Source: Candidatus Egerieisoma sp. (lineage in GTDB: Bacteria; Bacteroidota; Bacteroidia; Bacteroidales; UBA932). Taken from it: DNA of 64,000 nucleotides. Below the pieces are notes generated by a model. That model ran no database searches and was not told the DNA's origin. It saw only the letters and a program-made list of their open reading frames with translations. The number at the start of each line of letters is the position of its first letter. The stretch's first letter is position 1. The translations under genes were made by a program, and so were the position numbers. This document shows positions 1-64,000 of this stretch, piece by piece. Where the stretch lies: NCBI GenBank assembly GCA_045645465.1, contig JAZRIV010000007.1, forward strand, positions 5,114 to 69,113. Direction: 5' to 3'.

Positions 1-99
1 AATCGCTCCTGCCGGAGCCTCTGTACCATTAAGCACCTGGGCATTCATCTGTAAACCTGCAACCATAAATGCCACCAAAAACAATGCAATTTTTTTCAT
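1..99 (-). CDS. 5' end of a secreted or lipoprotein-type gene running off the left edge (partial)
   Basis: ATG at 99-97 on the minus strand gives MKKIALFLVAFMVAGLQMNAQVLNG..., a signal-peptide-like N-terminus. The frame stays open to the window edge. Confidence 0.4.
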   Translation of the reverse strand, partial: MKKIALFLVAFMVAGLQMNAQVLNGTEAPAGAI

Positions 100-104
100 A
101 ATTT

Positions 105-1070
105 CTACATTTGACAATTTCTAAAAGGCTTGCAGCCATATATTCTCTCATACTCAACACATTCGTCGGGAGTAAGATCCTTTTTCCATCTCTTATGGCT
201 CCACAACCAGTTAACTTTATTTGCAAAGATATCTTTTTGCAAAAAGTATGCAAATTTTCTTGTAAGTTCCCCGTGAGGTATCCCCTTGGTATTCTCTTCA
301 ATAAGGGTAAACCGTATCTCATATTTTCCTCTTGCCACCCTGTCAAATCCCATATAAACCATTGGAATGCTCAATTTTGCAGAAACATACTCCGCCCCCG
401 CAAAGAACAATGTAGGCTGGTTAAGAAAATCTGCCACCACCCGCTCCTCTTTTGGAGACTGGTCTGCAATGAAAATATACAACCCCGTAGCTTTCTTGTC
501 CTTAAGGATATGCCTTAAAATACTGCGGGACTCCAGAATATGCCCGCTGTTGCCAGATTTGCGGAAAGCCAACATCCTCATCTTAACAAAAAACTCATCA
601 AATATCTTGCTCTTTGCACTTTTGTAGCTCAGATAAATATTATGCAATGCAAATCCCCCTGTTACCAACGCACCTTGCGGCCCGCAAGAAGCTCCAAACA
701 ATTCCCAGTTTCCCAAATGCCCCATAACCACCACTATCTTGGAATGCTTTGCACAAAGTTCATCCATCACCTTCCTGTCGGGAACAGAAACAACCTCACA
801 AATCTGTTTCTGGCTTGCACTTATTGCCCAAATGCTCTCAAAAGTAATGTCAAGCATATACTTGTAATACTCCTTGCGCCACTTTTTTATCTCCCCATAC
901 TTTGCCTGCGGAAAACTTCTGGCCATGTTAATGTCAATCACACTGCGCCTGTACCCGAACAGATTAAGCAAGAATGCACAAAAATCCGACAGGAAGTAAA
1001 AGAACCTCCTTGGCAACAGTGAGACCACATACATTGTCCCCCACAAAATCCAAAACAAAAGCTTATGCAT
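105..1070 (-). CDS. LpxL/HtrB-like lipid A (lysophospholipid) acyltransferase family protein
   Basis: Translation from ATG 1070 starts MHKLLFWILWGTMYVVSLLPRRFFYFLSDF... and has the HX4E-type motif in VVMGHLGNWELFG. The ORF-track start at 1223 would run through the upstream gene and its terminator, so the internal ATG is preferred. Confidence 0.8.
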   Translation of the reverse strand: MHKLLFWILWGTMYVVSLLPRRFFYFLSDFCAFLLNLFGYRRSVIDINMARSFPQAKYGEIKKWRKEYYKYMLDITFESIWAISASQKQICEVVSVPDRKVMDELCAKHSKIVVVMGHLGNWELFGASCGPQGALVTGGFALHNIYLSYKSAKSKIFDEFFVKMRMLAFRKSGNSGHILESRSILRHILKDKKATGLYIFIADQSPKEERVVADFLNQPTLFFAGAEYVSAKLSIPMVYMGFDRVARGKYEIRFTLIEENTKGIPHGELTRKFAYFLQKDIFANKVNWLWSHKRWKKDLTPDECVEYERIYGCKPFRNCQM

Positions 1071-1110
1071 AATCCCTAAAACTTTCTTCCCGACAAAAAA
1101 CAAATTTAAT

Positions 1111-1140
1111 AAAAAAAGCCGGCTCCGCAAAGGAACCGGC
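1111..1140 (-). terminator. Rho-independent terminator of the POT transporter gene
   Basis: GCCGGCTCC (1118-1126) and GGAACCGGC (1132-1140) form a stem with one G-T pair around a 5-nt loop. An A7 run at 1111-1117 gives the T-run on the minus strand, 25 nt after the stop at 1165. Confidence 0.7.
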
Positions 1141-1164
1141 TCATATATGTAAAGTTGAATAAAA

Positions 1165-2724
1165 TTACGCAGTAACTCTCTCCAACCATTTGACCATACC
1201 AAGCATAACGCCCATAGATACAAGACATACTACCAAGAATACTGTCCAACACTGCCAGATTGGCCAAGCGTTGTACATAAGAGGTCCAATCCACAATAGA
1301 AGGTTACCAAGAGCGGTAGCGGTTAGCCATAGACCCTGGCAAAGGCCAAGCAAGTTCTTAGGAGCAACCTTAGAAACGAATGACAAACCAAGTGGAGAGA
1401 TGAACAACTCTGCAACGGTCAGGAAGAAGTAAACAGCAATAAGTACCCACCAGTGAGCCTTGTTAGCCATCTGCTCTGCAATTGGAAGAGCTTTGTAAGC
1501 GTCTGCTGAAGGATAACCTTTCATCATTGAGAAAATAGCAAGGAACAAGAATGCCAAACCTGCAATGAACATACCTATAGCAATCTTGCGTGGAGTGGAG
1601 ATAGCTTTGCCCTTTTTAGCAAGAGCAGCAAAGATTGCCATAATAACTGGGGTAAGGGTAATTACAAAGAATGGGTTGATAGCCTGCCAGATCTCTGGAG
1701 CAACTGCCGATGAATCTACAAAGTCACGAGCAAAGAATGAAAGTGACATACCATTCTGGTGGAATGAGAACCAGAAGAAGATTACAATACCAAGCACTGC
1801 AAACAAAGCATACATTCTCTGTTTGATCTCTTTTGCCATAGCAGCCTTCTCCTCTGCAGTATACTCAACGCTCTGAGCAGCAACTTTCTTGGCAGGGGTT
1901 GGGAACATCTTCTGTGAGAAGAAGAAGATAACCAATGAAATGACCATAGCTGCAACTGAAGCAATGAATGAGTAGTGGATACCCTCATTAAAGATCTGCA
2001 AGTAGCTCTGGCAAGAAGCAGCCAAGTCTGTAATCTGACCACCAGCTTTAACCATAAGCTCCTGCAAGTTTGCAAGTGCCTCTGGAGCCATTGCAGCTGC
2101 TGCGTTAATGTACTCGTGGCAAAGAGCTGGAAGCTGTGCATTGTACTCCATACCGTTAGTACCCAACCACCACTGGCGTAGAACCGGAGCTACAAAAGGA
2201 GCAATAAGACCACCTACGTTAATGAACACATAGAAAATCTGGAAACCTGCATCACGTTTGTCTTTAGCCTCTTTAAGTGCCTCTTCACCTTTTTTGGCAG
2301 CCTCAGCCTCAAAGTCATCATACATCTGACCAACGATAGCCTGAAGGTTACCTTTAAACAAACCGTTACCAAATGCAATAAGGAACAAAGCAAGACAAGT
2401 AAGAGAAAGCAACCAGGTAGTATTACCTGCAGTTGCAAGGATAGGAATAGAAAGGATAATGTAACCTGTTGCCATAATTACAAGACCTGTCTTGATGGTA
2501 CCCTTATAGTTCTGTGTACGGTCTGCAATAAGACCACCTACAAGAGCAAGAATATAGATACCAGCATAGAAGCAAGAGTAGATTGTACCACTCACACCCT
2601 CGCTCAAACCAAATTTTGAACATAGGAACAATACAAGAACGGCGTTCATAATGTAATAACCGAAACGCTCTCCCATGTTACTTAGAGCTGCTGCAAGCAA
2701 CCCTTTAGGATGTCCTTTAAACAT
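1165..2724 (-). CDS. POT/PTR2 family proton-dependent oligopeptide transporter
   Basis: 519-aa polytopic membrane protein. The N-terminus MFKGHPKGLLAAALSNMGERFGYYIMNAVLVLFL matches the ExxERFxYY signature region of the POT family. Confidence 0.9.
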   Translation of the reverse strand: MFKGHPKGLLAAALSNMGERFGYYIMNAVLVLFLCSKFGLSEGVSGTIYSCFYAGIYILALVGGLIADRTQNYKGTIKTGLVIMATGYIILSIPILATAGNTTWLLSLTCLALFLIAFGNGLFKGNLQAIVGQMYDDFEAEAAKKGEEALKEAKDKRDAGFQIFYVFINVGGLIAPFVAPVLRQWWLGTNGMEYNAQLPALCHEYINAAAAMAPEALANLQELMVKAGGQITDLAASCQSYLQIFNEGIHYSFIASVAAMVISLVIFFFSQKMFPTPAKKVAAQSVEYTAEEKAAMAKEIKQRMYALFAVLGIVIFFWFSFHQNGMSLSFFARDFVDSSAVAPEIWQAINPFFVITLTPVIMAIFAALAKKGKAISTPRKIAIGMFIAGLAFLFLAIFSMMKGYPSADAYKALPIAEQMANKAHWWVLIAVYFFLTVAELFISPLGLSFVSKVAPKNLLGLCQGLWLTATALGNLLLWIGPLMYNAWPIWQCWTVFLVVCLVSMGVMLGMVKWLERVTA

Positions 2725-2866
2725 AAATTATAGATTTTAGATTATTAATGATTTTTGGTTATAATTATTCCAATTTTTAAAACATATTTGGCAAAGATAT
2801 AAATATTTGGCATTTTTTAAGCATTTTTGCGTAAAACAGGAGCCAAAAAGTTATATTTGTACCGCT

Positions 2867-4027
2867 ATGGATAAAGCAGCTGTTGTAATATTGAACTGGA
2901 ACGGGGAGAAATTTCTCAGAAAATATCTTCCTGCACTTGTTGCGAACACCACACTGAGCGGTGTTTCCATTATTGTTGCAGACAACTGCTCTTCAGACAA
3001 TTCCATAGTATTCCTGCAAGGGAATTACCCACAGATAAGGCTTATACAATTAGACAAGAACTACGGATTTACCGGAGGATACAACCGCGCCCTGGCGCAA
3101 GTGGAAGCGGAATACTTCATTCTGCTGAATTCAGACATTCTTGTTCCCAATAGCTGGCTGGAACCTCTCATTTCATTTATGGACAAAAATCCTCAGGTGG
3201 GGATATGCCAACCCAAGATGCTCTCTGAAGCAAGGCATCAGCAATTGTGCATTGAAACTACAGGGAAAGAGGATCTCACAGGGCTGTTCAAAGTTTCCGG
3301 CAACAGTTGCTCTGGGGATAAAGATTCTGGCGGGAAGGATAACAGCAATGATTTGTCGGGAAGAAAATTTGAGACATTTGAATATGCAGGTGCCTGCGGT
3401 GGTTATATAGATGTATTGGGATTCCCTTTCTGCAGGGGAAGGGTGCTCTCAACCGTAGAAGAGGACAAAGGGCAATATAATGCTCCTGCACAGGTTTTCT
3501 GGGCATCGGGAGCCTGTATGGTAGTGAGAAGCAAAGTTTGGAGAGAGCTTGGAGGGTTGGATGAAGGGTTCTTTGCCCATATGGAGGAGATTGACTTCTG
3601 CTGGAGGGCCCAATTGCACGGACACCAGGTTTGGGCAGTACCGCAGAGCTGTGTTTTCCACGTTGGTGGGGGAACTTTACCAAACAACTCTCCAAGGAAA
3701 CTTTTCCTCAACTACCGCAACAACCTGCTTATGCTCTATAAGAATCTCCCTTTTAATGAGGGTTGGGAGGCGTTTGGTTTGAAAAAAGGGAACCGTAACT
3801 TTTATATCTTCTTAAGGATGTGTGTAGACGGGCTTACCGCCATTGTATATCTGCTGCAACTTAAATGGAGTTTTTTTACAGCAGTTCCAAAAGCTCATAG
3901 TGCATTCCGCAAAATAAAAAAAGAAACGGCAGTTACCCTACCGGATAACCGCCGTCACATTCCTTATGGCATCTCACCCAAAAGTCTCATTTTAGAAAAG
4001 CTCTTTGGAAGAACCATCAGATTCTAA
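2867..4027 (+). CDS. Family 2 glycosyltransferase (rhamnosyltransferase-like) with an internal low-complexity insertion
   Basis: Translation from ATG 2867 starts MDKAAVVILNWNGEKFL. Other GT2 hallmarks are ADNCSSDNS, FEYAGACGGYID, FWASGACMVV and FFAHMEEIDFCWR. Confidence 0.8.
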   Translation: MDKAAVVILNWNGEKFLRKYLPALVANTTLSGVSIIVADNCSSDNSIVFLQGNYPQIRLIQLDKNYGFTGGYNRALAQVEAEYFILLNSDILVPNSWLEPLISFMDKNPQVGICQPKMLSEARHQQLCIETTGKEDLTGLFKVSGNSCSGDKDSGGKDNSNDLSGRKFETFEYAGACGGYIDVLGFPFCRGRVLSTVEEDKGQYNAPAQVFWASGACMVVRSKVWRELGGLDEGFFAHMEEIDFCWRAQLHGHQVWAVPQSCVFHVGGGTLPNNSPRKLFLNYRNNLLMLYKNLPFNEGWEAFGLKKGNRNFYIFLRMCVDGLTAIVYLLQLKWSFFTAVPKAHSAFRKIKKETAVTLPDNRRHIPYGISPKSLILEKLFGRTIRF

Positions 4028-4031
4028 CCTG

Positions 4032-4325
4032 TCAAATTGTTGAATCAACGCTCCAGCTGAAGGCCCTAAGACCCATCAGAGGGTTGTTCTCATCCAAGAC
4101 TTTAAGCCTTTTCATAAAGATCTCGGATATATTATCCTCTACAATTGCAATCATTGCAGAGTTAAGGGTAGGCCAGGCGTGGTCACCAAGGTGAGGCTCA
4201 CCTCCACGTGAACCTCTACCTGTAACCTCTTCCCAGTTTGTATAGCCCTTTACACCGGCCTTTAGCATAATATCAAGAATCTCATCCTTGAATGCCTGGT
4301 TATATGATATAAAAACTGCTTTCAT
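4032..4325 (-). CDS. Small P-II-like / transporter-associated protein (PG0541-like), last gene of the efflux operon
   Basis: 97-aa soluble protein (MKAVFISYNQAFKDEILDIMLKAGVKGYTNWEEVTGRGS...) lying 24 nt downstream of the RND pump. The family assignment is from memory of similar Bacteroidetes proteins and is not verified. Confidence 0.5.
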   Translation of the reverse strand: MKAVFISYNQAFKDEILDIMLKAGVKGYTNWEEVTGRGSRGGEPHLGDHAWPTLNSAMIAIVEDNISEIFMKRLKVLDENNPLMGLRAFSWSVDSTI

Positions 4326-4349
4326 CTTATACTTTTTACTGGGTTAACA

Positions 4350-7300
4350 CTATTTTGCAAGGGCTTTCATTGCCTTAAGCTCAGCCTTCCTCTTCTTCTT
4401 GAGGCCATTGCCTGCAAATACACAATACATTACCGGTACAATCACAAGGGTAATAAGGGTTGATACTGAAAGACCCCAAGCCACACAAGTACCCAAGCCT
4501 CTCCACATCTCGGCACCCTCACCGGTACCAATTGCCATTGGAACCATACCCAACACAGTGGTAAGGGTTGTCATAAGTACAGGACGGAGACGTGATCTTC
4601 CCGATGTAACAATGGACAATGCAATACCCATTCCCCTCTCACGGCAAAGGATGATATAGTCGATAAGCACAATACCGTTCTTAACCACAATACCCATAAG
4701 CATAATCAGACCAATCATTGACATTACGTTAAGAGGCTGTCCGGTAACCACAAATCCCATAATCACACCCACAAAGGCAAACGGAATTGAGAACATGATT
4801 ACAAACGGATATGTAAGTGACTCAAACTGTGCCGCCATTACAATGAACACCAGGATAATGATAAGGGCCATAAGCAAAATCAGATCTCCGAATGTCTCCT
4901 GTTGGTCCTCATATGTACCTCCAAGCTGCCAGCTCATACCCATTGGAAGGGTAGTTGCAGCCATAAACTTGTTTGTCTCGTTTACAAGGTCAGACATTGC
5001 CATACCTTTTGGTACAATGGCAGTAACTTTTACAAGACGCTCACGGTCCTTTCTGTCAATTGCAGGAGGGGTAAGAATCTCCTTAACATCTCCAAGGTCC
5101 CTAAGCTTGATACCCTGACCCATTGCATTATAAATGGTAATGTTCTCAATATCCTCTACAGTTGTACGGAATTCAGGGGCATATCTGATAATGATATCAT
5201 ACTCCTCTCCGTCCTCTCTGAAGTAAGAAGCTGTAACACCATTTATGCGGTTTCTCAAATAAGTGGAAACTGTAGCAGTATTAAGGCCGTTAAGGGCAAT
5301 CTTCTCACGGTCAAAATCAACCTGGAACTCAGGAGTATACTCGTCACGGCTTACAATAACCTGTTTTACGCCAGGGATGCTGCGGAAACCTTTTTCAACC
5401 ATATCTGCAGCCTTATCCGAATTTGTAAAGTCGTGTCCATAGATCTCAACCTCTACAGAAGCCTCGCCTCCCATTCCACCGCCCTGTCCGCCGGCTGTAA
5501 CCTGGAATGTCCTGATAATAGGATACTCAGACAAATCATTACGCATCATATCACATATCTCAAACACACTTCTTTCACGGTCCTCAATACTTCCTATGTT
5601 TATATTGAAACTCATTGCGTGTGTACCGCCGCCCTGCATAAGCTCAAAGGCACTGTTGCTGGAACCTGATGCACCCTCACTTACGTTACAGGTAATGATC
5701 TCGGGATATTTTGTCATAAACTTGTTTACAAGTTCCAAAGCCAAATCTCTGGTAATATCCTGTCTTGTACCCATAGGCAACTTAACGGAAACCGAGATAC
5801 GTCCGTCATCCGATGCAGGGAAATACTCGCTCTTTACAAGTGAACCGCCGCCAACTACCACAAAGATGAAGAATGCAAATGCAATTACAATGGTCTTTCT
5901 CCTGTTCTTCACACACCACGCAAGCAGTTTTGCATAACCGCCGTCCAACCAGGTAAGGAAGTTGTGGAACGGAGTAAGTACAATTCTCTGGAACTTGCCC
6001 TTATGAGGGTTAAGTCTCAACATCTGCGAGCACAACATTGGGATAAGGGTAAGAGCACCAACAGTTGAAACAATCATAATGATACTTACAATCCAGCCCA
6101 ACTGACGGAACATCACACCGGCCATACCGTTGATCATTGTCAAAGGAAGGAATACCGCCAACATTGTAAGGGTAGATGCAATAACTGAGATTGCCACCTC
6201 ATTTGTTGCATATACAGCAGCACTCTTAGGACGGCTTCCCCTCTCAATATGGGTTGTAACGTTCTCCAATACCACAATGGCATCATCCACCACCATACCA
6301 ATTGCAATTGACAACGAGCTCAATGAAATGATGTTAAGAGAGTTGCCGGTAGCAAACAAATAAACCAAAGATGCCAACAATGAAATAGGGATTGTAAGCA
6401 TAATGATAAATGTAGCCCTCCATCTTCCCAAGAAGAGGTATACAACCACCATAACCACCAGGAATGTGATTGCAATAGTCTCACCCAATGATTTTATGGT
6501 GTTTATGATATTGTCTGATGAATCTATAATAACACCAATCTTCACATCTGAAGGCAAGTTTGCCTGCAGCTGAGGCAATATCTCCTTAACTTTTTTGGAA
6601 ATGTTTACTGAGTTTGCTCCCGACTGTTTCTGCACAATAATCATTCCACCCCTCTTTCCATTGTTGAAAGTCTCCCTTGAGCGCTCCTCAAGACCATCCT
6701 GGATGGTTGCAACATCCTTAAGATATACAGGTCTGCCGTTTCTCACACCCACTACAAGGGTAGCCATCTCCTCTGCACTTGCAAACTCTTTCTGTACACG
6801 CAATGAATATGTGTTTGATCCAACATCAATCTGGCCGGCAGGCATATTCATGTTCTCAGCACCAATGATGCTTGCAATTGACTCAATTGGAATATTGTAA
6901 GCCTCAAGTTTGTGAGGATCACAATAAATTGTAAGCTGACGCTGCGGCGCACCTGAGATTGATACTGTACCTACACCGCCAAGACGTGCAATAGGGTTTA
7001 CCACAATATCATCCAATATCTTGTACAAACCAGGAGTACTCTCCTCTGCTGTTACAGAAAGCAACAGGATTGGAATTGCATCCGCACCAAACTTAAAAAT
7101 CATAGGATTGTCCACGTTATCTGGAAGCATCTGTTTTACAAGCTCCAGCTTGTCGCGGACATCATTTGTTGCCACATCAATATCAATACCATACTCAAAC
7201 TCCAAAGTAACAATGGAAACGTTCTCTCTTGAGCTTGAAGAGATGTGTTTAAGGTCACTCACACTATTGAGAGTGTTCTCCATTGGTTTGGTAACGTTAT

Positions 7301-7481
7301 TCTCAATATCGGAAGCATTCGCACCCTGGTAAGTTGTCATTACCATAATGGTGTTTGTCTCAATCTCCGGAATAAGGTCAATTGGGATATTGACAAGGGA
7401 GAAGAGACCAAAGATAGCCACTGCCACAAAAATGAGGGCTGTGGTTATAGGTTTCTTTACCGCTGATTGATATAAACTCAT
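4350..7481 (-). CDS. RND (AcrB/HAE-type) efflux permease
   Basis: 1043 aa with 12-TM RND architecture. It starts MSLYQSAVKKPITTALIFVAVAIFG and has the family-typical GMVVDDAIVVLEN motif. Confidence 0.95.
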   Translation of the reverse strand: MSLYQSAVKKPITTALIFVAVAIFGLFSLVNIPIDLIPEIETNTIMVMTTYQGANASDIENNVTKPMENTLNSVSDLKHISSSSRENVSIVTLEFEYGIDIDVATNDVRDKLELVKQMLPDNVDNPMIFKFGADAIPILLLSVTAEESTPGLYKILDDIVVNPIARLGGVGTVSISGAPQRQLTIYCDPHKLEAYNIPIESIASIIGAENMNMPAGQIDVGSNTYSLRVQKEFASAEEMATLVVGVRNGRPVYLKDVATIQDGLEERSRETFNNGKRGGMIIVQKQSGANSVNISKKVKEILPQLQANLPSDVKIGVIIDSSDNIINTIKSLGETIAITFLVVMVVVYLFLGRWRATFIIMLTIPISLLASLVYLFATGNSLNIISLSSLSIAIGMVVDDAIVVLENVTTHIERGSRPKSAAVYATNEVAISVIASTLTMLAVFLPLTMINGMAGVMFRQLGWIVSIIMIVSTVGALTLIPMLCSQMLRLNPHKGKFQRIVLTPFHNFLTWLDGGYAKLLAWCVKNRRKTIVIAFAFFIFVVVGGGSLVKSEYFPASDDGRISVSVKLPMGTRQDITRDLALELVNKFMTKYPEIITCNVSEGASGSSNSAFELMQGGGTHAMSFNINIGSIEDRERSVFEICDMMRNDLSEYPIIRTFQVTAGGQGGGMGGEASVEVEIYGHDFTNSDKAADMVEKGFRSIPGVKQVIVSRDEYTPEFQVDFDREKIALNGLNTATVSTYLRNRINGVTASYFREDGEEYDIIIRYAPEFRTTVEDIENITIYNAMGQGIKLRDLGDVKEILTPPAIDRKDRERLVKVTAIVPKGMAMSDLVNETNKFMAATTLPMGMSWQLGGTYEDQQETFGDLILLMALIIILVFIVMAAQFESLTYPFVIMFSIPFAFVGVIMGFVVTGQPLNVMSMIGLIMLMGIVVKNGIVLIDYIILCRERGMGIALSIVTSGRSRLRPVLMTTLTTVLGMVPMAIGTGEGAEMWRGLGTCVAWGLSVSTLITLVIVPVMYCVFAGNGLKKKRKAELKAMKALAK

Positions 7482-7526
7482 TTTCAGTTCTTTCTAATTG
7501 TTCAAAATTACCTTTGCAGCTGCAGC

Positions 7527-8564
7527 TTATTTCACAATCTCTGCCTTGCCACCGTTTACTACTCTTGAGTGTCCCTCTGTAACCACATTATCACCAGAAG
7601 CAACACCGCTTACAAGCTCGTACTCTGTATCCATCCTTCTGCCCAACTCCACTTTCTTGAACTCAATTGTACCATTGTTATAAACGTACACATATCTGTC
7701 ACCTGAACCTGTCTGTTTTACAACTGCCTTGTCTGGAACCACAACGTGATTTGCAGTACCGTATGAGAATGTTACCCTTGCAAACATACCAGGACGTACT
7801 CTCTGGTTTGCATTAGCAATTGTAATCTCTACAGGGAATGTTCTGGTAGCAGCATCAATTGTAGGATAAACCAAAGATACTTTACCTTTGAAAATCTCAT
7901 CTCCGTAAACATCAAGTTTCACATCTACCTCCATACCCTTTTTAATTTGGGTAAACAGTTTCTCTGAAACGTTAACTTTAAGTTTCACAGGTGTTATCTG
8001 CTCAACAACATATACTGGAGCAGCCATAGCATACATATCACCTGCATCATAGTTTCTTGCAGTAACAATACCGTTAACCGGGCTTCTTAAAATAGTGTTC
8101 TCCAGAAGATTGTTGTAGTTGCTTCTTGAAACATTTGCAGCCATCTTCATTGCATCCCAGTTGCTCTTTGAAATGCCGCCAACCTGATAAAGCTGGTCAA
8201 TTCTGGCAAACTCAATAGAGTCATTTACCATTTTAAGTCTTGCCTGCTCAAGGTTTGTAGCATCAAGAGTTGCAAGTATCTGTCCTTTCTTTACGTTGTC
8301 ACCAACCTCAACAAGAACCTTTTTGATTCTAAGGCTCATCATAGGTGAAATGTTGTTCTTCACCTCTGCCTCAACAGTTGCTGTAAATGTCTCAATCTGC
8401 TCAACCTCCCTCTCAAAAACTTGCTGGGTCTTAACCTGTGGGATAACCTCTACCTCAACAGCCTCACCCTCACCTGATTTGCAGGAGAAAACCACTCCTG
8501 CCAACAATAGTACCGATAGTGCTCTATACAAACTTTTCATATCTATAATTTTAATATTTTCCAT
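7527..8564 (-). CDS. RND periplasmic adaptor (membrane fusion protein, HlyD family) lipoprotein
   Basis: Lipobox LLAGVVFSC, then a biotinyl-lipoyl-like motif (VGDNVKKGQILATLD) and a beta-barrel region. Its ATG directly abuts the TolC stop (TAAATG). Confidence 0.9.
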   Translation of the reverse strand: MENIKIIDMKSLYRALSVLLLAGVVFSCKSGEGEAVEVEVIPQVKTQQVFEREVEQIETFTATVEAEVKNNISPMMSLRIKKVLVEVGDNVKKGQILATLDATNLEQARLKMVNDSIEFARIDQLYQVGGISKSNWDAMKMAANVSRSNYNNLLENTILRSPVNGIVTARNYDAGDMYAMAAPVYVVEQITPVKLKVNVSEKLFTQIKKGMEVDVKLDVYGDEIFKGKVSLVYPTIDAATRTFPVEITIANANQRVRPGMFARVTFSYGTANHVVVPDKAVVKQTGSGDRYVYVYNNGTIEFKKVELGRRMDTEYELVSGVASGDNVVTEGHSRVVNGGKAEIVK

Positions 8565-9902
8565 TTATTCGTTAATCTGGTTTACACCCAAAATTTTATC
8601 CAAAGAAGATTTTAGAGTCATATATGTATACACAGACTGGTTAAGGTTCAACCTTGCCTGCAACATACCCAACTGCGCATCCTGAAGCTCCAACAATGTA
8701 CCGCTTCCAACATCATATCTTTTCTTTGCTATCTCATATCCGGCCTGAGCCCCCTCTATAGTCTTCTGAGCTGCCTGATATTGTTTAAGGCTGGTTTCAA
8801 GAGAGTTAAGCACCTGCATTACACTAACCTCAAGGTTTCTTATTGCATCCTCTTTCTGAAGTGCAAGCTGCTCCTGCTGAACACGTGTCTGTCTCAGTTC
8901 ATTCCTCTTCTGTCCACCTGCAAAAATAGGGATAGACAAGGCAACTGCACCTGTTGAATAAGGGTTCCATTTATATTCACCTATCCTCAAATGCTCCGAC
9001 ATTGCTATCCAGTTGTATGAGAGCTGGGCTGCAAGTGTAGGATAATATTTTGCAAGTTGCATCTCGTATGTCTTGTCAAGCATCCTCTCCTGAATATCCA
9101 ACTGCTTGATTGCAGAGTTGTTCTCTACAGAAAGGTTATCATAAGAGGCAGTTGAAGCAACAGCACTCTCATAATCTGAAAGGGAACCTGTGCACTCTAT
9201 CTCCTGTGCCAAATCCAATCCAATAAGAGCTTTAAGTCTCCAGTTTGCAAGAACAATGCTGTTCTGCGCATCATACACATTAGGCTCTGCGTTCTGCATT
9301 GCAACTTCTGCACTCAAAAGCTCAAACTTTGAAGCAAGACCTGTATCAAATTTTGCCTTAACATCATTGTAATTGTCTTTTGCGTTGTCATAGTTCTCTT
9401 TGTAAACATTGTAAAGGTCCTTAGCCAACAACACACCATAGAAAGCCTGCTGCACCTGGTCAATCAAATCTACTCTTGAACCTTTAGCTTTCTCCACTGC
9501 CAGTTCCACATCCATACCTGTAATCTGAATAGCCTTCCAAAGCTGCACATTAACCAAAGGTAGAGCAGCTGTAAATCCTGCAGACCAAGTGTTGTTTACA
9601 CCAACTGTTATCTCCATCTCCTGCTCACCCATATTCATAACCATCTTCTGTTTCTTTATGGCACGCTGGTAACTGCCGCTGAAATCAATCTGAGGGAACA
9701 AAGAGGCGTATGTACCTTTCTCTGCATACTCTGTCCTCTTAATCTCCTTGTCTGCCACCTTTACTGCTATGTTCTCGCTCATTGCAACCTTAAGAGCATC
9801 ATCCAAGGTAAGGTGCAATGTATCCTGCGCCCAAGCAGAAGAAGACATAAATAGGGTTGCAACCACTGCAACCACGAACATTGTAAATTTAGTTCTTCTC
9901 AT
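8565..9902 (-). CDS. TolC family outer membrane efflux protein
   Basis: Signal peptide MRRTKFTMFVVAVVATLFMSSSAWAQ from ATG 9902 (the ORF-track start at 9926 is a TTG). Duplicated coiled-coil/barrel repeats are typical of the OMF family. Confidence 0.9.
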   Translation of the reverse strand: MRRTKFTMFVVAVVATLFMSSSAWAQDTLHLTLDDALKVAMSENIAVKVADKEIKRTEYAEKGTYASLFPQIDFSGSYQRAIKKQKMVMNMGEQEMEITVGVNNTWSAGFTAALPLVNVQLWKAIQITGMDVELAVEKAKGSRVDLIDQVQQAFYGVLLAKDLYNVYKENYDNAKDNYNDVKAKFDTGLASKFELLSAEVAMQNAEPNVYDAQNSIVLANWRLKALIGLDLAQEIECTGSLSDYESAVASTASYDNLSVENNSAIKQLDIQERMLDKTYEMQLAKYYPTLAAQLSYNWIAMSEHLRIGEYKWNPYSTGAVALSIPIFAGGQKRNELRQTRVQQEQLALQKEDAIRNLEVSVMQVLNSLETSLKQYQAAQKTIEGAQAGYEIAKKRYDVGSGTLLELQDAQLGMLQARLNLNQSVYTYMTLKSSLDKILGVNQINE

Positions 9903-10107
9903 TTTTTTATCTTTAATAATTATCAATTTTCAAAAACCAGTAAACCGGCTGCAAATATCTTGCAATAATACTCAAGAAATTTGGCGCAAAAATAAGTATT
10001 TTGGTTTAAAACTTAATAAACATATTGCCATTATTCCCGACAGTAGGTCATCCTGATATTTTTTATTCCAAAAAACAACAACATTCGCACAAAAAACTCC
10101 AAAAAAC

Positions 10108-10115
10108 TATCTTTG
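10108..10115 (+). promoter_or_regulatory. Bacteroidetes -7 promoter box (TATCTTTG) upstream of the AraC regulator
   Basis: Exact match to the TAnnTTTG consensus, 45 nt before ATG 10160. Confidence 0.5.
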
Positions 10116-10159
10116 CATAGATTTTGCAACCAAATTTTTCTACAAAATCCAAAACTGAA

Positions 10160-11089
10160 ATGAGAAAAAGAAGCATAAGTTCAAAAATAAATCTGCAACG
10201 ATTTGTAAAGATGATAGAGAGTTACAGTTTCAACGACAAACTGATAGCTGTAAACGTATCCCCATTTTCCCAAAGCAATCTGAAAGAATTCCCACCCTCA
10301 AATTCTGAGCCAAACCTCACTGAAACAATGATGGGATTCATGTTCATTATAGCCGGAGAGGTAGAGCTCTCTATAGATTATGTAAATTATACGTTTACAG
10401 AAAATTGCTGGGTAGAACTGAAACCATCTGCAGATGTGAAGCTGCTGGGGCACAGCGAAAATTTTACCGCATATTTGATTTTGGCTACAGAATCTTTTAT
10501 GCTTGATACACTTTTGGACAAAAAACCTATTCCTATTTCCCATTTTGTGGATATGAATGAGTCTCCACACATAAAAATTACAGATGAAGAGCTGGAGGCA
10601 TTAAAATTCAGTGCAGACAGGATACTCTATTATATGAAGCGGGAGCACAACTTTAAAAAAGATATGCTCCACAACACTTTCTACAACTTTATACTGGAAT
10701 CCAGCAACATATTCCGCAACAGAGACGGTGCAAGGAAACAGATGCAGAACCTCTCCCGCAAAGAGAATATAATAAGACACTTCCTTCACCTTGTAGAGGA
10801 ATATGCCATGACAGAGCACAACCCCTCTTTCTATTCAGACAAACTTTGCATCAGCACCCAGTATCTCTCAATCATCCTTAAAGAGACCACCGGGCATACC
10901 GCAAACTACTGGATTGCAAAGAAAATTACTGCCCAGGCAAAGGTTCTCCTTAGAACTCCAAACCTTACCATTAAGGAGATTACAGAGAAACTCCGTTTTG
11001 CAGACCAGTCATCTTTTGGCAAATTCTTTAAAAAGCACACCGGCATATCACCAAAAAAATACCGGGAAGACTTTTCTACTCCCCGGTAA
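10160..11089 (+). CDS. AraC family transcriptional regulator, divergent from the efflux operon
   Basis: C-terminal double HTH (...YSDKLCISTQYLSIILKETTGHTANYWIAKKITAQAKVLL...LRFADQSSFGKFFKKHTGISPKKYR). The start is ambiguous between ATG 10160 and ATG 10211; the ORF-track start at 10124 is a TTG at the predicted transcription start. Confidence 0.85.
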   Translation: MRKRSISSKINLQRFVKMIESYSFNDKLIAVNVSPFSQSNLKEFPPSNSEPNLTETMMGFMFIIAGEVELSIDYVNYTFTENCWVELKPSADVKLLGHSENFTAYLILATESFMLDTLLDKKPIPISHFVDMNESPHIKITDEELEALKFSADRILYYMKREHNFKKDMLHNTFYNFILESSNIFRNRDGARKQMQNLSRKENIIRHFLHLVEEYAMTEHNPSFYSDKLCISTQYLSIILKETTGHTANYWIAKKITAQAKVLLRTPNLTIKEITEKLRFADQSSFGKFFKKHTGISPKKYREDFSTPR

Positions 11090-11114
11090 TTCTTAACATA
11101 AATCTTTTGTGCTA

Positions 11115-12479
11115 TTACAGAACCTCAATAATCCTTTCAAGGCGTTTCCCACGTGAACCTTTTATAAGTACGGAGCAGCCTGAAAGGGGGTTTTCTTTCA
11201 GCTGCTGCTGCAATTGCAAAGAGTCATCATACAACTGGACATCTGCCCCTTGCAGCTTCCCCTCCAATTGGGCCGCCGCCGCTGCAAACTCCCCACCTAC
11301 AAGGAAAATCCTCTCAAAACCTTTCTCCAGTGCCAAGGCAAGTATCCCCTTATGTTCCTGAAGAGAATCAGCTCCAAGTTCAAGCATATCTCCCAACATA
11401 AGCACCTTGCAAGGCATCTTAAGAGCAGCAAAATTCTCTAACGCAGCCCTCATACTGGTTGGATTTGCATTATATGCATCAATTATGAGAGAATTGGAAG
11501 CGGTTCTGGCAAGCTGCGACCTGTTGTTTGAAGGATGGTACCCCCCTATTGCCGCAACCGCATCCTCTGCCGGCACATCCATATAGGAAGAGACACATAA
11601 AGCCGCCAGAACATTATCTGAATTGTACGCACCAATAAGATTTGTGGCAACAGTTATCCACTCTGGTTTCCCTTCCTCATTCACAGAGGTATATGATGGA
11701 TTGGGAATCATCATCTTCAGAAAAGGAGATCCACCCTCATCTACTATTACCTTTGCCCCGTCATTATTTATACCATAAGGGACAATCTGCAATTTCTGTC
11801 TTTGGGCAGCCATTTTCATCAACAGAGGGTTGTCTATATTTACAAAAGCAATCTTGCGGTGCTCCTGCAAATCATCATAAAGTTCCCCTTTTGTAGCCAT
11901 TACCCCCTCAAGCGAGCCAAAACCCTGCAGATGCGCCTTTCCGACATTTGTTACAAGGCCAAAACTTGGGCATGCAATTCTCATTAAAGTGCTTATCTCT
12001 CCCGGATTGCTTGCCCCCATTTCTATAACTGCCGCCTGAGTATCACTGCCAAGCCTCAACAATGTAAGTGGAACTCCAATATGGTTGTTCAGATTCCCCT
12101 CTGTTGCCACAACATTATATTTTGTGCGCAAACAAGCAGCAATAAGTTCCTTGGTAGTGGTCTTTCCATTTGTCCCTGTAAGGGCTATTACCGGAATCCT
12201 GAACTGTTTTCTATGATATCTTGCAACCTGCTGCAATGCGACAAGCACATCTTCCACCAGAACAAACTTCTCCGGATTTGACTCTTCAACCTCCTGCTCA
12301 TCTACAACAGCATAAGCCGCCCCGGCATCCAAAGCAGCCTGGGCAAATCTGTTACCATTGAATGTTTCCCCCTTAAGGGCAAAAAACATCCCACCCCCAA
12401 CAATATTTCTTGTATCTGTACATACTCCCGACGTATGGGAATACAACTCATATATTTCCTCAATCTGAAGATTTTTCAT
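11115..12479 (-). CDS. murF: UDP-N-acetylmuramoyl-tripeptide--D-alanyl-D-alanine ligase
   Basis: 454-aa Mur ligase with P-loop ALTGTNGKTTTKE. The N-terminus (TDTRNIVGGGMFFALKGETFNGNRFA) is characteristic of MurF. Confidence 0.9.
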   Translation of the reverse strand: MKNLQIEEIYELYSHTSGVCTDTRNIVGGGMFFALKGETFNGNRFAQAALDAGAAYAVVDEQEVEESNPEKFVLVEDVLVALQQVARYHRKQFRIPVIALTGTNGKTTTKELIAACLRTKYNVVATEGNLNNHIGVPLTLLRLGSDTQAAVIEMGASNPGEISTLMRIACPSFGLVTNVGKAHLQGFGSLEGVMATKGELYDDLQEHRKIAFVNIDNPLLMKMAAQRQKLQIVPYGINNDGAKVIVDEGGSPFLKMMIPNPSYTSVNEEGKPEWITVATNLIGAYNSDNVLAALCVSSYMDVPAEDAVAAIGGYHPSNNRSQLARTASNSLIIDAYNANPTSMRAALENFAALKMPCKVLMLGDMLELGADSLQEHKGILALALEKGFERIFLVGGEFAAAAAQLEGKLQGADVQLYDDSLQLQQQLKENPLSGCSVLIKGSRGKRLERIIEVL

Positions 12480-12489
12480 ACAGGCCCCC

Positions 12490-12924
12490 TTATTTTACAC
12501 CTGTTGAACCAAAACCACCCGCTCCACGCTCTGTCTCACCCAAAACCTCAACCTCTTCCCACTCAATCTTCTCATACTTGGCAATAACCATCTGGGCTAT
12601 CCTCTCTCCTGGATTAATCACAAACTTCTCCTTTGAAAGATTTACCAGAATAACCTTTATCTCTCCACGATAATCTGCATCCACCGTTCCAGGGCTATTG
12701 CAAACAGTAACCCCATGTTTTGCAGCCAGACCGCTTCTTGGCCTTATCTGAGCCTCATAACCTGCAGGAAGCTCTATGTACAACCCGGTAGGGACCATTG
12801 CCCTGCAAAGGGAATCCAATTCAACAGGCTCATCTATGGCAGCCTTAAGATCCATTCCTGCAGAGAGTTCTGTTGCATAAAAAGGTGCATCAAACCCACT
12901 CTTGTTTACAATCTTAACTTTCAT
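12490..12924 (-). CDS. dut: dUTP diphosphatase
   Basis: 144 aa with motifs [26 protein letters not shown] and [11 protein letters not shown]. Confidence 0.95.
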
Positions 12925-12940
12925 AATATATCTTGTTTTA

Positions 12941-14428
12941 TCATTTTCTTATTCCCGACAAAATTCGCCCTGCTCCACCGTTCATCTTCACAACCGCCGC
13001 CATATACCCCAATAGCAACAATGTGTTAATTCCAAGTTTTAAAACCAGATTGCCACGTATGAATACCAGTTGCTGCAATACCACCGAGATTGCAAAAATC
13101 AGAAGACCGCACAACACGTACCTGCATATCTTCTTCCAATCATACGGAATATAGTAATGTCTGTTACCCAACCACACACTGTACACCAGCATTACCAGAC
13201 AACTCAACACGTGTGCTGCAACCGATGCCCAATAAGAGAACAACGGCATAAAAACTATATTCACCACAACTGTTACCGCCAATCCCACAAGTGTAATGTT
13301 TATTGCGTATCTGGTTTCTCCGCTAAGTTTGTACCACATAGATACATTAAAGAGCATACCCAAAAGCATATACGAAATGAGCATAAACGGTACTGTACCC
13401 AACGCTCCCCTAAAATCTTTACCTAAAATAAGTCCAATTATATCCATATAAAGGGTAACACCAAGGAAGATGAGTACACAAAATGCCGTAAAGTACTCCA
13501 TAACCTGTGCCAGCAGTTCCTTGTTCTTGCCTCTTGCAAAAAAGAACGGCTCTGCCGCATACCTGAACATCTGAATAAACAGGTTCATTATTACAGCAAG
13601 TTTTACAGCTGCCTGATATTCACCCAAATCAGCTCTCCAAATAGCGCCATCTGGAGCAAAGAAGCGGAAGAGGATACGGTCGAAACTCTCATTAACAATA
13701 CCTGGCAAACCTGCCACCATAAGTGGTATTGAATATATCATCATCTCTCTCCACAACCCTTTGTTGAAGGAAACTTTCATCCGCAAGATGTCGGGAATAA
13801 AAAGTAGTGCACACATCACACAACTGAGAAAAACTGCAAATATTATATATGAGAAATCTGCGTTTGCCGGTATGAAATTAAGGATAAAACTGTGGGGATT
13901 ATCAGCCAGATACCCTGGTACCACAAAGAAGAGGAGAAGATTGAACCCCAACTCGCTCAAAATCTTTACAGTTTTGAATACTGCAAACTTGAGTGCCTTC
14001 TGCAGAAACCTCAACCTTGCAAAAAGTATTGCTGTAATTGAATCCAGAGCCAGAATACCTCCTGTATACAGAATCATCTTGCCATAACCTGCATACCCCA
14101 TTGCAGAGGCTATACTGTCTGAGAAAAGCCACATTAATGCAAAGAACAGGAAACTGATTCCCGACACAGTAGTAAAAGCTGTCCCAAAAGGTTTTGAAGA
14201 ATCCTCAACCTTGTTGGCGAACCTGAAACACCCTGTCTCCAGACCAAGGACAAGCACCACCTGCAATACTGCTATGTACGACATTATCTCTGAGTACGAT
14301 CCATATTCACCCGTTGTAAGGATACGGGTATAGATAGGGACAAAGAAGAAATTTATCATCCTTGCCAATATGGTGCTTAGACCGTATATTGCAGTCTCAC
14401 CTGCCAGTTTTTTAAGTACGCCCATCAA
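12941..14428 (-). CDS. MOP-superfamily polysaccharide/oligosaccharide flippase (Wzx-like)
   Basis: 495-aa polytopic membrane protein starting [37 protein letters not shown], typical of polysaccharide biosynthesis flippases. Confidence 0.8.
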
Positions 14429-14431
14429 ATA

Positions 14432-16651
14432 CTATTCTGTCATTCTATTTTTGAACAGAAGAAAGCCTATATCCAGTTGAGGGTACCATTTATGCTGCTC
14501 TCCCCGTTCATAGTAACTTAAAGAGAGTGAGACCGGTCCTATTGGCAGTTGCCACACCAATGCAGCATTTGCCAGAAATGCCCCCTTTGGAAACCGTTTG
14601 GTATAACCGTATGCTCCTCCCTCTGTTTCATAAATCTGCCGGTAAGGCTGGAAGTATGAAACATTTGTATGCAAAAATAGTGTTTTTAGCACACAAATCA
14701 CTGGAGAAATTCCAATTCCTGCATAACTGTTTGCCCGGTACCCTTTAAGGAGCTTTGTATAAGCATTTGGAAAAGGTGCAAAAGAGGGCATACTCAAAAG
14801 AGCCGGAACATACCCGGCCAACCCCATATCTTCCTTAATGGAGATAACAGCACTGTACCCCAACTTTAATCTCCGGCCAATATCTGCAAAAGATTCATAA
14901 CTGGCCCTGAAGCCCAGATTGTTGTGCCTGACATCTTCCAAAAGCAAATTACCGTTAGACTCCACAGCATAAGTCCATCTTGCCACAACATCCATTTTCA
15001 CCCCCTCTGTAGGATATAACGGATAATTTTGGGTATTGCGGCTCAATGCCACAGATGGGGAGACAAGGGAAATTGCAGTTCTTTCCCCATATTCATATAT
15101 CCCTTTCCCCAATGATGCATTTGCTCCAAGCTGCAAACTTCCGTCGGGACTTAAAGCAACCGCCCCTCCCCCATTAAAGTAAAACTCCTTCTGCAAAATA
15201 TCCTCCCTTTTATAATTGGAACTGTTTGCAACAATCCGGGCAGTATAATACACCTGTGGATGAGCCCCAACATTATAACGCCACTTTACAGCCGCCCCTT
15301 TATAGAATGAGCCCAAGTTCCCCTGAAACATAATTTTGTACGGAGTCTTACCCAAATGTTGCCAGGAGAGTTCCAGATACCCCTGGTTCAAATTTGCAGA
15401 AGAGATGTTTCCTCCCAATCCCACACCAAGACGGGGAGCTCTGGAGGCCTTTATCTTTAATGTAAACAGAGAATCATCTTCAGGAATGTATGAAGGATAT
15501 AAAGTCTTGAACATCCCAGTAGATGCCACTCTGTAATACCCCTGCCTGAGTTTTGCAAAATTGAACGGAGATTCCCCGCCTTCCATTATTGTATTCTTTA
15601 TAAACTCCATCTCCCCCTCTCCAATATTCCCTTCAAAGAGAATATCAGGAGCAAATTCAATCTTCCTGTTCTTCTGCCTGAATACAAATCTCATTGAGTC
15701 CAACTCCCTCTGTGACCGCCTGCGTTCCACCTTGTGTAAAATTGAATCCATCATATTATTTGCATTGGCATACCCCAATCCAATGATTTCTCTCCCCTTC
15801 TCAAATTCCATAACGCCATAGGGGTATCTTCCCGATACCACCATCCCCTTATCTGGAGGTATATTGAAGTCTGTGGGATGCACTATCATATTGGTAATCT
15901 GCCCTATAACATCCTCATCATCTAATGGGGCATCTTCCGAGACACATTTTGCCCCAATTATGACATCTGGAGAATAAAGCCGGGCCAATTCTTTCCACGG
16001 AAAATTATCATAAAACCCACCATCAAACAAGACTGTGGAATCTATGGTTATTGGTTTGAATACAAACGGATATGTCATTGAAGCCCTTACAGCACTACCC
16101 AAATCTCCAGTCGTATGAATGACCTTCCTTTTGTTCTTCACATCAGAAGAGACACAGAAGAACGGAACCATCAGGTTTGAAAAATTGTATCCTGCCGCCA
16201 CAGATGGAGAAGCATACGTATCCATCATTGCAAGGTCCATTGGAAATGGCTCTACAATACTGCTTGGGAATGAAATATTTATCTTTCCCTGTTTGCGATG
16301 AAACAAGAGTGTAACCATTTTAGGCGATACTTCATCTTTATAGAACAGGCTTCCCAACCCCTTTTCCTGCTTTCCACTGCACCAGGCCGCAAAATCCTCT
16401 GATGTGACAATATCTTCCATTTCACTGGGAGAAAGCCCTATTGCATATAAAGATGCTATTACCGCCCCCATTGATGTTCCACATATATAGTCAATTGGAA
16501 CATTGTTCTCCTCCAATGCTCTTATCACTCCAATATGGGAGAGCCCTTTTGCTCCTCCACCACTCAATACAAGCCCCACTCTCTGTTGCTGGGCAACAGC
16601 AGCTATCGGGAGTATTATTGCAACCATTATTTTTAAAATGTATCTGCTCAT
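14432..16651 (-). CDS. Patatin-like phospholipase fused to a C-terminal outer-membrane beta-barrel region
   Basis: Signal peptide, then the oxyanion motif GLVLSGGGAKG, the serine motif GTSMGA and DGGFYDN. The ~450-aa C-terminal part is rich in alternating beta-strand sequence. Confidence 0.85.
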   Translation of the reverse strand: MSRYILKIMVAIILPIAAVAQQQRVGLVLSGGGAKGLSHIGVIRALEENNVPIDYICGTSMGAVIASLYAIGLSPSEMEDIVTSEDFAAWCSGKQEKGLGSLFYKDEVSPKMVTLLFHRKQGKINISFPSSIVEPFPMDLAMMDTYASPSVAAGYNFSNLMVPFFCVSSDVKNKRKVIHTTGDLGSAVRASMTYPFVFKPITIDSTVLFDGGFYDNFPWKELARLYSPDVIIGAKCVSEDAPLDDEDVIGQITNMIVHPTDFNIPPDKGMVVSGRYPYGVMEFEKGREIIGLGYANANNMMDSILHKVERRRSQRELDSMRFVFRQKNRKIEFAPDILFEGNIGEGEMEFIKNTIMEGGESPFNFAKLRQGYYRVASTGMFKTLYPSYIPEDDSLFTLKIKASRAPRLGVGLGGNISSANLNQGYLELSWQHLGKTPYKIMFQGNLGSFYKGAAVKWRYNVGAHPQVYYTARIVANSSNYKREDILQKEFYFNGGGAVALSPDGSLQLGANASLGKGIYEYGERTAISLVSPSVALSRNTQNYPLYPTEGVKMDVVARWTYAVESNGNLLLEDVRHNNLGFRASYESFADIGRRLKLGYSAVISIKEDMGLAGYVPALLSMPSFAPFPNAYTKLLKGYRANSYAGIGISPVICVLKTLFLHTNVSYFQPYRQIYETEGGAYGYTKRFPKGAFLANAALVWQLPIGPVSLSLSYYERGEQHKWYPQLDIGFLLFKNRMTE

Positions 16652-16666
16652 TTCTGCAAAAAAGGC

Positions 16667-16674
16667 TAACTTTG
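16667..16674 (+). promoter_or_regulatory. -7 promoter box (TAACTTTG) for the cyclophilin gene
   Basis: Exact TAnnTTTG match 37 nt upstream of ATG 16712. Confidence 0.5.
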
Positions 16675-16711
16675 TACAAACAGGAATGTATTCACTTTAA
16701 AAACAAAAAAT

Positions 16712-17374
16712 ATGAAAACAAGATTAATCAGTTTGCTATTTATTGCAACAATCCTTGTTGCCGGATGTAAAAGCGGCAATAAAGAGGCTGCCCAGAGCAC
16801 CCCTGCACCAGTAGAGGTTAAAGCTCCAGCATTGGCATTTGACCCGCAGACATTACCTGAAGAGCCAATCTTTAACATTGAGACAACAAAAGGAACAATT
16901 AAAATCAAACTTTACAAGGAAACCCCTCTTCACAGAGACAATTTTGTAAAACTTGCTTCTGAGAGATTTTACGACAACATTATGTTCCACCGCGTAATCA
17001 AAGGATTTATGGTTCAGGTTGGTGATCCTCTAACAAAAGACAAAAATGCAGATCCTGCACAATACGGCACAGGTGGTCCTGGTTATACTATCCCTGCAGA
17101 GATTCTTCCTCAATTCAGTCATAAGAAAGGTGCTTTGGCAGCAGCACGTAAAGGGGACAAAACCAACCCTGCAAGAGAATCTTCGGGTTCACAGTTCTAT
17201 TTTGTGGAGGATGAGACAGGTTGTTCACACCTGGACGGACAATACACCATCTTTGGTGAAACTCTTGAGGGTCTTGAGGTAATTGATGCAATTGCAGCAG
17301 AGCCTGTAACTGCCCCTAAAAATGCCCCAGTAAACCCTATCAAGATTATCAGTGTTATGCCTGCTGCCGAATAA
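16712..17374 (+). CDS. Cyclophilin-type peptidyl-prolyl cis-trans isomerase, lipoprotein
   Basis: Lipobox ILVAGC, then FHRVIKGFMVQVGDP and SGSQFYF motifs. Confidence 0.9.
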   Translation: MKTRLISLLFIATILVAGCKSGNKEAAQSTPAPVEVKAPALAFDPQTLPEEPIFNIETTKGTIKIKLYKETPLHRDNFVKLASERFYDNIMFHRVIKGFMVQVGDPLTKDKNADPAQYGTGGPGYTIPAEILPQFSHKKGALAAARKGDKTNPARESSGSQFYFVEDETGCSHLDGQYTIFGETLEGLEVIDAIAAEPVTAPKNAPVNPIKIISVMPAAE

Positions 17375-17395
17375 GATTACGGCATACCTCAAACA

Positions 17396-17453
17396 AAGAG
17401 GCTGACTCAAAAGGGTAAATTTTACGTTACTCCATCTTTTGAGTCAGCCTCTT
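17396..17453. terminator. Bidirectional terminator hairpin between convergent genes
   Basis: Perfect 18-bp stem: AAGAGGCTGACTCAAAAG (17396-17413) pairs with CTTTTGAGTCAGCCTCTT (17436-17453) around a 22-nt loop. Confidence 0.7.
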
Positions 17454-17454
17454 C

Positions 17455-18405
17455 TTATCTTCTCCACCACTTGACACGCATCCTGTGCACCCATTCTCTC
17501 ACCGGAGTTATATAACGGTCTACCTTTTCAGGGTACATATCAGGAATCTTAACAAGAATTCCGGTCTCTTCAACTCCACCAAATCCATGATTCACTGCTG
17601 TACCAAACACTTTCATAGAAGGGGAAAGATTCATATATGAATTGATAAGTGGAGGGATGTGTTCTCCATTGTTCTTAATCTCTTTCTGCAACACCTTGTA
17701 GCCATCTTTATATTCCATATCTTTAAAAAGCTCTGCAAAATATGGGTTGTCAATATCACAATCCAACGACACAACCGGCCTTACTAGTGACAGATGGTCA
17801 TTAAAGTACTTCCTTAAGAAATGGAGCAACATGTTCCTCGCTCTTGCATTATAGGAGGTGTACATTGTAACCTTTCCAAAAAAGTATTTGACATTGGGGT
17901 TCTTTACAATAAGTGCTCCCAATCCATCCCAAAGATTGTCCAGAGCATATAGGCTCTTGCGCCTGATGTTAGTACTCTGGTAGTTTGGCTGTACAAATGA
18001 TCTGCCAAGTTCTATGGTAAATGGCATATAGTCGTTTATGAACTCGTCTGAGAAATCAAACAGTTCCTTTGTTGCCATTTTCCTGATATCCAACCCGCCG
18101 CAATGTATATAACGGTAACCTCCTATAATCTCCTTGTCGTGCGGATCCCAAACTATAAGCTGGCGGTAAGGCTCGTGCGGATCAATATCATATTCATCTA
18201 TATCAACAGCCTTGCCTGTTCCGCCACCTGCAAGTCTGAACGAAATCTCCCTCAAACGCCCAATCTCCTGCATTACATTAGGAGAGTCCTGCGCCGTAAC
18301 CTCATACAGATGATTACGTCCTTTTCTGGTTATCCTTATAAATTTCTCTTTTGTAAGTTCTTTTATAATAAGTTCCCTGTCCACGGGTGCAATTATCGGT
18401 TCCAT
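17455..18405 (-). CDS. GNAT-fold N-acyltransferase of the OlsB/GlsB (amino-acid lipid) type
   Basis: 316-aa protein followed by a PlsC-type acyltransferase, the two-gene layout known for glycine-lipid/flavolipin synthesis in Bacteroides. The assignment rests on context plus general family resemblance. Confidence 0.7.
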   Translation of the reverse strand: MEPIIAPVDRELIIKELTKEKFIRITRKGRNHLYEVTAQDSPNVMQEIGRLREISFRLAGGGTGKAVDIDEYDIDPHEPYRQLIVWDPHDKEIIGGYRYIHCGGLDIRKMATKELFDFSDEFINDYMPFTIELGRSFVQPNYQSTNIRRKSLYALDNLWDGLGALIVKNPNVKYFFGKVTMYTSYNARARNMLLHFLRKYFNDHLSLVRPVVSLDCDIDNPYFAELFKDMEYKDGYKVLQKEIKNNGEHIPPLINSYMNLSPSMKVFGTAVNHGFGGVEETGILVKIPDMYPEKVDRYITPVREWVHRMRVKWWRR

Positions 18406-18426
18406 TTTACTTAAGTCTGGTTTAGT

Positions 18427-19260
18427 TTAGTTTTGTTTCAGTTCATAACATTTCTCCCTTATCACCTTGCACCACTCATCCAAACTTTTGCTTGAATCTA
18501 TTGAAGATATGGGTACAGGCTCCCCTATGATGACTTCAAAGATACTGTTTTTTTGACGGAACATTTCATCGGGAAGAAAAATCATCTCTATATTGAACTT
18601 TATTCCAAGAAATTTTCTGATTTTGGCAAGACGGTAAAAGAAATTTGAATTCTGCCCGCCAAAATATATTGGAACTATATCTCTGTTGTACCGTTTGGCC
18701 TGCTTTATAAAATTCTTCTTCCACTCAAGGTCTGTAATTTGTCCATCAATGAGTCTTGAACACAATCCTGCCGGGAAATAGAGAATCTGGTCATCTGAAG
18801 CATAGGCATTATGAATACGCTCCCCATACTCCTTGCCCATTCTGCCGTGCTTGTTTATGGGTACAAAGATATTTCTCATAGGGACAATGTTCAAAAGGAT
18901 ATCATTCACAACAAATTTTATTCCTCCAAACAATTTGCCAATAAGAGATATAAGGGTAAGTCCGTCAAGCCCGCCCAATGGGTGGTTTGAAACAAAAATA
19001 TATCTCTTCTCGTGGTCCAAACTATCTCTGTCAATGAACTTTACATTACTTTTTGCGTTAAGCCACTGAAGCACCTTGTCTGCAAACTCCACATCAATGG
19101 CACCATTGCTGAACTCCAGGATACTGTTAAGTTCATCCTGATGAATTATCTTTTTTAACCAACGCATAAGAAACTTTGGTGTGAATTTTGCCAAGCGTTC
19201 ACTTTTGGATGCAATTACTGCATTCACATCTATTTTCAAATCTTTGTTGTAGCTCTCCAT
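18427..19260 (-). CDS. PlsC-type lysolipid O-acyltransferase (GlsA/OlsA-like)
   Basis: HX4D-type motif in FVSNHPLGGLDG and a downstream FPAGLCSR motif. It lies directly upstream of the N-acyltransferase gene in the same operon. Confidence 0.75.
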   Translation of the reverse strand: MESYNKDLKIDVNAVIASKSERLAKFTPKFLMRWLKKIIHQDELNSILEFSNGAIDVEFADKVLQWLNAKSNVKFIDRDSLDHEKRYIFVSNHPLGGLDGLTLISLIGKLFGGIKFVVNDILLNIVPMRNIFVPINKHGRMGKEYGERIHNAYASDDQILYFPAGLCSRLIDGQITDLEWKKNFIKQAKRYNRDIVPIYFGGQNSNFFYRLAKIRKFLGIKFNIEMIFLPDEMFRQKNSIFEVIIGEPVPISSIDSSKSLDEWCKVIREKCYELKQN

Positions 19261-19300
19261 AACGGGTTTTGAATTATAGATGCTAAGTTAAAAAAAATTG

Positions 19301-19308
19301 TATCTTTG
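19301..19308 (+). promoter_or_regulatory. -7 promoter box (TATCTTTG) only 5 nt before the rpoN ATG
   Basis: Exact TAnnTTTG match. The ATG is at 19314, so the mRNA is predicted to be leaderless or nearly so. Confidence 0.5.
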
Positions 19309-19313
19309 CCATT

Positions 19314-20717
19314 ATGTTAAAACAAGGGTTACAGCAAAAACAGCAACAAAAGTTATCACCTCTCCAGATTCAGACCATAAAACTTCTGGAGCTTCCAACA
19401 CTTGAGCTTGAGCAGAAAGTAAGGAAAGAGTTGGAGGAGAACCCTGTATTGGATGAAATTACAGAGAGTGCAGATCTGGAGGATGATGCTCCAAAGAATG
19501 TATCTTTAAATGAATATCCGGCAGATGACCCTACACCATCATACAAACTGTATGTAAACAATCAGGGGAAAGATATCAAACCCCAATACAATACATTTTC
19601 AGTTAAAGAGAGTTTTCAGGAGAATCTTGTTGTCCAGCTTGGGTACAGGAAGTTGGATGAGAGGAGCCGTGCAATTGCCATATTCATCATTGGCAGCCTG
19701 GATGATGACGGATACCTCAGGAGAGATCTTGAATCCCTTTCTTATGACATCCTGTTGAGGCTTAATATTGAGACAGATGAGCAGGAACTTGAAAAAATCC
19801 TTAAAGTCATTCAGGAGTTTGACCCGGCTGGCGTAGGTGCAAGAGATTTGCAGGAGTGCCTGTTGCTTCAGATCAATCCCAAAACAGAGGCTGGCGAAAG
19901 GGCTAAAACCATATTGAGCGACTATTTTCTGGAGTTTACAAAAAAACACTACTCAAAAATTATCTCAAAAATGGGTATTACCCAAGAAGAACTGAAAGAG
20001 GCAATTGATGAGATAGTAAGGCTTAACCCACGTCCTGGCGGACAAATAGATGACTCTTACGATGAGCAGGCACAACAGATTGTACCTGACTTTCTGTTGG
20101 AAGAGAAAGATGGCGAACTTATTATGAGTATGCCAAAGTTCTCGCTCCCTGAACTTAAGGTAAACAAGAGATATGCGGAACTTCTTATGAACTCTTCCAG
20201 CACAAACACAAAAGCCGGAAGAGAGGCAGCAAGTTTTGTAAAACAGAAGCTGGATTCTGCAAAATGGTTTATTGAGGCATTAAAGCAGAGACAGAACACC
20301 CTGCAGAACACTATGAACGCCATAATAGATTTCCAGAGAGACTACTTTATGGATGGTGATGAGACCAAACTCAAACCAATGGTCCTTAAGAACATTGCAG
20401 AAAAAACCGGCCTTGACATATCTACAATCTCAAGAGTTGTCAACTGCAAATACATTCAGACCCACTTTGGGATCTACCCTTTGAAATACTTCTTCTCAGA
20501 GGGACTTATGACAGAGGGTGGAGAGGAGGTTTCTACCAGAGAAATAAAGAAAATACTTGCAGAGAGTGTAGATGCAGAAGACAAGAGCAAGCCTCTTACA
20601 GATGAAGAACTTGTTGATGTACTGCAACAAAAAGGTTACAAAGTTGCCCGCCGCACTGTTGCCAAGTACAGGGAGCAACTCAGTATCCCTATTGCCAGAT
20701 TAAGAAAAGAGCTATAG
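19314..20717 (+). CDS. rpoN: RNA polymerase sigma-54 factor
   Basis: N-terminal Gln/Leu-rich region I (MLKQGLQQKQQQKLSPLQIQTIKLLELP) and a C-terminal RpoN box (VARRTVAKYREQLSIP). Confidence 0.95.
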   Translation: MLKQGLQQKQQQKLSPLQIQTIKLLELPTLELEQKVRKELEENPVLDEITESADLEDDAPKNVSLNEYPADDPTPSYKLYVNNQGKDIKPQYNTFSVKESFQENLVVQLGYRKLDERSRAIAIFIIGSLDDDGYLRRDLESLSYDILLRLNIETDEQELEKILKVIQEFDPAGVGARDLQECLLLQINPKTEAGERAKTILSDYFLEFTKKHYSKIISKMGITQEELKEAIDEIVRLNPRPGGQIDDSYDEQAQQIVPDFLLEEKDGELIMSMPKFSLPELKVNKRYAELLMNSSSTNTKAGREAASFVKQKLDSAKWFIEALKQRQNTLQNTMNAIIDFQRDYFMDGDETKLKPMVLKNIAEKTGLDISTISRVVNCKYIQTHFGIYPLKYFFSEGLMTEGGEEVSTREIKKILAESVDAEDKSKPLTDEELVDVLQQKGYKVARRTVAKYREQLSIPIARLRKEL

Positions 20718-21365
20718 TTTGTCTCCAAATGCCAGATCTCCGGCATCGCCAATACCCGGCACTATATACGACTTATTTGTAAGCTCCTCATCTACAGCAG
20801 CTACCCATAGAGTAACCTTCTTATGAGGGAGGTGCTTTGAAAGATATCCCAAGCCAAATTCACTTGCAATAGGACATACCAAATGTGTGTGGGCCGGTTC
20901 ACCCAGCTCACACAATTTATTGTATGCAAGTACCAAAGACGAGCCTGTGGCCAGCATTGTATCTGCAAGAACCAATACCTTATCTTCTATCTTTGGAGAG
21001 CTCACATATTCCAAATGGATGGAAAACTTATTGTCCTTGCCATACTTTCTGTAAGCGGCAATAAATGAATTCTGGGCATTATCAAAATAATTGAGGAGTC
21101 CGTTATGCAAAGGGAGCCCGGCCCTCAATATAGAAGAGATTACAAGTTCATCCTTCGGCAGGCTGCAATTTGCAATTCCAAGAGGAGTAGTAACCTCTAC
21201 AGTAGAATAATTTAAAGTTTTGCTTATCTCGTAGGCAAAAATTTCGCCAATACGCTCAAGGTTACACCTGAACCTCATACTGTCTTTCTGAATATCCTTA
21301 TCTCTGAGCTGCGCAACAAACTTGTTCAAAATAGAATTACTCTCGCCCAAATTGACTACTTTCAT
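20712..21365 (-). CDS. upp: Uracil phosphoribosyltransferase
   Basis: Starts MKVVNLGE, has the PRPP-binding loop VLVLADTMLATGSS and ends YIVPGIGDAGDLAFG. ATG 21365 is preferred over the longer ORF start. Confidence 0.9.
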   Translation of the reverse strand: MKVVNLGESNSILNKFVAQLRDKDIQKDSMRFRCNLERIGEIFAYEISKTLNYSTVEVTTPLGIANCSLPKDELVISSILRAGLPLHNGLLNYFDNAQNSFIAAYRKYGKDNKFSIHLEYVSSPKIEDKVLVLADTMLATGSSLVLAYNKLCELGEPAHTHLVCPIASEFGLGYLSKHLPHKKVTLWVAAVDEELTNKSYIVPGIGDAGDLAFGDKL

Positions 21366-21403
21366 ATCTCTAAATTTTAAGTGCATTACAAATATAGGAA
21401 AAT

Positions 21404-22093
21404 TTACAACACCCCTTCATCTGCAAAACTGAAATAGCTGTTTCCTCCAACAATAATATGGTCGAGAAGCTGTATATCACACAATCTTGCCGCCTCCTTC
21501 AGTTTTTTTGTAACCGCCATATCTGCTTTCCCTGGTCTTAAGCTTCCCGACGGATGATTATGTGCCAGAATTATATGGCTGCTGTTCCTCTCCAGAGCAT
21601 TCTTGATTATAATGCGGACATCCACCACAGTGGTATCTATACCTCCAGAAGAAATCCTCTCTTTCCATATCAGCTGGTCTGCAGAATTCAGATACAGCAC
21701 CCAACACTCCTCTGTAGGCAAATCTCTGAGAATTGGGACAAGAGTAGTGGCAGCCGCTTCAGAAGAATGAATCCTGGCCATAACAGGAGTCTGGGCCATA
21801 TCACATCTGGCCGCCAGTTCAAAAGCTGCCATTACCGAAATAGCCTTCCCTATCCCAATGCCTTTGAACTTTTTAAAATCATTGAAGGTAAATTTACGCA
21901 GCAACAACAAATTATTACCTGCACCTGCCAAAATCTTTCTGGCCAACTCTACTGCATTCTCCTGACGGTTCCCTGAATTGATAAGTATAGCCAACAGTTC
22001 AGCATCAGAAAGGCTACGCGCCCCTCTCTCCAAAAACTTCTCTCTGGGCCTCTCACTTGCAGCCCAATCCTGAATTGTCAATTTCTCTCGCAT
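21404..22093 (-). CDS. radC: RadC-family JAB/MPN domain protein
   Basis: N-terminal HhH region (RPREKFLERGARSLSDAELLAILI) and a C-terminal JAMM motif (IILAHNHPSGSLRPGKAD). Confidence 0.85.
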   Translation of the reverse strand: MREKLTIQDWAASERPREKFLERGARSLSDAELLAILINSGNRQENAVELARKILAGAGNNLLLLRKFTFNDFKKFKGIGIGKAISVMAAFELAARCDMAQTPVMARIHSSEAAATTLVPILRDLPTEECWVLYLNSADQLIWKERISSGGIDTTVVDVRIIIKNALERNSSHIILAHNHPSGSLRPGKADMAVTKKLKEAARLCDIQLLDHIIVGGNSYFSFADEGVL

Positions 22094-22107
22094 ATATACA
22101 TAAAAAT

Positions 22108-22134
22108 AAAACTTCCCAAAGGTTGGGAAGTTTT
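22108..22134 (-). terminator. Rho-independent terminator of rpsT
   Basis: AAAACTTCCCAA and TTGGGAAGTTTT form a 12-bp stem. A T-rich tract follows on the minus strand. Confidence 0.7.
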
Positions 22135-22161
22135 ATTTTTATCTTGCGACAAAAAGTAAAT

Positions 22162-22416
22162 TTACGCCAATTTGTTAACATATACAGCCAAGCCACTCTT
22201 AAGGTTTGCAGCTTTATTGCTGTGAATAATGTTTCTCTTAGCCAATTTATCCAACATTGCTGCAACTTTAGGCATTAGTGCCAAGGCTGCCTCTTTGTCT
22301 GTTGTATTACGCAATGCTTTAATTGCACTACGTGTTGCTTTTGCATAATAACGATTATGCAATCTACGCTTCGCATTCTGGCGATTGCGTTTTTCTGCTG
22401 ATGCGTGATTTGCCAT
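22162..22416 (-). CDS. rpsT: 30S ribosomal protein S20
   Basis: 84 aa starting [36 protein letters not shown]. Confidence 0.95.
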
Positions 22417-22442
22417 AGTTTATTTTTTTTTAATATTTTTTG

Positions 22443-22514
22443 TAGTCGGTAGGGGAATCGAACCCCTATTGCAAGAATGAAAATCTTGAGTCCTAACCGT
22501 TAGACGAACCGACC
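22443..22514 (-). tRNA. tRNA-Glu (anticodon UUC)
   Basis: The minus strand reads GGTCGGTTCGTCTAACGGTTAGGACTCAAGATTTTCATTCTTGCAATAGGGGTTCGATTCCCCTACCGACTA. It folds as a cloverleaf with anticodon stem CAAGA/TCTTG, loop TTTTCAT and T-arm AGGGG-TTCGATT-CCCCT. Confidence 0.85.
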
Positions 22515-22531
22515 TTTCCACTTTGGGACTG

Positions 22532-22562
22532 CAAAGGTATGAAATTTTTTTATACCTGCAAA
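22532..22562 (-). promoter_or_regulatory. Promoter of tRNA-Glu (-33 TTTG and -7 TACCTTTG)
   Basis: On the minus strand TTTG (22562-22559) and TACCTTTG (22539-22532) are spaced 19 nt apart. The -7 box ends 17 nt before the tRNA 5' end. Confidence 0.65.
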
Positions 22563-22563
22563 T

Positions 22564-23568
22564 TTATTTTCCAAAATCTTCTTTCCAGTCAAAAGAATAC
22601 AAAATGGATTCAACCTGTCTTATATAATCTCTCTTGTCGTATCTTGGAGCATAAACAAATCCCTCAACCACTATAATATCCTTTGGATTGTTCTTGTCAT
22701 AGAATGCGTGGATAACAAATGGTCCTCCCATAAAGTCATTTTTAACCTCCCACAAACCTCTCATTTCTACGAAATTACGATTCTTGTACTTCATAACCTG
22801 CAAACCTGGAACCACCTCACTGCTTATAGTCATATAGCTGTTGTCAACCATTCCTGGCACATTCTCCTGCATAATATCATTTGTTGCCGCCATCAGATTT
22901 TCCAACTGTACAGAAGTTGAATCCTTATAAGGAATTCTGTAAACAAAAACTCCAAGATTTGTATAAGTGGTCTCGTATGAGATCCAAACAAAATTATCTG
23001 TCTGCTTCTTTAGAGAGTATCCTTTAGGGAAATAAGGTGATCCGCCAAACTTGTCTGCCACAAAGTTCCTCAGTGCCACATCCTCATATCTTTTTGAGTT
23101 TCTCATAATTCTGTTCCTCTCAGCCTGTCCTATGATATTGAACAGCTGGTTCGCATTCTGGGCAATAACCTCGGCCGCCTCCTCTTTGGTTGGTGCTGTT
23201 ATCATAATTACAGTCTGGGGAGCTGCCCAAACATCCTCTACAGCTTTAAACTCTGCCTTAAGTTGTGGGTCAACCTTTAGGATAACTATATTTCTGTGAT
23301 ATTCAAAAAGAGATGTAAAACTCTTGTGCGGAATATTTATAAGTGTGTATGACGGCTCCGACTGAGGAAGATACGGATACGGAACAGCCAATACAGACCG
23401 CAACTCAGAACCGGGCTCGCTCTCCCACTCTGCTTTATTGGCAACAATTATCACCTCACCGGCCTTACCCCCCACATTCTGTTTTACAAGTTCCGAAGTA
23501 TCATCGCAAGCTACGGCCATTACAGCAACCAAAGCCAATACAAAAAGTTTTACCAGTCTCATAATCAT
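22564..23568 (-). CDS. Conserved hypothetical lipoprotein (possibly DUF4837 family)
   Basis: Lipobox MAVACDD with no catalytic motifs recognised. The family name is recalled from synteny with rseP in Bacteroidetes and is not verified. Confidence 0.5.
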   Translation of the reverse strand: MIMRLVKLFVLALVAVMAVACDDTSELVKQNVGGKAGEVIIVANKAEWESEPGSELRSVLAVPYPYLPQSEPSYTLINIPHKSFTSLFEYHRNIVILKVDPQLKAEFKAVEDVWAAPQTVIMITAPTKEEAAEVIAQNANQLFNIIGQAERNRIMRNSKRYEDVALRNFVADKFGGSPYFPKGYSLKKQTDNFVWISYETTYTNLGVFVYRIPYKDSTSVQLENLMAATNDIMQENVPGMVDNSYMTISSEVVPGLQVMKYKNRNFVEMRGLWEVKNDFMGGPFVIHAFYDKNNPKDIIVVEGFVYAPRYDKRDYIRQVESILYSFDWKEDFGK

Positions 23569-23575
23569 ATTCTAT

Positions 23576-24901
23576 TTAATTGAACAGTCTGAAAATGTCA
23601 TTTCCAAATGCAAGTACCATAAGTCCCATAAGAATCACCATTCCTACAGTCTGGGCATACTCAAGGAACTTGTCACTTGGTTTCCTCCCGGTTATCATCT
23701 CATAAAGGGTAAATACAAGATGGCCTCCGTCAAGTGCCGGAATAGGCAGTATGTTAAGTACAGCCAACATTACAGAGAGGAATGCTGTAATATTCCAAAA
23801 ACTGTGCCAGTCCCAAGCATCAGGAAATATCTTTCCTATTGTAATAAAGCTGCCTACAGATTTGTAAGCCTCTGTCTTAGGAGAGAATATAAGTTTCAAC
23901 TCTTTAAAGTAATTGCCCACTGTTGTAACAGCCTTATCTATACCTGCAGGAATTGCAGAGAAGAAAGAGTACTCCTTTTGGGTAATTGTATAGAAAGAAG
24001 AAAGATCTGCATTTGCAATCACTTGTATTCTGCCCAAAGTGTCTGTAGCAAGAGGTACAAGTGCAATCCCATCACCTCTGGCAATTGTTGCCACCACAGA
24101 ATCACCTTTATGTTTTGCCAGCACCTTCTGGGTCTGGTAGAACATCTCACACTCTTCTCCGTTAATGGCCATAATCCTGTCTTTGGCAACAAGACCGCTT
24201 GCAGCATTGATTGATGTGTCAGGAATTTCAAATACTTCAAACGGAATTCCATAGCTGAACATCCCGGGTGTGTTAAGAATGGTTGGAATATACACCGGAT
24301 CAATCGTTACAGTTACAGTGTCCCCGCCTCTAAGCACCTTGGCCTCTTTAGCCTGCGTACGTACAAGCTCTACCTGAAGGTCAGTAAATTTTACAGGTAC
24401 AACATCATCAAAAGAGAGGATAATGTCACCATTCCTGAAACCAATCTCCTGAGCCAGCTCACTTGCATAAATTCCGGTTGTAACATCTGTATTCTTGATA
24501 TACTGCTCACCCCAGGCATACATAATACCACAGTAGATTACAATAGCAAGGATAAAATTGAAGAGGACTCCTCCAAAAATGACAAAGAATCTCTGCCAGG
24601 CCGGTTTGCTGCGATACTCCCAAGGCTGCGGCTCCTTTGCCATTGCCTCCTTGTCCATAGATTCATCTATCATTCCCGATATCTTGCAGTAACCGCCAAG
24701 AGGAAGCCATCCCAAACCGTACTCTGTATCTGAATTCTTTGGCTTGTATTTGAACAGGCTGAACCAAGGGTCAAAGAAAAGATAGAACTTCTCAACTCTA
24801 ATCTTGAACAATCTTGCAAAAATAAAATGTCCGAACTCGTGTATAAGGACAAGTATACTGAGTGCAAGCACTACTTGTAGAATCTTTATCAAAACTACCA
24901 T
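23576..24901 (-). CDS. rseP: RIP (site-2) zinc metalloprotease RseP
   Basis: HEFGHF zinc motif in the first TM region, central PDZ-like segments and a C-terminal NILPIPALDGG motif. It sits next to dxr. Confidence 0.9.
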   Translation of the reverse strand: MVVLIKILQVVLALSILVLIHEFGHFIFARLFKIRVEKFYLFFDPWFSLFKYKPKNSDTEYGLGWLPLGGYCKISGMIDESMDKEAMAKEPQPWEYRSKPAWQRFFVIFGGVLFNFILAIVIYCGIMYAWGEQYIKNTDVTTGIYASELAQEIGFRNGDIILSFDDVVPVKFTDLQVELVRTQAKEAKVLRGGDTVTVTIDPVYIPTILNTPGMFSYGIPFEVFEIPDTSINAASGLVAKDRIMAINGEECEMFYQTQKVLAKHKGDSVVATIARGDGIALVPLATDTLGRIQVIANADLSSFYTITQKEYSFFSAIPAGIDKAVTTVGNYFKELKLIFSPKTEAYKSVGSFITIGKIFPDAWDWHSFWNITAFLSVMLAVLNILPIPALDGGHLVFTLYEMITGRKPSDKFLEYAQTVGMVILMGLMVLAFGNDIFRLFN

Positions 24902-24910
24902 AAATCTCTC

Positions 24911-26059
24911 TTAAATTAAACTGTTGGCTATCTCTTTTGCCTGATTATGTGACTCATATATATCATCTATATCCGGCAGGGGCACAAAGGTAGCCTTTTC
25001 CATTGTTTTTTCAATAATTTCCGGAATTCTGTGGAACAGTATTTTATCTTTCAGGAATGCATCTACTGCAATCTCATTTGCACCATTCATTATACAAGCC
25101 ATATTGCCACCTATGCGGTGAGCAGAATATGCAAGATCAATTGCTGGGAATCTGGTACTGTCGGGAGCATAAAAATCCAAATGTGCAAGCTCTGCAAAAC
25201 TCAACCTCTGAGTATCCAAAGAGACCCTTTCCGGGTATGAAAGGGCATACTGTATTGGAACCCTCATATCAGGAGCACCCAGCTGCGCCTTAAGGCATCC
25301 GTCTGTAAACTGCACCATTGAGTGGACAATAGACTGCGGGTGCACCACAATCTCTATATCGTCGGGACTCACATTAAACAGCCAGGAGGCCTCAATCATC
25401 TCAAGCCCCTTGTTCATCATACTTGCAGAATCTATAGTAACCTTGGCTCCCATATCCCAGTTGGGATGTTTGAGAGCCTGCTCTCTGGTTGCCTTTGCAA
25501 TATCCTCTTTGCTCCAATTGCGGAATGGTCCTCCCGATGCCGTAAGAATTAGTTTCTCTATAGTGGTATGTTCCCCCTGAAGGCACTGGAAAATTGCCGA
25601 ATGCTCAGAGTCTACCGGAAGGATAGGGCTGTTGTAATCCCTTGCCAGCCTTGTAACAATGCTGCCGGCAGCCACAAGTGTCTCCTTGTTGGCAAGCGCA
25701 ATAACCTTGCCTGCCTTAATTGCATTTATTGTTGGCTCAAGACCGCTGAATCCCACCATTGAGGCAAGCACTATATCTACATTGCTGCTCTGGACAAGGG
25801 AATTTACAGACTCCATTCCTGCAAAAACCTTAATATCCTCTTTTGCAAGTGCCTCATTTACCTTGTTGTACAGTTCTTTATTGCATATTACTACATTATT
25901 GGGCTTAAACTTCAATGCCTGCTCAATCAGCAGATCCGCATTGTTGTTTGCAGTAAGGAGATCTACCTCAAACATATCTTTATGCTGGGAAATCACATCC
26001 AATGCCTGTGTTCCTATAGAACCGGTGGCACCCAATATGGCTATCTGTCTCTTATTCAT
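24911..26059 (-). CDS. dxr: 1-deoxy-D-xylulose-5-phosphate reductoisomerase
   Basis: N-terminal NADPH fold IAILGATGSIGTQALDV, plus the DSEHSAIFQCL and NKGLE motifs. Confidence 0.95.
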   Translation of the reverse strand: MNKRQIAILGATGSIGTQALDVISQHKDMFEVDLLTANNNADLLIEQALKFKPNNVVICNKELYNKVNEALAKEDIKVFAGMESVNSLVQSSNVDIVLASMVGFSGLEPTINAIKAGKVIALANKETLVAAGSIVTRLARDYNSPILPVDSEHSAIFQCLQGEHTTIEKLILTASGGPFRNWSKEDIAKATREQALKHPNWDMGAKVTIDSASMMNKGLEMIEASWLFNVSPDDIEIVVHPQSIVHSMVQFTDGCLKAQLGAPDMRVPIQYALSYPERVSLDTQRLSFAELAHLDFYAPDSTRFPAIDLAYSAHRIGGNMACIMNGANEIAVDAFLKDKILFHRIPEIIEKTMEKATFVPLPDIDDIYESHNQAKEIANSLI

Positions 26060-26070
26060 TCAAAAATCTG

Positions 26071-26901
26071 TTAGAATTTGATGTATTGTAATGGGTTTAC
26101 AGGCTCACCTTTATGCCATAACTCAAAGTGCAGGTGAGGAGCACTGCTTAAAGTTCCTGTATTTCCCACAAGTGCTATTGGTGTCCCTGCCGCAACTTTG
26201 TCTCCAAGTTTGGCAAGCAGTTTGGAATTGTGCTTGTATGCGGATACAAGATTATTGTCGTGCTGCAGTTGTATTGTATATCCTGTTTCGTCACTCCACC
26301 CCGCATATATGACAGTTCCGTTCAAGGTTGCAGAAACAACACTGTTCTCCGGTGCAGCAATATCCACATAAGGGTGTCCTATTGCCATATTGTATTCCTC
26401 AGTCACTACACCTTTAAGCGGAGGAAAGAAATGAAGTCCCTCTATCTGCTCTATCTTCTGCTCCCTGTCAGTAAGATTGAACTGCTCTTCCGCCAATACT
26501 GTCGCCCTGAGCAAAGAATCATATCTTGAGAAGTCCCCCTCTTGAACAGCCAGAGAATCTGCCCGTTGCTGCAAATTCAGCAAACTGTCTATTGCAAGCG
26601 GTCTCTGTCCTGTTGTAATTCTCTGAATATTTGCCAGCTGTAATCTCCATACATTTATCTCATTCTGCAGAGAGTCTATCTTTATGGCATTTTGTATAAG
26701 ATCCTTTCTGGTCTGAGGTGACGGATATCCGGGGATAAGTTCCCTCAATGATGTGAACGAGATGAGAACCGTAACAGAGACTACCAGAAATACAACAAGC
26801 ACCACTATTGCCACAATAGAGTACACCCCACTGGCCCTAAAGGAAAACACCTCCTCGTGCGTAGTGTCATTAAAGATGGAGAATCTATATTTTTTAGCCA
26901 T
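26071..26901 (-). CDS. M23 family metallopeptidase with N-terminal membrane anchor
   Basis: One TM helix and a coiled region. The LytM motifs are HPYVDIAAP and GNTGTLSSAPHLHFELW. Confidence 0.85.
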   Translation of the reverse strand: MAKKYRFSIFNDTTHEEVFSFRASGVYSIVAIVVLVVFLVVSVTVLISFTSLRELIPGYPSPQTRKDLIQNAIKIDSLQNEINVWRLQLANIQRITTGQRPLAIDSLLNLQQRADSLAVQEGDFSRYDSLLRATVLAEEQFNLTDREQKIEQIEGLHFFPPLKGVVTEEYNMAIGHPYVDIAAPENSVVSATLNGTVIYAGWSDETGYTIQLQHDNNLVSAYKHNSKLLAKLGDKVAAGTPIALVGNTGTLSSAPHLHFELWHKGEPVNPLQYIKF

Positions 26902-26919
26902 ATTTCTCTATAAAAAAAT

Positions 26920-26927
26920 TAACTTTG
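26920..26927 (+). promoter_or_regulatory. -7 promoter box (TAACTTTG) 4 nt before the ruvX ATG
   Basis: Exact TAnnTTTG match; the ATG is at 26932. Confidence 0.5.
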
Positions 26928-26931
26928 CAGT

Positions 26932-27348
26932 ATGGACAGGATTGTTGGAATAGACTATGGCAGAAAAAGGGTGGGTGTTGCTGTAAGCGACCCGCTTGGC
27001 ATTTTTGCCTCTGCGCTGGAGACCGTTCCGGCTGCAAAGATAATTGATTATCTCAAAAATTATACCCAAAACAATAAAGTGGTACGTTTTGTGGTAGGCT
27101 ATCCAATGAATCTGAATGGCAAGCCGGCCGAGTGTGCGCAATATGTTGATGTGTTCCTCAAACAGCTGAAAAAACAATTTCCCCAAATACCTGTTGTTCT
27201 GGAAGATGAAAGGTTTACATCACAGCTTGCAATGAAAGCTATGATTGCCGGTGGCATGAAGAAATCAGACAGGAGGGAGAAAGAGAATGTAGACAAAATA
27301 AGTGCAGCCATAATACTGCAGTCCTATATGGACAATCCACACGAATAA
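26932..27348 (+). CDS. ruvX: Holliday junction resolvase-like protein RuvX (YqgF)
   Basis: Starts MDRIVGIDYGRKRVGVAVSD, has ...DERFTS... and is 138 aa long. Confidence 0.9.
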   Translation: MDRIVGIDYGRKRVGVAVSDPLGIFASALETVPAAKIIDYLKNYTQNNKVVRFVVGYPMNLNGKPAECAQYVDVFLKQLKKQFPQIPVVLEDERFTSQLAMKAMIAGGMKKSDRREKENVDKISAAIILQSYMDNPHE

Positions 27349-27403
27349 CACCCCCCACACACTGTACAACCTACAGAAGGGGCACTAAAATTATAAGACA
27401 ATA

Positions 27404-27973
27404 ATGGTATTACCTATTTACGTATATGGGGCAGATGTCCTTAGAGAGAACGCAAAAGAGATAGATTTTGCAAACTATGAAGGTTTGCAGGAGCTTATAG
27501 CCAATATGCAGGAGACTATGGAAAAGGCAGATGGTGTTGGTATTGCAGCACCTCAGGTTGGTCTTGCCATAAGACTTCTGATTGTAGATGGAGCACCTTT
27601 TGGCGAAGATGATCCGGAACTTGCAGCATTCAGAAGAGTTATGATAAACCCTGTACTCCTGGAAGAGAGTGAGGAAACTGCAGATTACAACGAGGGGTGC
27701 CTGAGTGTTCCCGACATTCACGCAGACATAACCCGCCCTGCAAAAATTAAAGTAAAATACCTTAACGGAAACGGAGAGGAGGTTACAGAGGAGCTTGACG
27801 GATTCAAATGCCGTATGGTACAGCACGAGATGGACCACCTTAACGGAAAAATGTTTGTAGACCGTGCAACCCCTATCCGCAAAAAAATGATTGCCGCAAA
27901 ACTGGGCAAAATTGCCGCCGGTAATGTACGCACACACTACAAAGTGGCAAGACCAGTTGCAAAAAAGAAATAA
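27404..27973 (+). CDS. def: Peptide deformylase
   Basis: The three PDF motifs are present: GIAAPQVG, EGCLSVP and QHEMDHLNG. Confidence 0.95.
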   Translation: MVLPIYVYGADVLRENAKEIDFANYEGLQELIANMQETMEKADGVGIAAPQVGLAIRLLIVDGAPFGEDDPELAAFRRVMINPVLLEESEETADYNEGCLSVPDIHADITRPAKIKVKYLNGNGEEVTEELDGFKCRMVQHEMDHLNGKMFVDRATPIRKKMIAAKLGKIAAGNVRTHYKVARPVAKKK

Positions 27974-28030
27974 CAGGAGCTTGTAACACACAAGAAATAG
28001 CAGACGCTTGTCCCATAAAGGATATATATT

Positions 28031-29383
28031 ATGACAAAACAGGGGGAAAGATATCTGTCACTGGATTTTCTCAGGGGACTCACAATCTTTGGGATGGTTC
28101 TGAGTGCCATACAGCCACACGGCGTAATGCCAGGATGGATGTACCACGTACAGAACCCGCCTCCTACCCACGCCCTTGATATGGGTGTACCCGGTATAGG
28201 TTGGGTAGACCTTGTCTTCCCTATCTTCATTTTTTGTATGGGAGCAGCCATACCCTTTGCAAAACCCACAATAAAAGGGATCTTTGGCAGATTTGTGATG
28301 CTGTGGCTCTTCTCCTACCTGTATGTATTCATAAACTCCAGCAACAATTGGGTAACATTGGCGGGATTCCTCTCTCTGTTCCCGTTGTATATGGTATTCA
28401 AGACACCGCCAAAACTCTTTGGCAAAGAGATACCCGTTACAGCAATACGCATTACAGGAGCCCTTTTAGTATTGGGAGTCATAGCTGTAAACCACTTCTG
28501 CTTTGAGGAGGTGATATCTGTACAAAGAAGAGGCATAATAATCTTCCTACTGGCATTCCTGTACCTTTTTGGCTCCCTAATATGGTATTATACAAGAGAA
28601 AACCTTACCAGAAGAGCAGCCATCTTTGGCCTCATTCTGGCATTTACCCTTGTCACACAATATAAAGAGTGGCCAACAATCACATACGCAAACCCCAACA
28701 TCAGATGGTGGTTCAATGTAGAATACTTCTACTTCCTGCTGCTCCTTATCCCAGCCACCTACATTGGAGATCTGCTTCAGAAAAGGATTAAAGGTGGGGT
28801 GCAGATTTTTACTCCCGACAATAAAAAGTGGGCAGTTGCTCTGGCAACCCTCTCTTTGGGACTTGTTGTATGGATGACATTTGCATTCTATATGCAACTG
28901 TACTGGTGGAATCTGGCACTGTCGGGAATAATGCTGTGGGGAATATGGAAAATTGCCGCAAAACACTTCCCTGCATACATACCTATTGTGCAAATGGCTG
29001 CATACCTTATAATTGCAGGGGAAATCATTGAGCCTTACGGTGGGGGAATAAAGAAAGTCCCTTGCACCATACAATACTGTCTGGCAACCTGCGGAATGGC
29101 TATGCTTCTGCTGATGGCCTCAGATTGGATATGTCACAAAATTCCAGGTTCATTCTTTGTAAAAGTGTTCCACAGAGCCGGCAAAAACCCTCTTATGTGC
29201 TACATTGCTTTCAGCGGATTTGTACTCCCATTGATGCAGGTATCGGGAGCAATATACCTCTACAAGTTGGCATACCCGGAGGGAATGCACATATTGGGCT
29301 TCATCAGATCAGTGGCAGCCGTACTCTTTACAATGTGGATTGTGGGGTTGTTCACCCAAAAGAAAATTTTCTGGAAAGCCTGA
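28031..29383 (+). CDS. DUF5009 / heparan-alpha-glucosaminide N-acetyltransferase-like polytopic membrane protein
   Basis: Starts MTKQGERYLSLDFLRGLTIFGMVL and has about 11 predicted TM helices. Confidence 0.65.
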   Translation: MTKQGERYLSLDFLRGLTIFGMVLSAIQPHGVMPGWMYHVQNPPPTHALDMGVPGIGWVDLVFPIFIFCMGAAIPFAKPTIKGIFGRFVMLWLFSYLYVFINSSNNWVTLAGFLSLFPLYMVFKTPPKLFGKEIPVTAIRITGALLVLGVIAVNHFCFEEVISVQRRGIIIFLLAFLYLFGSLIWYYTRENLTRRAAIFGLILAFTLVTQYKEWPTITYANPNIRWWFNVEYFYFLLLLIPATYIGDLLQKRIKGGVQIFTPDNKKWAVALATLSLGLVVWMTFAFYMQLYWWNLALSGIMLWGIWKIAAKHFPAYIPIVQMAAYLIIAGEIIEPYGGGIKKVPCTIQYCLATCGMAMLLLMASDWICHKIPGSFFVKVFHRAGKNPLMCYIAFSGFVLPLMQVSGAIYLYKLAYPEGMHILGFIRSVAAVLFTMWIVGLFTQKKIFWKA

Positions 29384-29398
29384 ATCTTCCCGACAAGA

Positions 29399-29935
29399 TC
29401 AATTATCCAACAAACCTGACGGAATCGTCATTGAAATAACCCTTTTCTTGGCATCAAGTTTAAGGATAAGGTCCTCATTGAACGGCACAAGATGCTCCCC
29501 GTCAATCTCTATACAAGGGTTATTAGGATAATTGTAATAATCAGAAATCTCTCCCACAACCTTGTTGCTCTGGTCTTTAACCTTAAAGCCAATAAGGAAT
29601 GCAGCCATAGCGTCATCCTCATCCATCTCTATAGAATCAGGATCTATTGCTGTGGCATCTACAAAAATCTCCTTCTTTACAAGCTCCTCAGAGTGGGAAA
29701 AATCATTGATGGTCTCAAACTTCACAAGAGCACCGTTTGTACCCTTGGTCTTGAACGATGAAATAAAGAAAGGAACCGGAAGTCCATCAAAATAGATGAA
29801 TACCGGTTCCTTTTTAAAGTCGTAATCCTCCAATATGCCTGAGGTCATTCTAATCATAACCTCACCATTCACATCATAGGATTTTACAATTTGCGCAACT
29901 GGCAACAAATCCATATCTGCTACACTGCGCAACAT
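29399..29935 (-). CDS. rimM: 16S rRNA processing protein RimM
   Basis: PRC-barrel protein lying directly downstream of rpsP (conserved synteny). Family resemblance is seen in VAQIVKSYDVNGEVMIRM. The start could be Met1 or Met8. Confidence 0.85.
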   Translation of the reverse strand: MLRSVADMDLLPVAQIVKSYDVNGEVMIRMTSGILEDYDFKKEPVFIYFDGLPVPFFISSFKTKGTNGALVKFETINDFSHSEELVKKEIFVDATAIDPDSIEMDEDDAMAAFLIGFKVKDQSNKVVGEISDYYNYPNNPCIEIDGEHLVPFNEDLILKLDAKKRVISMTIPSGLLDN

Positions 29936-29941
29936 TGCAAA

Positions 29942-30487
29942 TTACGCCTCTGGGTTCTCAACTGTCTCCTCAGTTGCAGCTGCTTCAGCAGCAGCCTCAG
30001 CCTCTGCAGCAGCTTTTGCAGCCTCTGCCTCAGCTTTTTTCTTGGCAAGCTCTGCAGCTCTATCTGCATTAACTTTAGCCTCAGCCTCAAGAGCAGATTT
30101 CTTAGCAGCAACTTTACCCTGTGCAAGAGCAGTTTTCTTCTGGCTAACTTTAGCCTCTTTCTCTGCAACCCAAGCGTTATATTTAGCTTCAGCCTGCTCT
30201 AGAGTAAGAGCGCCTTTCTTAACACCCTCAAGAAGGTGTTTCTTAAGAAGCACACCTTTGTAAGAAAGGATTCTTCTACAAGTCTCGGTTGGCTGAGCAC
30301 CGTTGTTCAACCAGTTAAGTGCTTTCTCATTGTCAAGAACAATGGTAGCAGGGTTAGTGTTAGGGTTGTAAGATCCAATTAGATCAATAAAGCGACCATC
30401 ACGTGGTGCTCTGCTGTCGGCAGCAACAATGTGGAAGAAAGCGTAGTTCTTTTTACCGTGGCGTGCCAATCTGATTTTTACAGACAT
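29942..30487 (-). CDS. rpsP: 30S ribosomal protein S16 with A/K/E-rich C-terminal extension
   Basis: Starts [42 protein letters not shown], followed by an ~80-aa Ala/Lys/Glu tail. Confidence 0.95.
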
Positions 30488-30548
30488 CTTTAATAAAGTT
30501 TAAATTAATGAATTATATAACTTCCTAATCTTCTCGAGAAAAGGCCCG

Positions 30549-30556
30549 CAAATATA
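30549..30556 (-). promoter_or_regulatory. -7 promoter box (TATATTTG on the minus strand) for rpsP-rimM
   Basis: Exact TAnnTTTG match 61 nt upstream of the rpsP ATG. Confidence 0.45.
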
Positions 30557-30739
30557 AGGCATTTTTTCACAACTGCCAAGTTTTTATGCAAATACAGGCA
30601 TCAAATTATCTCAGGAGTTCCTCATGAATCCTGGTTTGGAATGGGGGAGTGAGGCAACATCCCAATAATGGGAATTATTTGTTAACTTTGCAGAATTGGG
30701 CATCATATGCCAAAAACCTAATTAAAAAAGAGGGAAATA

Positions 30740-31270
30740 ATGACTAAAAATTATAAAAGGAATTTCTCAGAGATAGTGACTTTCCAATTTGTAGTTGATT
30801 CACTCATAATGATATTCTCAATATGGGTTATCTGTAAGTACATTCTCTTTTCTGGAATACTGGTTGATTATGCCGGTTGGATTGCATTGGGCATCTTATC
30901 TCCCGGCATATTGGCTGTGTGGTATTCAATTATAGGCAAGTACTTCTACATCACCTTGCATGACAACGATATTGTTGTACAAAACTATTTTCTTCCATTT
31001 TTTAGAATAAACAGAAAATACAAGGAAATAAACAAGGTGAGGTTTTGGATGCCTACCCCTAATCAATGGGGAATAGAATCAATGGAGATAGCAAAGATTG
31101 GCAGAAAAAGAGGTGGATTATTTCTGGGCATTTTAATGGTTAATCCAAAAGACTATCCCCAAATAATTTCATCTTTAGAAAGTAAAGGTGTAAATGTAGA
31201 TGTTTATAAAAATCTCTCACTCAAGGAATACCGAGAGGTGCACACGAAGATTCGGAAAGGAGAGTTATAG
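30740..31270 (+). CDS. Hypothetical membrane protein (2-3 TM helices plus a soluble C-terminal domain)
   Basis: 176-aa ORF with a TAACTTTG -7 box at 30683-30690. No recognisable motifs. Confidence 0.5.
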   Translation: MTKNYKRNFSEIVTFQFVVDSLIMIFSIWVICKYILFSGILVDYAGWIALGILSPGILAVWYSIIGKYFYITLHDNDIVVQNYFLPFFRINRKYKEINKVRFWMPTPNQWGIESMEIAKIGRKRGGLFLGILMVNPKDYPQIISSLESKGVNVDVYKNLSLKEYREVHTKIRKGEL

Positions 31271-31286
31271 AATAATAAGGAAGGCG

Positions 31287-31379
31287 CATCTGAAGAATAT
31301 TTATACCGAAGGGGAATTGTTGGAGCCAACGACTATTTCCAAAACGGGAACAGTCGTTCTGAGGGATCTGATAATGTGA
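31287..31379 (+). pseudogene. Short RhuM-family-like gene fragment
   Basis: The frame reads HLKNIYTEGELLEPTTISKTG..., resembling the conserved HLKNIFxEGEL segment of RhuM-family proteins. There is no start and the match is lost after ~20 aa. Confidence 0.3.
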
Positions 31380-31455
31380 AAGATGTTCCTGACAACAGAT
31401 CTTACCCGCCCAATTATGATAGACTGTGTTGAGTTTTGATTTCTTTGAAGTGTTT

Positions 31456-31493
31456 ATTAGCGGAATCCATCAAAATTGAGAAATTCCGCTAAT
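31456..31493. repeat. Stem-loop element, copy 1 (ATTAGCGGAAT N16 ATTCCGCTAAT)
   Basis: Perfect 11-bp stem. Copy 2 at 36958-36996 has the same stems, a partly shared loop start (ATCAAAA) and a shared 3' flank (TAT...CTGCCAaATT vs CTGCCAgATT). Confidence 0.75.
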
Positions 31494-31722
31494 TATATTT
31501 ATTCTTAAGGTATCACCTGCCAAATTACTGTTGAAGCTCCAGAAACCTTCAATGGCAGAACCACACTATAAGGTTGGAAAGACTCTCTCAACTGCAGAGC
31601 CAGAGCAACTGAAGGAAATTCTGAGGATTCTGTATAAAAATGCAGTAGAAAAAAGAAGCAAGCAAAGATTAAGGATTCTAACCTGGATTCAAGTATTTTT
31701 ACCTTTAAGAAAAAATACCGCT

Positions 31723-32019
31723 ATGAATAATATCAAAGATATAGAAATTAAAACTATAGTAAATCGTATTGGCCGAGAGGCTTTTATTACAATATTTTAT
31801 CCTGAAATCAAGTTGGATTCAGAGATCACCAGCAATGAAATTTCTTTAAAATATTCTGACAGAAAATACACAGACAAGAGTTGGAATTCCAGAACTAGCA
31901 ATAGTAAAAGATTATTCCGCGAAGGTCTAGAAAAAGAGGCTTTAAAGTATATCATTGAGTCATCTGGGAAGTTAGATGCTGATATTGTCAAAAAAGCAGA
32001 ATCTTATTTAAAAGATTAG
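31723..32019 (+). CDS. Hypothetical small soluble protein
   Basis: 98 aa from the first ATG (MNNIKDIEIKTIVNRIGREAF...). The ORF-track start at 31531 is a TTG. No motif recognised. Confidence 0.35.
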   Translation: MNNIKDIEIKTIVNRIGREAFITIFYPEIKLDSEITSNEISLKYSDRKYTDKSWNSRTSNSKRLFREGLEKEALKYIIESSGKLDADIVKKAESYLKD

Positions 32020-32053
32020 TCATTATAGGAATTTGCAGGCCCGTTTAGGAGGT

Positions 32054-32130
32054 ATGTGGTGCAAGAAAAAAGAAAAACCCTCTCAGAATTGCTTCTAAGA
32101 GGGTTTTTCGTACCCAGAGCCGGGGTCGAA
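32054..32130. repeat. att junction distal to the tRNA: ATGTGGTGCAA motif, terminator hairpin copy and 21-bp copy of the tRNA-Leu 3' end
   Basis: GTACCCAGAGCCGGGGTCGAA at 32110-32130 is identical to 43693-43713. The hairpin CCCTCTCAGAA/TTCTAAGAGGG (32078-32103) and the motif at 32054-32064 parallel 43626-43686. Confidence 0.8.
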
Positions 32131-32253
32131 AATAGCAATCTTTTGCAATGCTATAAAATCGGATGAAATGTATATAATAAGCTGATATACAATTAGATAC
32201 AAAGGATAAATTTTTGCATTTATTTCCGTAAAATTCTCCTAAATTGCGTTTAT

Positions 32254-32282
32254 GTGGTGCAAATTTTGTAAATTTGCACCAC
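32254..32282. promoter_or_regulatory. 29-bp palindrome overlapping the integrase promoter (putative integrase arm/operator site)
   Basis: GTGGTGCAAATTT-tgt-AAATTTGCACCAC has perfect 13-bp arms. It contains the -7 box TAAATTTG (32269-32276), 25 nt upstream of the int ATG. Each arm is a copy of the ATGTGGTGCAA motif seen at both att ends. Confidence 0.6.
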
Positions 32283-32301
32283 CGATTTAAGAGAGAAAGA
32301 G

Positions 32302-33660
32302 ATGGCAACAGTAACAGCATTTATCAGAACATCTGCCAAAAAAGTAAGGGATGTAAATGTCCGTTTCCGCTTGAGGGATGGCAGGCAAATCCAATTGTTG
32401 TACAGCAGTGATATAACTGTTAATCCTGAACATTGGAATCCAAAAAAGGAGGAAATAAAGGCAAAGGTTCTGATGGATCCGGTTCTGAAGGCAGAATTCA
32501 ATAGAAATGTTGCCAGAATAAAGGAGATAATTATAGAGGTTTACAATAAGGCTGAGGATAAGGCGGCCCTAACTTCTGAATGGTTGGCTCTGCAGGTGGA
32601 AAGAACCCTTCACCCGGCTGTTCATGATGAGAAGGAAGAAAATAATTTCTTTGAGGATTTTGACCAGTTCCTGGAGGTGAAGAAGCTCTCCGAAGTGCGC
32701 ACCAGAAACTTTAAGGTAATTTACCGTGCCCTGCAAAGATTTGAACTGTATAGGAGATTCAACCGCTACAGCAAGTTTGCACTCTCTTTCAAATCTGTTA
32801 CTCCCGATATATTACGTGAATTTGAGGAGTTCCTTAGAATGGAGCATACCTTTTTTATCAAGGATGAGGAGACTGGCAAATTCAAATGCAGCAGGAAATA
32901 CAAACCTGTTTACGATGTGTTCCCTGAGGCAAGGACTCCTCAGCAAAGGGGGCAGAACACCATCAATGACATTTTCACCAAATTGAGAACTTTCTTCCGT
33001 TGGGCAGTGGAACAAGGGAAAACAGAAAACAATCCATTTAAGCATTTCTCAGTAGAGGATTGTGTATATGGTACGCCATATTACATCACTATAGATGAAA
33101 GGAACAAACTGTACCATACCAATATGGATGATAATCCTTCACTGGCTGTACAAAGAGATATATTTGTTTTTCAATGCCTGATAGGTTGCAGGGTGGGTGA
33201 TTTATATAATCTAACCAAGAAAAACATAATAAACGGTGCGGTAGAATATATCCCTCGTAAAACAAAAGATGGAAGACCGGTAACAGTAAGGGTGCCGCTC
33301 AATTCAATAGCAAAAGAGATACTGATGCGCTACAGGGAAACTCCAGGTACTGCACTATTCCCATTGGTCTCCCAGCAGAAATACAATATAGCCATAAAGA
33401 AAATGTTCCTGGCTGCTGACCTTACCCGCCCGGTAGTGGTATTCAACCCCACCACTAGCGAAGAAGAAATCCGCCCACTGCACGAAATTGCCTCATCCCA
33501 CCTGGCCCGCAGATGCTTCATAGGGAACCTCTATAAACAAGTGAAAGATCCCAACCTGGTAGGCGTTCTCAGCGGCCACAAAGAAGGCAGCAAAGCCTTC
33601 TCCAGATATAGGGAGATTGATGAACAAATGAAGAAGGATTTGGTGGGGATGTTGGAGTAG
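32302..33660 (+). CDS. Tyrosine site-specific integrase (Bacteroidetes phage-integrase type with N-terminal arm-binding domain)
   Basis: The N-terminus is MATVTAFIRTSAKKVRDVNVRFRLRDGRQIQL. The catalytic region has CLIGCRVGDL (Arg), ASSHLARRCF (HxxR) and SGHKEGSKAFSRYREID (His, Tyr). Confidence 0.9.
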   Translation: MATVTAFIRTSAKKVRDVNVRFRLRDGRQIQLLYSSDITVNPEHWNPKKEEIKAKVLMDPVLKAEFNRNVARIKEIIIEVYNKAEDKAALTSEWLALQVERTLHPAVHDEKEENNFFEDFDQFLEVKKLSEVRTRNFKVIYRALQRFELYRRFNRYSKFALSFKSVTPDILREFEEFLRMEHTFFIKDEETGKFKCSRKYKPVYDVFPEARTPQQRGQNTINDIFTKLRTFFRWAVEQGKTENNPFKHFSVEDCVYGTPYYITIDERNKLYHTNMDDNPSLAVQRDIFVFQCLIGCRVGDLYNLTKKNIINGAVEYIPRKTKDGRPVTVRVPLNSIAKEILMRYRETPGTALFPLVSQQKYNIAIKKMFLAADLTRPVVVFNPTTSEEEIRPLHEIASSHLARRCFIGNLYKQVKDPNLVGVLSGHKEGSKAFSRYREIDEQMKKDLVGMLE

Positions 33661-33664
33661 AATC

Positions 33665-34723
33665 CTAAACTAGGGGTAATGTTATAATAAATTTATTTTC
33701 TGCATACTCAATTCCATCGATTATTTTATTAACTTCTCCTGGTTCTATACCTAAGGTTCCACCATTTAGTTCTATTAACGTTTTTGCTCTGAACATGCCT
33801 ATTCCTTGACCAGCTTTGTTTGTTTTAATAGCCAGATGGCCTGAATATCCTTCATTAAAAATGTCCTTCTCTTCAATAGGTTCAATATACAAACTGCTCA
33901 TCTTAAATATAATATACTGCTCTTTGGCTGATCTTTCAAAATAAATATAAGCAGTTGAATTTGGTTCAATATATTTACATGCATTTTCTATTATGTGGTA
34001 TATTGCAACCTGAAAGGATTCGTAATCTAAGTTGACAGTTTCAAAACAATCTGCAACATCAACTCGCACTTTTATTGTATTAAAATCAATAAAGAACGAA
34101 TAAAGGATTCCAAGAATAACATTGCGAACATTATGACTCCTTTTGTTAATAGACATACGTCCCTTTAGAAGTTTCTCATAGATTGTAAATTCAGCTTTTG
34201 TCGCGATAGTATTCTTGGTAATACGAAATAATACTTCTGGAATATCGCGATTTTTGCTTAAAATTCTTGATTTTATGAAATCTAAAGCTTCGCGGTGATT
34301 CTTTGTCTTGATCAGCTCTTCTTGTGGAATAAGAGCATATATTTCACCAAGTGAATGAGCATTTAATGATCGTAGGTTGTGTACGACTCTATCTACTCTC
34401 TGGGTAATCTCAGATATGCACTGATCTTTGACAGAATTATAGGTTTCTATTAATGTTTTAATAGCTGGTATAATAATCTCAAAATCTGCATGGAAATTGC
34501 AAGTTTTTGTATAATTTTCGCCACATGCAAATAGATTGCCTTTGCAGCTCTCATTTAGTCTTATCCTTTTGAATGAATTGTCAAGAGGGCATACAATTCT
34601 GTTATAACTCTTAGGCGGTTGTACATTAGAAATTATGCAATGTTGACATTTGTCCGAGACAAGTTCGTTAATTATAGCCTGTCCACATTCATTTGTTATT
34701 AATTTGTGCAATTTCTTTTGCAT
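33665..34723 (-). CDS. Soluble histidine-kinase-like protein with a Cys-rich N-terminal domain
   Basis: There is no TM segment. Seven Cys lie in the first ~75 aa (CGQ..., KCQHC, VCPL, ESCKGNLFACGENYTKTC). An H-box-like VVHNLRSLNAH is followed by HATPase_c motifs: the N-box IIENACKYIE and G-box KAGQGIGMFRAKTLIELNGG. Confidence 0.75.
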   Translation of the reverse strand: MQKKLHKLITNECGQAIINELVSDKCQHCIISNVQPPKSYNRIVCPLDNSFKRIRLNESCKGNLFACGENYTKTCNFHADFEIIIPAIKTLIETYNSVKDQCISEITQRVDRVVHNLRSLNAHSLGEIYALIPQEELIKTKNHREALDFIKSRILSKNRDIPEVLFRITKNTIATKAEFTIYEKLLKGRMSINKRSHNVRNVILGILYSFFIDFNTIKVRVDVADCFETVNLDYESFQVAIYHIIENACKYIEPNSTAYIYFERSAKEQYIIFKMSSLYIEPIEEKDIFNEGYSGHLAIKTNKAGQGIGMFRAKTLIELNGGTLGIEPGEVNKIIDGIEYAENKFIITLPLV

Positions 34724-35309
34724 AGTCTGATATCAACTCTAAATATTCAATAGGATCTGCATCCTTACGTAAACAGTAATCAACTTTTCGTAAATCTTCA
34801 TCAAAACGATCTCCAACTGTTTCCGCAGAATAAATTATTACTTTTTTCTCAGGGAAGGTTTGCTTAATACGAGCTGCAAGGCCAAGTCCTTGCTTTGAGG
34901 ATAATTTTACAGCTACACCATTAATATCAATGAATATAATATGAGCAGCTCTAATATCAGCATCTTCTAGACTGTTGATGTCTTTTTTGTAAAGTACATT
35001 GTGCCAACCTGCTGATTTTACTGTTTTAGTCATGCCAAATTTTTGATCATCAACAAATAAAATGTTTGTTGATTTTTTTAGCACCTCTATATCAATTGTG
35101 TAGATCGAATTTGTAGTGTCTACTTTATCATTCGGATTTGTAAAGTTAATGTCTATCTTTTGGGTTAACGATTGTGTCTGTTGTTGTTTTTGTGTCTGCT
35201 TTTGTTTTTGACCTTGCTTTTGCTTTTGAAAAATTTTTTCAAATCCCCACAAAGAAGTAATAATAGTTATAATGATACCTAAAATTGCAATGATTTGATC
35301 TATTGTCAT
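34689..35309 (-). CDS. Membrane-anchored stand-alone receiver (REC) domain protein with a Q/K-rich linker
   Basis: The N-terminal TM helix is IIAILGIIITIITSLWGF, followed by the linker QKQKQGQKQKQTQKQQQTQ. The REC signature residues are present: ILFVDDQ, HIIFIDING, KVIIYSAE and CLRKDADP. Its 3' end overlaps the kinase start by 35 nt. Confidence 0.7.
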   Translation of the reverse strand: MTIDQIIAILGIIITIITSLWGFEKIFQKQKQGQKQKQTQKQQQTQSLTQKIDINFTNPNDKVDTTNSIYTIDIEVLKKSTNILFVDDQKFGMTKTVKSAGWHNVLYKKDINSLEDADIRAAHIIFIDINGVAVKLSSKQGLGLAARIKQTFPEKKVIIYSAETVGDRFDEDLRKVDYCLRKDADPIEYLELISDYAKEIAQINNK

Positions 35310-35356
35310 GTTTTTTTAGCAAGTTAATATATTTTTTTTGTTTATTGTCATTATAT

Positions 35357-36307
35357 ATGAGAAAAGTACTTAATGGAACAAATTTTGAGTTACATAAATT
35401 ATTCATTACATTTGACACTATGATTATTAATGACAACATAAATGTTCAGGATGACCGTTTAATGAACGGTCTTATTCCTATGGTGCGAATCATGTCTAAG
35501 ATTGAAAAATCTGGGGATGATAGGGTTGTTATAGATTTTTCTAAAACGGATTTTATTTCACCTGTTTTCGTGCTCTCTCTACTTGTTTATGCTAAAAAGA
35601 GTGGTAAAGAGATAATTTTTGAAAACTTGAATGAGTATATGAAAGCTATTCATATGGATGGCGGAATAAAACCCGATGAATTGAGAAATAGTGAGTTCCT
35701 TGCTATAATGGAAGGATACTCTAAGAGAACATATATTCCAGTTATTAATTTCCCTGCCAACAAAAATAATGATGAGAAAGAAGGTATTCTTTCAGCAGTT
35801 GAAGAATTAATAATAAGGCAGTTGAATATACCTAACAATGTTGCGTATGGTATAAAGTATATGTTAGGTGAAACTATTGATAATATCACTGAACATTCAG
35901 AAACTGATAGAGGTTTTTTATTCTGTCAGGCTTATAAAAATAAAGGATATTTGGATATATGTATAGCGGATAGTGGTGTTACATTGTTGGGTAGCTATCA
36001 AAAATTGGAAGATAAATTTATAGAGAATGATTTGGAAGCTATTAAGGCCGCAAATAGACAGATTTCAAGTAAGAACTTGCCAGATGCTGAAAATAGGGGT
36101 TATGGTATCTACACTTCTAAAAAGATGTTGATAAAAGGATTGTCCGGCCAATATATGATAATGTCTGGAAGTGCTATATACATGAAGAGTAAGACAATTG
36201 ATCAATTCTTTACTCTTCCAGAAGGATTGAGATGGGATGGTACAATTGTTGCACTTAGAATACCGTACCAAGCATCACAGTTTGATTATATTAAATACAT
36301 TGAGTAA
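35357..36307 (+). CDS. STAS-like N-terminal domain fused to a SpoIIAB/RsbW-type GHKL ATPase (serine-kinase-like) domain
   Basis: Taken from the first ATG at 35357; the ORF-track start at 35303 is a TTG. The N-domain is DDRVVIDFSKTDFISPVFVLSLLVYAKK. The GHKL motifs are GETIDNITEHSE, ICIADSGVTLLGS and NRGYGIYTSKKM. The exact start is uncertain. Confidence 0.65.
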   Translation: MRKVLNGTNFELHKLFITFDTMIINDNINVQDDRLMNGLIPMVRIMSKIEKSGDDRVVIDFSKTDFISPVFVLSLLVYAKKSGKEIIFENLNEYMKAIHMDGGIKPDELRNSEFLAIMEGYSKRTYIPVINFPANKNNDEKEGILSAVEELIIRQLNIPNNVAYGIKYMLGETIDNITEHSETDRGFLFCQAYKNKGYLDICIADSGVTLLGSYQKLEDKFIENDLEAIKAANRQISSKNLPDAENRGYGIYTSKKMLIKGLSGQYMIMSGSAIYMKSKTIDQFFTLPEGLRWDGTIVALRIPYQASQFDYIKYIE

Positions 36308-36319
36308 AAGAAGAAAGCT

Positions 36320-36682
36320 ATGATAACAATTGATATTACAAGACTTTTGTCACAGGATTTGAAATCTAGGTCAAGGGCGCAAGATTTGCTATTGTATGTT
36401 CAGAATTGTGATGAGCAAGAGGTTGTGATAGATTTTCAGAATGTTAAGTTTGCAACCAGAAGCTTTATTGATGAATTCTACAATTTATTCATAAAGGAAA
36501 CTTCAAATTTGCCTTTCAAGGTGGAAATTGATAATGTTCCTGAGGATATACAAATAATGCTTAATTCTGTTAGCAATACGCAAACAAGAGCAAAGAACAG
36601 GACGGTTAATGCAACAGCTGAAGTAATAAATTTTGATAGTATGGATAGCATGCTCAAGTATATGAGCACAGTCGCATTTTGA
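36320..36682 (+). CDS. Free-standing STAS-like (DUF4325-like) protein
   Basis: 120 aa. The core EQEVVIDFQNVKFATRSFIDEFYNLF is paralogous to the N-domain of the upstream gene. It starts 12 nt after that gene and is followed by a terminator. Confidence 0.65.
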   Translation: MITIDITRLLSQDLKSRSRAQDLLLYVQNCDEQEVVIDFQNVKFATRSFIDEFYNLFIKETSNLPFKVEIDNVPEDIQIMLNSVSNTQTRAKNRTVNATAEVINFDSMDSMLKYMSTVAF

Positions 36683-36703
36683 GAAATAAAATATTTCTAT
36701 AGA

Positions 36704-36729
36704 GGGTTGGATAAGTTCCAGCCCTTTTT
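36704..36729 (+). terminator. Rho-independent terminator of the STAS/GHKL operon
   Basis: GGGTTGGA and TCCAGCCC form a stem (one G-T pair) with a 5-nt loop, followed by TTTTT. Confidence 0.65.
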
Positions 36730-36957
36730 GTTGTCTATGGATAATAAAATCCCCTCTTCCCACAATTTCATTGTCTATAGACAACGAAATTTCTCTCAGC
36801 AATGATTCCTGTTAAAAGGATGATATGTTACCTTTAATCAATAATATTTCAAAAAACTGTAGGTTGTAAAGACAATGTGACGGAGGGGTTAAGTTGGGGG
36901 TCAAGTCAGAAAAAGGGTACAAGTCAAAGCTCACGTACCCCATGTTTTTGCATTATA

Positions 36958-36996
36958 ATTAGCGGAATCTATCAAAAAAGACACGATTCCGCTAAT
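36958..36996. repeat. Stem-loop element, copy 2 (ATTAGCGGAAT N17 ATTCCGCTAAT)
   Basis: It has the same 11-bp stems as 31456-31493 and shared flanking bases. Confidence 0.75.
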
Positions 36997-37193
36997 TATC
37001 TTTTATCCCAAGTGGGTGTTTCTGCCAGATTGCCGTATCAAACGTACACCTATGTGTAGTTCTGTGCAGCTCTGTGGAGATTAAAATGGGGTAAAATGTT
37101 ACTTTTTGTTACACAGAGTATTACGTAGCTGTACGGGTCTTTTTAGGCATAAAATTTGTGGCAATTGATGATGCTGAACAAAGAGGATGATAT

Positions 37194-37877
37194 ATGGATT
37201 TTAGGGAATTTGTTACACGAAAAAAAGAGAATCAAACGCTTAAGGATATGATACTGGAGTTGGATAAATCGCTTCTCTTTAAGCTATATGTGGATTTTAT
37301 ATGGGATGCGTTTAAGTTTTTGGCACTTGTGACTGCTATGAAAGTGTATTTTGACTGTAGGGTAGATCGTGGTATGGGGTGTTTTGATTCTTTGATGTAT
37401 TCAGCATTTATTTTTGTTGTAATCATACTTGCTCTAATAATCCTTGCATATGCAATCTATAGCCTTGTTGTCATTATCGGTTCATGGCTTGATGGGTACT
37501 TTGCAAGCAGACGTTTAAGAAAGAGTACACAGGAGGTAAAACAAATCATTCAGCCAGAACTCCCTCCCATCAACAAAGAGCTTCTTTCCCAATATCTGTC
37601 AGCCAAATTCAAGGGTATGGGTGCGAACGAAAATTATGTGCCCCAGCTGCTGAAAGATTTGGAAATTCTCCAGAAAACTTCCCCTACGGAGGTGCAGCGG
37701 TTTGCAGTTATGCTGTATGAGTCAAAGGTTATGGTAAATAAACCGGCGCAGTTCAATGAGTGGGTGAAGATCTTTTTCAATATTGTTGGAATGGAGCATC
37801 CTAAATATATCTCCAGGAGCAAGCATAAGCCTACTCCGGATATGATTAACCGTTATTATTACATAAATTTACCCTAA
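37194..37877 (+). CDS. Hypothetical membrane protein (two TM helices, soluble C-terminal domain)
   Basis: 227-aa ORF followed by a hairpin (AATAAGC...GCTTATT) and a T-run at ~37931-37965. No recognisable motifs. Confidence 0.5.
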   Translation: MDFREFVTRKKENQTLKDMILELDKSLLFKLYVDFIWDAFKFLALVTAMKVYFDCRVDRGMGCFDSLMYSAFIFVVIILALIILAYAIYSLVVIIGSWLDGYFASRRLRKSTQEVKQIIQPELPPINKELLSQYLSAKFKGMGANENYVPQLLKDLEILQKTSPTEVQRFAVMLYESKVMVNKPAQFNEWVKIFFNIVGMEHPKYISRSKHKPTPDMINRYYYINLP

Positions 37878-38121
37878 GGTAAGTGGAAATACCCCATTTT
37901 AACCCCACCGCTATACCCCATTGATATGTAAATAAGCTGCTGTTCTACAGTGGCTTATTCTTTTTTAATGCCCCATTATTGCAATGAGGTGAATTTCCCG
38001 TGCAATCTTTGCAATGCAACGCAAGCGTTCTGATTGCTGGCAGAATTGCAGCCGTTGCCAATCCCATACACTGGTACACCAGCAAGTGCCGGTGAGGGGA
38101 TAATCTAAAATCAAATGCAAT

Positions 38122-38421
38122 ATGGAATACGATCTAATTCATCTGGCAAAGTAATGTCCTGGGCTTACTGTATCAATCAAACTTACTGATCTTGTAGAAG
38201 CCAACAAAAAACTTATTGAGGAAACAAAAAGAAACCTTCAGCAAACCCTGGAGGATGCCAAGAGTGAGGAATATCTCTCAAGGGAAAAGGTCATTGAGTG
38301 GCTGGAGGTGTCGGCAACCACATTGTGGAGGTGGGAGAAATGCGGATATCTGATTCCTATAGCTGTCGGGAATAAGAAAAAGTACCGCATGTCTGATATT
38401 CAGAAAATCCTGCAGCAATGA
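38122..38421 (+). pseudogene. MerR/excisionase-type HTH gene interrupted by an in-frame TAA (or using a non-canonical internal start)
   Basis: The frame reads MEYDLIHLAK-TAA(38152)-CPGLTV...EYLSREKVIEWLEVSATTLWRWEKCGYLIPIAVGNKKKYRMSDIQKILQQ. The C-terminal part is a typical small HTH of Bacteroides mobile elements. Its stop overlaps the next ATG (ATGA). Confidence 0.45.
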
Positions 38422-38900
38422 AATCCAAGAATGGTAGGCCGTTCTTTATGGTTTATCAGTTTTTTGCTCAGGAACTGGGGTTGCGGGGAGCGGCAAAGGA
38501 GGTATATGCAATCATCTATGGCCGTTATGTGTCATTTGATGGGGTGGCGAAAGTCTCTCTGAGGGAAATGATGCGCCTTACAGGACTTACCAAGCAGAGC
38601 GTCATAAATGCACTTAAGGCCCTGCAGGAGGCAGGACTCATAGAGAAAACCGCCTCTACCAACAAGAAAAGCACCTACAAAATCCAGGGTATAGAGATTA
38701 GTCCCGACGGCAAACCGGTAAAAATTTTAGACCAGTCAAAAATTTTGACCAGTAAGGGGTCAAAAAACTTTACCAGTAGAGGTGAAAAAATTAGACCACA
38801 TATAGATAAAACAGATACTCTTAATAAATACAGTAAAAATGAAAATTCATCAATTAATCTTGAATCTCCAAGCAACTTCAGAGGGAGAACAACTCTGTAA
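38418..38900 (+). CDS. Winged-helix replication-initiator-like protein
   Basis: The wHTH segment is VSLREMMRLTGLTKQSVINALKALQEAGLIEK. The gene contains four iteron-like repeats and is followed by a DnaC/IstB-like ATPase gene. Confidence 0.55.
   Translation: MKSKNGRPFFMVYQFFAQELGLRGAAKEVYAIIYGRYVSFDGVAKVSLREMMRLTGLTKQSVINALKALQEAGLIEKTASTNKKSTYKIQGIEISPDGKPVKILDQSKILTSKGSKNFTSRGEKIRPHIDKTDTLNKYSKNENSSINLESPSNFRGRTTL
38720..38800 (+). repeat. Four 17-bp iteron-like direct repeats (putative replication origin) inside the initiator gene
   Basis: The repeats are aaaaattttagaccagt (38720), caaaaattttgaccagt (38737), caaaaaactttaccagt (38761) and gaaaaaattagaccaca (38784). A very AT-rich stretch follows. 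Confidence 0.55.
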
Positions 38901-39483
38901 ACCGGGTAAATTGCAAGAGAAAAAAGAAAATATTGAATCTGCTCTGCAGATGCTTTATAAAATACAGGTGGAAGCCAGAGGAAGGGAATTTATAGCTGAT
39001 GCCCCAACCCTCGACAAGCTGAATCTCGCTGCAAAATGGCTTGGCTGTAGTCAAAAATTTGGACTAGTGCTTTATGGAAATGTAGGTTCCGGCAAAACCA
39101 TGCTCCTGAACTCTCTTACGCAACTGTTTTTCCGTACTGGCTGCTTTATACCTCACATAATTAGCACTACGGCAGCAGAACTGCAAAGATACTATGTGCA
39201 GGATCAAAGCGCAGAAGGCTTCTACGGAGTAGCTAAAAACTGCAAAATCCTACTGCTTGACGACCTTGGTTGCGAACCAGAGAACTGCATCATATACGGC
39301 ACTTCATACCATCCCATCTCAGAAATAATCTACCACCGTTACCGCAACCAGCTCACCACAATTCTAACCACAAACCTCACCGACAGCGAACTTGCTTCCC
39401 GATATGGTCCCCGCATAATGGACCGCCTTGAAGAGTCATTTGATTTCATTGCCTACACCAACCCCAGCTACAGGAAGAGGTGA
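38839..39483 (+). CDS. DnaC/IstB-like AAA+ ATPase (helicase-loader-like)
   Basis: Walker A is LVLYGNVGSGKT and Walker B is ILLLDDLGCEP. The start is ambiguous between ATG 38839 (overlapping the upstream gene) and ATG 38950. Confidence 0.75.
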   Translation: MKIHQLILNLQATSEGEQLCKPGKLQEKKENIESALQMLYKIQVEARGREFIADAPTLDKLNLAAKWLGCSQKFGLVLYGNVGSGKTMLLNSLTQLFFRTGCFIPHIISTTAAELQRYYVQDQSAEGFYGVAKNCKILLLDDLGCEPENCIIYGTSYHPISEIIYHRYRNQLTTILTTNLTDSELASRYGPRIMDRLEESFDFIAYTNPSYRKR

Positions 39484-39668
39484 AAAAGTATAAAAGTGCT
39501 TAAGTATAAAAGTGCAGAATTAGAAAGGAGCATAAGTGCTTTTGTAAATGGGCGGGAGCGAAGGAAAAGCAAGATGTGTTTTTGTATTACAAAAACGGCT
39601 TAGCGCCCCTTCATGGCGGGGGAATCTGCGCCTGAAAGTCGGTTAATAAAACTCAAAATTCGTTTTAT
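39484..39668 (+). promoter_or_regulatory. Candidate oriT / regulatory region upstream of the MobC-like gene
   Basis: Direct repeats AGTATAAAAGTGC lie at 39487-39499 and 39503-39515. A perfect palindrome GTTTTTGTA-T-TACAAAAAC lies at 39578-39596. The function is inferred from position only. Confidence 0.3.
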
Positions 39669-40049
39669 ATGCTTCCAAAGATGAATAAAACCAAGATGCT
39701 CACACTCAGAATGACTGAGGCTGAGTTTGTGGAATTCAAGTATATTATGAATGAGGCCGGATATAAATCAATGTCCAAATTCATCAGGTATAAAGTATTT
39801 AGAGGAAAAGAGCGGACAGTGCGGACCAAGCTGCATGATGAGAATGTGATTACCGTTCTCAAAGCTCTGATTATGGAGGTTAACAAGGTTGGTGTAAATT
39901 ACAATCAACTGGTAAGAAAATTCAATGCCCAAAAGCCATATGGTCCCGATGATTATAGATATAAACTGATGCACGATCTGCAAGAACTGACAAAAAAGAT
40001 GTTAAGGACTCTTTCGGAGGTGAAGGAGGGGATTGTGGGGAAATCTTGA
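39669..40049 (+). CDS. MobC-family (ribbon-helix-helix) mobilisation relaxosome accessory protein
   Basis: LTLRMTEAEFVEFKYIMNEAGYKSMSKFIRY is the RHH part. VNKVGVNYNQLVRKFN is the family-typical xGxNxNQxxRxxN motif. Confidence 0.7.
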   Translation: MLPKMNKTKMLTLRMTEAEFVEFKYIMNEAGYKSMSKFIRYKVFRGKERTVRTKLHDENVITVLKALIMEVNKVGVNYNQLVRKFNAQKPYGPDDYRYKLMHDLQELTKKMLRTLSEVKEGIVGKS

Positions 40050-40068
40050 TAATTTTGTAAATTTGGCT

Positions 40069-40257
40069 ATGCGAAAATTCAAACCTGTCATACTCCTTTT
40101 CTGCCTGGCTGTTTTAATGTATGGCCTTAGCTATATCCCAACTCTTCATTGGGCCCATGATGGGTTCACACAATCATTATGCAGGGGAATATCTTATTTC
40201 CTTTTGGGATGTGGGATTTTGATGATAATTACTTTATTTGTAAGCATGAGAAAATGA
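40069..40257 (+). CDS. Possible small two-TM membrane protein
   Basis: 62 aa from ATG 40069 (MRKFKPVILLFCLAVLMYGL...). The -7 box TAAATTTG at 40058-40065 lies 3 nt upstream. No homology recognised. Confidence 0.3.
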   Translation: MRKFKPVILLFCLAVLMYGLSYIPTLHWAHDGFTQSLCRGISYFLLGCGILMIITLFVSMRK

Positions 40258-40292
40258 ACTGTAAGCTCAATTAGATTTAAAATATTTTAAGA

Positions 40293-41537
40293 ATGAGTTT
40301 TATAGAAAAAGATACATATGGGATTGAAGATATTCAGTCCTTAATAGAAATTCAGGCAGAAGAAAATACATACTATGAATTTAAGGATGCAAGGGCTATT
40401 GATGATAAGCAGAAGGCTGAAATCTCAAAAGATGTGTCTGCATTTGCAAATGCCGATGGGGGTGTTATTATCTATGGTTTGAATGAAGATAGAAATACCC
40501 ACAAGGCATCATGTTTGAGTTTTGTTAACTCTTCAAGATATTCAAAGGAATGGCTTGAAAATGTTATTCTGTCTAATATACACAGAAAGATTGATGGGCT
40601 TTATCCAACTACTGAAAGTTTTAAAGTATGGGCACAATACTCAGCTTCTGATCTTACAGCGTGGGAAAACGGTAATACATACATGGATGCTGTTACATGT
40701 GTACATGACGCGACTAAAAAAGGCTGGATCCCTAGCGGGGCCCAATATTACTGGCCTAAAAACGGAAAGTTGTCTTTTGCAGCATTTTCGCCTGCATCAA
40801 CGACCAATGTAACATATGATAAAACAGGTGTAACAGTTAAAGATTATATTGTTCCAAGTACAGAAAATCATACCGATCTTTTGTACAGTCACAGAGCATA
40901 CAATAAGACTGCTACTAATCAGGATGATATTCCAGATATTCCTAATTACACAGGAGTTGACATTAACTTCCATCATGCATTGACTTCTGTTATATTCAAA
41001 GTAAAACAGGCTGCAGCATATACAGGCACCACTTTAACATTAAAATCAATACAATTAAACAATGTATATAGCAAAGGTACTTTCAAAGAGAATATAACTG
41101 CTCAAACTGGGGGGACAGATGATGATAAATGTACAAGAGCACCTGGTTGGAGTGATCAAGAACAAGAGGTGATTTATACAGTAATAAGTGATATCTCCCA
41201 AGTTTTAACTACATCAGCTGTTGTTGTATCTGGTGCAAAAGACATGCTTTTGATTGGACAGAAATATAATCATGGAACTAAATACGTAAGCATGACTGTT
41301 ACCTATACTATAAAGAGTCCTACCGGTAGTGAAATTTTACAGAGTAGTACAGTAGAATTCAAAGGCCTTACACACAAGGTTAATGGTACTGATGCAGTAA
41401 GCAGCATTCAAGATGGGTGGTACCCAGGATACGAATATACTTATATAATATCTATTGGATTGAATGGTGAAATTCAATTTGAGCCAATTGTTAGTGAATG
41501 GACTCCTATTTTGGCTGATCCAGAAATTGGATTGTAA
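40293..41537 (+). pseudogene. Chimeric ORF: AlbA_2/Schlafen-type N-terminal fragment fused in frame to a signal-less fimbrillin (FimA/Mfa-like) C-terminal portion
   Basis: The first ~105 aa (YYEFKDARAIDDKQKAEISKDVSAFANADGGVIIYGL) match the AlbA_2 DNA-binding domain. The rest (FKVWAQ..., YYWPKNGKLSFAAFSP, HTDLLYS, INFHHALTSVIFKVK, IQLNNVYSKGTF) matches fimbrillin family proteins lacking their lipoprotein leader. The junction is near 40600-40620. Confidence 0.6.
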
Positions 41538-41624
41538 GAAACAATTGTAGAGAGTATTAAAACTGCAACTGCCACGAGAGGGGAGACCCAATCGTGGCAG
41601 TTTTATTTGAATTGTTAGGGTTGA

Positions 41625-42830
41625 TTACAATCCTAATTTCTTGAGGATATGGGCAGGAACTGCCGCTTTGTTTACAAGGATGTTCATGGTCTTGTAACGT
41701 GCATAAGATTCTGAAACGTAGTTGTGACCGTTGTATTTGCCCTCTTCTCCAAAGGAGTTCTTGACCATATAATATTTTGTACCGTTCTGGTCTTTTGCAA
41801 TACCGTAAATGTGCATTGCATGGTCATCCGTAGTTTCTTTGTTGTCGTAAGCAATCTGGCGCATCTGCTGGTCAATTTTCTTTTCCGGACCAGGGGTGTT
41901 CTTGTTGTATAGCATAGCCTCTTTTTCTGCTCTGCTGGCACCAATCCATCTTGCTTCATCCGAACCGGCAGCAGTCTGGTTGGCGGCAACATCAGGAACA
42001 GTTGAAACCTCGCCCCAACTCTTCTCGCTCATATCGGATGTCCAGCCTACAGTATAGCCGTTCTCTATTGCATAATCCATAATCTCCATCATTTCTTCAA
42101 GAGGAATGTTCCAGTAACGGGTCCATCTCCAGTTGTCGGGAACATCAAGAACCATTGTATGATAGAATGGCTCATGGGTGAATGATGTGAAGAGGATATA
42201 ATCGTCGGGATTAAGATTCAGGGATTCTGCATAGGTTTTTGGTGTGTATTCTTTTCCCTCATAAGTGAATTTTTCCGGGATTTCTCCAAGATATGCATCC
42301 AATACATTATTGAATCCGTTTACCCAAGCGGTTGAAATCTTTCTGTTGGGGTTCTTGGCTACGGCTTCTACAACACCTCTGAGAACCTCTGTAAGTTCCC
42401 ACTGTACATGTTTGGTTGTTCCATAGTTCAAACCGGGCATTACAGAGTTTGGAACAAGACCAAATTCTTTAAATACAGCAAGTACATCGCCCATATCACT
42501 GCCGGCGTCAAACTTGAAATGCCCATCCAGCCTTACATATTTGATTGCCCTGCCGGTATAGGATTTAGAGACTATAAACATCTCTGCAAGGTCCAATGTT
42601 TGAGGGGCTCCTTTTTTAATTGCCTCACTCTCAAGGAAACTAAGTCCTGCATGACACCAGCAGGTACCGGTCTCGTACTGGTCTTTGGTTGATGTTACAG
42701 GGTTTGCCTTAACGGTTGTGAAAACATAACCTTGCGGTTTTTCTTCTGCTTTTTTCTTTTTCTGGGCTGTGCCCGGAACGGAAATACATCCAGCCAAAAG
42801 CAGCAATGCAACAGTTTTTGTAAATTTCAT
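41625..42830 (-). CDS. C1 (papain-fold) family peptidase, aminopeptidase C-like, lipoprotein
   Basis: Signal and lipobox LLLAGC, with the catalytic Cys motif DQYETGTCWCHAG and a downstream HAMHIYG (His). Confidence 0.85.
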   Translation of the reverse strand: MKFTKTVALLLLAGCISVPGTAQKKKKAEEKPQGYVFTTVKANPVTSTKDQYETGTCWCHAGLSFLESEAIKKGAPQTLDLAEMFIVSKSYTGRAIKYVRLDGHFKFDAGSDMGDVLAVFKEFGLVPNSVMPGLNYGTTKHVQWELTEVLRGVVEAVAKNPNRKISTAWVNGFNNVLDAYLGEIPEKFTYEGKEYTPKTYAESLNLNPDDYILFTSFTHEPFYHTMVLDVPDNWRWTRYWNIPLEEMMEIMDYAIENGYTVGWTSDMSEKSWGEVSTVPDVAANQTAAGSDEARWIGASRAEKEAMLYNKNTPGPEKKIDQQMRQIAYDNKETTDDHAMHIYGIAKDQNGTKYYMVKNSFGEEGKYNGHNYVSESYARYKTMNILVNKAAVPAHILKKLGL

Positions 42831-43049
42831 GGTATAGAATATTATATTTTACTATAAGTTTTTCATTTTGAGACAATAAAGCTACAAAACAATCGGCATA
42901 TAGCATAATATATTATAATAAAAAATGCTAAAACTGATAGCAAAAAGCATTTTATGACAGCTATACAGATGATATAAAACCAATACTCACATTCATATCA
43001 CCAAACTTCAACAGCAATGGACCACAAAATATCCTGAATGCGTAGGCAA

Positions 43050-43325
43050 TCACCTCATCAGCTCTTCAATCATACCCGGCAATTCCCTGTTCTGGAAGAT
43101 GCCGGCAAATTTTTCAGCTCCTGCTCCGTATGCAAAGATTGGGACTACGGTTTCGGTATATCCTTTAGTGCTGAAAGTTAGTTTCATCCCCTCCGGTGCA
43201 TTTACCGGATAGCTCTTGTCGCCCACACCTGTTCCGCCGGTATCGTGGTCTGCTATTACCACCAAAAGGGTATTTGGATGTTCATTCACATACGCAACAA
43301 GTGCCTTGAACGCCTTTATTGATAG
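43050..43325 (-). pseudogene. 3' fragment of an alkaline phosphatase gene
   Basis: Only the C-terminal ~90 aa are present: IKAFKALVAYVNEHPNTLLVVIADHDTGG...VVPIFAYGAGAEKFAGIFQN. There is no N-terminal part or start upstream. Confidence 0.6.
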
Positions 43326-43476
43326 ATTTTTGAATTAAGATTTGCTTAATTTCTTCTTTTGTAATATCACCGCAGATCATTTCTGCATTTGGATGCCAAA
43401 ATTCATGAGCTTGGGCTCTAACTGGAAGTAATTCATTAGCTAAGCAGACATCTACATTGCACTTTGACAAATTCAT
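43326..43476 (-). pseudogene. Possible 5' fragment of a DNA (cytosine-5) methyltransferase gene
   Basis: MNLSKCNVDVCLANELLPVRAQAHEFWHPNAEMICGDITKEE resembles the region after motif I of C5-MTases (xxxExdxxAxxtyxxNxpxxxxxxgDI). It breaks off where the phosphatase fragment begins. Weak call. Confidence 0.3.
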
Positions 43477-43625
43477 CTCCGCTATACCCGCAATGGCAAA
43501 AAGTTATAATCCTCGAAATCGTTTCATTACTTAACTAAGTATTCCAAAGTTTTAAAAAATAATCCCAATGATAGCTAAAATTATTTTCATTAATTTTGTT
43601 AAGGATGCAGAAAGTTTTATAAGAT

Positions 43626-43713
43626 ATGTGGTGCAAATGTGGTGCAACCAAAAAGAAAAACCCTCTTAGAGATATCTCTAAGAGGGTTTCAAGTACCCAG
43701 AGCCGGGGTCGAA
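43626..43713. repeat. att junction at the tRNA: tandem ATGTGGTGCAA motifs, terminator hairpin and 21-bp core (part of the tRNA)
   Basis: ATGTGGTGCAA occurs at 43626-43636 and again at 43637-43647. The core GTACCCAGAGCCGGGGTCGAA lies at 43693-43713. Confidence 0.8.
43651..43686 (-). terminator. Rho-independent terminator of tRNA-Leu, supplied by the end of the integrated element
   Basis: Perfect 13-bp arms CCCTCTTAGAGAT/ATCTCTAAGAGGG, followed on the minus strand by TTTTTCTTTT. Confidence 0.7.
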
Positions 43714-43775
43714 CCGGCACGGGTCGCCCCACTGGTGTTTGAGACCAGCGCGTCTACCGATTCCGCCATCTGGGC
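43694..43775 (-). tRNA. tRNA-Leu (anticodon CAA), type II with long variable arm
   Basis: The minus strand reads GCCCAGATGGCGGAATCGGTAGACGCGCTGGTCTCAAACACCAGTGGGGCGACCCGTGCCGGTTCGACCCCGGCTCTGGGTA. The anticodon stem is CTGGT/ACCAG with loop CTCAAAC, and the T-arm is GCCGG-TTCGACC-CCGGC. Confidence 0.85.
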
Positions 43776-43831
43776 TTCTCATTTGTGCTCTTACGAGCAC
43801 CATCAACTTGCGTTATGAACTTTAGAGGGTG

Positions 43832-43839
43832 CAAAAGTA
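43832..43839 (-). promoter_or_regulatory. -7 promoter box (TACTTTTG on the minus strand) upstream of tRNA-Leu
   Basis: Exact TAnnTTTG match 56 nt upstream of the tRNA 5' end. Confidence 0.4.
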
Positions 43840-43975
43840 TGCACATTTATTTAAACTTCCAAATTTTTTTTGCCATAAATGTAAAATTCACAAAAAACTG
43901 CCCTTCTGGAATTCAGTTCCGAGCAGGGCAGCCTTAAATTTATAATTACAGAATCCCGCATACGCAGGAAATTGT

Positions 43976-44383
43976 CTAATAATTGAAAGTAATTGATTTC
44001 TTAATCTCAGGGTGCAAGCTGTTATACACAGGGCAAGATTTTGCTGCAGCCTCAATAACCCTCTTCTGCTGGTCTGTATAGTTATTGTCCTTAGGGAATG
44101 TGATGTCAAGTTTCAACTCAACAACCCTTCTTGGATTGGTTCCCATAATTTTCTCAGTCTCAATTACAGTACCCTCAAGATTGTAACCATATGCAGGGGC
44201 AGAAATACCCATAATTGTAAGCATACAGCTTCCCAAAGAAGTTGCCAACAAATCAGTTGGAGAGAATGCCTCACCCTTACCGTTGTTGTCAAGCGGTGCA
44301 TCTGTAATAATTTTGTTGCCTGATTGCAAGTGCTCAGCCTCGGTTCTAAGATTACCAAGGTAAACGGTTTTCATTTTTGTCAT
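43976..44383 (-). CDS. OsmC family peroxiredoxin-like protein
   Basis: 135 aa with family-typical segments FSPTDLLATSLGSCM and AAAKSCPV. Confidence 0.85.
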   Translation of the reverse strand: MTKMKTVYLGNLRTEAEHLQSGNKIITDAPLDNNGKGEAFSPTDLLATSLGSCMLTIMGISAPAYGYNLEGTVIETEKIMGTNPRRVVELKLDITFPKDNNYTDQQKRVIEAAAKSCPVYNSLHPEIKKSITFNY

Positions 44384-44437
44384 AATCTGTATTTTTTAAG
44401 TGTTTATATTCAGTTTTCTTCCCGACAGCCTCCAGAC

Positions 44438-45814
44438 CTACTCCACCAACTCCGCCATAAGCGTCGCCGATGTACAAGCAGTAACCTTAACAGTCACATA
44501 ATCACCAATCTTGTGACCTTTACCGTCAAATACACAAACCTTGTTCTGCGGGGTGCGTCCAATCAACTGCTCTGCAGACCTCTTTGAAGTACCCTCAATA
44601 AGCACCTCATACTCCTGCCCTACACATTTCTGGTTGCTGGCCAAAGACATGCCGTTCTGCAACTCAATAATCTCATTCAACCTGCGGGTCTTCTCCTCAA
44701 GTGGGACATCATCTGTAAAATGTCTGTGAGCCTTTGTATTAGGTCTCATAGAGTACTGGAACATAAATGCAGAATCATACCCAACCTCCCTCATAATTGA
44801 AAGGGTTGCAGCGTGATCCTCCAATGTCTCCCCACAGAAACCGGCAATTATATCTGTAGAAATAGCGCAGTCTGGAATAATCTCCCTTATCTTGGAAATC
44901 CTGTACAAATACCCCTCTCGGGTGTATTTTCTGTTCATCTTATCCAACATTGCATCACTTCCGCTCTGAACAGGCAAATGAATATGATTGCAGATATTAG
45001 GATACATCGCCATTGTGTACAATACACCGTTCCCCATATCCTTAGGATGTGATGTGGAGAACCTTACCCTCAGCTGTGGGCTTATCAGGGCCACAAGCTC
45101 AAGCAGTTGCGCAAAATTTACTGTCTCTGTAGTATTGTCGGGATTAACCCACTTGTAAGAATCCACATTCTGGCCAAGAAGGGTTACCTCCTTGTAGCCT
45201 GCATCAAACACCTCCTGTGCCTCCCTTACAATGCTGTGAGGGTCTCTGCTCCTCTCTGCACCTCTAGTGTAAGGAACCACACAATAAGAACACATATTGT
45301 TGCATCCCCTCATAATTGAGATAAATGCAGAAACGCCGTTCTTATCCAAACGTACCGGTGTAATATCTGCATAAGTCTCCTCACGCAACAATTTTATATT
45401 TATCTGTTTGTCTCCTGTCTCATCCAATGCGGCCAACAGATTGGCAATATTCCTGTATGAATCCGGGCCGGCAACAAGATCAACAGCAGGGTGCTGCAAC
45501 AGCTCTTCCTTCAATCTTTCAGCCATACAGCCCAACACTCCAACAATCACATTCTTTCTCTTCTTTTTCTCCTGATAGAACACATCAAGCCTTCCCCAAA
45601 TTCTCTGCTCTGCATTATCCCTTATGGAGCAAGTGTTTACAAGAATCACATTTGCTGTACTCAAAGAATCGCACAAAGCATAACCGGCCTTCTGCAACAC
45701 AGAAAGCACCACCTCACTGTCATTCACATTCATCTGACACCCGTAGGTTTCAATAAAAACCTGTGGTAGAGAACCATCTTTAATTGGCTTTACAGAACAA
45801 TATTTGTTTGTCAT
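44438..45814 (-). CDS. miaB: tRNA-i6A37 methylthiotransferase MiaB
   Basis: The UPF0004 N-domain is VFIETYGCQMN and the radical-SAM motif is GCNNMCSYCVVPYTRG, with a C-terminal TRAM domain. ATG 45814 is chosen because the -7 box TATATTTG sits at 45840-45833. Confidence 0.9.
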   Translation of the reverse strand: MTNKYCSVKPIKDGSLPQVFIETYGCQMNVNDSEVVLSVLQKAGYALCDSLSTANVILVNTCSIRDNAEQRIWGRLDVFYQEKKKRKNVIVGVLGCMAERLKEELLQHPAVDLVAGPDSYRNIANLLAALDETGDKQINIKLLREETYADITPVRLDKNGVSAFISIMRGCNNMCSYCVVPYTRGAERSRDPHSIVREAQEVFDAGYKEVTLLGQNVDSYKWVNPDNTTETVNFAQLLELVALISPQLRVRFSTSHPKDMGNGVLYTMAMYPNICNHIHLPVQSGSDAMLDKMNRKYTREGYLYRISKIREIIPDCAISTDIIAGFCGETLEDHAATLSIMREVGYDSAFMFQYSMRPNTKAHRHFTDDVPLEEKTRRLNEIIELQNGMSLASNQKCVGQEYEVLIEGTSKRSAEQLIGRTPQNKVCVFDGKGHKIGDYVTVKVTACTSATLMAELVE

Positions 45815-45832
45815 CTCTAAAATATTATTCCG

Positions 45833-45840
45833 CAAATATA
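45833..45840 (-). promoter_or_regulatory. -7 promoter box (TATATTTG on the minus strand) for miaB
   Basis: Exact TAnnTTTG match 18 nt upstream of ATG 45814. Confidence 0.5.
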
Positions 45841-45859
45841 AGTTTTTTATAACTTTTTT

Positions 45860-45867
45860 TACCTTTG
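45860..45867 (+). promoter_or_regulatory. -7 promoter box (TACCTTTG) 4 nt before ATG 45872
   Basis: Exact TAnnTTTG match, divergent from the miaB promoter. Confidence 0.5.
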
Positions 45868-45871
45868 CTGA

Positions 45872-46345
45872 ATGAAGAAATTTATACTCATACTGGTAGC
45901 TGTAGCGTCAATACTTGGAGGCTGCGCCAATTACAGACAAATACAGATCAATGATGCAGAATTAGGGAAACTCAGGATTGTTGCCTTGAATGCTGCAGAA
46001 GCAGATATCAAATTACAAATAAACAACCCTACCAAGGCTACATTTGAGATAGCCGGCGTTGACCTTGTGATTTCAAACGGCAAATCAGAGTTTATGAAAA
46101 TCACCCAAGTAAAGAGAGAAGCCGTACTTGTTACCCCGGGCACACCAACCCAGGTAAAAATTACATTAAGGGGAGAACTTACAGACCCCCTTGCAGCATT
46201 GGCTCAGGGATTCAATCCGCAGTCGTGGGACCTTAACAAACTTACTGCCAGCGGTTCTATGACCTTCAGAAAAGGAAAAATGTACAAAACGATAAAAGTT
46301 GAAGAGGTATCATTGGCAATCCTTGCCGGATATTTCCAGAAATAA
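45872..46345 (+). CDS. Small lipoprotein (tentatively LEA type-2 / NDR1-HIN1-like fold)
   Basis: Lipobox ILGGC in a 157-aa beta-rich sequence. The family assignment is tentative. Confidence 0.5.
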   Translation: MKKFILILVAVASILGGCANYRQIQINDAELGKLRIVALNAAEADIKLQINNPTKATFEIAGVDLVISNGKSEFMKITQVKREAVLVTPGTPTQVKITLRGELTDPLAALAQGFNPQSWDLNKLTASGSMTFRKGKMYKTIKVEEVSLAILAGYFQK

Positions 46346-46347
46346 TT

Positions 46348-46851
46348 ATGAGAAGAATATTATTCATATTGCTTTTATGTGCAACATCAGTTGTTCAAGG
46401 ACAGAATATTCTGCAACATAATGTTGCAGCAGACACTGTAAATTTAAAGATGGCCCCCCTTGCAGACTCAACCCTTGTAGGTACAACCATTTTCCAACTG
46501 CTGCAACAACAGGCAAGTGGCTCTGTGGAGCTGAACCAGCCACAGGAGATGGAACAGGCATACCAGCTTTACATAAAAGCAAACGGCGAAAAGAAACGTA
46601 ACGGCTACAGAATCAGACTATTCTTCAGCAACAAACAGAGCGCCCGCATTGAGTCTGAAGAGTTGGAGAAAGAATTCCAGCAGCAATTCCCTCATATTCC
46701 AACATACCGCAGCTACACAAACCCTTTCTTTAAAGTTGTAGTTGGAGACTACCGCACCAAATCCGATGCAATAAGGGCCCTAAATAAAATACTCCCTTTC
46801 TACCCACAGGCAATTGTGGTGAAAGAGAGCATTTACTACCCGGCAATATAA
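46348..46851 (+). CDS. SPOR domain-containing protein
   Basis: Signal peptide and a C-terminal SPOR-like segment GYRIRLFFSNKQSARIESEELEKEF...FFKVVVGDYRTKSDAIRALNKI. Confidence 0.75.
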   Translation: MRRILFILLLCATSVVQGQNILQHNVAADTVNLKMAPLADSTLVGTTIFQLLQQQASGSVELNQPQEMEQAYQLYIKANGEKKRNGYRIRLFFSNKQSARIESEELEKEFQQQFPHIPTYRSYTNPFFKVVVGDYRTKSDAIRALNKILPFYPQAIVVKESIYYPAI

Positions 46852-46855
46852 AGGA

Positions 46856-47359
46856 TTACTTGATCTCCATAGCCATAATATAGTCAGTCATATAATACCC
46901 GTGGCCTATATCAAAATCGCCACGTGAGGCTTTGTGCATCCCCATCCGCTCATAAAAGGCCACCGCCTTTACATTATCTCTGTTCACATTCAGTTCCATA
47001 GTACAAGGAAGCAACCCATTCTCCCTGATATACTCCACAGCCTTGCAGAACATCTTCTTCCCGACAGATTTTCCCTGTAACCCTTCCCTCAAATAAATCT
47101 TCTGCAAATGCCACAACCTCTCACCCTGTTGCTGCACAGAAAGGTACCCTACCGGAACATCATTATCATACACAATATGATATATATGCCCCTCCTCTTC
47201 TATCTGCTTGCACAGGCTCTTCTGGGAATACATCCAGTCCATCATATAATCTATCTGCCCAGGAGAGAGCATCACCTTATAGGTAGACCTGAATATCTCC
47301 TGAGCCAACTCCTCAATAAGAGGAGTATCCTCCAATGTCGCTTTTTTGAAAGTTAACAT
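46856..47359 (-). CDS. GNAT family N-acetyltransferase
   Basis: 167 aa with the acetyl-CoA binding motif region LQGKSVGKKMF and AVAFYERMGM. Confidence 0.85.
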   Translation of the reverse strand: MLTFKKATLEDTPLIEELAQEIFRSTYKVMLSPGQIDYMMDWMYSQKSLCKQIEEEGHIYHIVYDNDVPVGYLSVQQQGERLWHLQKIYLREGLQGKSVGKKMFCKAVEYIRENGLLPCTMELNVNRDNVKAVAFYERMGMHKASRGDFDIGHGYYMTDYIMAMEIK

Positions 47360-48744
47360 TGCATCTCTTTCTCAACCTCCTCCGGTGTAATAGGAAGTCT
47401 CTTGCTACCCAACATTCTGCAACCGGTTTCAGTAATTACAATATCATCCTCAAGTCTTATACCACCAAAAGTCCTGTATGCTTTAAGAGCCTCAAAATTG
47501 ATGAAGTCTTTATTGGTTCCCTCTGCCTCCCACTGGTCTATAAGGGCTGGGATAAAGTAACAGCCTGGCTCTACGGTAAGTACGTGACCTGTCTTAAGCA
47601 TCTTGCCCATTCTCAAACTTGCAAGACCAAACTGGGTAGAAGGACGGCACTCGTCGTCGTAGCCTACATAAATCTGGCCCAAATCCTCCATATCGTGAAC
47701 ATCCAAACCCATATTATGACCCAAACCGTGAGGCATAAACAATGCGTGTGCTCCAGCTGCAACAGCCTCATCTACGTTACCTTTCATAAGGCCCAAATCT
47801 GCAAGTCCTTGAGCCAGTACCTTACAGGCTGCAAGATGGACCTCTTTATAGGTAATGCCAGGTTTTGCAATATCCTGTGCAAGATTGTTTGCTGCTGCCA
47901 CAATATTGTAAATCTCTTTCTGCTGCTGTGTAAACTTGCCGCTGCTTGGGATTGTACGGGTAAAGTCAGAACAGTAGTTCATATTGTTCTCTGCACCTGC
48001 ATCAATTACAATAAGTCTTCCATCGGTAAGAATCTGATGATGGGAGTGGTTATGAAGAGTCTCTCCATTCTGTGAAAGAATTGTCGGGAAGGAAGTCATT
48101 GCTCCGTATGAATGTGCAATACCCTCCATAACACCTGCTATCTCCTGCTCCACCATACCCAACTTGGCCATCTTCATTGCAGTAAAATGCATCTGGTAAC
48201 CAATATCACACGCCTTGTGAATCTCATCCAACTCACACTGCTCCTTAATGATTCTCAAATCTACAACTGCCTTAATAAGCTCCAATGAAGCCTCTGCTTT
48301 AAGATTTGCAATAGGGATATTCAAAAGGGCATTCAAAAGAATTTTGTTGTGATTACGGTAAGGTGGCAAAAAATGCACCTTTCTACCCTCTTTCTGAGCC
48401 TGCTCCAAATATTTGCCAAGTGCACCAAAAGGCTCTGTGTGAGAAATACCCACTTTCTCACCTTTCTCTGCTATGGTTGGCTGAGGACCCATCCAAATGA
48501 TATCATCCATATCCACATTATTTCCAAACAGAATCTCCTCCCCACTCTGAGGATCCAAAATTGCAGCCAAATCAGGCTCATTATGGCCAAAGAAATAAAG
48601 GAAAGTACTGTCTTGTCTGAACTTGTAGGTATTTGCAGGATAATTGCTTGAAGCCTCACTGTTACCCAACAAAAGGATAATTCCATTATCTATTTTCTCC
48701 ATCAGACGCTTGCGTCTATTTATATAAGTCTCTTTTGCAAACAT
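47353..48744 (-). CDS. Aminopeptidase P family (M24B, Xaa-Pro aminopeptidase)
   Basis: N-terminal AMP_N-like domain, with M24 metal-ligand motifs DAGAENNMNYCSDFTRT, HGLGHNMGLDVHD, LTVEPG and IRLEDD. Confidence 0.9.
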   Translation of the reverse strand: MFAKETYINRRKRLMEKIDNGIILLLGNSEASSNYPANTYKFRQDSTFLYFFGHNEPDLAAILDPQSGEEILFGNNVDMDDIIWMGPQPTIAEKGEKVGISHTEPFGALGKYLEQAQKEGRKVHFLPPYRNHNKILLNALLNIPIANLKAEASLELIKAVVDLRIIKEQCELDEIHKACDIGYQMHFTAMKMAKLGMVEQEIAGVMEGIAHSYGAMTSFPTILSQNGETLHNHSHHQILTDGRLIVIDAGAENNMNYCSDFTRTIPSSGKFTQQQKEIYNIVAAANNLAQDIAKPGITYKEVHLAACKVLAQGLADLGLMKGNVDEAVAAGAHALFMPHGLGHNMGLDVHDMEDLGQIYVGYDDECRPSTQFGLASLRMGKMLKTGHVLTVEPGCYFIPALIDQWEAEGTNKDFINFEALKAYRTFGGIRLEDDIVITETGCRMLGSKRLPITPEEVEKEMQC

Positions 48745-48802
48745 AGTATTTGAAATTTTTGTGTCTGTACCAAAGATAAATATTATTTCTCCATTTGAAG
48801 AT

Positions 48803-50218
48803 TTATTTTAAATCTATTTCTTCTGTATATTTCTTTCCTGCTGCATCAGTTACAACAATTTTCACTACTCCGGCATTTGCTGATGGTGTTGCAGAAAAAT
48901 AGAAATAGCTGTCGGGAATAGCTGATACCGCACCTTTACATCCATTGAGCGCATATCCCATTTGCAAAGCTGTGTGATAATCCGGATCTTTTCCGCTATA
49001 TTGCTTCATATCCCCTCTATATTCATTATCCTCATACCATTCCACCTTCCACCGGTTGTCCCAATTCCAAACTTTAACACATATATCATTAAGGTGTCCT
49101 TTTACTGTACCAATCGGATAAACTTTCATCTGATAATCTTCAGGCTTGCCTGTAGACTTCCAGAAATTTGTTATCCCCTTATGATTTGAATCAAACACCT
49201 GGTATCCGCACGGAGTTCCATCCCTGCTGTACATAACATCCCATATCCACCATGCACCCCCTACAGAAGCAATATTGAACTCCCTCATATTCTCATTTAT
49301 CTCATAGTTGTATTGTATATGGGTATGACCGCTTATAACGGTTACTTTATAATCTTTGAACAAACCAACAAACTCATCAGCCATAACCATCTTATAGTCT
49401 TTCCATCTGTAAAAGAACACAGGAGCATGCATCGCCACAAAAATATGCGAACCTTTTGGAACATATTTCAGATAATCCTTAACCCAGTTTATCTGTCTGC
49501 TATCCAACCCTTCCTTATAATTTTCAATACCATTATACAAAATGTTGTCCAGTACTATATAATAATCCCTACCCGCGTTAAATGCATAATACGCAGGACC
49601 AAAATGTTTGCTGTATTCACGTGAACTTGCCAAATCCTCTGTCACATTCATATCATGATCATGATTTCCAATAACTGGCCATACAGGCATCTGGATATTA
49701 TGCATCATCTCCTGAATGTGTGGATACAGATTCAGGTTATCATATAGGATATCGCCCAAAAAAATACTGAATACCGGCAAATTATTTTCTCGGCACTTCT
49801 TGCCCATCTCCCTAAGATCTGCAAAAGCCTCATGTTCCAATCTGTAAAAAGCATTGTCACCTTTTGGCTGGGGGTCTCCAACTGCCAATAACCTGTAAGT
49901 TCCACCCGGAACACCAAACTCATATAGCTCAAAGTCAAAATCAGAGCCATTCAAATCTCTATAAAATAATGGAGTACCACCCTTGCATGCAGGTATATAT
50001 CCCGACGGAGTTACAATATATATATGTTCAGCATCTTTGGAAACTTTTAAAGAATAAACTCCTTTGGAATCTGTTACTGTAAAGTATTTTCCATCTGTTA
50101 CAACAACACCAGACAAACCTTTACCAGCGTTAAAAACTTTACCGCTTATTGTTTTTGCATAACTGTTGCCCAAAAAGCAAAGAGTCAGGAATAATGTGAG
50201 AAGTATTTTCATAATCAA
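48803..50218 (-). CDS. Secreted calcineurin-like metallophosphoesterase with an N-terminal carboxypeptidase-regulatory-like domain
   Basis: Signal peptide with motifs VGDPQ, LGDILYDN, GNHDHD and SGHTH. It lies downstream of a SusC/SusD pair. Confidence 0.85.
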   Translation of the reverse strand: MIMKILLTLFLTLCFLGNSYAKTISGKVFNAGKGLSGVVVTDGKYFTVTDSKGVYSLKVSKDAEHIYIVTPSGYIPACKGGTPLFYRDLNGSDFDFELYEFGVPGGTYRLLAVGDPQPKGDNAFYRLEHEAFADLREMGKKCRENNLPVFSIFLGDILYDNLNLYPHIQEMMHNIQMPVWPVIGNHDHDMNVTEDLASSREYSKHFGPAYYAFNAGRDYYIVLDNILYNGIENYKEGLDSRQINWVKDYLKYVPKGSHIFVAMHAPVFFYRWKDYKMVMADEFVGLFKDYKVTVISGHTHIQYNYEINENMREFNIASVGGAWWIWDVMYSRDGTPCGYQVFDSNHKGITNFWKSTGKPEDYQMKVYPIGTVKGHLNDICVKVWNWDNRWKVEWYEDNEYRGDMKQYSGKDPDYHTALQMGYALNGCKGAVSAIPDSYFYFSATPSANAGVVKIVVTDAAGKKYTEEIDLK

Positions 50219-50292
50219 TCATTTGTTAAAAAAAGAGGAGACCGTAAATACGGTCTCCTCAAAATTAGCAAATATTTGTTAATTTATAACAA

Positions 50293-52218
50293 TTATTCCC
50301 AACCTGGGTTCTGCTCAATAGTGTAACCTCTTGTAATGTACTGAGAAATAACATCTGTACAAACTGGCTCAAGATAGTTTCTCTCCTCAACATTGTATCT
50401 GTTGGCAACGTTTGTAGGAATTACAAAACCAACCATGTCAGCTTTATTCTCACCATCATATACAACTACTGAACCGTCAAGTTTCTGAACTTTAAGTTTA
50501 CCAATCTGGTTATCTTTCAACAAGTCAAATACTTTCTGGTTTCTTGCAGGATCTGAAGTCTCATTGTAATCAATCCAAGCACCAACAAGGATGTCTGGGT
50601 TGATGTCACCATCCATTAGCTCAAGTTTACCCCAACGGCGGATATCCATCATACGAGTCTGCTCCATGTAGAACTCCATACGGCGCTCTCTACGGATCTC
50701 CCATAGAAGTGCAGAACCTGTAATACCACCTTTAGTCTTAGCCTCAACCTCTGAAGTACGAGCAGGATCATCAACTAGCTCAGCAAGGATAAGCGGAGCA
50801 GTTTTCTGTACACCTACAGCAATTGCCTCATCATCAAGTGGACGGTTACGGATAGCATTGATTGATCTGTCAATATCATCCTGAGTAACTTTAGCACCAC
50901 CAAAGTGGATAGCAAGCTCCTCTTTAGCCTCAATCCAGTTAAGGACAACCTCAGCCAAACGGATAATAGGAGCACCGTTGGTATTGGTGTTAGAAGCATA
51001 TTTTGCAGGTCTTACTTTACCCTGTTTAACGCTCTCATCAAGAGAGTAAGTAGGACCCTCACGGTCGATGAATTTAGTACAGTAGATACCAGTTGGAGTG
51101 TTTGCTGGCTCTCTCCAGAAAGTAGCCTCAAAACGAGGGTCACGGGTAACAGCCATATCCTGAATTCTCCAGCTGTCAGCATTAGCTACAGCAGACTCAG
51201 TATAAGGTTTACCATCGTTACAAATCCAAGATTTAAGGTTAGATAGGTTAGCTGTATAACCCTGGCTCTCAGTAAGGTTAGAGTATGAAGCAATACAGTG
51301 GGTAGATTTACCCTCCAAAGATGCTCTAAACATAATGGTCTCAGTACCTTTCTGTGCAGTTGAACCAAACAATGAACGGAAATCTGTATCAAATGCAAAT
51401 TTGCCTGAGTTCATTACAACCTCTGCATATCTAACAGATGCCTCCAAGAATTTCTTAGCATCAGCAGAATAGTCGTACCAGTTTTTATGGTAGTTATACC
51501 AAGTAGCCTCAAACAACATGAATCTCGAAGCGAATGCTGCAACAACATATTTGTTAATGTAGTTTGCGCCATCATTCTCTCTTACGTTTGCAACAGCATA
51601 GTCCAAATCCTCCATAGCTTTGGTCATAACCATATTACGAGGGTCTCTTGCTTTGTACTGGTTATCGAAATCCTCAGCATCTACAACATAGTCATAGTAA
51701 GGAACATCACCAAATGACATTACAAAACGGAAATACTCGTATGCTCTAAGGAAACGTGCAACACCTGTCCAGTGGCCATAAGCCTCATCGTTAAGTACGC
51801 CGTTCTCTTTCATCATATCAAGTCTGTCAATCATAAGGTTCCATTTACGGATCCATCCAAAGTTCCAAGGACCTGCACCAGTATACTGAATCCAGTATGG
51901 AGCAGAACTCTCAGCTCTGTACCAGTTATCAGCAGGAACAGCTTGTCTTAGGTTAGCCTGCATAGCAGTTTTAGTGTTGTCATCACTCCACTCACCAGGA
52001 TATACACCTGGAACATAAGGAGTGGTCCATCCTGATGCATAACCAACAAAATAAGTAGGATATGCATAGTTTACAAAATAACGTAGGTTATTCTCTGATG
52101 TCCAGAAGTTTCCATCGTCCATTGTGGTCTTAGACTCACGATTTAGGAAACTTTCACAACTTGTCAAGGCAAGTAGTGTTATTGAGAACAATAAATATGT
52201 TAATTTTTTCATTTTCAT
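50293..52218 (-). CDS. SusD/RagB family nutrient-binding outer membrane lipoprotein (pair 1)
   Basis: Lipobox LALTSC, a TPR-like SusD fold sequence and the C-terminal ...EQNPGWE typical of the family. It starts 8 nt after its susC. Confidence 0.9.
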   Translation of the reverse strand: MKMKKLTYLLFSITLLALTSCESFLNRESKTTMDDGNFWTSENNLRYFVNYAYPTYFVGYASGWTTPYVPGVYPGEWSDDNTKTAMQANLRQAVPADNWYRAESSAPYWIQYTGAGPWNFGWIRKWNLMIDRLDMMKENGVLNDEAYGHWTGVARFLRAYEYFRFVMSFGDVPYYDYVVDAEDFDNQYKARDPRNMVMTKAMEDLDYAVANVRENDGANYINKYVVAAFASRFMLFEATWYNYHKNWYDYSADAKKFLEASVRYAEVVMNSGKFAFDTDFRSLFGSTAQKGTETIMFRASLEGKSTHCIASYSNLTESQGYTANLSNLKSWICNDGKPYTESAVANADSWRIQDMAVTRDPRFEATFWREPANTPTGIYCTKFIDREGPTYSLDESVKQGKVRPAKYASNTNTNGAPIIRLAEVVLNWIEAKEELAIHFGGAKVTQDDIDRSINAIRNRPLDDEAIAVGVQKTAPLILAELVDDPARTSEVEAKTKGGITGSALLWEIRRERRMEFYMEQTRMMDIRRWGKLELMDGDINPDILVGAWIDYNETSDPARNQKVFDLLKDNQIGKLKVQKLDGSVVVYDGENKADMVGFVIPTNVANRYNVEERNYLEPVCTDVISQYITRGYTIEQNPGWE

Positions 52219-52226
52219 TTATCTTA

Positions 52227-55200
52227 TTAGAAAGTTAACTGAACACCAAATGAAGCACTCTTGAAGGTTGGAGTACCAACACCAGCTCTACCACTGTTGT
52301 AGTTGCTCTCGTTGAATGATGAGTAACCTGGAGTCTCCTCAACGTCAATTGGAAGTCCGTTCAAGTTATCAAATGTCAAGAAATTCTCCAATGATGCATA
52401 TACGCGTAGTTTGCTGATATGAGCTTTCTTAAGAATCTTCTCAGGGATTGAGTAACCCAAAGTTACGTTCTTAAGTCTCAAGTAAGACATATCCAAAAGA
52501 TATTTGTCTGATACCTGCATATTGAAACCAGTTGATGATGTACCAAGGTTATAAGCTCTTGGATAGAAAGCATCATAATTAGCATCAACAACTTTACCGT
52601 CTACGATAGTCTCATACCAGAAGTCCTCTGCAAATGCCTGAGCCATACAACCACCACCTGTATCAAATCCTGGGATTGACAAGTGTGAAGAACCCCACAT
52701 CTGTTTTGAACCGATACCCTGGAAGAATGCAGAGAAATCGAATCCTTTGTATGCCAAGTCAACACGGAAGTTATACTCATAACGAGGAGTAGTGTTACCA
52801 ATAACTGTAAGGTCACCGTGGTTCTCTACTGTACCAATACCATACTCTTTGTTTGAAGGATCACCGTTGTTGATTACGCCGTCACCGTTAAGGTCTTTGA
52901 ATTTAACGTCACCAGGGCCAAAGATATACTGACCAGAGTTGTATTTACCCTGAGTTGGCATATTAGGGTCTGAGAACTGGTAAACATTGTAACCATCATC
53001 AGATTTTACAGTAACCAAGTTACCGTTTGCATCGTATACGAAGTCATCTTTTGTAAATAGTCTGTCAACTTTGAAACCCCAGATCTCACCGTAAGTTTTA
53101 CCGTTGTACCAGTTACCTACTGTACGGCCTGTACCATACTCGTCAATTGTTGTTACAGCATCTGCAACACCAGCAGTTACGTTAATGCTGAAACCACTCT
53201 CAAATACGTGGCCATAATCCAAAGCCAACTCCCAACCTTTAGTTGTTAGGAAACCGAAGTTACCCTTAGGAGCTGAAGAACCGAAACCATAACCAACACC
53301 CTCCATAGGAACGATCATGTTGTTGGTTTTTCTCTGATACCAGTCAAATGTTACACCCAATTTGTTGAACAATTTAGCGTCCAAACCAAAACCAAGGGTA
53401 GTAATATCCTGCCAAGTGATAGTTGAAGCTACTGCTGAAGGAGTTGCAAAGTAAGGGTCATTTACTTTACCATCGTGAACCCAAGAAGTAGAACCCAAGC
53501 CCATAGTAGGAATATACAATGAACCTGCTACTGACTGGTCACCGATAGTACCCCATGAACCTCTAACTTTCAAAGAAGAAAGAACAGATTTTGCACCCTC
53601 CATCCAAGGCTCCTCAGTTACACGCCAAGCAGCAGAGAATGATGGGAACCATCTCCATTTAAGCTCACCAGGGAATTTTGAAGTACCATCGTAACGAAGG
53701 TTAGCCTCAACAAGATATTTCTCTTTGTAGTTGTAGTTGATACGGCCAAATACACCAAACTGTGAGTTCCAAGAGTGGCTACCGCCAGTTGTCTGGTCAC
53801 CAGTTGCAAGATCGAACTGAGGGTTGTCATAAACCAACAAGTTTTTCTTGTTACCCCATACACTCTCGTACTCGTAGCTAACTGCCTGAAGACCTAGCAT
53901 AAAGTTGAAGTTGTGGTTCTCCTTAATCTGAAGGTCATAAGTAGTTTTAGCGTTGAAAGTCTGACGCTCAGAAACACCAGCATCTTTGTAAATTCTGTTG
54001 AAAGAAGATGCAGAAGATGTATTTACATACTCATAAGGAGCAAAGTACTGTGCAGTTAGAGTGCTTCCCATTTTGTTGAACTCGTTCCACTCATTATTTA
54101 CAGTGTGACCATCTGGATATGCTGTTGAAGAATACCATAGGTGACCACCAGTAAAGCTTGAACCAGGATAAGTGTTTCTTACCTCGTTAGTAGCATAAGT
54201 GTAGTCGAAATCAATATTCCAGTCTTTTAGAGGAGTAATTGTTGTACCTGCATTTACACTGGTATATCTGTTGATTGTAGAAGCTTTGTTAGCAATTGAA
54301 GTCTCATAAGTTGCACTGTTCAAGTTGTTGCCATACTCATCTGTAGGAACAAGAGGATAGTTGGCACCCCAACGGAACAAGTAGTACCATACGTCTGAAG
54401 TAGTTGAAGTACTTGAGTATGCCCAGTTCTTCTCAGTTTTAGAGAACATCAAACCTGCACGTACGCTAATCCAGTCATTAACTTTAGTATTAACGCGAAC
54501 GTTAGCATTGTAACGGCTGTATTTGTCAAAATCGGTAGTTTTCATCATACCGCTCTGATCCAAGAAACCCAAGCTGATGTTGTAGTTGGTGTTACCAGAT
54601 TTACCTGCAACAGACAAGTTGTGAGTCTGAGAAGGAGCATTCTTTCTTACCAAATACTCATATGGATCATAAGTACGGATACCTACTTTATATTTGCCAT
54701 CCAAAAGATACCAGTCACGACCGTAAGTTAGAGGAGACATAGGATCAAGGTCAGCATATTTCTCTTTCCAAGCTTTAGCAGCATTGTAACCAGCACGGTC
54801 AATCAACCAGAAAGCACCTGAAGGAGTGTAAGTACCACCACGCTCAGCAGCCTCAACTACATAGTGCAAACCATCAACACCTGCAATCTCGAAATCTTTA
54901 GCCTGGTTCTGGAAAGCAACGTTACCAGAGTAAGATACACTTACAGACTCAGTTTTAGCACCTTTCTTAGATGTGATCAAGATAACACCAAACGCAGCTT
55001 TAGCACCGTAGATAGCTGAAGAAGCAGCATCTTTCAATACTGAGATTGACTCGATGTCATCTGGGTTAACCATCTGGATTGAAGGAATCTCAACGTTATC
55101 CAAAAGGATAAGTGGTGCAGAAGAACCCTGAGCTGAACCAACCTGACCACGGATTCTGATAGTAGACTCTGAACCTACCTCACCAGAACCTGAGTTAACG

Positions 55201-55673
55201 TTCAAACCAGGAGTCATACCCTGAAGACCACGACCAACGTCAGCAATAGGACGGCTCTCCAAAGCCTTAGAAACGTTAACTGAAGCTACAGCACCAGTAA
55301 GGTTCTCTTTTTTCTGAGTACCGAAACCGATAACCACAACGTCATCCAACATCTCTGAATCCTCTTTCATTGTTACGTTAATAACAGCTTTGCCATTAAC
55401 TGCAACAACCTCATTTTTCATACCCACCAAAGTGAACTCTAGAGTGCCATTTGAAGGTACGCTGATCTGGTATTTACCATCTACATCGGTAGAAGTACCG
55501 TTTGAAGTACCCTGTACCAATACATACGCACCAATAATTGGCTCTCCATTCACATCTGTAACAGTACCTGTAACAGATATGTTCTGTGCCCAAGCGCTAA
55601 TTGAGAACGCTACAGCCACAAGTGTCATCATTACAAAACGTAATGAGCGACTTAGATTTTTGTGAATGAACAT
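52227..55673 (-). CDS. SusC/RagA family TonB-linked outer membrane transporter (pair 1)
   Basis: 1148 aa with a signal peptide and a carboxypeptidase-regulatory-like domain (VTGTVTDVNGEPIIGAYV). A plug and TonB box region (DVVVIGFGTQKKENLTGA) precede the terminal aromatic ...FGVQLTF. Confidence 0.95.
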   Translation of the reverse strand: MFIHKNLSRSLRFVMMTLVAVAFSISAWAQNISVTGTVTDVNGEPIIGAYVLVQGTSNGTSTDVDGKYQISVPSNGTLEFTLVGMKNEVVAVNGKAVINVTMKEDSEMLDDVVVIGFGTQKKENLTGAVASVNVSKALESRPIADVGRGLQGMTPGLNVNSGSGEVGSESTIRIRGQVGSAQGSSAPLILLDNVEIPSIQMVNPDDIESISVLKDAASSAIYGAKAAFGVILITSKKGAKTESVSVSYSGNVAFQNQAKDFEIAGVDGLHYVVEAAERGGTYTPSGAFWLIDRAGYNAAKAWKEKYADLDPMSPLTYGRDWYLLDGKYKVGIRTYDPYEYLVRKNAPSQTHNLSVAGKSGNTNYNISLGFLDQSGMMKTTDFDKYSRYNANVRVNTKVNDWISVRAGLMFSKTEKNWAYSSTSTTSDVWYYLFRWGANYPLVPTDEYGNNLNSATYETSIANKASTINRYTSVNAGTTITPLKDWNIDFDYTYATNEVRNTYPGSSFTGGHLWYSSTAYPDGHTVNNEWNEFNKMGSTLTAQYFAPYEYVNTSSASSFNRIYKDAGVSERQTFNAKTTYDLQIKENHNFNFMLGLQAVSYEYESVWGNKKNLLVYDNPQFDLATGDQTTGGSHSWNSQFGVFGRINYNYKEKYLVEANLRYDGTSKFPGELKWRWFPSFSAAWRVTEEPWMEGAKSVLSSLKVRGSWGTIGDQSVAGSLYIPTMGLGSTSWVHDGKVNDPYFATPSAVASTITWQDITTLGFGLDAKLFNKLGVTFDWYQRKTNNMIVPMEGVGYGFGSSAPKGNFGFLTTKGWELALDYGHVFESGFSINVTAGVADAVTTIDEYGTGRTVGNWYNGKTYGEIWGFKVDRLFTKDDFVYDANGNLVTVKSDDGYNVYQFSDPNMPTQGKYNSGQYIFGPGDVKFKDLNGDGVINNGDPSNKEYGIGTVENHGDLTVIGNTTPRYEYNFRVDLAYKGFDFSAFFQGIGSKQMWGSSHLSIPGFDTGGGCMAQAFAEDFWYETIVDGKVVDANYDAFYPRAYNLGTSSTGFNMQVSDKYLLDMSYLRLKNVTLGYSIPEKILKKAHISKLRVYASLENFLTFDNLNGLPIDVEETPGYSSFNESNYNSGRAGVGTPTFKSASFGVQLTF

Positions 55674-55695
55674 AAAATAAATTTTAGGTTAATAA
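55622..55695. repeat. Left arm of a 74-bp inverted repeat (5'UTR plus first 17 codons of susC pair 1)
   Basis: Its reverse complement matches 56048-56121 at 70 of 74 positions by manual alignment, with perfect blocks of 30 and 29 bp. Confidence 0.85.
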
Positions 55696-55739
55696 ATAAT
55701 TGTTATAATGTTTGGTTTTAGTTTCTCCATACTATCTTG

Positions 55740-55747
55740 CAAAGGTA
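55740..55747 (-). promoter_or_regulatory. -7 promoter box (TACCTTTG on the minus strand) facing susC pair 1
   Basis: Exact TAnnTTTG match 66 nt upstream of ATG 55673, inside the spacer between the inverted repeats. Confidence 0.45.
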
Positions 55748-55993
55748 TAAATTATATTGTGATTTCCTTAAAAAACATGCTTTTTTTATCCATGGAAACC
55801 ACTTTTTATTTAAAATTCACACCTTAAACCCAATTATGCAAGATTCACACTTTTAACGCTCCATACTAACCAATGAGACATCTGACGCATAAAAACTACA
55901 CTAAAGATTACCTCAAATAAAATTAAATTTATCATATATAGGTATTCCCGACAAAAAAGTACTTTTGAAATAACAACTTTATGATATTTTTTT

Positions 55994-56001
55994 TACATTT
56001 G
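55994..56001 (+). promoter_or_regulatory. -7 promoter box (TACATTTG) facing susC pair 2
   Basis: Exact TAnnTTTG match 68 nt upstream of ATG 56070, inside the spacer between the inverted repeats. Confidence 0.45.
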
Positions 56002-56047
56002 TTTGATAATTTGCTCGAATATTTATTCAAACCAAAACAACATTTTA

Positions 56048-56121
56048 TTATTAACCTAAAATTTATTTTATGTTCACTCAAAAAAATCTAAGTCGCTCAT
56101 TACGTTTTGTAGTGATGGCAC
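56048..56121. repeat. Right arm of the 74-bp inverted repeat (5'UTR plus first 17 codons of susC pair 2)
   Basis: See the left arm. It includes the ATG at 56070. Confidence 0.85.
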
Positions 56122-59100
56122 TTGCTTCTTTGATTCTATCTACAGGAGCAATTTGGGCACAGAATGTAAAAGTTAGCGGTACAGTATCCGATGTAAACGG
56201 AGAGCCTCTTATTGGCGCATATGTATTGCTACAGGGTACCTCTACAGGTACCTCTACCGACATTGACGGTAAATACGTTATTGATGTCCCAGCTAACGGA
56301 ACTTTGGTATTCCAACTAATGGGTATGCAGGAGCAGGCAATTCCTGTAAACAACCGTTCAGTTATCAATGTAACCCTTGAAGAGGATGCGGTTATGTTGG
56401 AGGACGTTGTTGTAACTGCATTGGGTATCAAAAAAGAGAGAAAATCATTGGGTTATGCAGTATCAGACATCAAAGCTGATGAGTTGATGAAAAACAAAAC
56501 TGCCAACCCTATTTCTTCACTTTCTGGTAAGATTGCCGGTGTTAACATCACTCAGTCTGGTGGTGGTGCAGGTTCTGGTGCTCAGATTATCCTACGTGGT
56601 GGTACTTCTGCTGCTGAGGGTAAAGATAACCAGCCTCTAATTGTTGTAGACGGTATCATCTATGATAACTCTTCTTCAGTTGGTGGTAACTCTGCATTTG
56701 ACGGCTCTACAAAATCTTCAACTACCACTTCTAACCGTTTGATGGACTTGAACCCAGAGGATATTGAGAACATGTCAGTTCTTAAAGGCCCTGCTGCTGC
56801 AGCTCTTTACGGTTCACGTGCTGCTAACGGTGTGATTGTTGTTACAACAAAGAGCGGTAAAGCTGGTACAGTTGAGGTTAACGTAAGCTCAAGATTCTCT
56901 TCTTCATGGGTAACACACCTTCCTCAGGTTCAGAACCAGTATACAAGAGGTTATATGGAGGAGGAGTATGATGCAAACGGTAACTATGTTAGAACTAACT
57001 TCAACGATTTTTCATACACTTCTTGGGGTGAGAAATCAAACGCAAAAACTTACGACAACATTGGAGACTTCTTCCAGACTGGTAACGTTTTTGACGAGAG
57101 CGTTAGTGTAGCCGGTGGTACAGAGAACAGCAAATACTACCTATCAGGTTCATACTATGATCAGACAGGTGTTGTTCCATTGACAGGTTACAACAAATAC
57201 ACTGTACGTTTCAACGGAGAGCAGAAAGTTGGTTTGTTTACTTTCTCTGCAAACGTATCTTACTCAGAGGCTCATACAGACAAAACCCTTACTTCTGCCG
57301 GTCTTTATGGTTCATCAGGTACAGGTGCTGTAGCAGCTGTTTACACTTGGTCTCCATTTGATGATATGAAACATTACTTGAACGAGGATGGTTCACGTTA
57401 TCAGATGTTTGGTGACAGATTGGATCCATGGGATGAGAAAGACAACCCTTACTGGATTATCAACAAAAACAAGATTTGGGATGACAACCAGCGTTGGACA
57501 GGTTCAGTGAAAGTTAAAGCTGACGTTACCAAATGGTGGTTCTTGTCTTACAACATTGGTTTGGATATGTATACTCAGGTCAACTCCAAGAGAATTGCTC
57601 CAGGTGGTGCAATCAAGGATGTATGGCAGAAAGGTATGATGTCTGACAATACAATGCGTTTCAAATATTTGTCTCACAACTTCATGTCAAACATGAACAA
57701 ACAGTGGGGTAAATTTGACGTTAACCTAATGTTGGGTGCTTCAATTGAGGATACTCAGACTGACCGTCAATCTATGTTGGCTTACAACTTCTCAGTTCCT
57801 AACTTCTTCTCTTACGCAAATGCTACTGATAATAATAAAGATTTCTCACACAGTTCTTCTCAGAAGAGACTTGCAGGTGTATTTGGTGAGGTTAGAGCTT
57901 CTTGGAACAGCACAGTATTCCTAACAGTAACAGGACGTAACGACTGGACATCTACTCTACCTAAAGAGAACCGTTCATACTTCTATCCATCAGTAAGTGG
58001 ATCAGTTGTATTCACTGAGCCTCTTGTAAAAGCTGGTATCCTTGACAATGACAGCGCAATTACTTTCGGTAAAATCCGTGCATCTTGGGCTGAGGTAGGT
58101 AAAGATACAGGTGTATACGAGACAAGTACAGCTCTATGGCCAGTAGGTACATATCTTGGTGGTGCTATTGGTGTTGGTAACAACTGGGAGCGTGGTAACC
58201 CTTACTTGAAACCAGAGAAAACAAGATCTACAGAGTTGGGTATTGAGATGGCATTCTTCAAAAACAGATTCCGTGTTGACTATGCTTACTATACTAACAA
58301 CTCATTCAACCAGATTCTAAGTCCACGTGGTCCTCAGTCTACCGGTTATATCTTCTGCTCTATCAACGCAGGTAACGTATATAATAAAGGTATGGAGCTA
58401 CAGATTTCAGGTACTCCAATTGAGAATAAAGAGTTCACTTGGGATATGAGCTTGAATATGGCTGGTAACCGTGGTACTTTGGACGGTCTTCCTGAGGGTC
58501 TTGACGTTATGTACTTAACAGATGTACAGTATGCTAACATGCAGGCTGCTTCATTTAACGGCGGTAAATTCATGGCTATCGCAGGTTACAAATGGAACAG
58601 AGATGAGGCTGGCAACGTAATCCTTGACGCTAACGGTATGCCTACTTACACTACTGCTCTTGAGGAGATTGGTAATCGTGAGTCTACTTTCACTGGTGGT
58701 TTCAATAACACTCTATCTTGGAAAGGATTTACATTCAACATGTTGTGGGAGTTCCGCGTAGGTGGTGACGTTGTAAACGGTACTCAGTACGCTATGGATA
58801 ATGCAGGTACCAGCCAGTTCTCTGCTGATTTCCGTAACAAACCTCTAACTGTTTCTGGTGTTGACAAAGACGGTAACCCTGTAACCAACACTTGGGAGGC
58901 TGACAAAACTTATATGTATTCAGGTAAAGTTACCAGCGGTTACAACATCATCCAAAGCTACTATCAGAGCTACTATAACAAGGAGTGTGCTAACTACATT
59001 ACAGATGTAAATCTACTAAGATTGCGCTCACTATCTTTGTCATATAACTTCCCTAAAGCTTTGATGAAGAAAACCGGTTTCTTGAAAGGTGCTAACGTAT

Positions 59101-59261
59101 CAGTTGCTGCAAACAACTTATTGTTGTTCACCAACTACAATGGCGATCCTGAGGCTGCTGCTGCAGGTGCTGGTGTTGGTGGTTCATCTTCAGTTGGTTT
59201 CGACTACTGCGGTATCCCTTCAACTTCAGGTATGACATTCGGTATTAACCTGACATTCTAA
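56070..59261 (+). CDS. SusC/RagA family TonB-linked outer membrane transporter (pair 2)
   Basis: 1063 aa with the same domain order as pair 1. The TonB box region is DVVVTALGIKKERKSLGYA and the C-terminus is ...FGINLTF. Confidence 0.95.
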   Translation: MFTQKNLSRSLRFVVMALASLILSTGAIWAQNVKVSGTVSDVNGEPLIGAYVLLQGTSTGTSTDIDGKYVIDVPANGTLVFQLMGMQEQAIPVNNRSVINVTLEEDAVMLEDVVVTALGIKKERKSLGYAVSDIKADELMKNKTANPISSLSGKIAGVNITQSGGGAGSGAQIILRGGTSAAEGKDNQPLIVVDGIIYDNSSSVGGNSAFDGSTKSSTTTSNRLMDLNPEDIENMSVLKGPAAAALYGSRAANGVIVVTTKSGKAGTVEVNVSSRFSSSWVTHLPQVQNQYTRGYMEEEYDANGNYVRTNFNDFSYTSWGEKSNAKTYDNIGDFFQTGNVFDESVSVAGGTENSKYYLSGSYYDQTGVVPLTGYNKYTVRFNGEQKVGLFTFSANVSYSEAHTDKTLTSAGLYGSSGTGAVAAVYTWSPFDDMKHYLNEDGSRYQMFGDRLDPWDEKDNPYWIINKNKIWDDNQRWTGSVKVKADVTKWWFLSYNIGLDMYTQVNSKRIAPGGAIKDVWQKGMMSDNTMRFKYLSHNFMSNMNKQWGKFDVNLMLGASIEDTQTDRQSMLAYNFSVPNFFSYANATDNNKDFSHSSSQKRLAGVFGEVRASWNSTVFLTVTGRNDWTSTLPKENRSYFYPSVSGSVVFTEPLVKAGILDNDSAITFGKIRASWAEVGKDTGVYETSTALWPVGTYLGGAIGVGNNWERGNPYLKPEKTRSTELGIEMAFFKNRFRVDYAYYTNNSFNQILSPRGPQSTGYIFCSINAGNVYNKGMELQISGTPIENKEFTWDMSLNMAGNRGTLDGLPEGLDVMYLTDVQYANMQAASFNGGKFMAIAGYKWNRDEAGNVILDANGMPTYTTALEEIGNRESTFTGGFNNTLSWKGFTFNMLWEFRVGGDVVNGTQYAMDNAGTSQFSADFRNKPLTVSGVDKDGNPVTNTWEADKTYMYSGKVTSGYNIIQSYYQSYYNKECANYITDVNLLRLRSLSLSYNFPKALMKKTGFLKGANVSVAANNLLLFTNYNGDPEAAAAGAGVGGSSSVGFDYCGIPSTSGMTFGINLTF

Positions 59262-59295
59262 ACTAAACAATAAATAATATTAATATTGAAATATT

Positions 59296-61167
59296 ATGAA
59301 ATTAATTAAATCAATTATATTGTGCGGTATTTGCTTGATGGCTCTATCGTTGACATCTTGCGACAAATGGCTGGATGTTAATACCGATCCTGAGAACCCA
59401 TCTTCAGCAAGTGCTACATATGAGAACCGTTTGGCGCATATTGAGTTCTATACCAACAGTGCCACACAATTCGCTTCTTGGCGTTCTACTATGTCAATGG
59501 GTGACTGGACACGTAACTACAATGGTAGTACTTATTGGCATATGTCATATTGGAATCCTCAGCAGGGTGCTGTAACTACAGCTTACCAGTGGTGGTTTGT
59601 AGGTGCTGCTTGTAACATTGAGGATATGTATACAAAAGCAATGGAGGCAGAGGCTTGGCACTATGCCGGTGTTGCAAGAATTATCTACGCTTACGGTTAT
59701 ATGCTAATGACTGACCTTCACGGTGAGATGCCTTTCACTGAGGGTATTGGCGAGGATGCAACTCCTGCTTATGACAATGGTAAAACTATCTACCTTGGCT
59801 GTTTGGAAGCTTTGGATCAGGGTCTTGATCTTCTTGCGAAATCTCAGTCTTCACTTCTTCCAGCTCTTTCAGTTGGTGACTGGTGGGGTGGCGGAAACGT
59901 TCAGAAATGGATTAAATTCGGTAACCTTCTAAAAGCTCGTTGGATCAACAAACTTAACAAGAAACAGGCTGGTTCTTACAAAGATGGAAAATATGATGTT
60001 GATGCTATCCTTACAGCTCTTGCAAATGCTCCACAGAGCAATGGTGACAATATGATTATCAACCATACTGATGACAACAGTACAACTCACGACGTTCTTG
60101 GTTGGGATGAGCCAGTTGACTACTCTCCACTTTACTCAGTATCAGGTATGAACTCAGGTTATATGGCAACAGAGATGTTGTATAATAACCTTACAAACTT
60201 TGCTGGTTATGGCGTAGAGGACCCACGTGCAGACAAGATCCTTCCTTGGGCATACTCTCCTAAAGCTGCTCCTGGTGAGTACAAACTGCTTAACGGCTGG
60301 AGACGTACTCTTGGTGTTGATATGACTTCTCAGAATTCTCCAAGCTTGGTTAACGGTCCTATCCGCGCTTCTTATGCTACAGCTGAGGGCGGTTGGTACA
60401 TTCAGACTGACCTTGTTGAGCGCAAAGGCGATACAGTTTATGTAGAGGCTACCTCTTCTTCTAAAGGTTATGCTGCAAACCGTGACCTTCTTTATAGAAG
60501 AGCTAACGTTCTTACAGGTGCTGCTGGTGAGGATGACCTACAGGCTGCAGAGTCTGGTACATACTACACTCGCGTTTCATCATACACTTACCTTTCTACT
60601 TATGCTGAGGCTTGCTTCATCAAAGCTGAGGTATTGTTCAACAAAGGTGACAAATCTGGTGCATACGCTGCTTACAAAGAGGGTATCAAAGCTTCTATGG
60701 AGCAGATGAACGTTAAATTAAACTTGTGGGTTAATGAGGATGCATCTCTTGCAAGATGTCCTTCATTCACTCCAATGGCTCAGGAGGATATGGATAACTT
60801 CCTTGCTAACGGTATCGGTTCTCAGAATGATCTTACTCTAGGTCACATTCTTACTCAGAAACGTATTGCAATGAATTTCTCTGTAGAAATCTGGAACGAT
60901 ATGAGAAGATATGACTTCAATCCTGATTTGTTCTTCGGTTGGGGTATCCCTGCATTGCACGATGTTACTGCTGCTGCTTTGAAAGGTATTCCTGCTGGCA
61001 AACAGTTCCGCAGATGGAGACAGTGTTCACACGAGTTCAACTACAATGCTGATAACCTGCAGGCTATCGGTAACGAGGTTCCAGGTGCAAATATGTCACT
61101 TGACCAGTGGAACCAGGCTGATGACGCTTGGACAATCAATGTATGGTGGGATTCAGACCAACAGTAA
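59296..61167 (+). CDS. SusD/RagB family nutrient-binding outer membrane lipoprotein (pair 2)
   Basis: Lipobox LSLTSC in a 623-aa SusD-like sequence, directly downstream of susC pair 2. Confidence 0.85.
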   Translation: MKLIKSIILCGICLMALSLTSCDKWLDVNTDPENPSSASATYENRLAHIEFYTNSATQFASWRSTMSMGDWTRNYNGSTYWHMSYWNPQQGAVTTAYQWWFVGAACNIEDMYTKAMEAEAWHYAGVARIIYAYGYMLMTDLHGEMPFTEGIGEDATPAYDNGKTIYLGCLEALDQGLDLLAKSQSSLLPALSVGDWWGGGNVQKWIKFGNLLKARWINKLNKKQAGSYKDGKYDVDAILTALANAPQSNGDNMIINHTDDNSTTHDVLGWDEPVDYSPLYSVSGMNSGYMATEMLYNNLTNFAGYGVEDPRADKILPWAYSPKAAPGEYKLLNGWRRTLGVDMTSQNSPSLVNGPIRASYATAEGGWYIQTDLVERKGDTVYVEATSSSKGYAANRDLLYRRANVLTGAAGEDDLQAAESGTYYTRVSSYTYLSTYAEACFIKAEVLFNKGDKSGAYAAYKEGIKASMEQMNVKLNLWVNEDASLARCPSFTPMAQEDMDNFLANGIGSQNDLTLGHILTQKRIAMNFSVEIWNDMRRYDFNPDLFFGWGIPALHDVTAAALKGIPAGKQFRRWRQCSHEFNYNADNLQAIGNEVPGANMSLDQWNQADDAWTINVWWDSDQQ

Positions 61168-61195
61168 TCCTTTAACATAACATTGTTTATATAGA

Positions 61196-61225
61196 ACAGG
61201 CAACCAAATGGTTGCCTGTTTTTTG
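61196..61225 (+). terminator. Rho-independent terminator between convergent SusD genes
   Basis: ACAGGCAACC-aaat-GGTTGCCTGT is a perfect 10-bp stem, followed by TTTTTT. Confidence 0.75.
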
Positions 61226-61233
61226 TATAGAAT

Positions 61234-62940
61234 CTACCACCCTGGGTTCTGAGGAAAATCCACCCCTTTGAGCTGGTAGAGGGTGAGCTGTCCGGTAGGG
61301 ATTGCATCAAGGTAGTTTTTAGGCACCTCAACCGGGCGCCCCACACCAACTCCATAAGGGAGAATGTATCCGTCTGATGAGATGGACAATCCGTCGGGAA
61401 GAGCATCAGGTGCTGCTGAGGCGGAGGCAATGCGGGCACCAAGGAATATATCCGGTTTTACTGCAGGATTAAGGTATTCCAGTTTGCCCCATCTGCGGAT
61501 ATCCCACTCCCTGAACCCATCCATAATGAGTTCGCTGCGGCGCTCCCTGCGTATCTCCCATAATAGAGGTGAAACATCTGCATCCCGCAATGGGTCATTT
61601 GGAACGGCTCCCAGAAGAAGTGGAGCCACCCCTGCCCTGGCACGAAGCAAATTCACCGTTGCATCCAAATCTCCCTGGGTAAGAACTCCAAGTTCTGCTG
61701 AAGCCTCTGCATAATTCAAAAGCACCTCGGCCAACCAGAAGATTGGGGCATCTGTAGGGTTATTTGGAGCCAGCACTTCAGAAGCTCCCAACCCCTCATT
61801 ATTGAATTTGGCAATAATATATCCTGTGCTGGAGGTGAACCCTTTCTCGTTAGGGTTGCCTATGTATGCCAGTTCCCCCTCCACAGACTGCACAAGGCGC
61901 AAATCCCTGTTTGAGAGAGTTTGGGAAATTGTCTCATCGCCCGCATACATTGGAGACAATGAGATTGGAAGCCCGTCGGAGCACAGGAATGAATTTACCG
62001 CATCTTTTGTAAGTCCGCTCATCATTGTACTGCTGTTTGTATACCCAATTACCGAGTGGGTAAGGATACCCGAAACATACGATTTATAAAGCAGCACCTC
62101 AGGATTTTTTGAGAGGTCCAATGAGCCGTACAGCTGGTGGTAAACTGGGGTAAGGGAGAAACTGTTCTTCCCGATAACATTTCCTGCAGCCTCCCTTGCA
62201 ATCTGCAGAAGTGCAGCAGCACGGGCAGCATCCCCTGCAACATATTTGGCATAACTTCCCTCATACAAGGCAACCCTGCTCATATATGCCCACACCACCT
62301 CCTGGGAAACCATATTTGCATCCCCAAGAGCCTTGTTCCTGTCTGTAGAGCGGATACTTTGGGCAGCAAACTGCAAGTCAGCCATTATACTGTCAACAAC
62401 AGCCGCACGTGGGGTACGTGGGGCATATATTGCCTCAACTTCACTCTGGTCCAGATACCTGTTTATATATGGTACATCTCCAAAATGGCGTACCAGGTTG
62501 GCATACTCAAATGCCCTGAAGAAACGGGCCACCCCCAAATAGTGGTTTGCAGCCTCAGCAGTAAGCGACTCCATAGCCGGCACCCTCTCCAACAACAGAT
62601 TTGCCTTTCTTATATAGGTATAATCCCAATGGGAGTTGGAGGCTGGGGCTGCTGTAGGGAACAAATCCATTGAGCGGGCCGCCTGGTCATCTGTAAATGT
62701 GGTGAAGTAAAAATCGCCGTTTGTACCTGTTCCATAACCTGTAAAAAGGTTGTAGAATTCCCAGCAATAGGATTTTACGTTGTTCTCACTTGTCCAGAAT
62801 GTTTCATCGCTGAACACAACTTTTGAACCCCTGTCCAAAAAATCTTTTGAACAGGACGCAAGCAATACTGCTATTGCAAGTATTGCAAAAACTCTTGCCC
62901 CTCCCCATTGTCTGCCTGTTGTATAATATCTCTTTTTCAT
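61234..62940 (-). CDS. SusD/RagB family nutrient-binding outer membrane lipoprotein (pair 3)
   Basis: Lipobox LLASC in a 568-aa SusD-like sequence ending ...PQNPGW. Confidence 0.9.
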   Translation of the reverse strand: MKKRYYTTGRQWGGARVFAILAIAVLLASCSKDFLDRGSKVVFSDETFWTSENNVKSYCWEFYNLFTGYGTGTNGDFYFTTFTDDQAARSMDLFPTAAPASNSHWDYTYIRKANLLLERVPAMESLTAEAANHYLGVARFFRAFEYANLVRHFGDVPYINRYLDQSEVEAIYAPRTPRAAVVDSIMADLQFAAQSIRSTDRNKALGDANMVSQEVVWAYMSRVALYEGSYAKYVAGDAARAAALLQIAREAAGNVIGKNSFSLTPVYHQLYGSLDLSKNPEVLLYKSYVSGILTHSVIGYTNSSTMMSGLTKDAVNSFLCSDGLPISLSPMYAGDETISQTLSNRDLRLVQSVEGELAYIGNPNEKGFTSSTGYIIAKFNNEGLGASEVLAPNNPTDAPIFWLAEVLLNYAEASAELGVLTQGDLDATVNLLRARAGVAPLLLGAVPNDPLRDADVSPLLWEIRRERRSELIMDGFREWDIRRWGKLEYLNPAVKPDIFLGARIASASAAPDALPDGLSISSDGYILPYGVGVGRPVEVPKNYLDAIPTGQLTLYQLKGVDFPQNPGW

Positions 62941-62952
62941 AATGTCTCCTTT

Positions 62953-64000
62953 TTACATAGTAAGTTGTATTCCAAATGAAAGTATCCTCTCAAACGGAGC
63001 AGTTCTGCCGTAGAAGTTTGAGGTAGAAGAACCTGCAGTAATCTCAGGGTCAATAGGAATCTTTTTCTGTGAGAATTCAAACAGATTCTCCCCACTGAAG
63101 TACACTCTTGCCTTTGTAAGGTTTGCCCTGCTGATCAATCTGTCGGGAAGAGAATACCCTATTGTAAGATTTTTCAGCCTCAAATATGAGAGGTTAAGAA
63201 GGTATTTTGTTTGTGGATAGAAGTTGTTACCGCTGTTTGCTGCCGCATTTGCCATATACCTTATACCGCTGATTGCTGTTGAGCCGTTGCCGGTGTATGG
63301 AAGCGGATATTTTGCATCAGGGTTCTCAGGGCTCCAGAAATCCATCTGGTGCTGGTACATCACATCTGCACCCCTGTAGTAAGGGATTGCCTCATTGCCT
63401 GTTGCCCAAAGTTGTCTCTTCCCTATGCCCTGGAAATAAATGTCCACATCAAACCCCTTCCAGGCACCTCCTACCCTAAAGCTGTACTGGTACCTTGGAG
63501 TTGTATTTCCTATTACCTTAAGGTCTCCGTGGTCCTGTAGGGTTGAAGCCCCTGCAGAAATTACATTGTCCCCGTTAAGGTCTTTGTATTTTATGTCACC
63601 AGGGCCAAATACAAAGTTGCCGGTCTGCAACCCCACCTGGCTTGGTGATGCCGCCACATCCTCTGCCGATGTAAAGTAACGGTCTGTTTCAAATCCCCAA
63701 ATCTCTCCAATAGTTTTACCTTTATAGTTGGAGGTAAGAAGATTGGCAGAATTTGCATTCCACTGGGTAATGACACTCTTGTAGTCACTCACATTTACAT
63801 TGGCGTAAATGCTCAAGCCATTTGAGAAGGTGTGGCCTCCATCTATGGTAACCTCCCAGCCACGGGTTCTCAAACGTCCGTCATTTACCATTGCGGCTGC
63901 AGTACCAAAACTCTCAGGGAGGGTTTCGCCCACACTCAACATATTGCGGTTCTCACGCTGGAACCAGTCAAAGGTTATTCCGTAGCGGTTATTGAAGAAC
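62953..64000 (-). CDS. SusC/RagA family TonB-linked outer membrane transporter (pair 3), C-terminal part only
   Basis: The frame is open to the window edge; upstream of the ORF-track Met it reads FFNNRYGITFDWFQRENRNM. The C-terminus ...FGIQLTM is typical of the family. Confidence 0.9.
   Translation of the reverse strand, partial: FFNNRYGITFDWFQRENRNMLSVGETLPESFGTAAAMVNDGRLRTRGWEVTIDGGHTFSNGLSIYANVNVSDYKSVITQWNANSANLLTSNYKGKTIGEIWGFETDRYFTSAEDVAASPSQVGLQTGNFVFGPGDIKYKDLNGDNVISAGASTLQDHGDLKVIGNTTPRYQYSFRVGGAWKGFDVDIYFQGIGKRQLWATGNEAIPYYRGADVMYQHQMDFWSPENPDAKYPLPYTGNGSTAISGIRYMANAAANSGNNFYPQTKYLLNLSYLRLKNLTIGYSLPDRLISRANLTKARVYFSGENLFEFSQKKIPIDPEITAGSSTSNFYGRTAPFERILSFGIQLTM

Follow-up and report, generated by a model that had tools for sequence, protein, structure and literature searches.

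The window analysed here, a stretch of 64 kb, carries two susC/susD pairs that face away from each other. On the minus strand, susC-A (52227..55673; 1148 aa) is followed by susD-A (50293..52218; 641 aa), and on the plus strand susC-B (56070..59261; 1063 aa) is followed by susD-B (59296..61167; 623 aa). Both SusC proteins are SusC-type receptors with CarboxypepD_reg, Plug and barrel domains, and an exact-protein look-up returned no identical record for either of them. Behind susD-B, a terminator hairpin on the plus strand (61196..61224) is followed immediately by the end of susD-E, which is oriented convergently.

The 5' ends of the two susC genes form an inverted repeat. A repeat search delimited arms of 95 nt that are 88% complementary and 316 nt apart, one at 55619..55713 on the minus strand and the other at 56030..56124 on the plus strand. 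This pair is the sole inverted repeat of at least 40 nt anywhere in the 64-kb window. The initial annotation had described a 74-nt core (55622-55695 and 56048-56121) consisting of the leader and the first codons of each susC gene. Both statements are borne out: 70 of the 74 core positions match (22/22 in the leader and 48/52 in the coding part), and the arms extend from -40 to +55 relative to each ATG, thus covering most of the 5'UTR and codons 1-18 in the case of susC-A. Two perfect blocks of 30 and 26 nt occur exactly twice each in the window, where 0 occurrences were expected based on 100 shuffles. The motif TGTTCA is found between 55500 and 56300 only at the two start codons, which are mutually inverted. 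Downstream of the arms, the expected fall to the level of ordinary paralogues is seen in the global protein identity of 27% and in nucleotide identities of 30-55% per 60-nt window, but it is not monotonic, as nucleotide identity climbs back to 82% at +120 to +180 within the CarboxypepD_reg domain.

The arms enclose a spacer (55714..56029) that is AT-rich as originally described (25.6% G+C) and holds two divergent candidate promoters. The candidate -7 box of P_A, TACCTTTG, lies on the minus strand at 55740..55747 and that of P_B, TACATTTG, on the plus strand at 55994..56001. They precede the start codons of susC-A and susC-B by 66 and 68 nt, respectively, and both sit immediately beyond their arms. 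Thus, each gene has the TAnnTTTG box that had been assigned to it, but the plus strand contains a second candidate, TACTTTTG, at 55960-55967. The putative transcription starts are placed by these consensus boxes, which were searched separately from a scan for sigma-70-type promoters and terminators that was uninformative (3 sites versus 3.4 expected). In the related lineages L022, L023, L025 and L026, the P_A box is kept beside A-type genes as part of the longer motif CAATATAATTTATACCTTTG. When the spacer is compared with that of L022, its left part aligns to the A side and its right part to the B side, whereas the middle is unalignable.

Inverted repeats on both sides of a short AT-rich segment (a few hundred bp) with TAnnTTTG boxes are reminiscent of the Mpi-, Tsr19- and S-layer-type invertons of Bacteroides, and it had been proposed that the spacer is invertible and swaps regulatory regions between the two operons. 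A recombinase acting in trans would then join the arms, for example at ATGTTCA, flip a spacer of ~320-390 bp and exchange P_A and P_B. The enclosure of both promoters by the inverted arms agrees with this model, as do the two inverted TGTTCA start codons, the occurrence of the same 5-nt motif at the breakpoints of an inversion in related lineages (see below) and the ability of Bacteroides invertases to work globally in trans (PMC4747536). Still, the window shares the polarity of its spacer with ~30 contigs of relatives that represent at least seven lineages (among them L022, L023/24, L025, L026-35 and L009), even where a larger inversion has occurred, and the P_A box motif adjoins the A-type gene in every related assembly examined. 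Since both genes are equipped with a box of their own, placed at equivalent distances from the start codons, a flip would exchange promoters rather than silence a gene, so that no ON/OFF change would result. Known invertons have repeats of ~17-30 bp outside of coding sequence and one promoter, and both orientations are seen (10.1101/521070; PMC4747536). In contrast, the repeat of the window has a length of 95 nt, well beyond the 15-30 bp that are typical of inverton repeats, reaches 55 nt into coding sequence and flanks two divergent promoters found in one orientation. As noted before, no invertase gene is adjacent to the repeat within the window, although a global invertase encoded at a distance may exist. 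The only tyrosine recombinase in the 64 kb (32302-33660) was considered as a candidate and rejected, because it belongs, as the integrase, to an integrated element of 11.6 kb that has 21-nt att repeats at a tRNA-Leu and carries MobA-like and DnaC/IstB-like genes. Overall, an invertible promoter is an improbable explanation of the repeat.

Each arm corresponds to a 5' module composed of an A/C-rich, G-poor leader, the box UUAACCUAAA at -20 to -11, AUG UUC A as the start and, from +23 to +50, a predicted hairpin of 11 bp. The leader box is located at 55683..55692 (minus strand) for susC-A and at 56051..56060 (plus strand) for susC-B and is nearly invariant in all lineages; together with the AUGUUC start it shows little or no variation among 18 copies that represent eight lineages. 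The module is present at both head-to-head genes in lineages as distant as ~72% SusC-B identity and in differing genomic contexts (L022, L023, L025, L026, L009, L036-40 and L043), and in L041 at the B gene only. A covariance model of the module gave 36 matches in 337 kb, all at A- or B-type susC starts and none elsewhere. This specificity and the near-invariance of box and start point to conservation beyond coding needs, as would be expected of a regulatory leader. Among orthologues, however, conservation of the block exceeds that of the following 360 nt by a small margin only (e.g. 92-95% versus 89%), so that extra nucleotide-level constraint is not strongly demonstrated. Judged from its distribution, the module is old and conserved.

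The predicted hairpin of susC-A (55624..55651, minus strand) reads GUCG-C-UCAUUAC-GUUUU-GUAAUGA-UGAC, and that of susC-B (56092..56119, plus strand) has two G-U wobble pairs relative to it. In the alignment of the hairpin, 91.4% of the cells are paired, double changes affect four of the 11 pairs and G-U intermediates are present. Its covariation score was reached by 0 of 500 shuffles and slid controls collapsed, but the sample is small and phylogenetically related, and for 5-25% of unstructured alignments, too, this score can exceed that of every shuffle. RNAalifold indicated compensatory changes in six hairpin pairs. Some of the compensatory or G-U changes are nonsynonymous. Divergent copies keep the stem with another sequence, for instance the upstream copy of L043 (CGCC-C-GGUAUUAC-AUUUA-GUAAUAUU-GGCG) and the B copy of L041 (AGCCGCC-UCUU-GGUGGCU). 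In the L036-38 lineage the hairpin is poor, with 4/6 inner pairs or fewer. The 74-nt arms fold better than shuffled sequences, with z-scores of -2.3 and -1.7. A further predicted helix, AACCUAAAA/UUUUAUGUU, is invariant in all copies, so that its pairing is purely a prediction. Rfam yielded no match at E<=1 in 54500-57500, only two tRNAs reached the gathering score in the whole window, and the sRNAs GibS and FopS had no match in the window. A 20-mer from the arm (TCTAAGTCGCTCATTACGTT), searched against genome and metagenome contigs, produced only chance matches in unrelated sequence, mostly in Lachnospiraceae loci and in one Kapaibacterium MAG.

N-termini of SusC paralogues are usually more alike than their bodies. 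SusC-A and SusC-B follow this pattern with 52% identity in the N-terminal 160 aa and 24% in the bodies. The arms could thus be the remnant of an old duplication of a susC 5' end that was maintained by neutral paralogy and concerted evolution only, with any function of box and hairpin limited to the ordinary constraints on a start region and signal peptide. Several traces of exchange between the two genes are in line with such a history. Within codons 1-18, A and B differ at four positions, all of them nonsynonymous, and at no synonymous position. A and B share 53-61 of the 74 core positions in relatives, compared to 70 of 74 in the subclade of the window only. Here, susC-B reads CATTACGTTTTG, which is the A type, while its orthologues in L022, L023, L025 and L026 read CGCTACGTCT(T/A)G, and the motif SLRF (instead of SLRL) is confined to one subclade of B orthologues. 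The high core identity in the window is thus attributed to a short gene-conversion patch of A type in susC-B. For a patch on the A side, CTAAGTCGC, the direction is ambiguous, since A-type genes of L009 carry a similar sequence. Mosaic N-termini with A-type MFIHK starts were also found in the B proteins P0013, P0014, P0028 and P0022-25, susC-B of L009 has an A-type leader and signal peptide to about +85, and in L038 the signal peptides of A and B are closer to each other than to their own orthologues. The patch in the window would also agree with a past interaction of the arms as envisaged for an invertible promoter.

The short mosaic patches, the excess of nonsynonymous over synonymous differences (four versus 0) and the higher paralogue identity in the lineage of the window than in sister lineages are features of concerted evolution of close inverted paralogues. 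What distinguishes the locus from that pattern is the persistence of type-specific differences: ATT CAC in A versus ACT CAA in B, and T versus C at -17, are constant across five lineages. Conversion must therefore be sporadic and cannot alone explain the invariant leader. Homogenisation appears to be rare and yet the leader is nearly identical, and compensatory stem changes, some of them nonsynonymous, would not be expected under neutral conversion. Neutral paralogy on its own thus seems a doubtful account, albeit one to be reckoned with, and sporadic short-tract gene conversion between the arms presumably tops up their identity.

Based on these comparisons, we favor, with a probability of roughly 55%, the interpretation that the arms represent homologous 5' ends, those of two divergent paralogous susC mRNAs, and are not sites at which a recombinase inverts a promoter. 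The inverted repeat would result from the head-to-head placement of a conserved 5' module that is present twice, with each arm running from just downstream of the candidate promoter to codon 18. The module would then act on the mRNA level, where it would either take part in initiating translation or be bound by an sRNA or an RNA-binding protein. Of the two possibilities raised in the initial annotation, the second, an RNA-level site that both genes share and that gene conversion keeps uniform, agrees best with the data and appears preferable to an invertible spacer: the conserved module, the compensatory changes in the hairpin and the conversion patch speak for it, whereas the RNA function itself is one that we infer. 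More tentatively, box and hairpin may constitute a structured element of 5' mRNA regions that is neither described nor contained in Rfam and that defines a head-to-head susC subfamily of the Bacteroidales, couples translation to a common trans-acting sRNA or RNA-binding protein and supplies the homology for cassette-switching inversions in some lineages.

Such inversions are suggested by the sister lineages, in which an A-type module of ~530 bp (-51 to +480) has a second, inverted copy at a third susC/susD cassette that lacks a promoter. This cassette follows the susD-B terminator and then TGTTC sites, and its susC is of A type. In L023 and L026, the third susC lies behind the terminator of susD-B without a P_A box and thus has the feature of a silent cassette; in L012, genes A and C show ~100% identity over the stretch from -51 to +480. 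In the relatives, the N-terminal 160 aa are 78-100% identical, compared to 33-92% for the bodies. A 5.7-kb block comprising P_A, P_B, susC-B, susD-B and the terminator occurs in both orientations among the sister lineages, and its orientation decides which cassette P_A faces. The comparison of L025 with L026 is robust: the central block is turned around with respect to either flank, and its junctions, one breakpoint pair at the 5-nt motif TGTTC, lie in unique sequence. The start codons of the family all include this motif as well. The difference between L023 and L024 was initially regarded as proof of an inversion within a strain and has been downgraded: its switch point is located inside a perfect repeat of ~440 nt that short reads cannot resolve, so that it could be an assembler mis-join. 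L028 seems to be a chimera or a recombinant of two co-occurring lineages. The switch is seen as fixed alternative states between related assemblies and not as variation within a population. The families listed within +/-10 kb of susC-B in L022, L023, L025, L026 and L036 included no integrase. When the 159-aa A-type N-terminus was searched against proteins, it retrieved short fragments only, from which cassette bodies could not be counted.

The general notion of inverted repeats at the 5' ends of susC genes as substrates of inversion applies to the sister lineages, with their ~530-bp repeats, third susC and 5.7-kb block, but is not supported for the spacer in the window. No third cassette exists in the window; the slot after the terminator is empty even though the terminator is retained, and the switch of the sister lineages is consequently absent there. 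The window and L022 are collinear, and no alternative arrangement was seen in the lineage of the window.

An active shufflon, in which the A arm or the B arm recombines with silent susC cassettes outside of the 64-kb window, would be a further explanation. The first ~470 nt of susC-A (roughly 55200-55673) indeed behave as an A-type constant region that is 93-100% identical to L022, while the remainder of the gene is only 75-82% identical. The two assemblies are 95.5% identical in the B/E region and yet differ in their A bodies (82% nucleotide and 84% amino-acid identity), and a Metallophos gene beside susD-A in the window is missing from L022. Moreover, programmed inversions recurrently target SusC (PMC9881135, 10.1101/521070), and the 74-95-nt module of the window is a 5' segment shared by paralogues in recombinable, inverted orientation. 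Against this, the window contains no third copy of the module, the extra-cassette slot of the relatives is empty and both genes have promoter boxes instead of one expression site and a silent cassette. No dedicated tyrosine recombinase was detected beside the locus in the window. The locus of L022 ends at an M24 peptidase and LpxK and contains only the pairs A, B and E; susC-E lacks the module and was rejected as a recombination partner. The difference in the A bodies is equally well explained by allelic replacement through homologous recombination between strains. We therefore give little credence to an active shufflon at this locus.

In Bacteroides fragilis, shufflon-type inversions of SusC/SusD genes depend on the tyrosine invertase Tsr0667 (PMC4747536), and in B. 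thetaiotaomicron the BT1032-BT1053 PUL shufflon employs the tyrosine recombinase BT1041 with a crossover narrowed to 7 bp (PMC4747536, 10.1101/521070, PMC9881135). The locus described here shares with these systems the common 5' ends of several susC paralogues, and in the sister lineages a promoter-bearing segment is likewise re-linked to alternative susC/susD cassettes at or near their 5' ends. The crossover between L025 and L026 is narrowed to a few bases (the 5-nt TGTTC) as in B. thetaiotaomicron. Unlike in the shufflons, the window has two copies of the module, both with promoters, and neither a silent cassette nor a recombinase in the locus. The B. thetaiotaomicron shufflon further differs from the sister lineages in its direct-repeat sites and 5'-truncated silent genes, as the silent copy of the latter is full length and inverted.

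FopS sRNAs of B. thetaiotaomicron act at other susC start regions (PMC11697453). As in the control by the sRNAs FopS and GibS and the protein RbpB, the presumed post-transcriptional control point is the start region of the gene that opens a Sus-like operon, and several paralogous susC mRNAs share it (PMC11697453). In contrast to that system, no homologue of these sRNAs was detected in the window, where regulation is a prediction. The box UUAACCUAAA and the hairpin at +23 to +50 are described neither in PMC11697453 nor in Rfam.

The presented findings call for caution in genome surveys, as not every inverted repeat around a Bacteroidales promoter is an inverton: head-to-head paralogues with a conserved 5' module give an inverton-like signature. 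They also provide two leads. The sister lineages point to a SusC/SusD cassette switch without a recombinase, and variation of the surface-exposed SusC/SusD proteins bears on phage evasion, immune evasion and nutrient choice. The module itself is a candidate cis-regulatory element at susC starts of uncultured Bacteroidales and could extend post-transcriptional control of the FopS/RbpB type among Sus-like systems.

The inverted repeat that the initial annotation had described, with a 70/74 core over the leader and first codons of two divergent susC genes (55622-55695 and 56048-56121), is borne out by repeat scan and core alignment. A whole-window scan with a 40-nt minimum returned this repeat as the sole one, with 95-nt arms at 55619-55713 and 56030-56124 that are 88% complementary, lie 316 nt apart and extend from -40 to +55 relative to the ATG of both genes. 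Identity between the A and B copies of the core is 22/22 in the leader and 48/52 in the coding part, and each of the two perfect blocks occurs exactly twice in the 64 kb, compared with 0 matches in 100 shuffles; the inverted repeat is real and not a chance match. The susC-A gene lies on the minus strand (52227-55673, 1148 aa) and susC-B on the plus strand (56070-59261, 1063 aa); both encode CarboxypepD_reg, Plug and barrel domains, with a susD following each. As claimed, they are paralogues that diverge downstream of the arms, with 27% global protein identity. Within codons 1-18, the 4 nucleotide differences are all nonsynonymous (I/T, H/Q, M/V, T/A; 0 synonymous).

A further susC/susD pair, E (61234-62940 and 62953 to beyond 63942), is convergent to the B pair and lacks the conserved 5' region. 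No glycoside hydrolase, HTCS, ECF-sigma or SusR regulator lies near the three pairs (47353-63942); the genes beside them encode an M24 Xaa-Pro aminopeptidase (47353-48744) and a calcineurin-like phosphoesterase (Metallophos gene, 48803-50218). The locus is not a classical PUL, and peptides or phosphorylated compounds are possible substrates (RagAB-like).

A TAnnTTTG -7 box, matching the Bacteroidetes-type consensus, does face each gene just outside the arm, at 55740-55747 (minus strand, 66 nt upstream of the susC-A ATG) and at 55994-56001 (plus strand, 68 nt upstream of the susC-B ATG). Read from these boxes, the arms would roughly coincide with the 5' ends of two predicted mRNAs. Since each gene has its own box, flipping the spacer would swap promoters and not turn a gene off. 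On the relatives' contigs, A-type genes invariably adjoin the A-side promoter motif CAATATAATTTATACCTTTG, and susC-B the B-side spacer sequence; in no assembly among the relatives examined is the spacer inverted on its own. With constant spacer polarity and a box at both genes, the suggested invertible promoter cassette is unsupported. The absence of an invertase gene beside the repeat was correctly noted: the window's only tyrosine recombinase (32302-33660) belongs, as its integrase, to a mobilisable element of ~11.6 kb that is integrated at 32110-43713 (G+C 37.9%, flanks 42%). Copies of the 21-nt direct repeat GTACCCAGAGCCGGGGTCGAA mark the two ends of this element (32110-32130 and 43693-43713), and the latter copy forms the 3' end of tRNA-Leu(CAA). 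Besides the integrase, the element encodes a DnaC/IstB-like ATPase (38839-39483), a MobA-like ORF (39669-40049), an AlbA_2/fimbrillin-like ORF (40293-41537), a histidine-kinase-like ORF and an HTH protein.

Look-up gave no record for SusC-A or SusC-B of the window, and a 20-mer from the arm had chance matches only in two large DNA collections. A protein search with SusC-B returned orthologues from 99% down to ~70% identity, and their contigs were the basis of the comparison. Every lineage examined keeps the head-to-head pair, even where the genomic context is quite different (L036-40, L041-42, L043-44). Almost everywhere both genes carry the same module, an A/C-rich leader with a UUAACCUAAA box at -20 to -11 and an ATGTTC start. 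A covariance model of it matched at A/B-type susC starts only (337 kb searched), and Rfam held nothing comparable. Among orthologues, conservation of the block is only slightly above that of the next 360 nt.

Among the lineages compared, 70/74 core identity is found in the window only; values are 59-61/74 in L022, L023, L025 and L026 and 53-54/74 in L009 and L038. At the place where B orthologues of four sister lineages have CGCTACGTCT(T/A)G, susC-B of the window carries CATTACGTTTTG, identical to A-type genes, and the resulting SLRF motif is confined to a subclade of B orthologues. This A-like stretch probably arose by short-tract gene conversion with A as the donor. Larger A/B exchanges in other lineages are suggested by the A-type leader and signal peptide of L009 susC-B, the A-type N-termini of the orthologues P0022-25 and the mutual resemblance of the two signal peptides in L038. 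Three type-specific differences (-17 T/C, codon 3 ATT/ACT, codon 4 CAC/CAA) persist across five lineages, so that conversion is sporadic and the near-invariant surrounding leader requires another cause. The best reading is that the two arms are a conserved 5' mRNA module common to the head-to-head susC pair and owe their unusual uniformity in the window to gene conversion over a short tract.

The arms fold better than shuffled sequences (z-scores -2.3 and -1.7), with a hairpin at +23 to +50 in both susC-A (55624-55651, minus strand) and susC-B (56092-56119, plus strand): GUCG-C-UCAUUAC-GUUUU-GUAAUGA-UGAC. Over 17 copies, 91.4% of cells are paired and 4/11 pairs have changed at both positions, with G-U intermediates on the sense strand. 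For these few, related sequences, the covariation score was reached by 0/500 shuffles and slid controls collapse. Compensating changes are partly nonsynonymous, e.g. GTA to GCA (V to A) with synonymous TTA to TTG. In more remote copies, stems of other sequence occupy the same place, as in the upstream gene of L043 (CGCC-C-GGUAUUAC-AUUUA-GUAAUAUU-GGCG) and in L041 B (AGCCGCC-UCUU-GGUGGCU); in L036-38 the stem is poorly preserved. RNAalifold on 18 copies, likewise few and related, found compensatory changes at 6 pairs and proposed a weak, sequence-invariant helix across the start codon (AACCUAAAA with UUUUAUGUU). The modest covariation, together with the analogy to FopS/RbpB control of susC start regions (PMC11697453), leads us to infer that the module may act at the RNA level. 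Of the earlier proposal of a shared RNA-level site kept uniform by gene conversion, the conserved module and the short tract stand; an RNA-level role is plausible, and the conversion is sporadic.

A-type SusC proteins are 78-100% identical over their first 160 aa, with bodies 33-92% identical. In L012 and L023, a third susC, inverted relative to the upstream A gene, is located downstream of susD-B, and the two genes share ~100% identity over -51 to +480; the third gene lies behind the susD-B terminator without a P_A (A-side promoter) box and thus has the appearance of a silent cassette. L025 (a 244-kb contig of GCA_052839545.1) and L026, which stands for ten contigs, are ~96% identical, and their central block (P_A, the B-side promoter P_B, susC-B, susD-B, terminator) points in opposite directions with respect to either flank, M24 peptidase/Metallophos at one end and susC-E/susD-E at the other. 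The breakpoints (L025 ~9651 and ~15175; L026 ~9666 and ~15180) coincide with a 5-nt TGTTC core embedded in unique sequence, ~85 nt upstream of A-type ATGs, with cattttaaATGTTCAattaag on the spacer side, aattaatTGTTCGtataaag on the intergenic side and the downstream parts swapped in L025. This inversion cannot be an assembly artefact. The junction is similar to that of the BT1041 shufflon in B. thetaiotaomicron, where the crossover site is likewise short (10.1101/521070). L023 and L024 (99.96% identical over 7975 nt) show the same two orientation states, but their switch point falls inside a ~440-nt perfect repeat that short-read assemblers cannot resolve, which makes this weak evidence. Gene listings covering 10 kb to either side of the locus contain no recombinase in the lineages checked. 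The intergenic breakpoint site holds two motif copies (ATGTTCA-aattaat-TGTTCG), and ATGTTCA is also the start-codon context at every A- and B-type susC.

Many short-read contigs (L013-L021, L030-L032) break off within an A-type susC, 140-180 or ~450 nt from its start, where the ~530-bp inverted repeat has its edge; in practice, this indicates that metagenome assemblies systematically break or mis-join the locus. In L028 (ERZ27248446 k141_1109052), M24 peptidase and Metallophos genes occur on each side: 8.9 kb on the left match L026 at 100% identity, and 8 kb on the right correspond to the left flank of L023 in reverse (99.6%). This contig is either a real recombinant or a chimera in which assembly joined two co-occurring lineages through the repeat they share. 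The upstream susC of L037 (6503-9313, GCA_964383385.1) was called at 936 aa without N-terminal domains, compared with 1122-1137 aa in L036, L038 and L040, which could reflect a frameshift/pseudogene or a gene-calling difference.

Like L022, its closest relative, the window keeps the susD-B terminator (61196-61224); in both, the convergent susD-E comes directly next, without TGTTC sites or a third cassette. The cassette switch is therefore absent in the window or has its partner elsewhere in the genome. Upstream of susC-A, L022 has the motif inverted (TGAACAT); at this position 27 nt are deleted in the window. The two are 95.5% identical in the B/E part; their A bodies differ (82% nucleotide identity), and the 470-nt 5' region before these is 93-100% identical. 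This pattern suggests cassette replacement with the constant region as recombination anchor. Between the M24 peptidase gene and susD-A, the window, L023 and L026 carry the Metallophos gene, which L022 lacks (4044-4162); its gain or loss coincides with a different A-type cassette body. In the sister lineages, a longer version of the module appears to underlie SusC/SusD cassette inversion, seen as alternative states between assemblies, a kind of system known in Bacteroides (PMC4747536, 10.1101/521070, PMC9881135).
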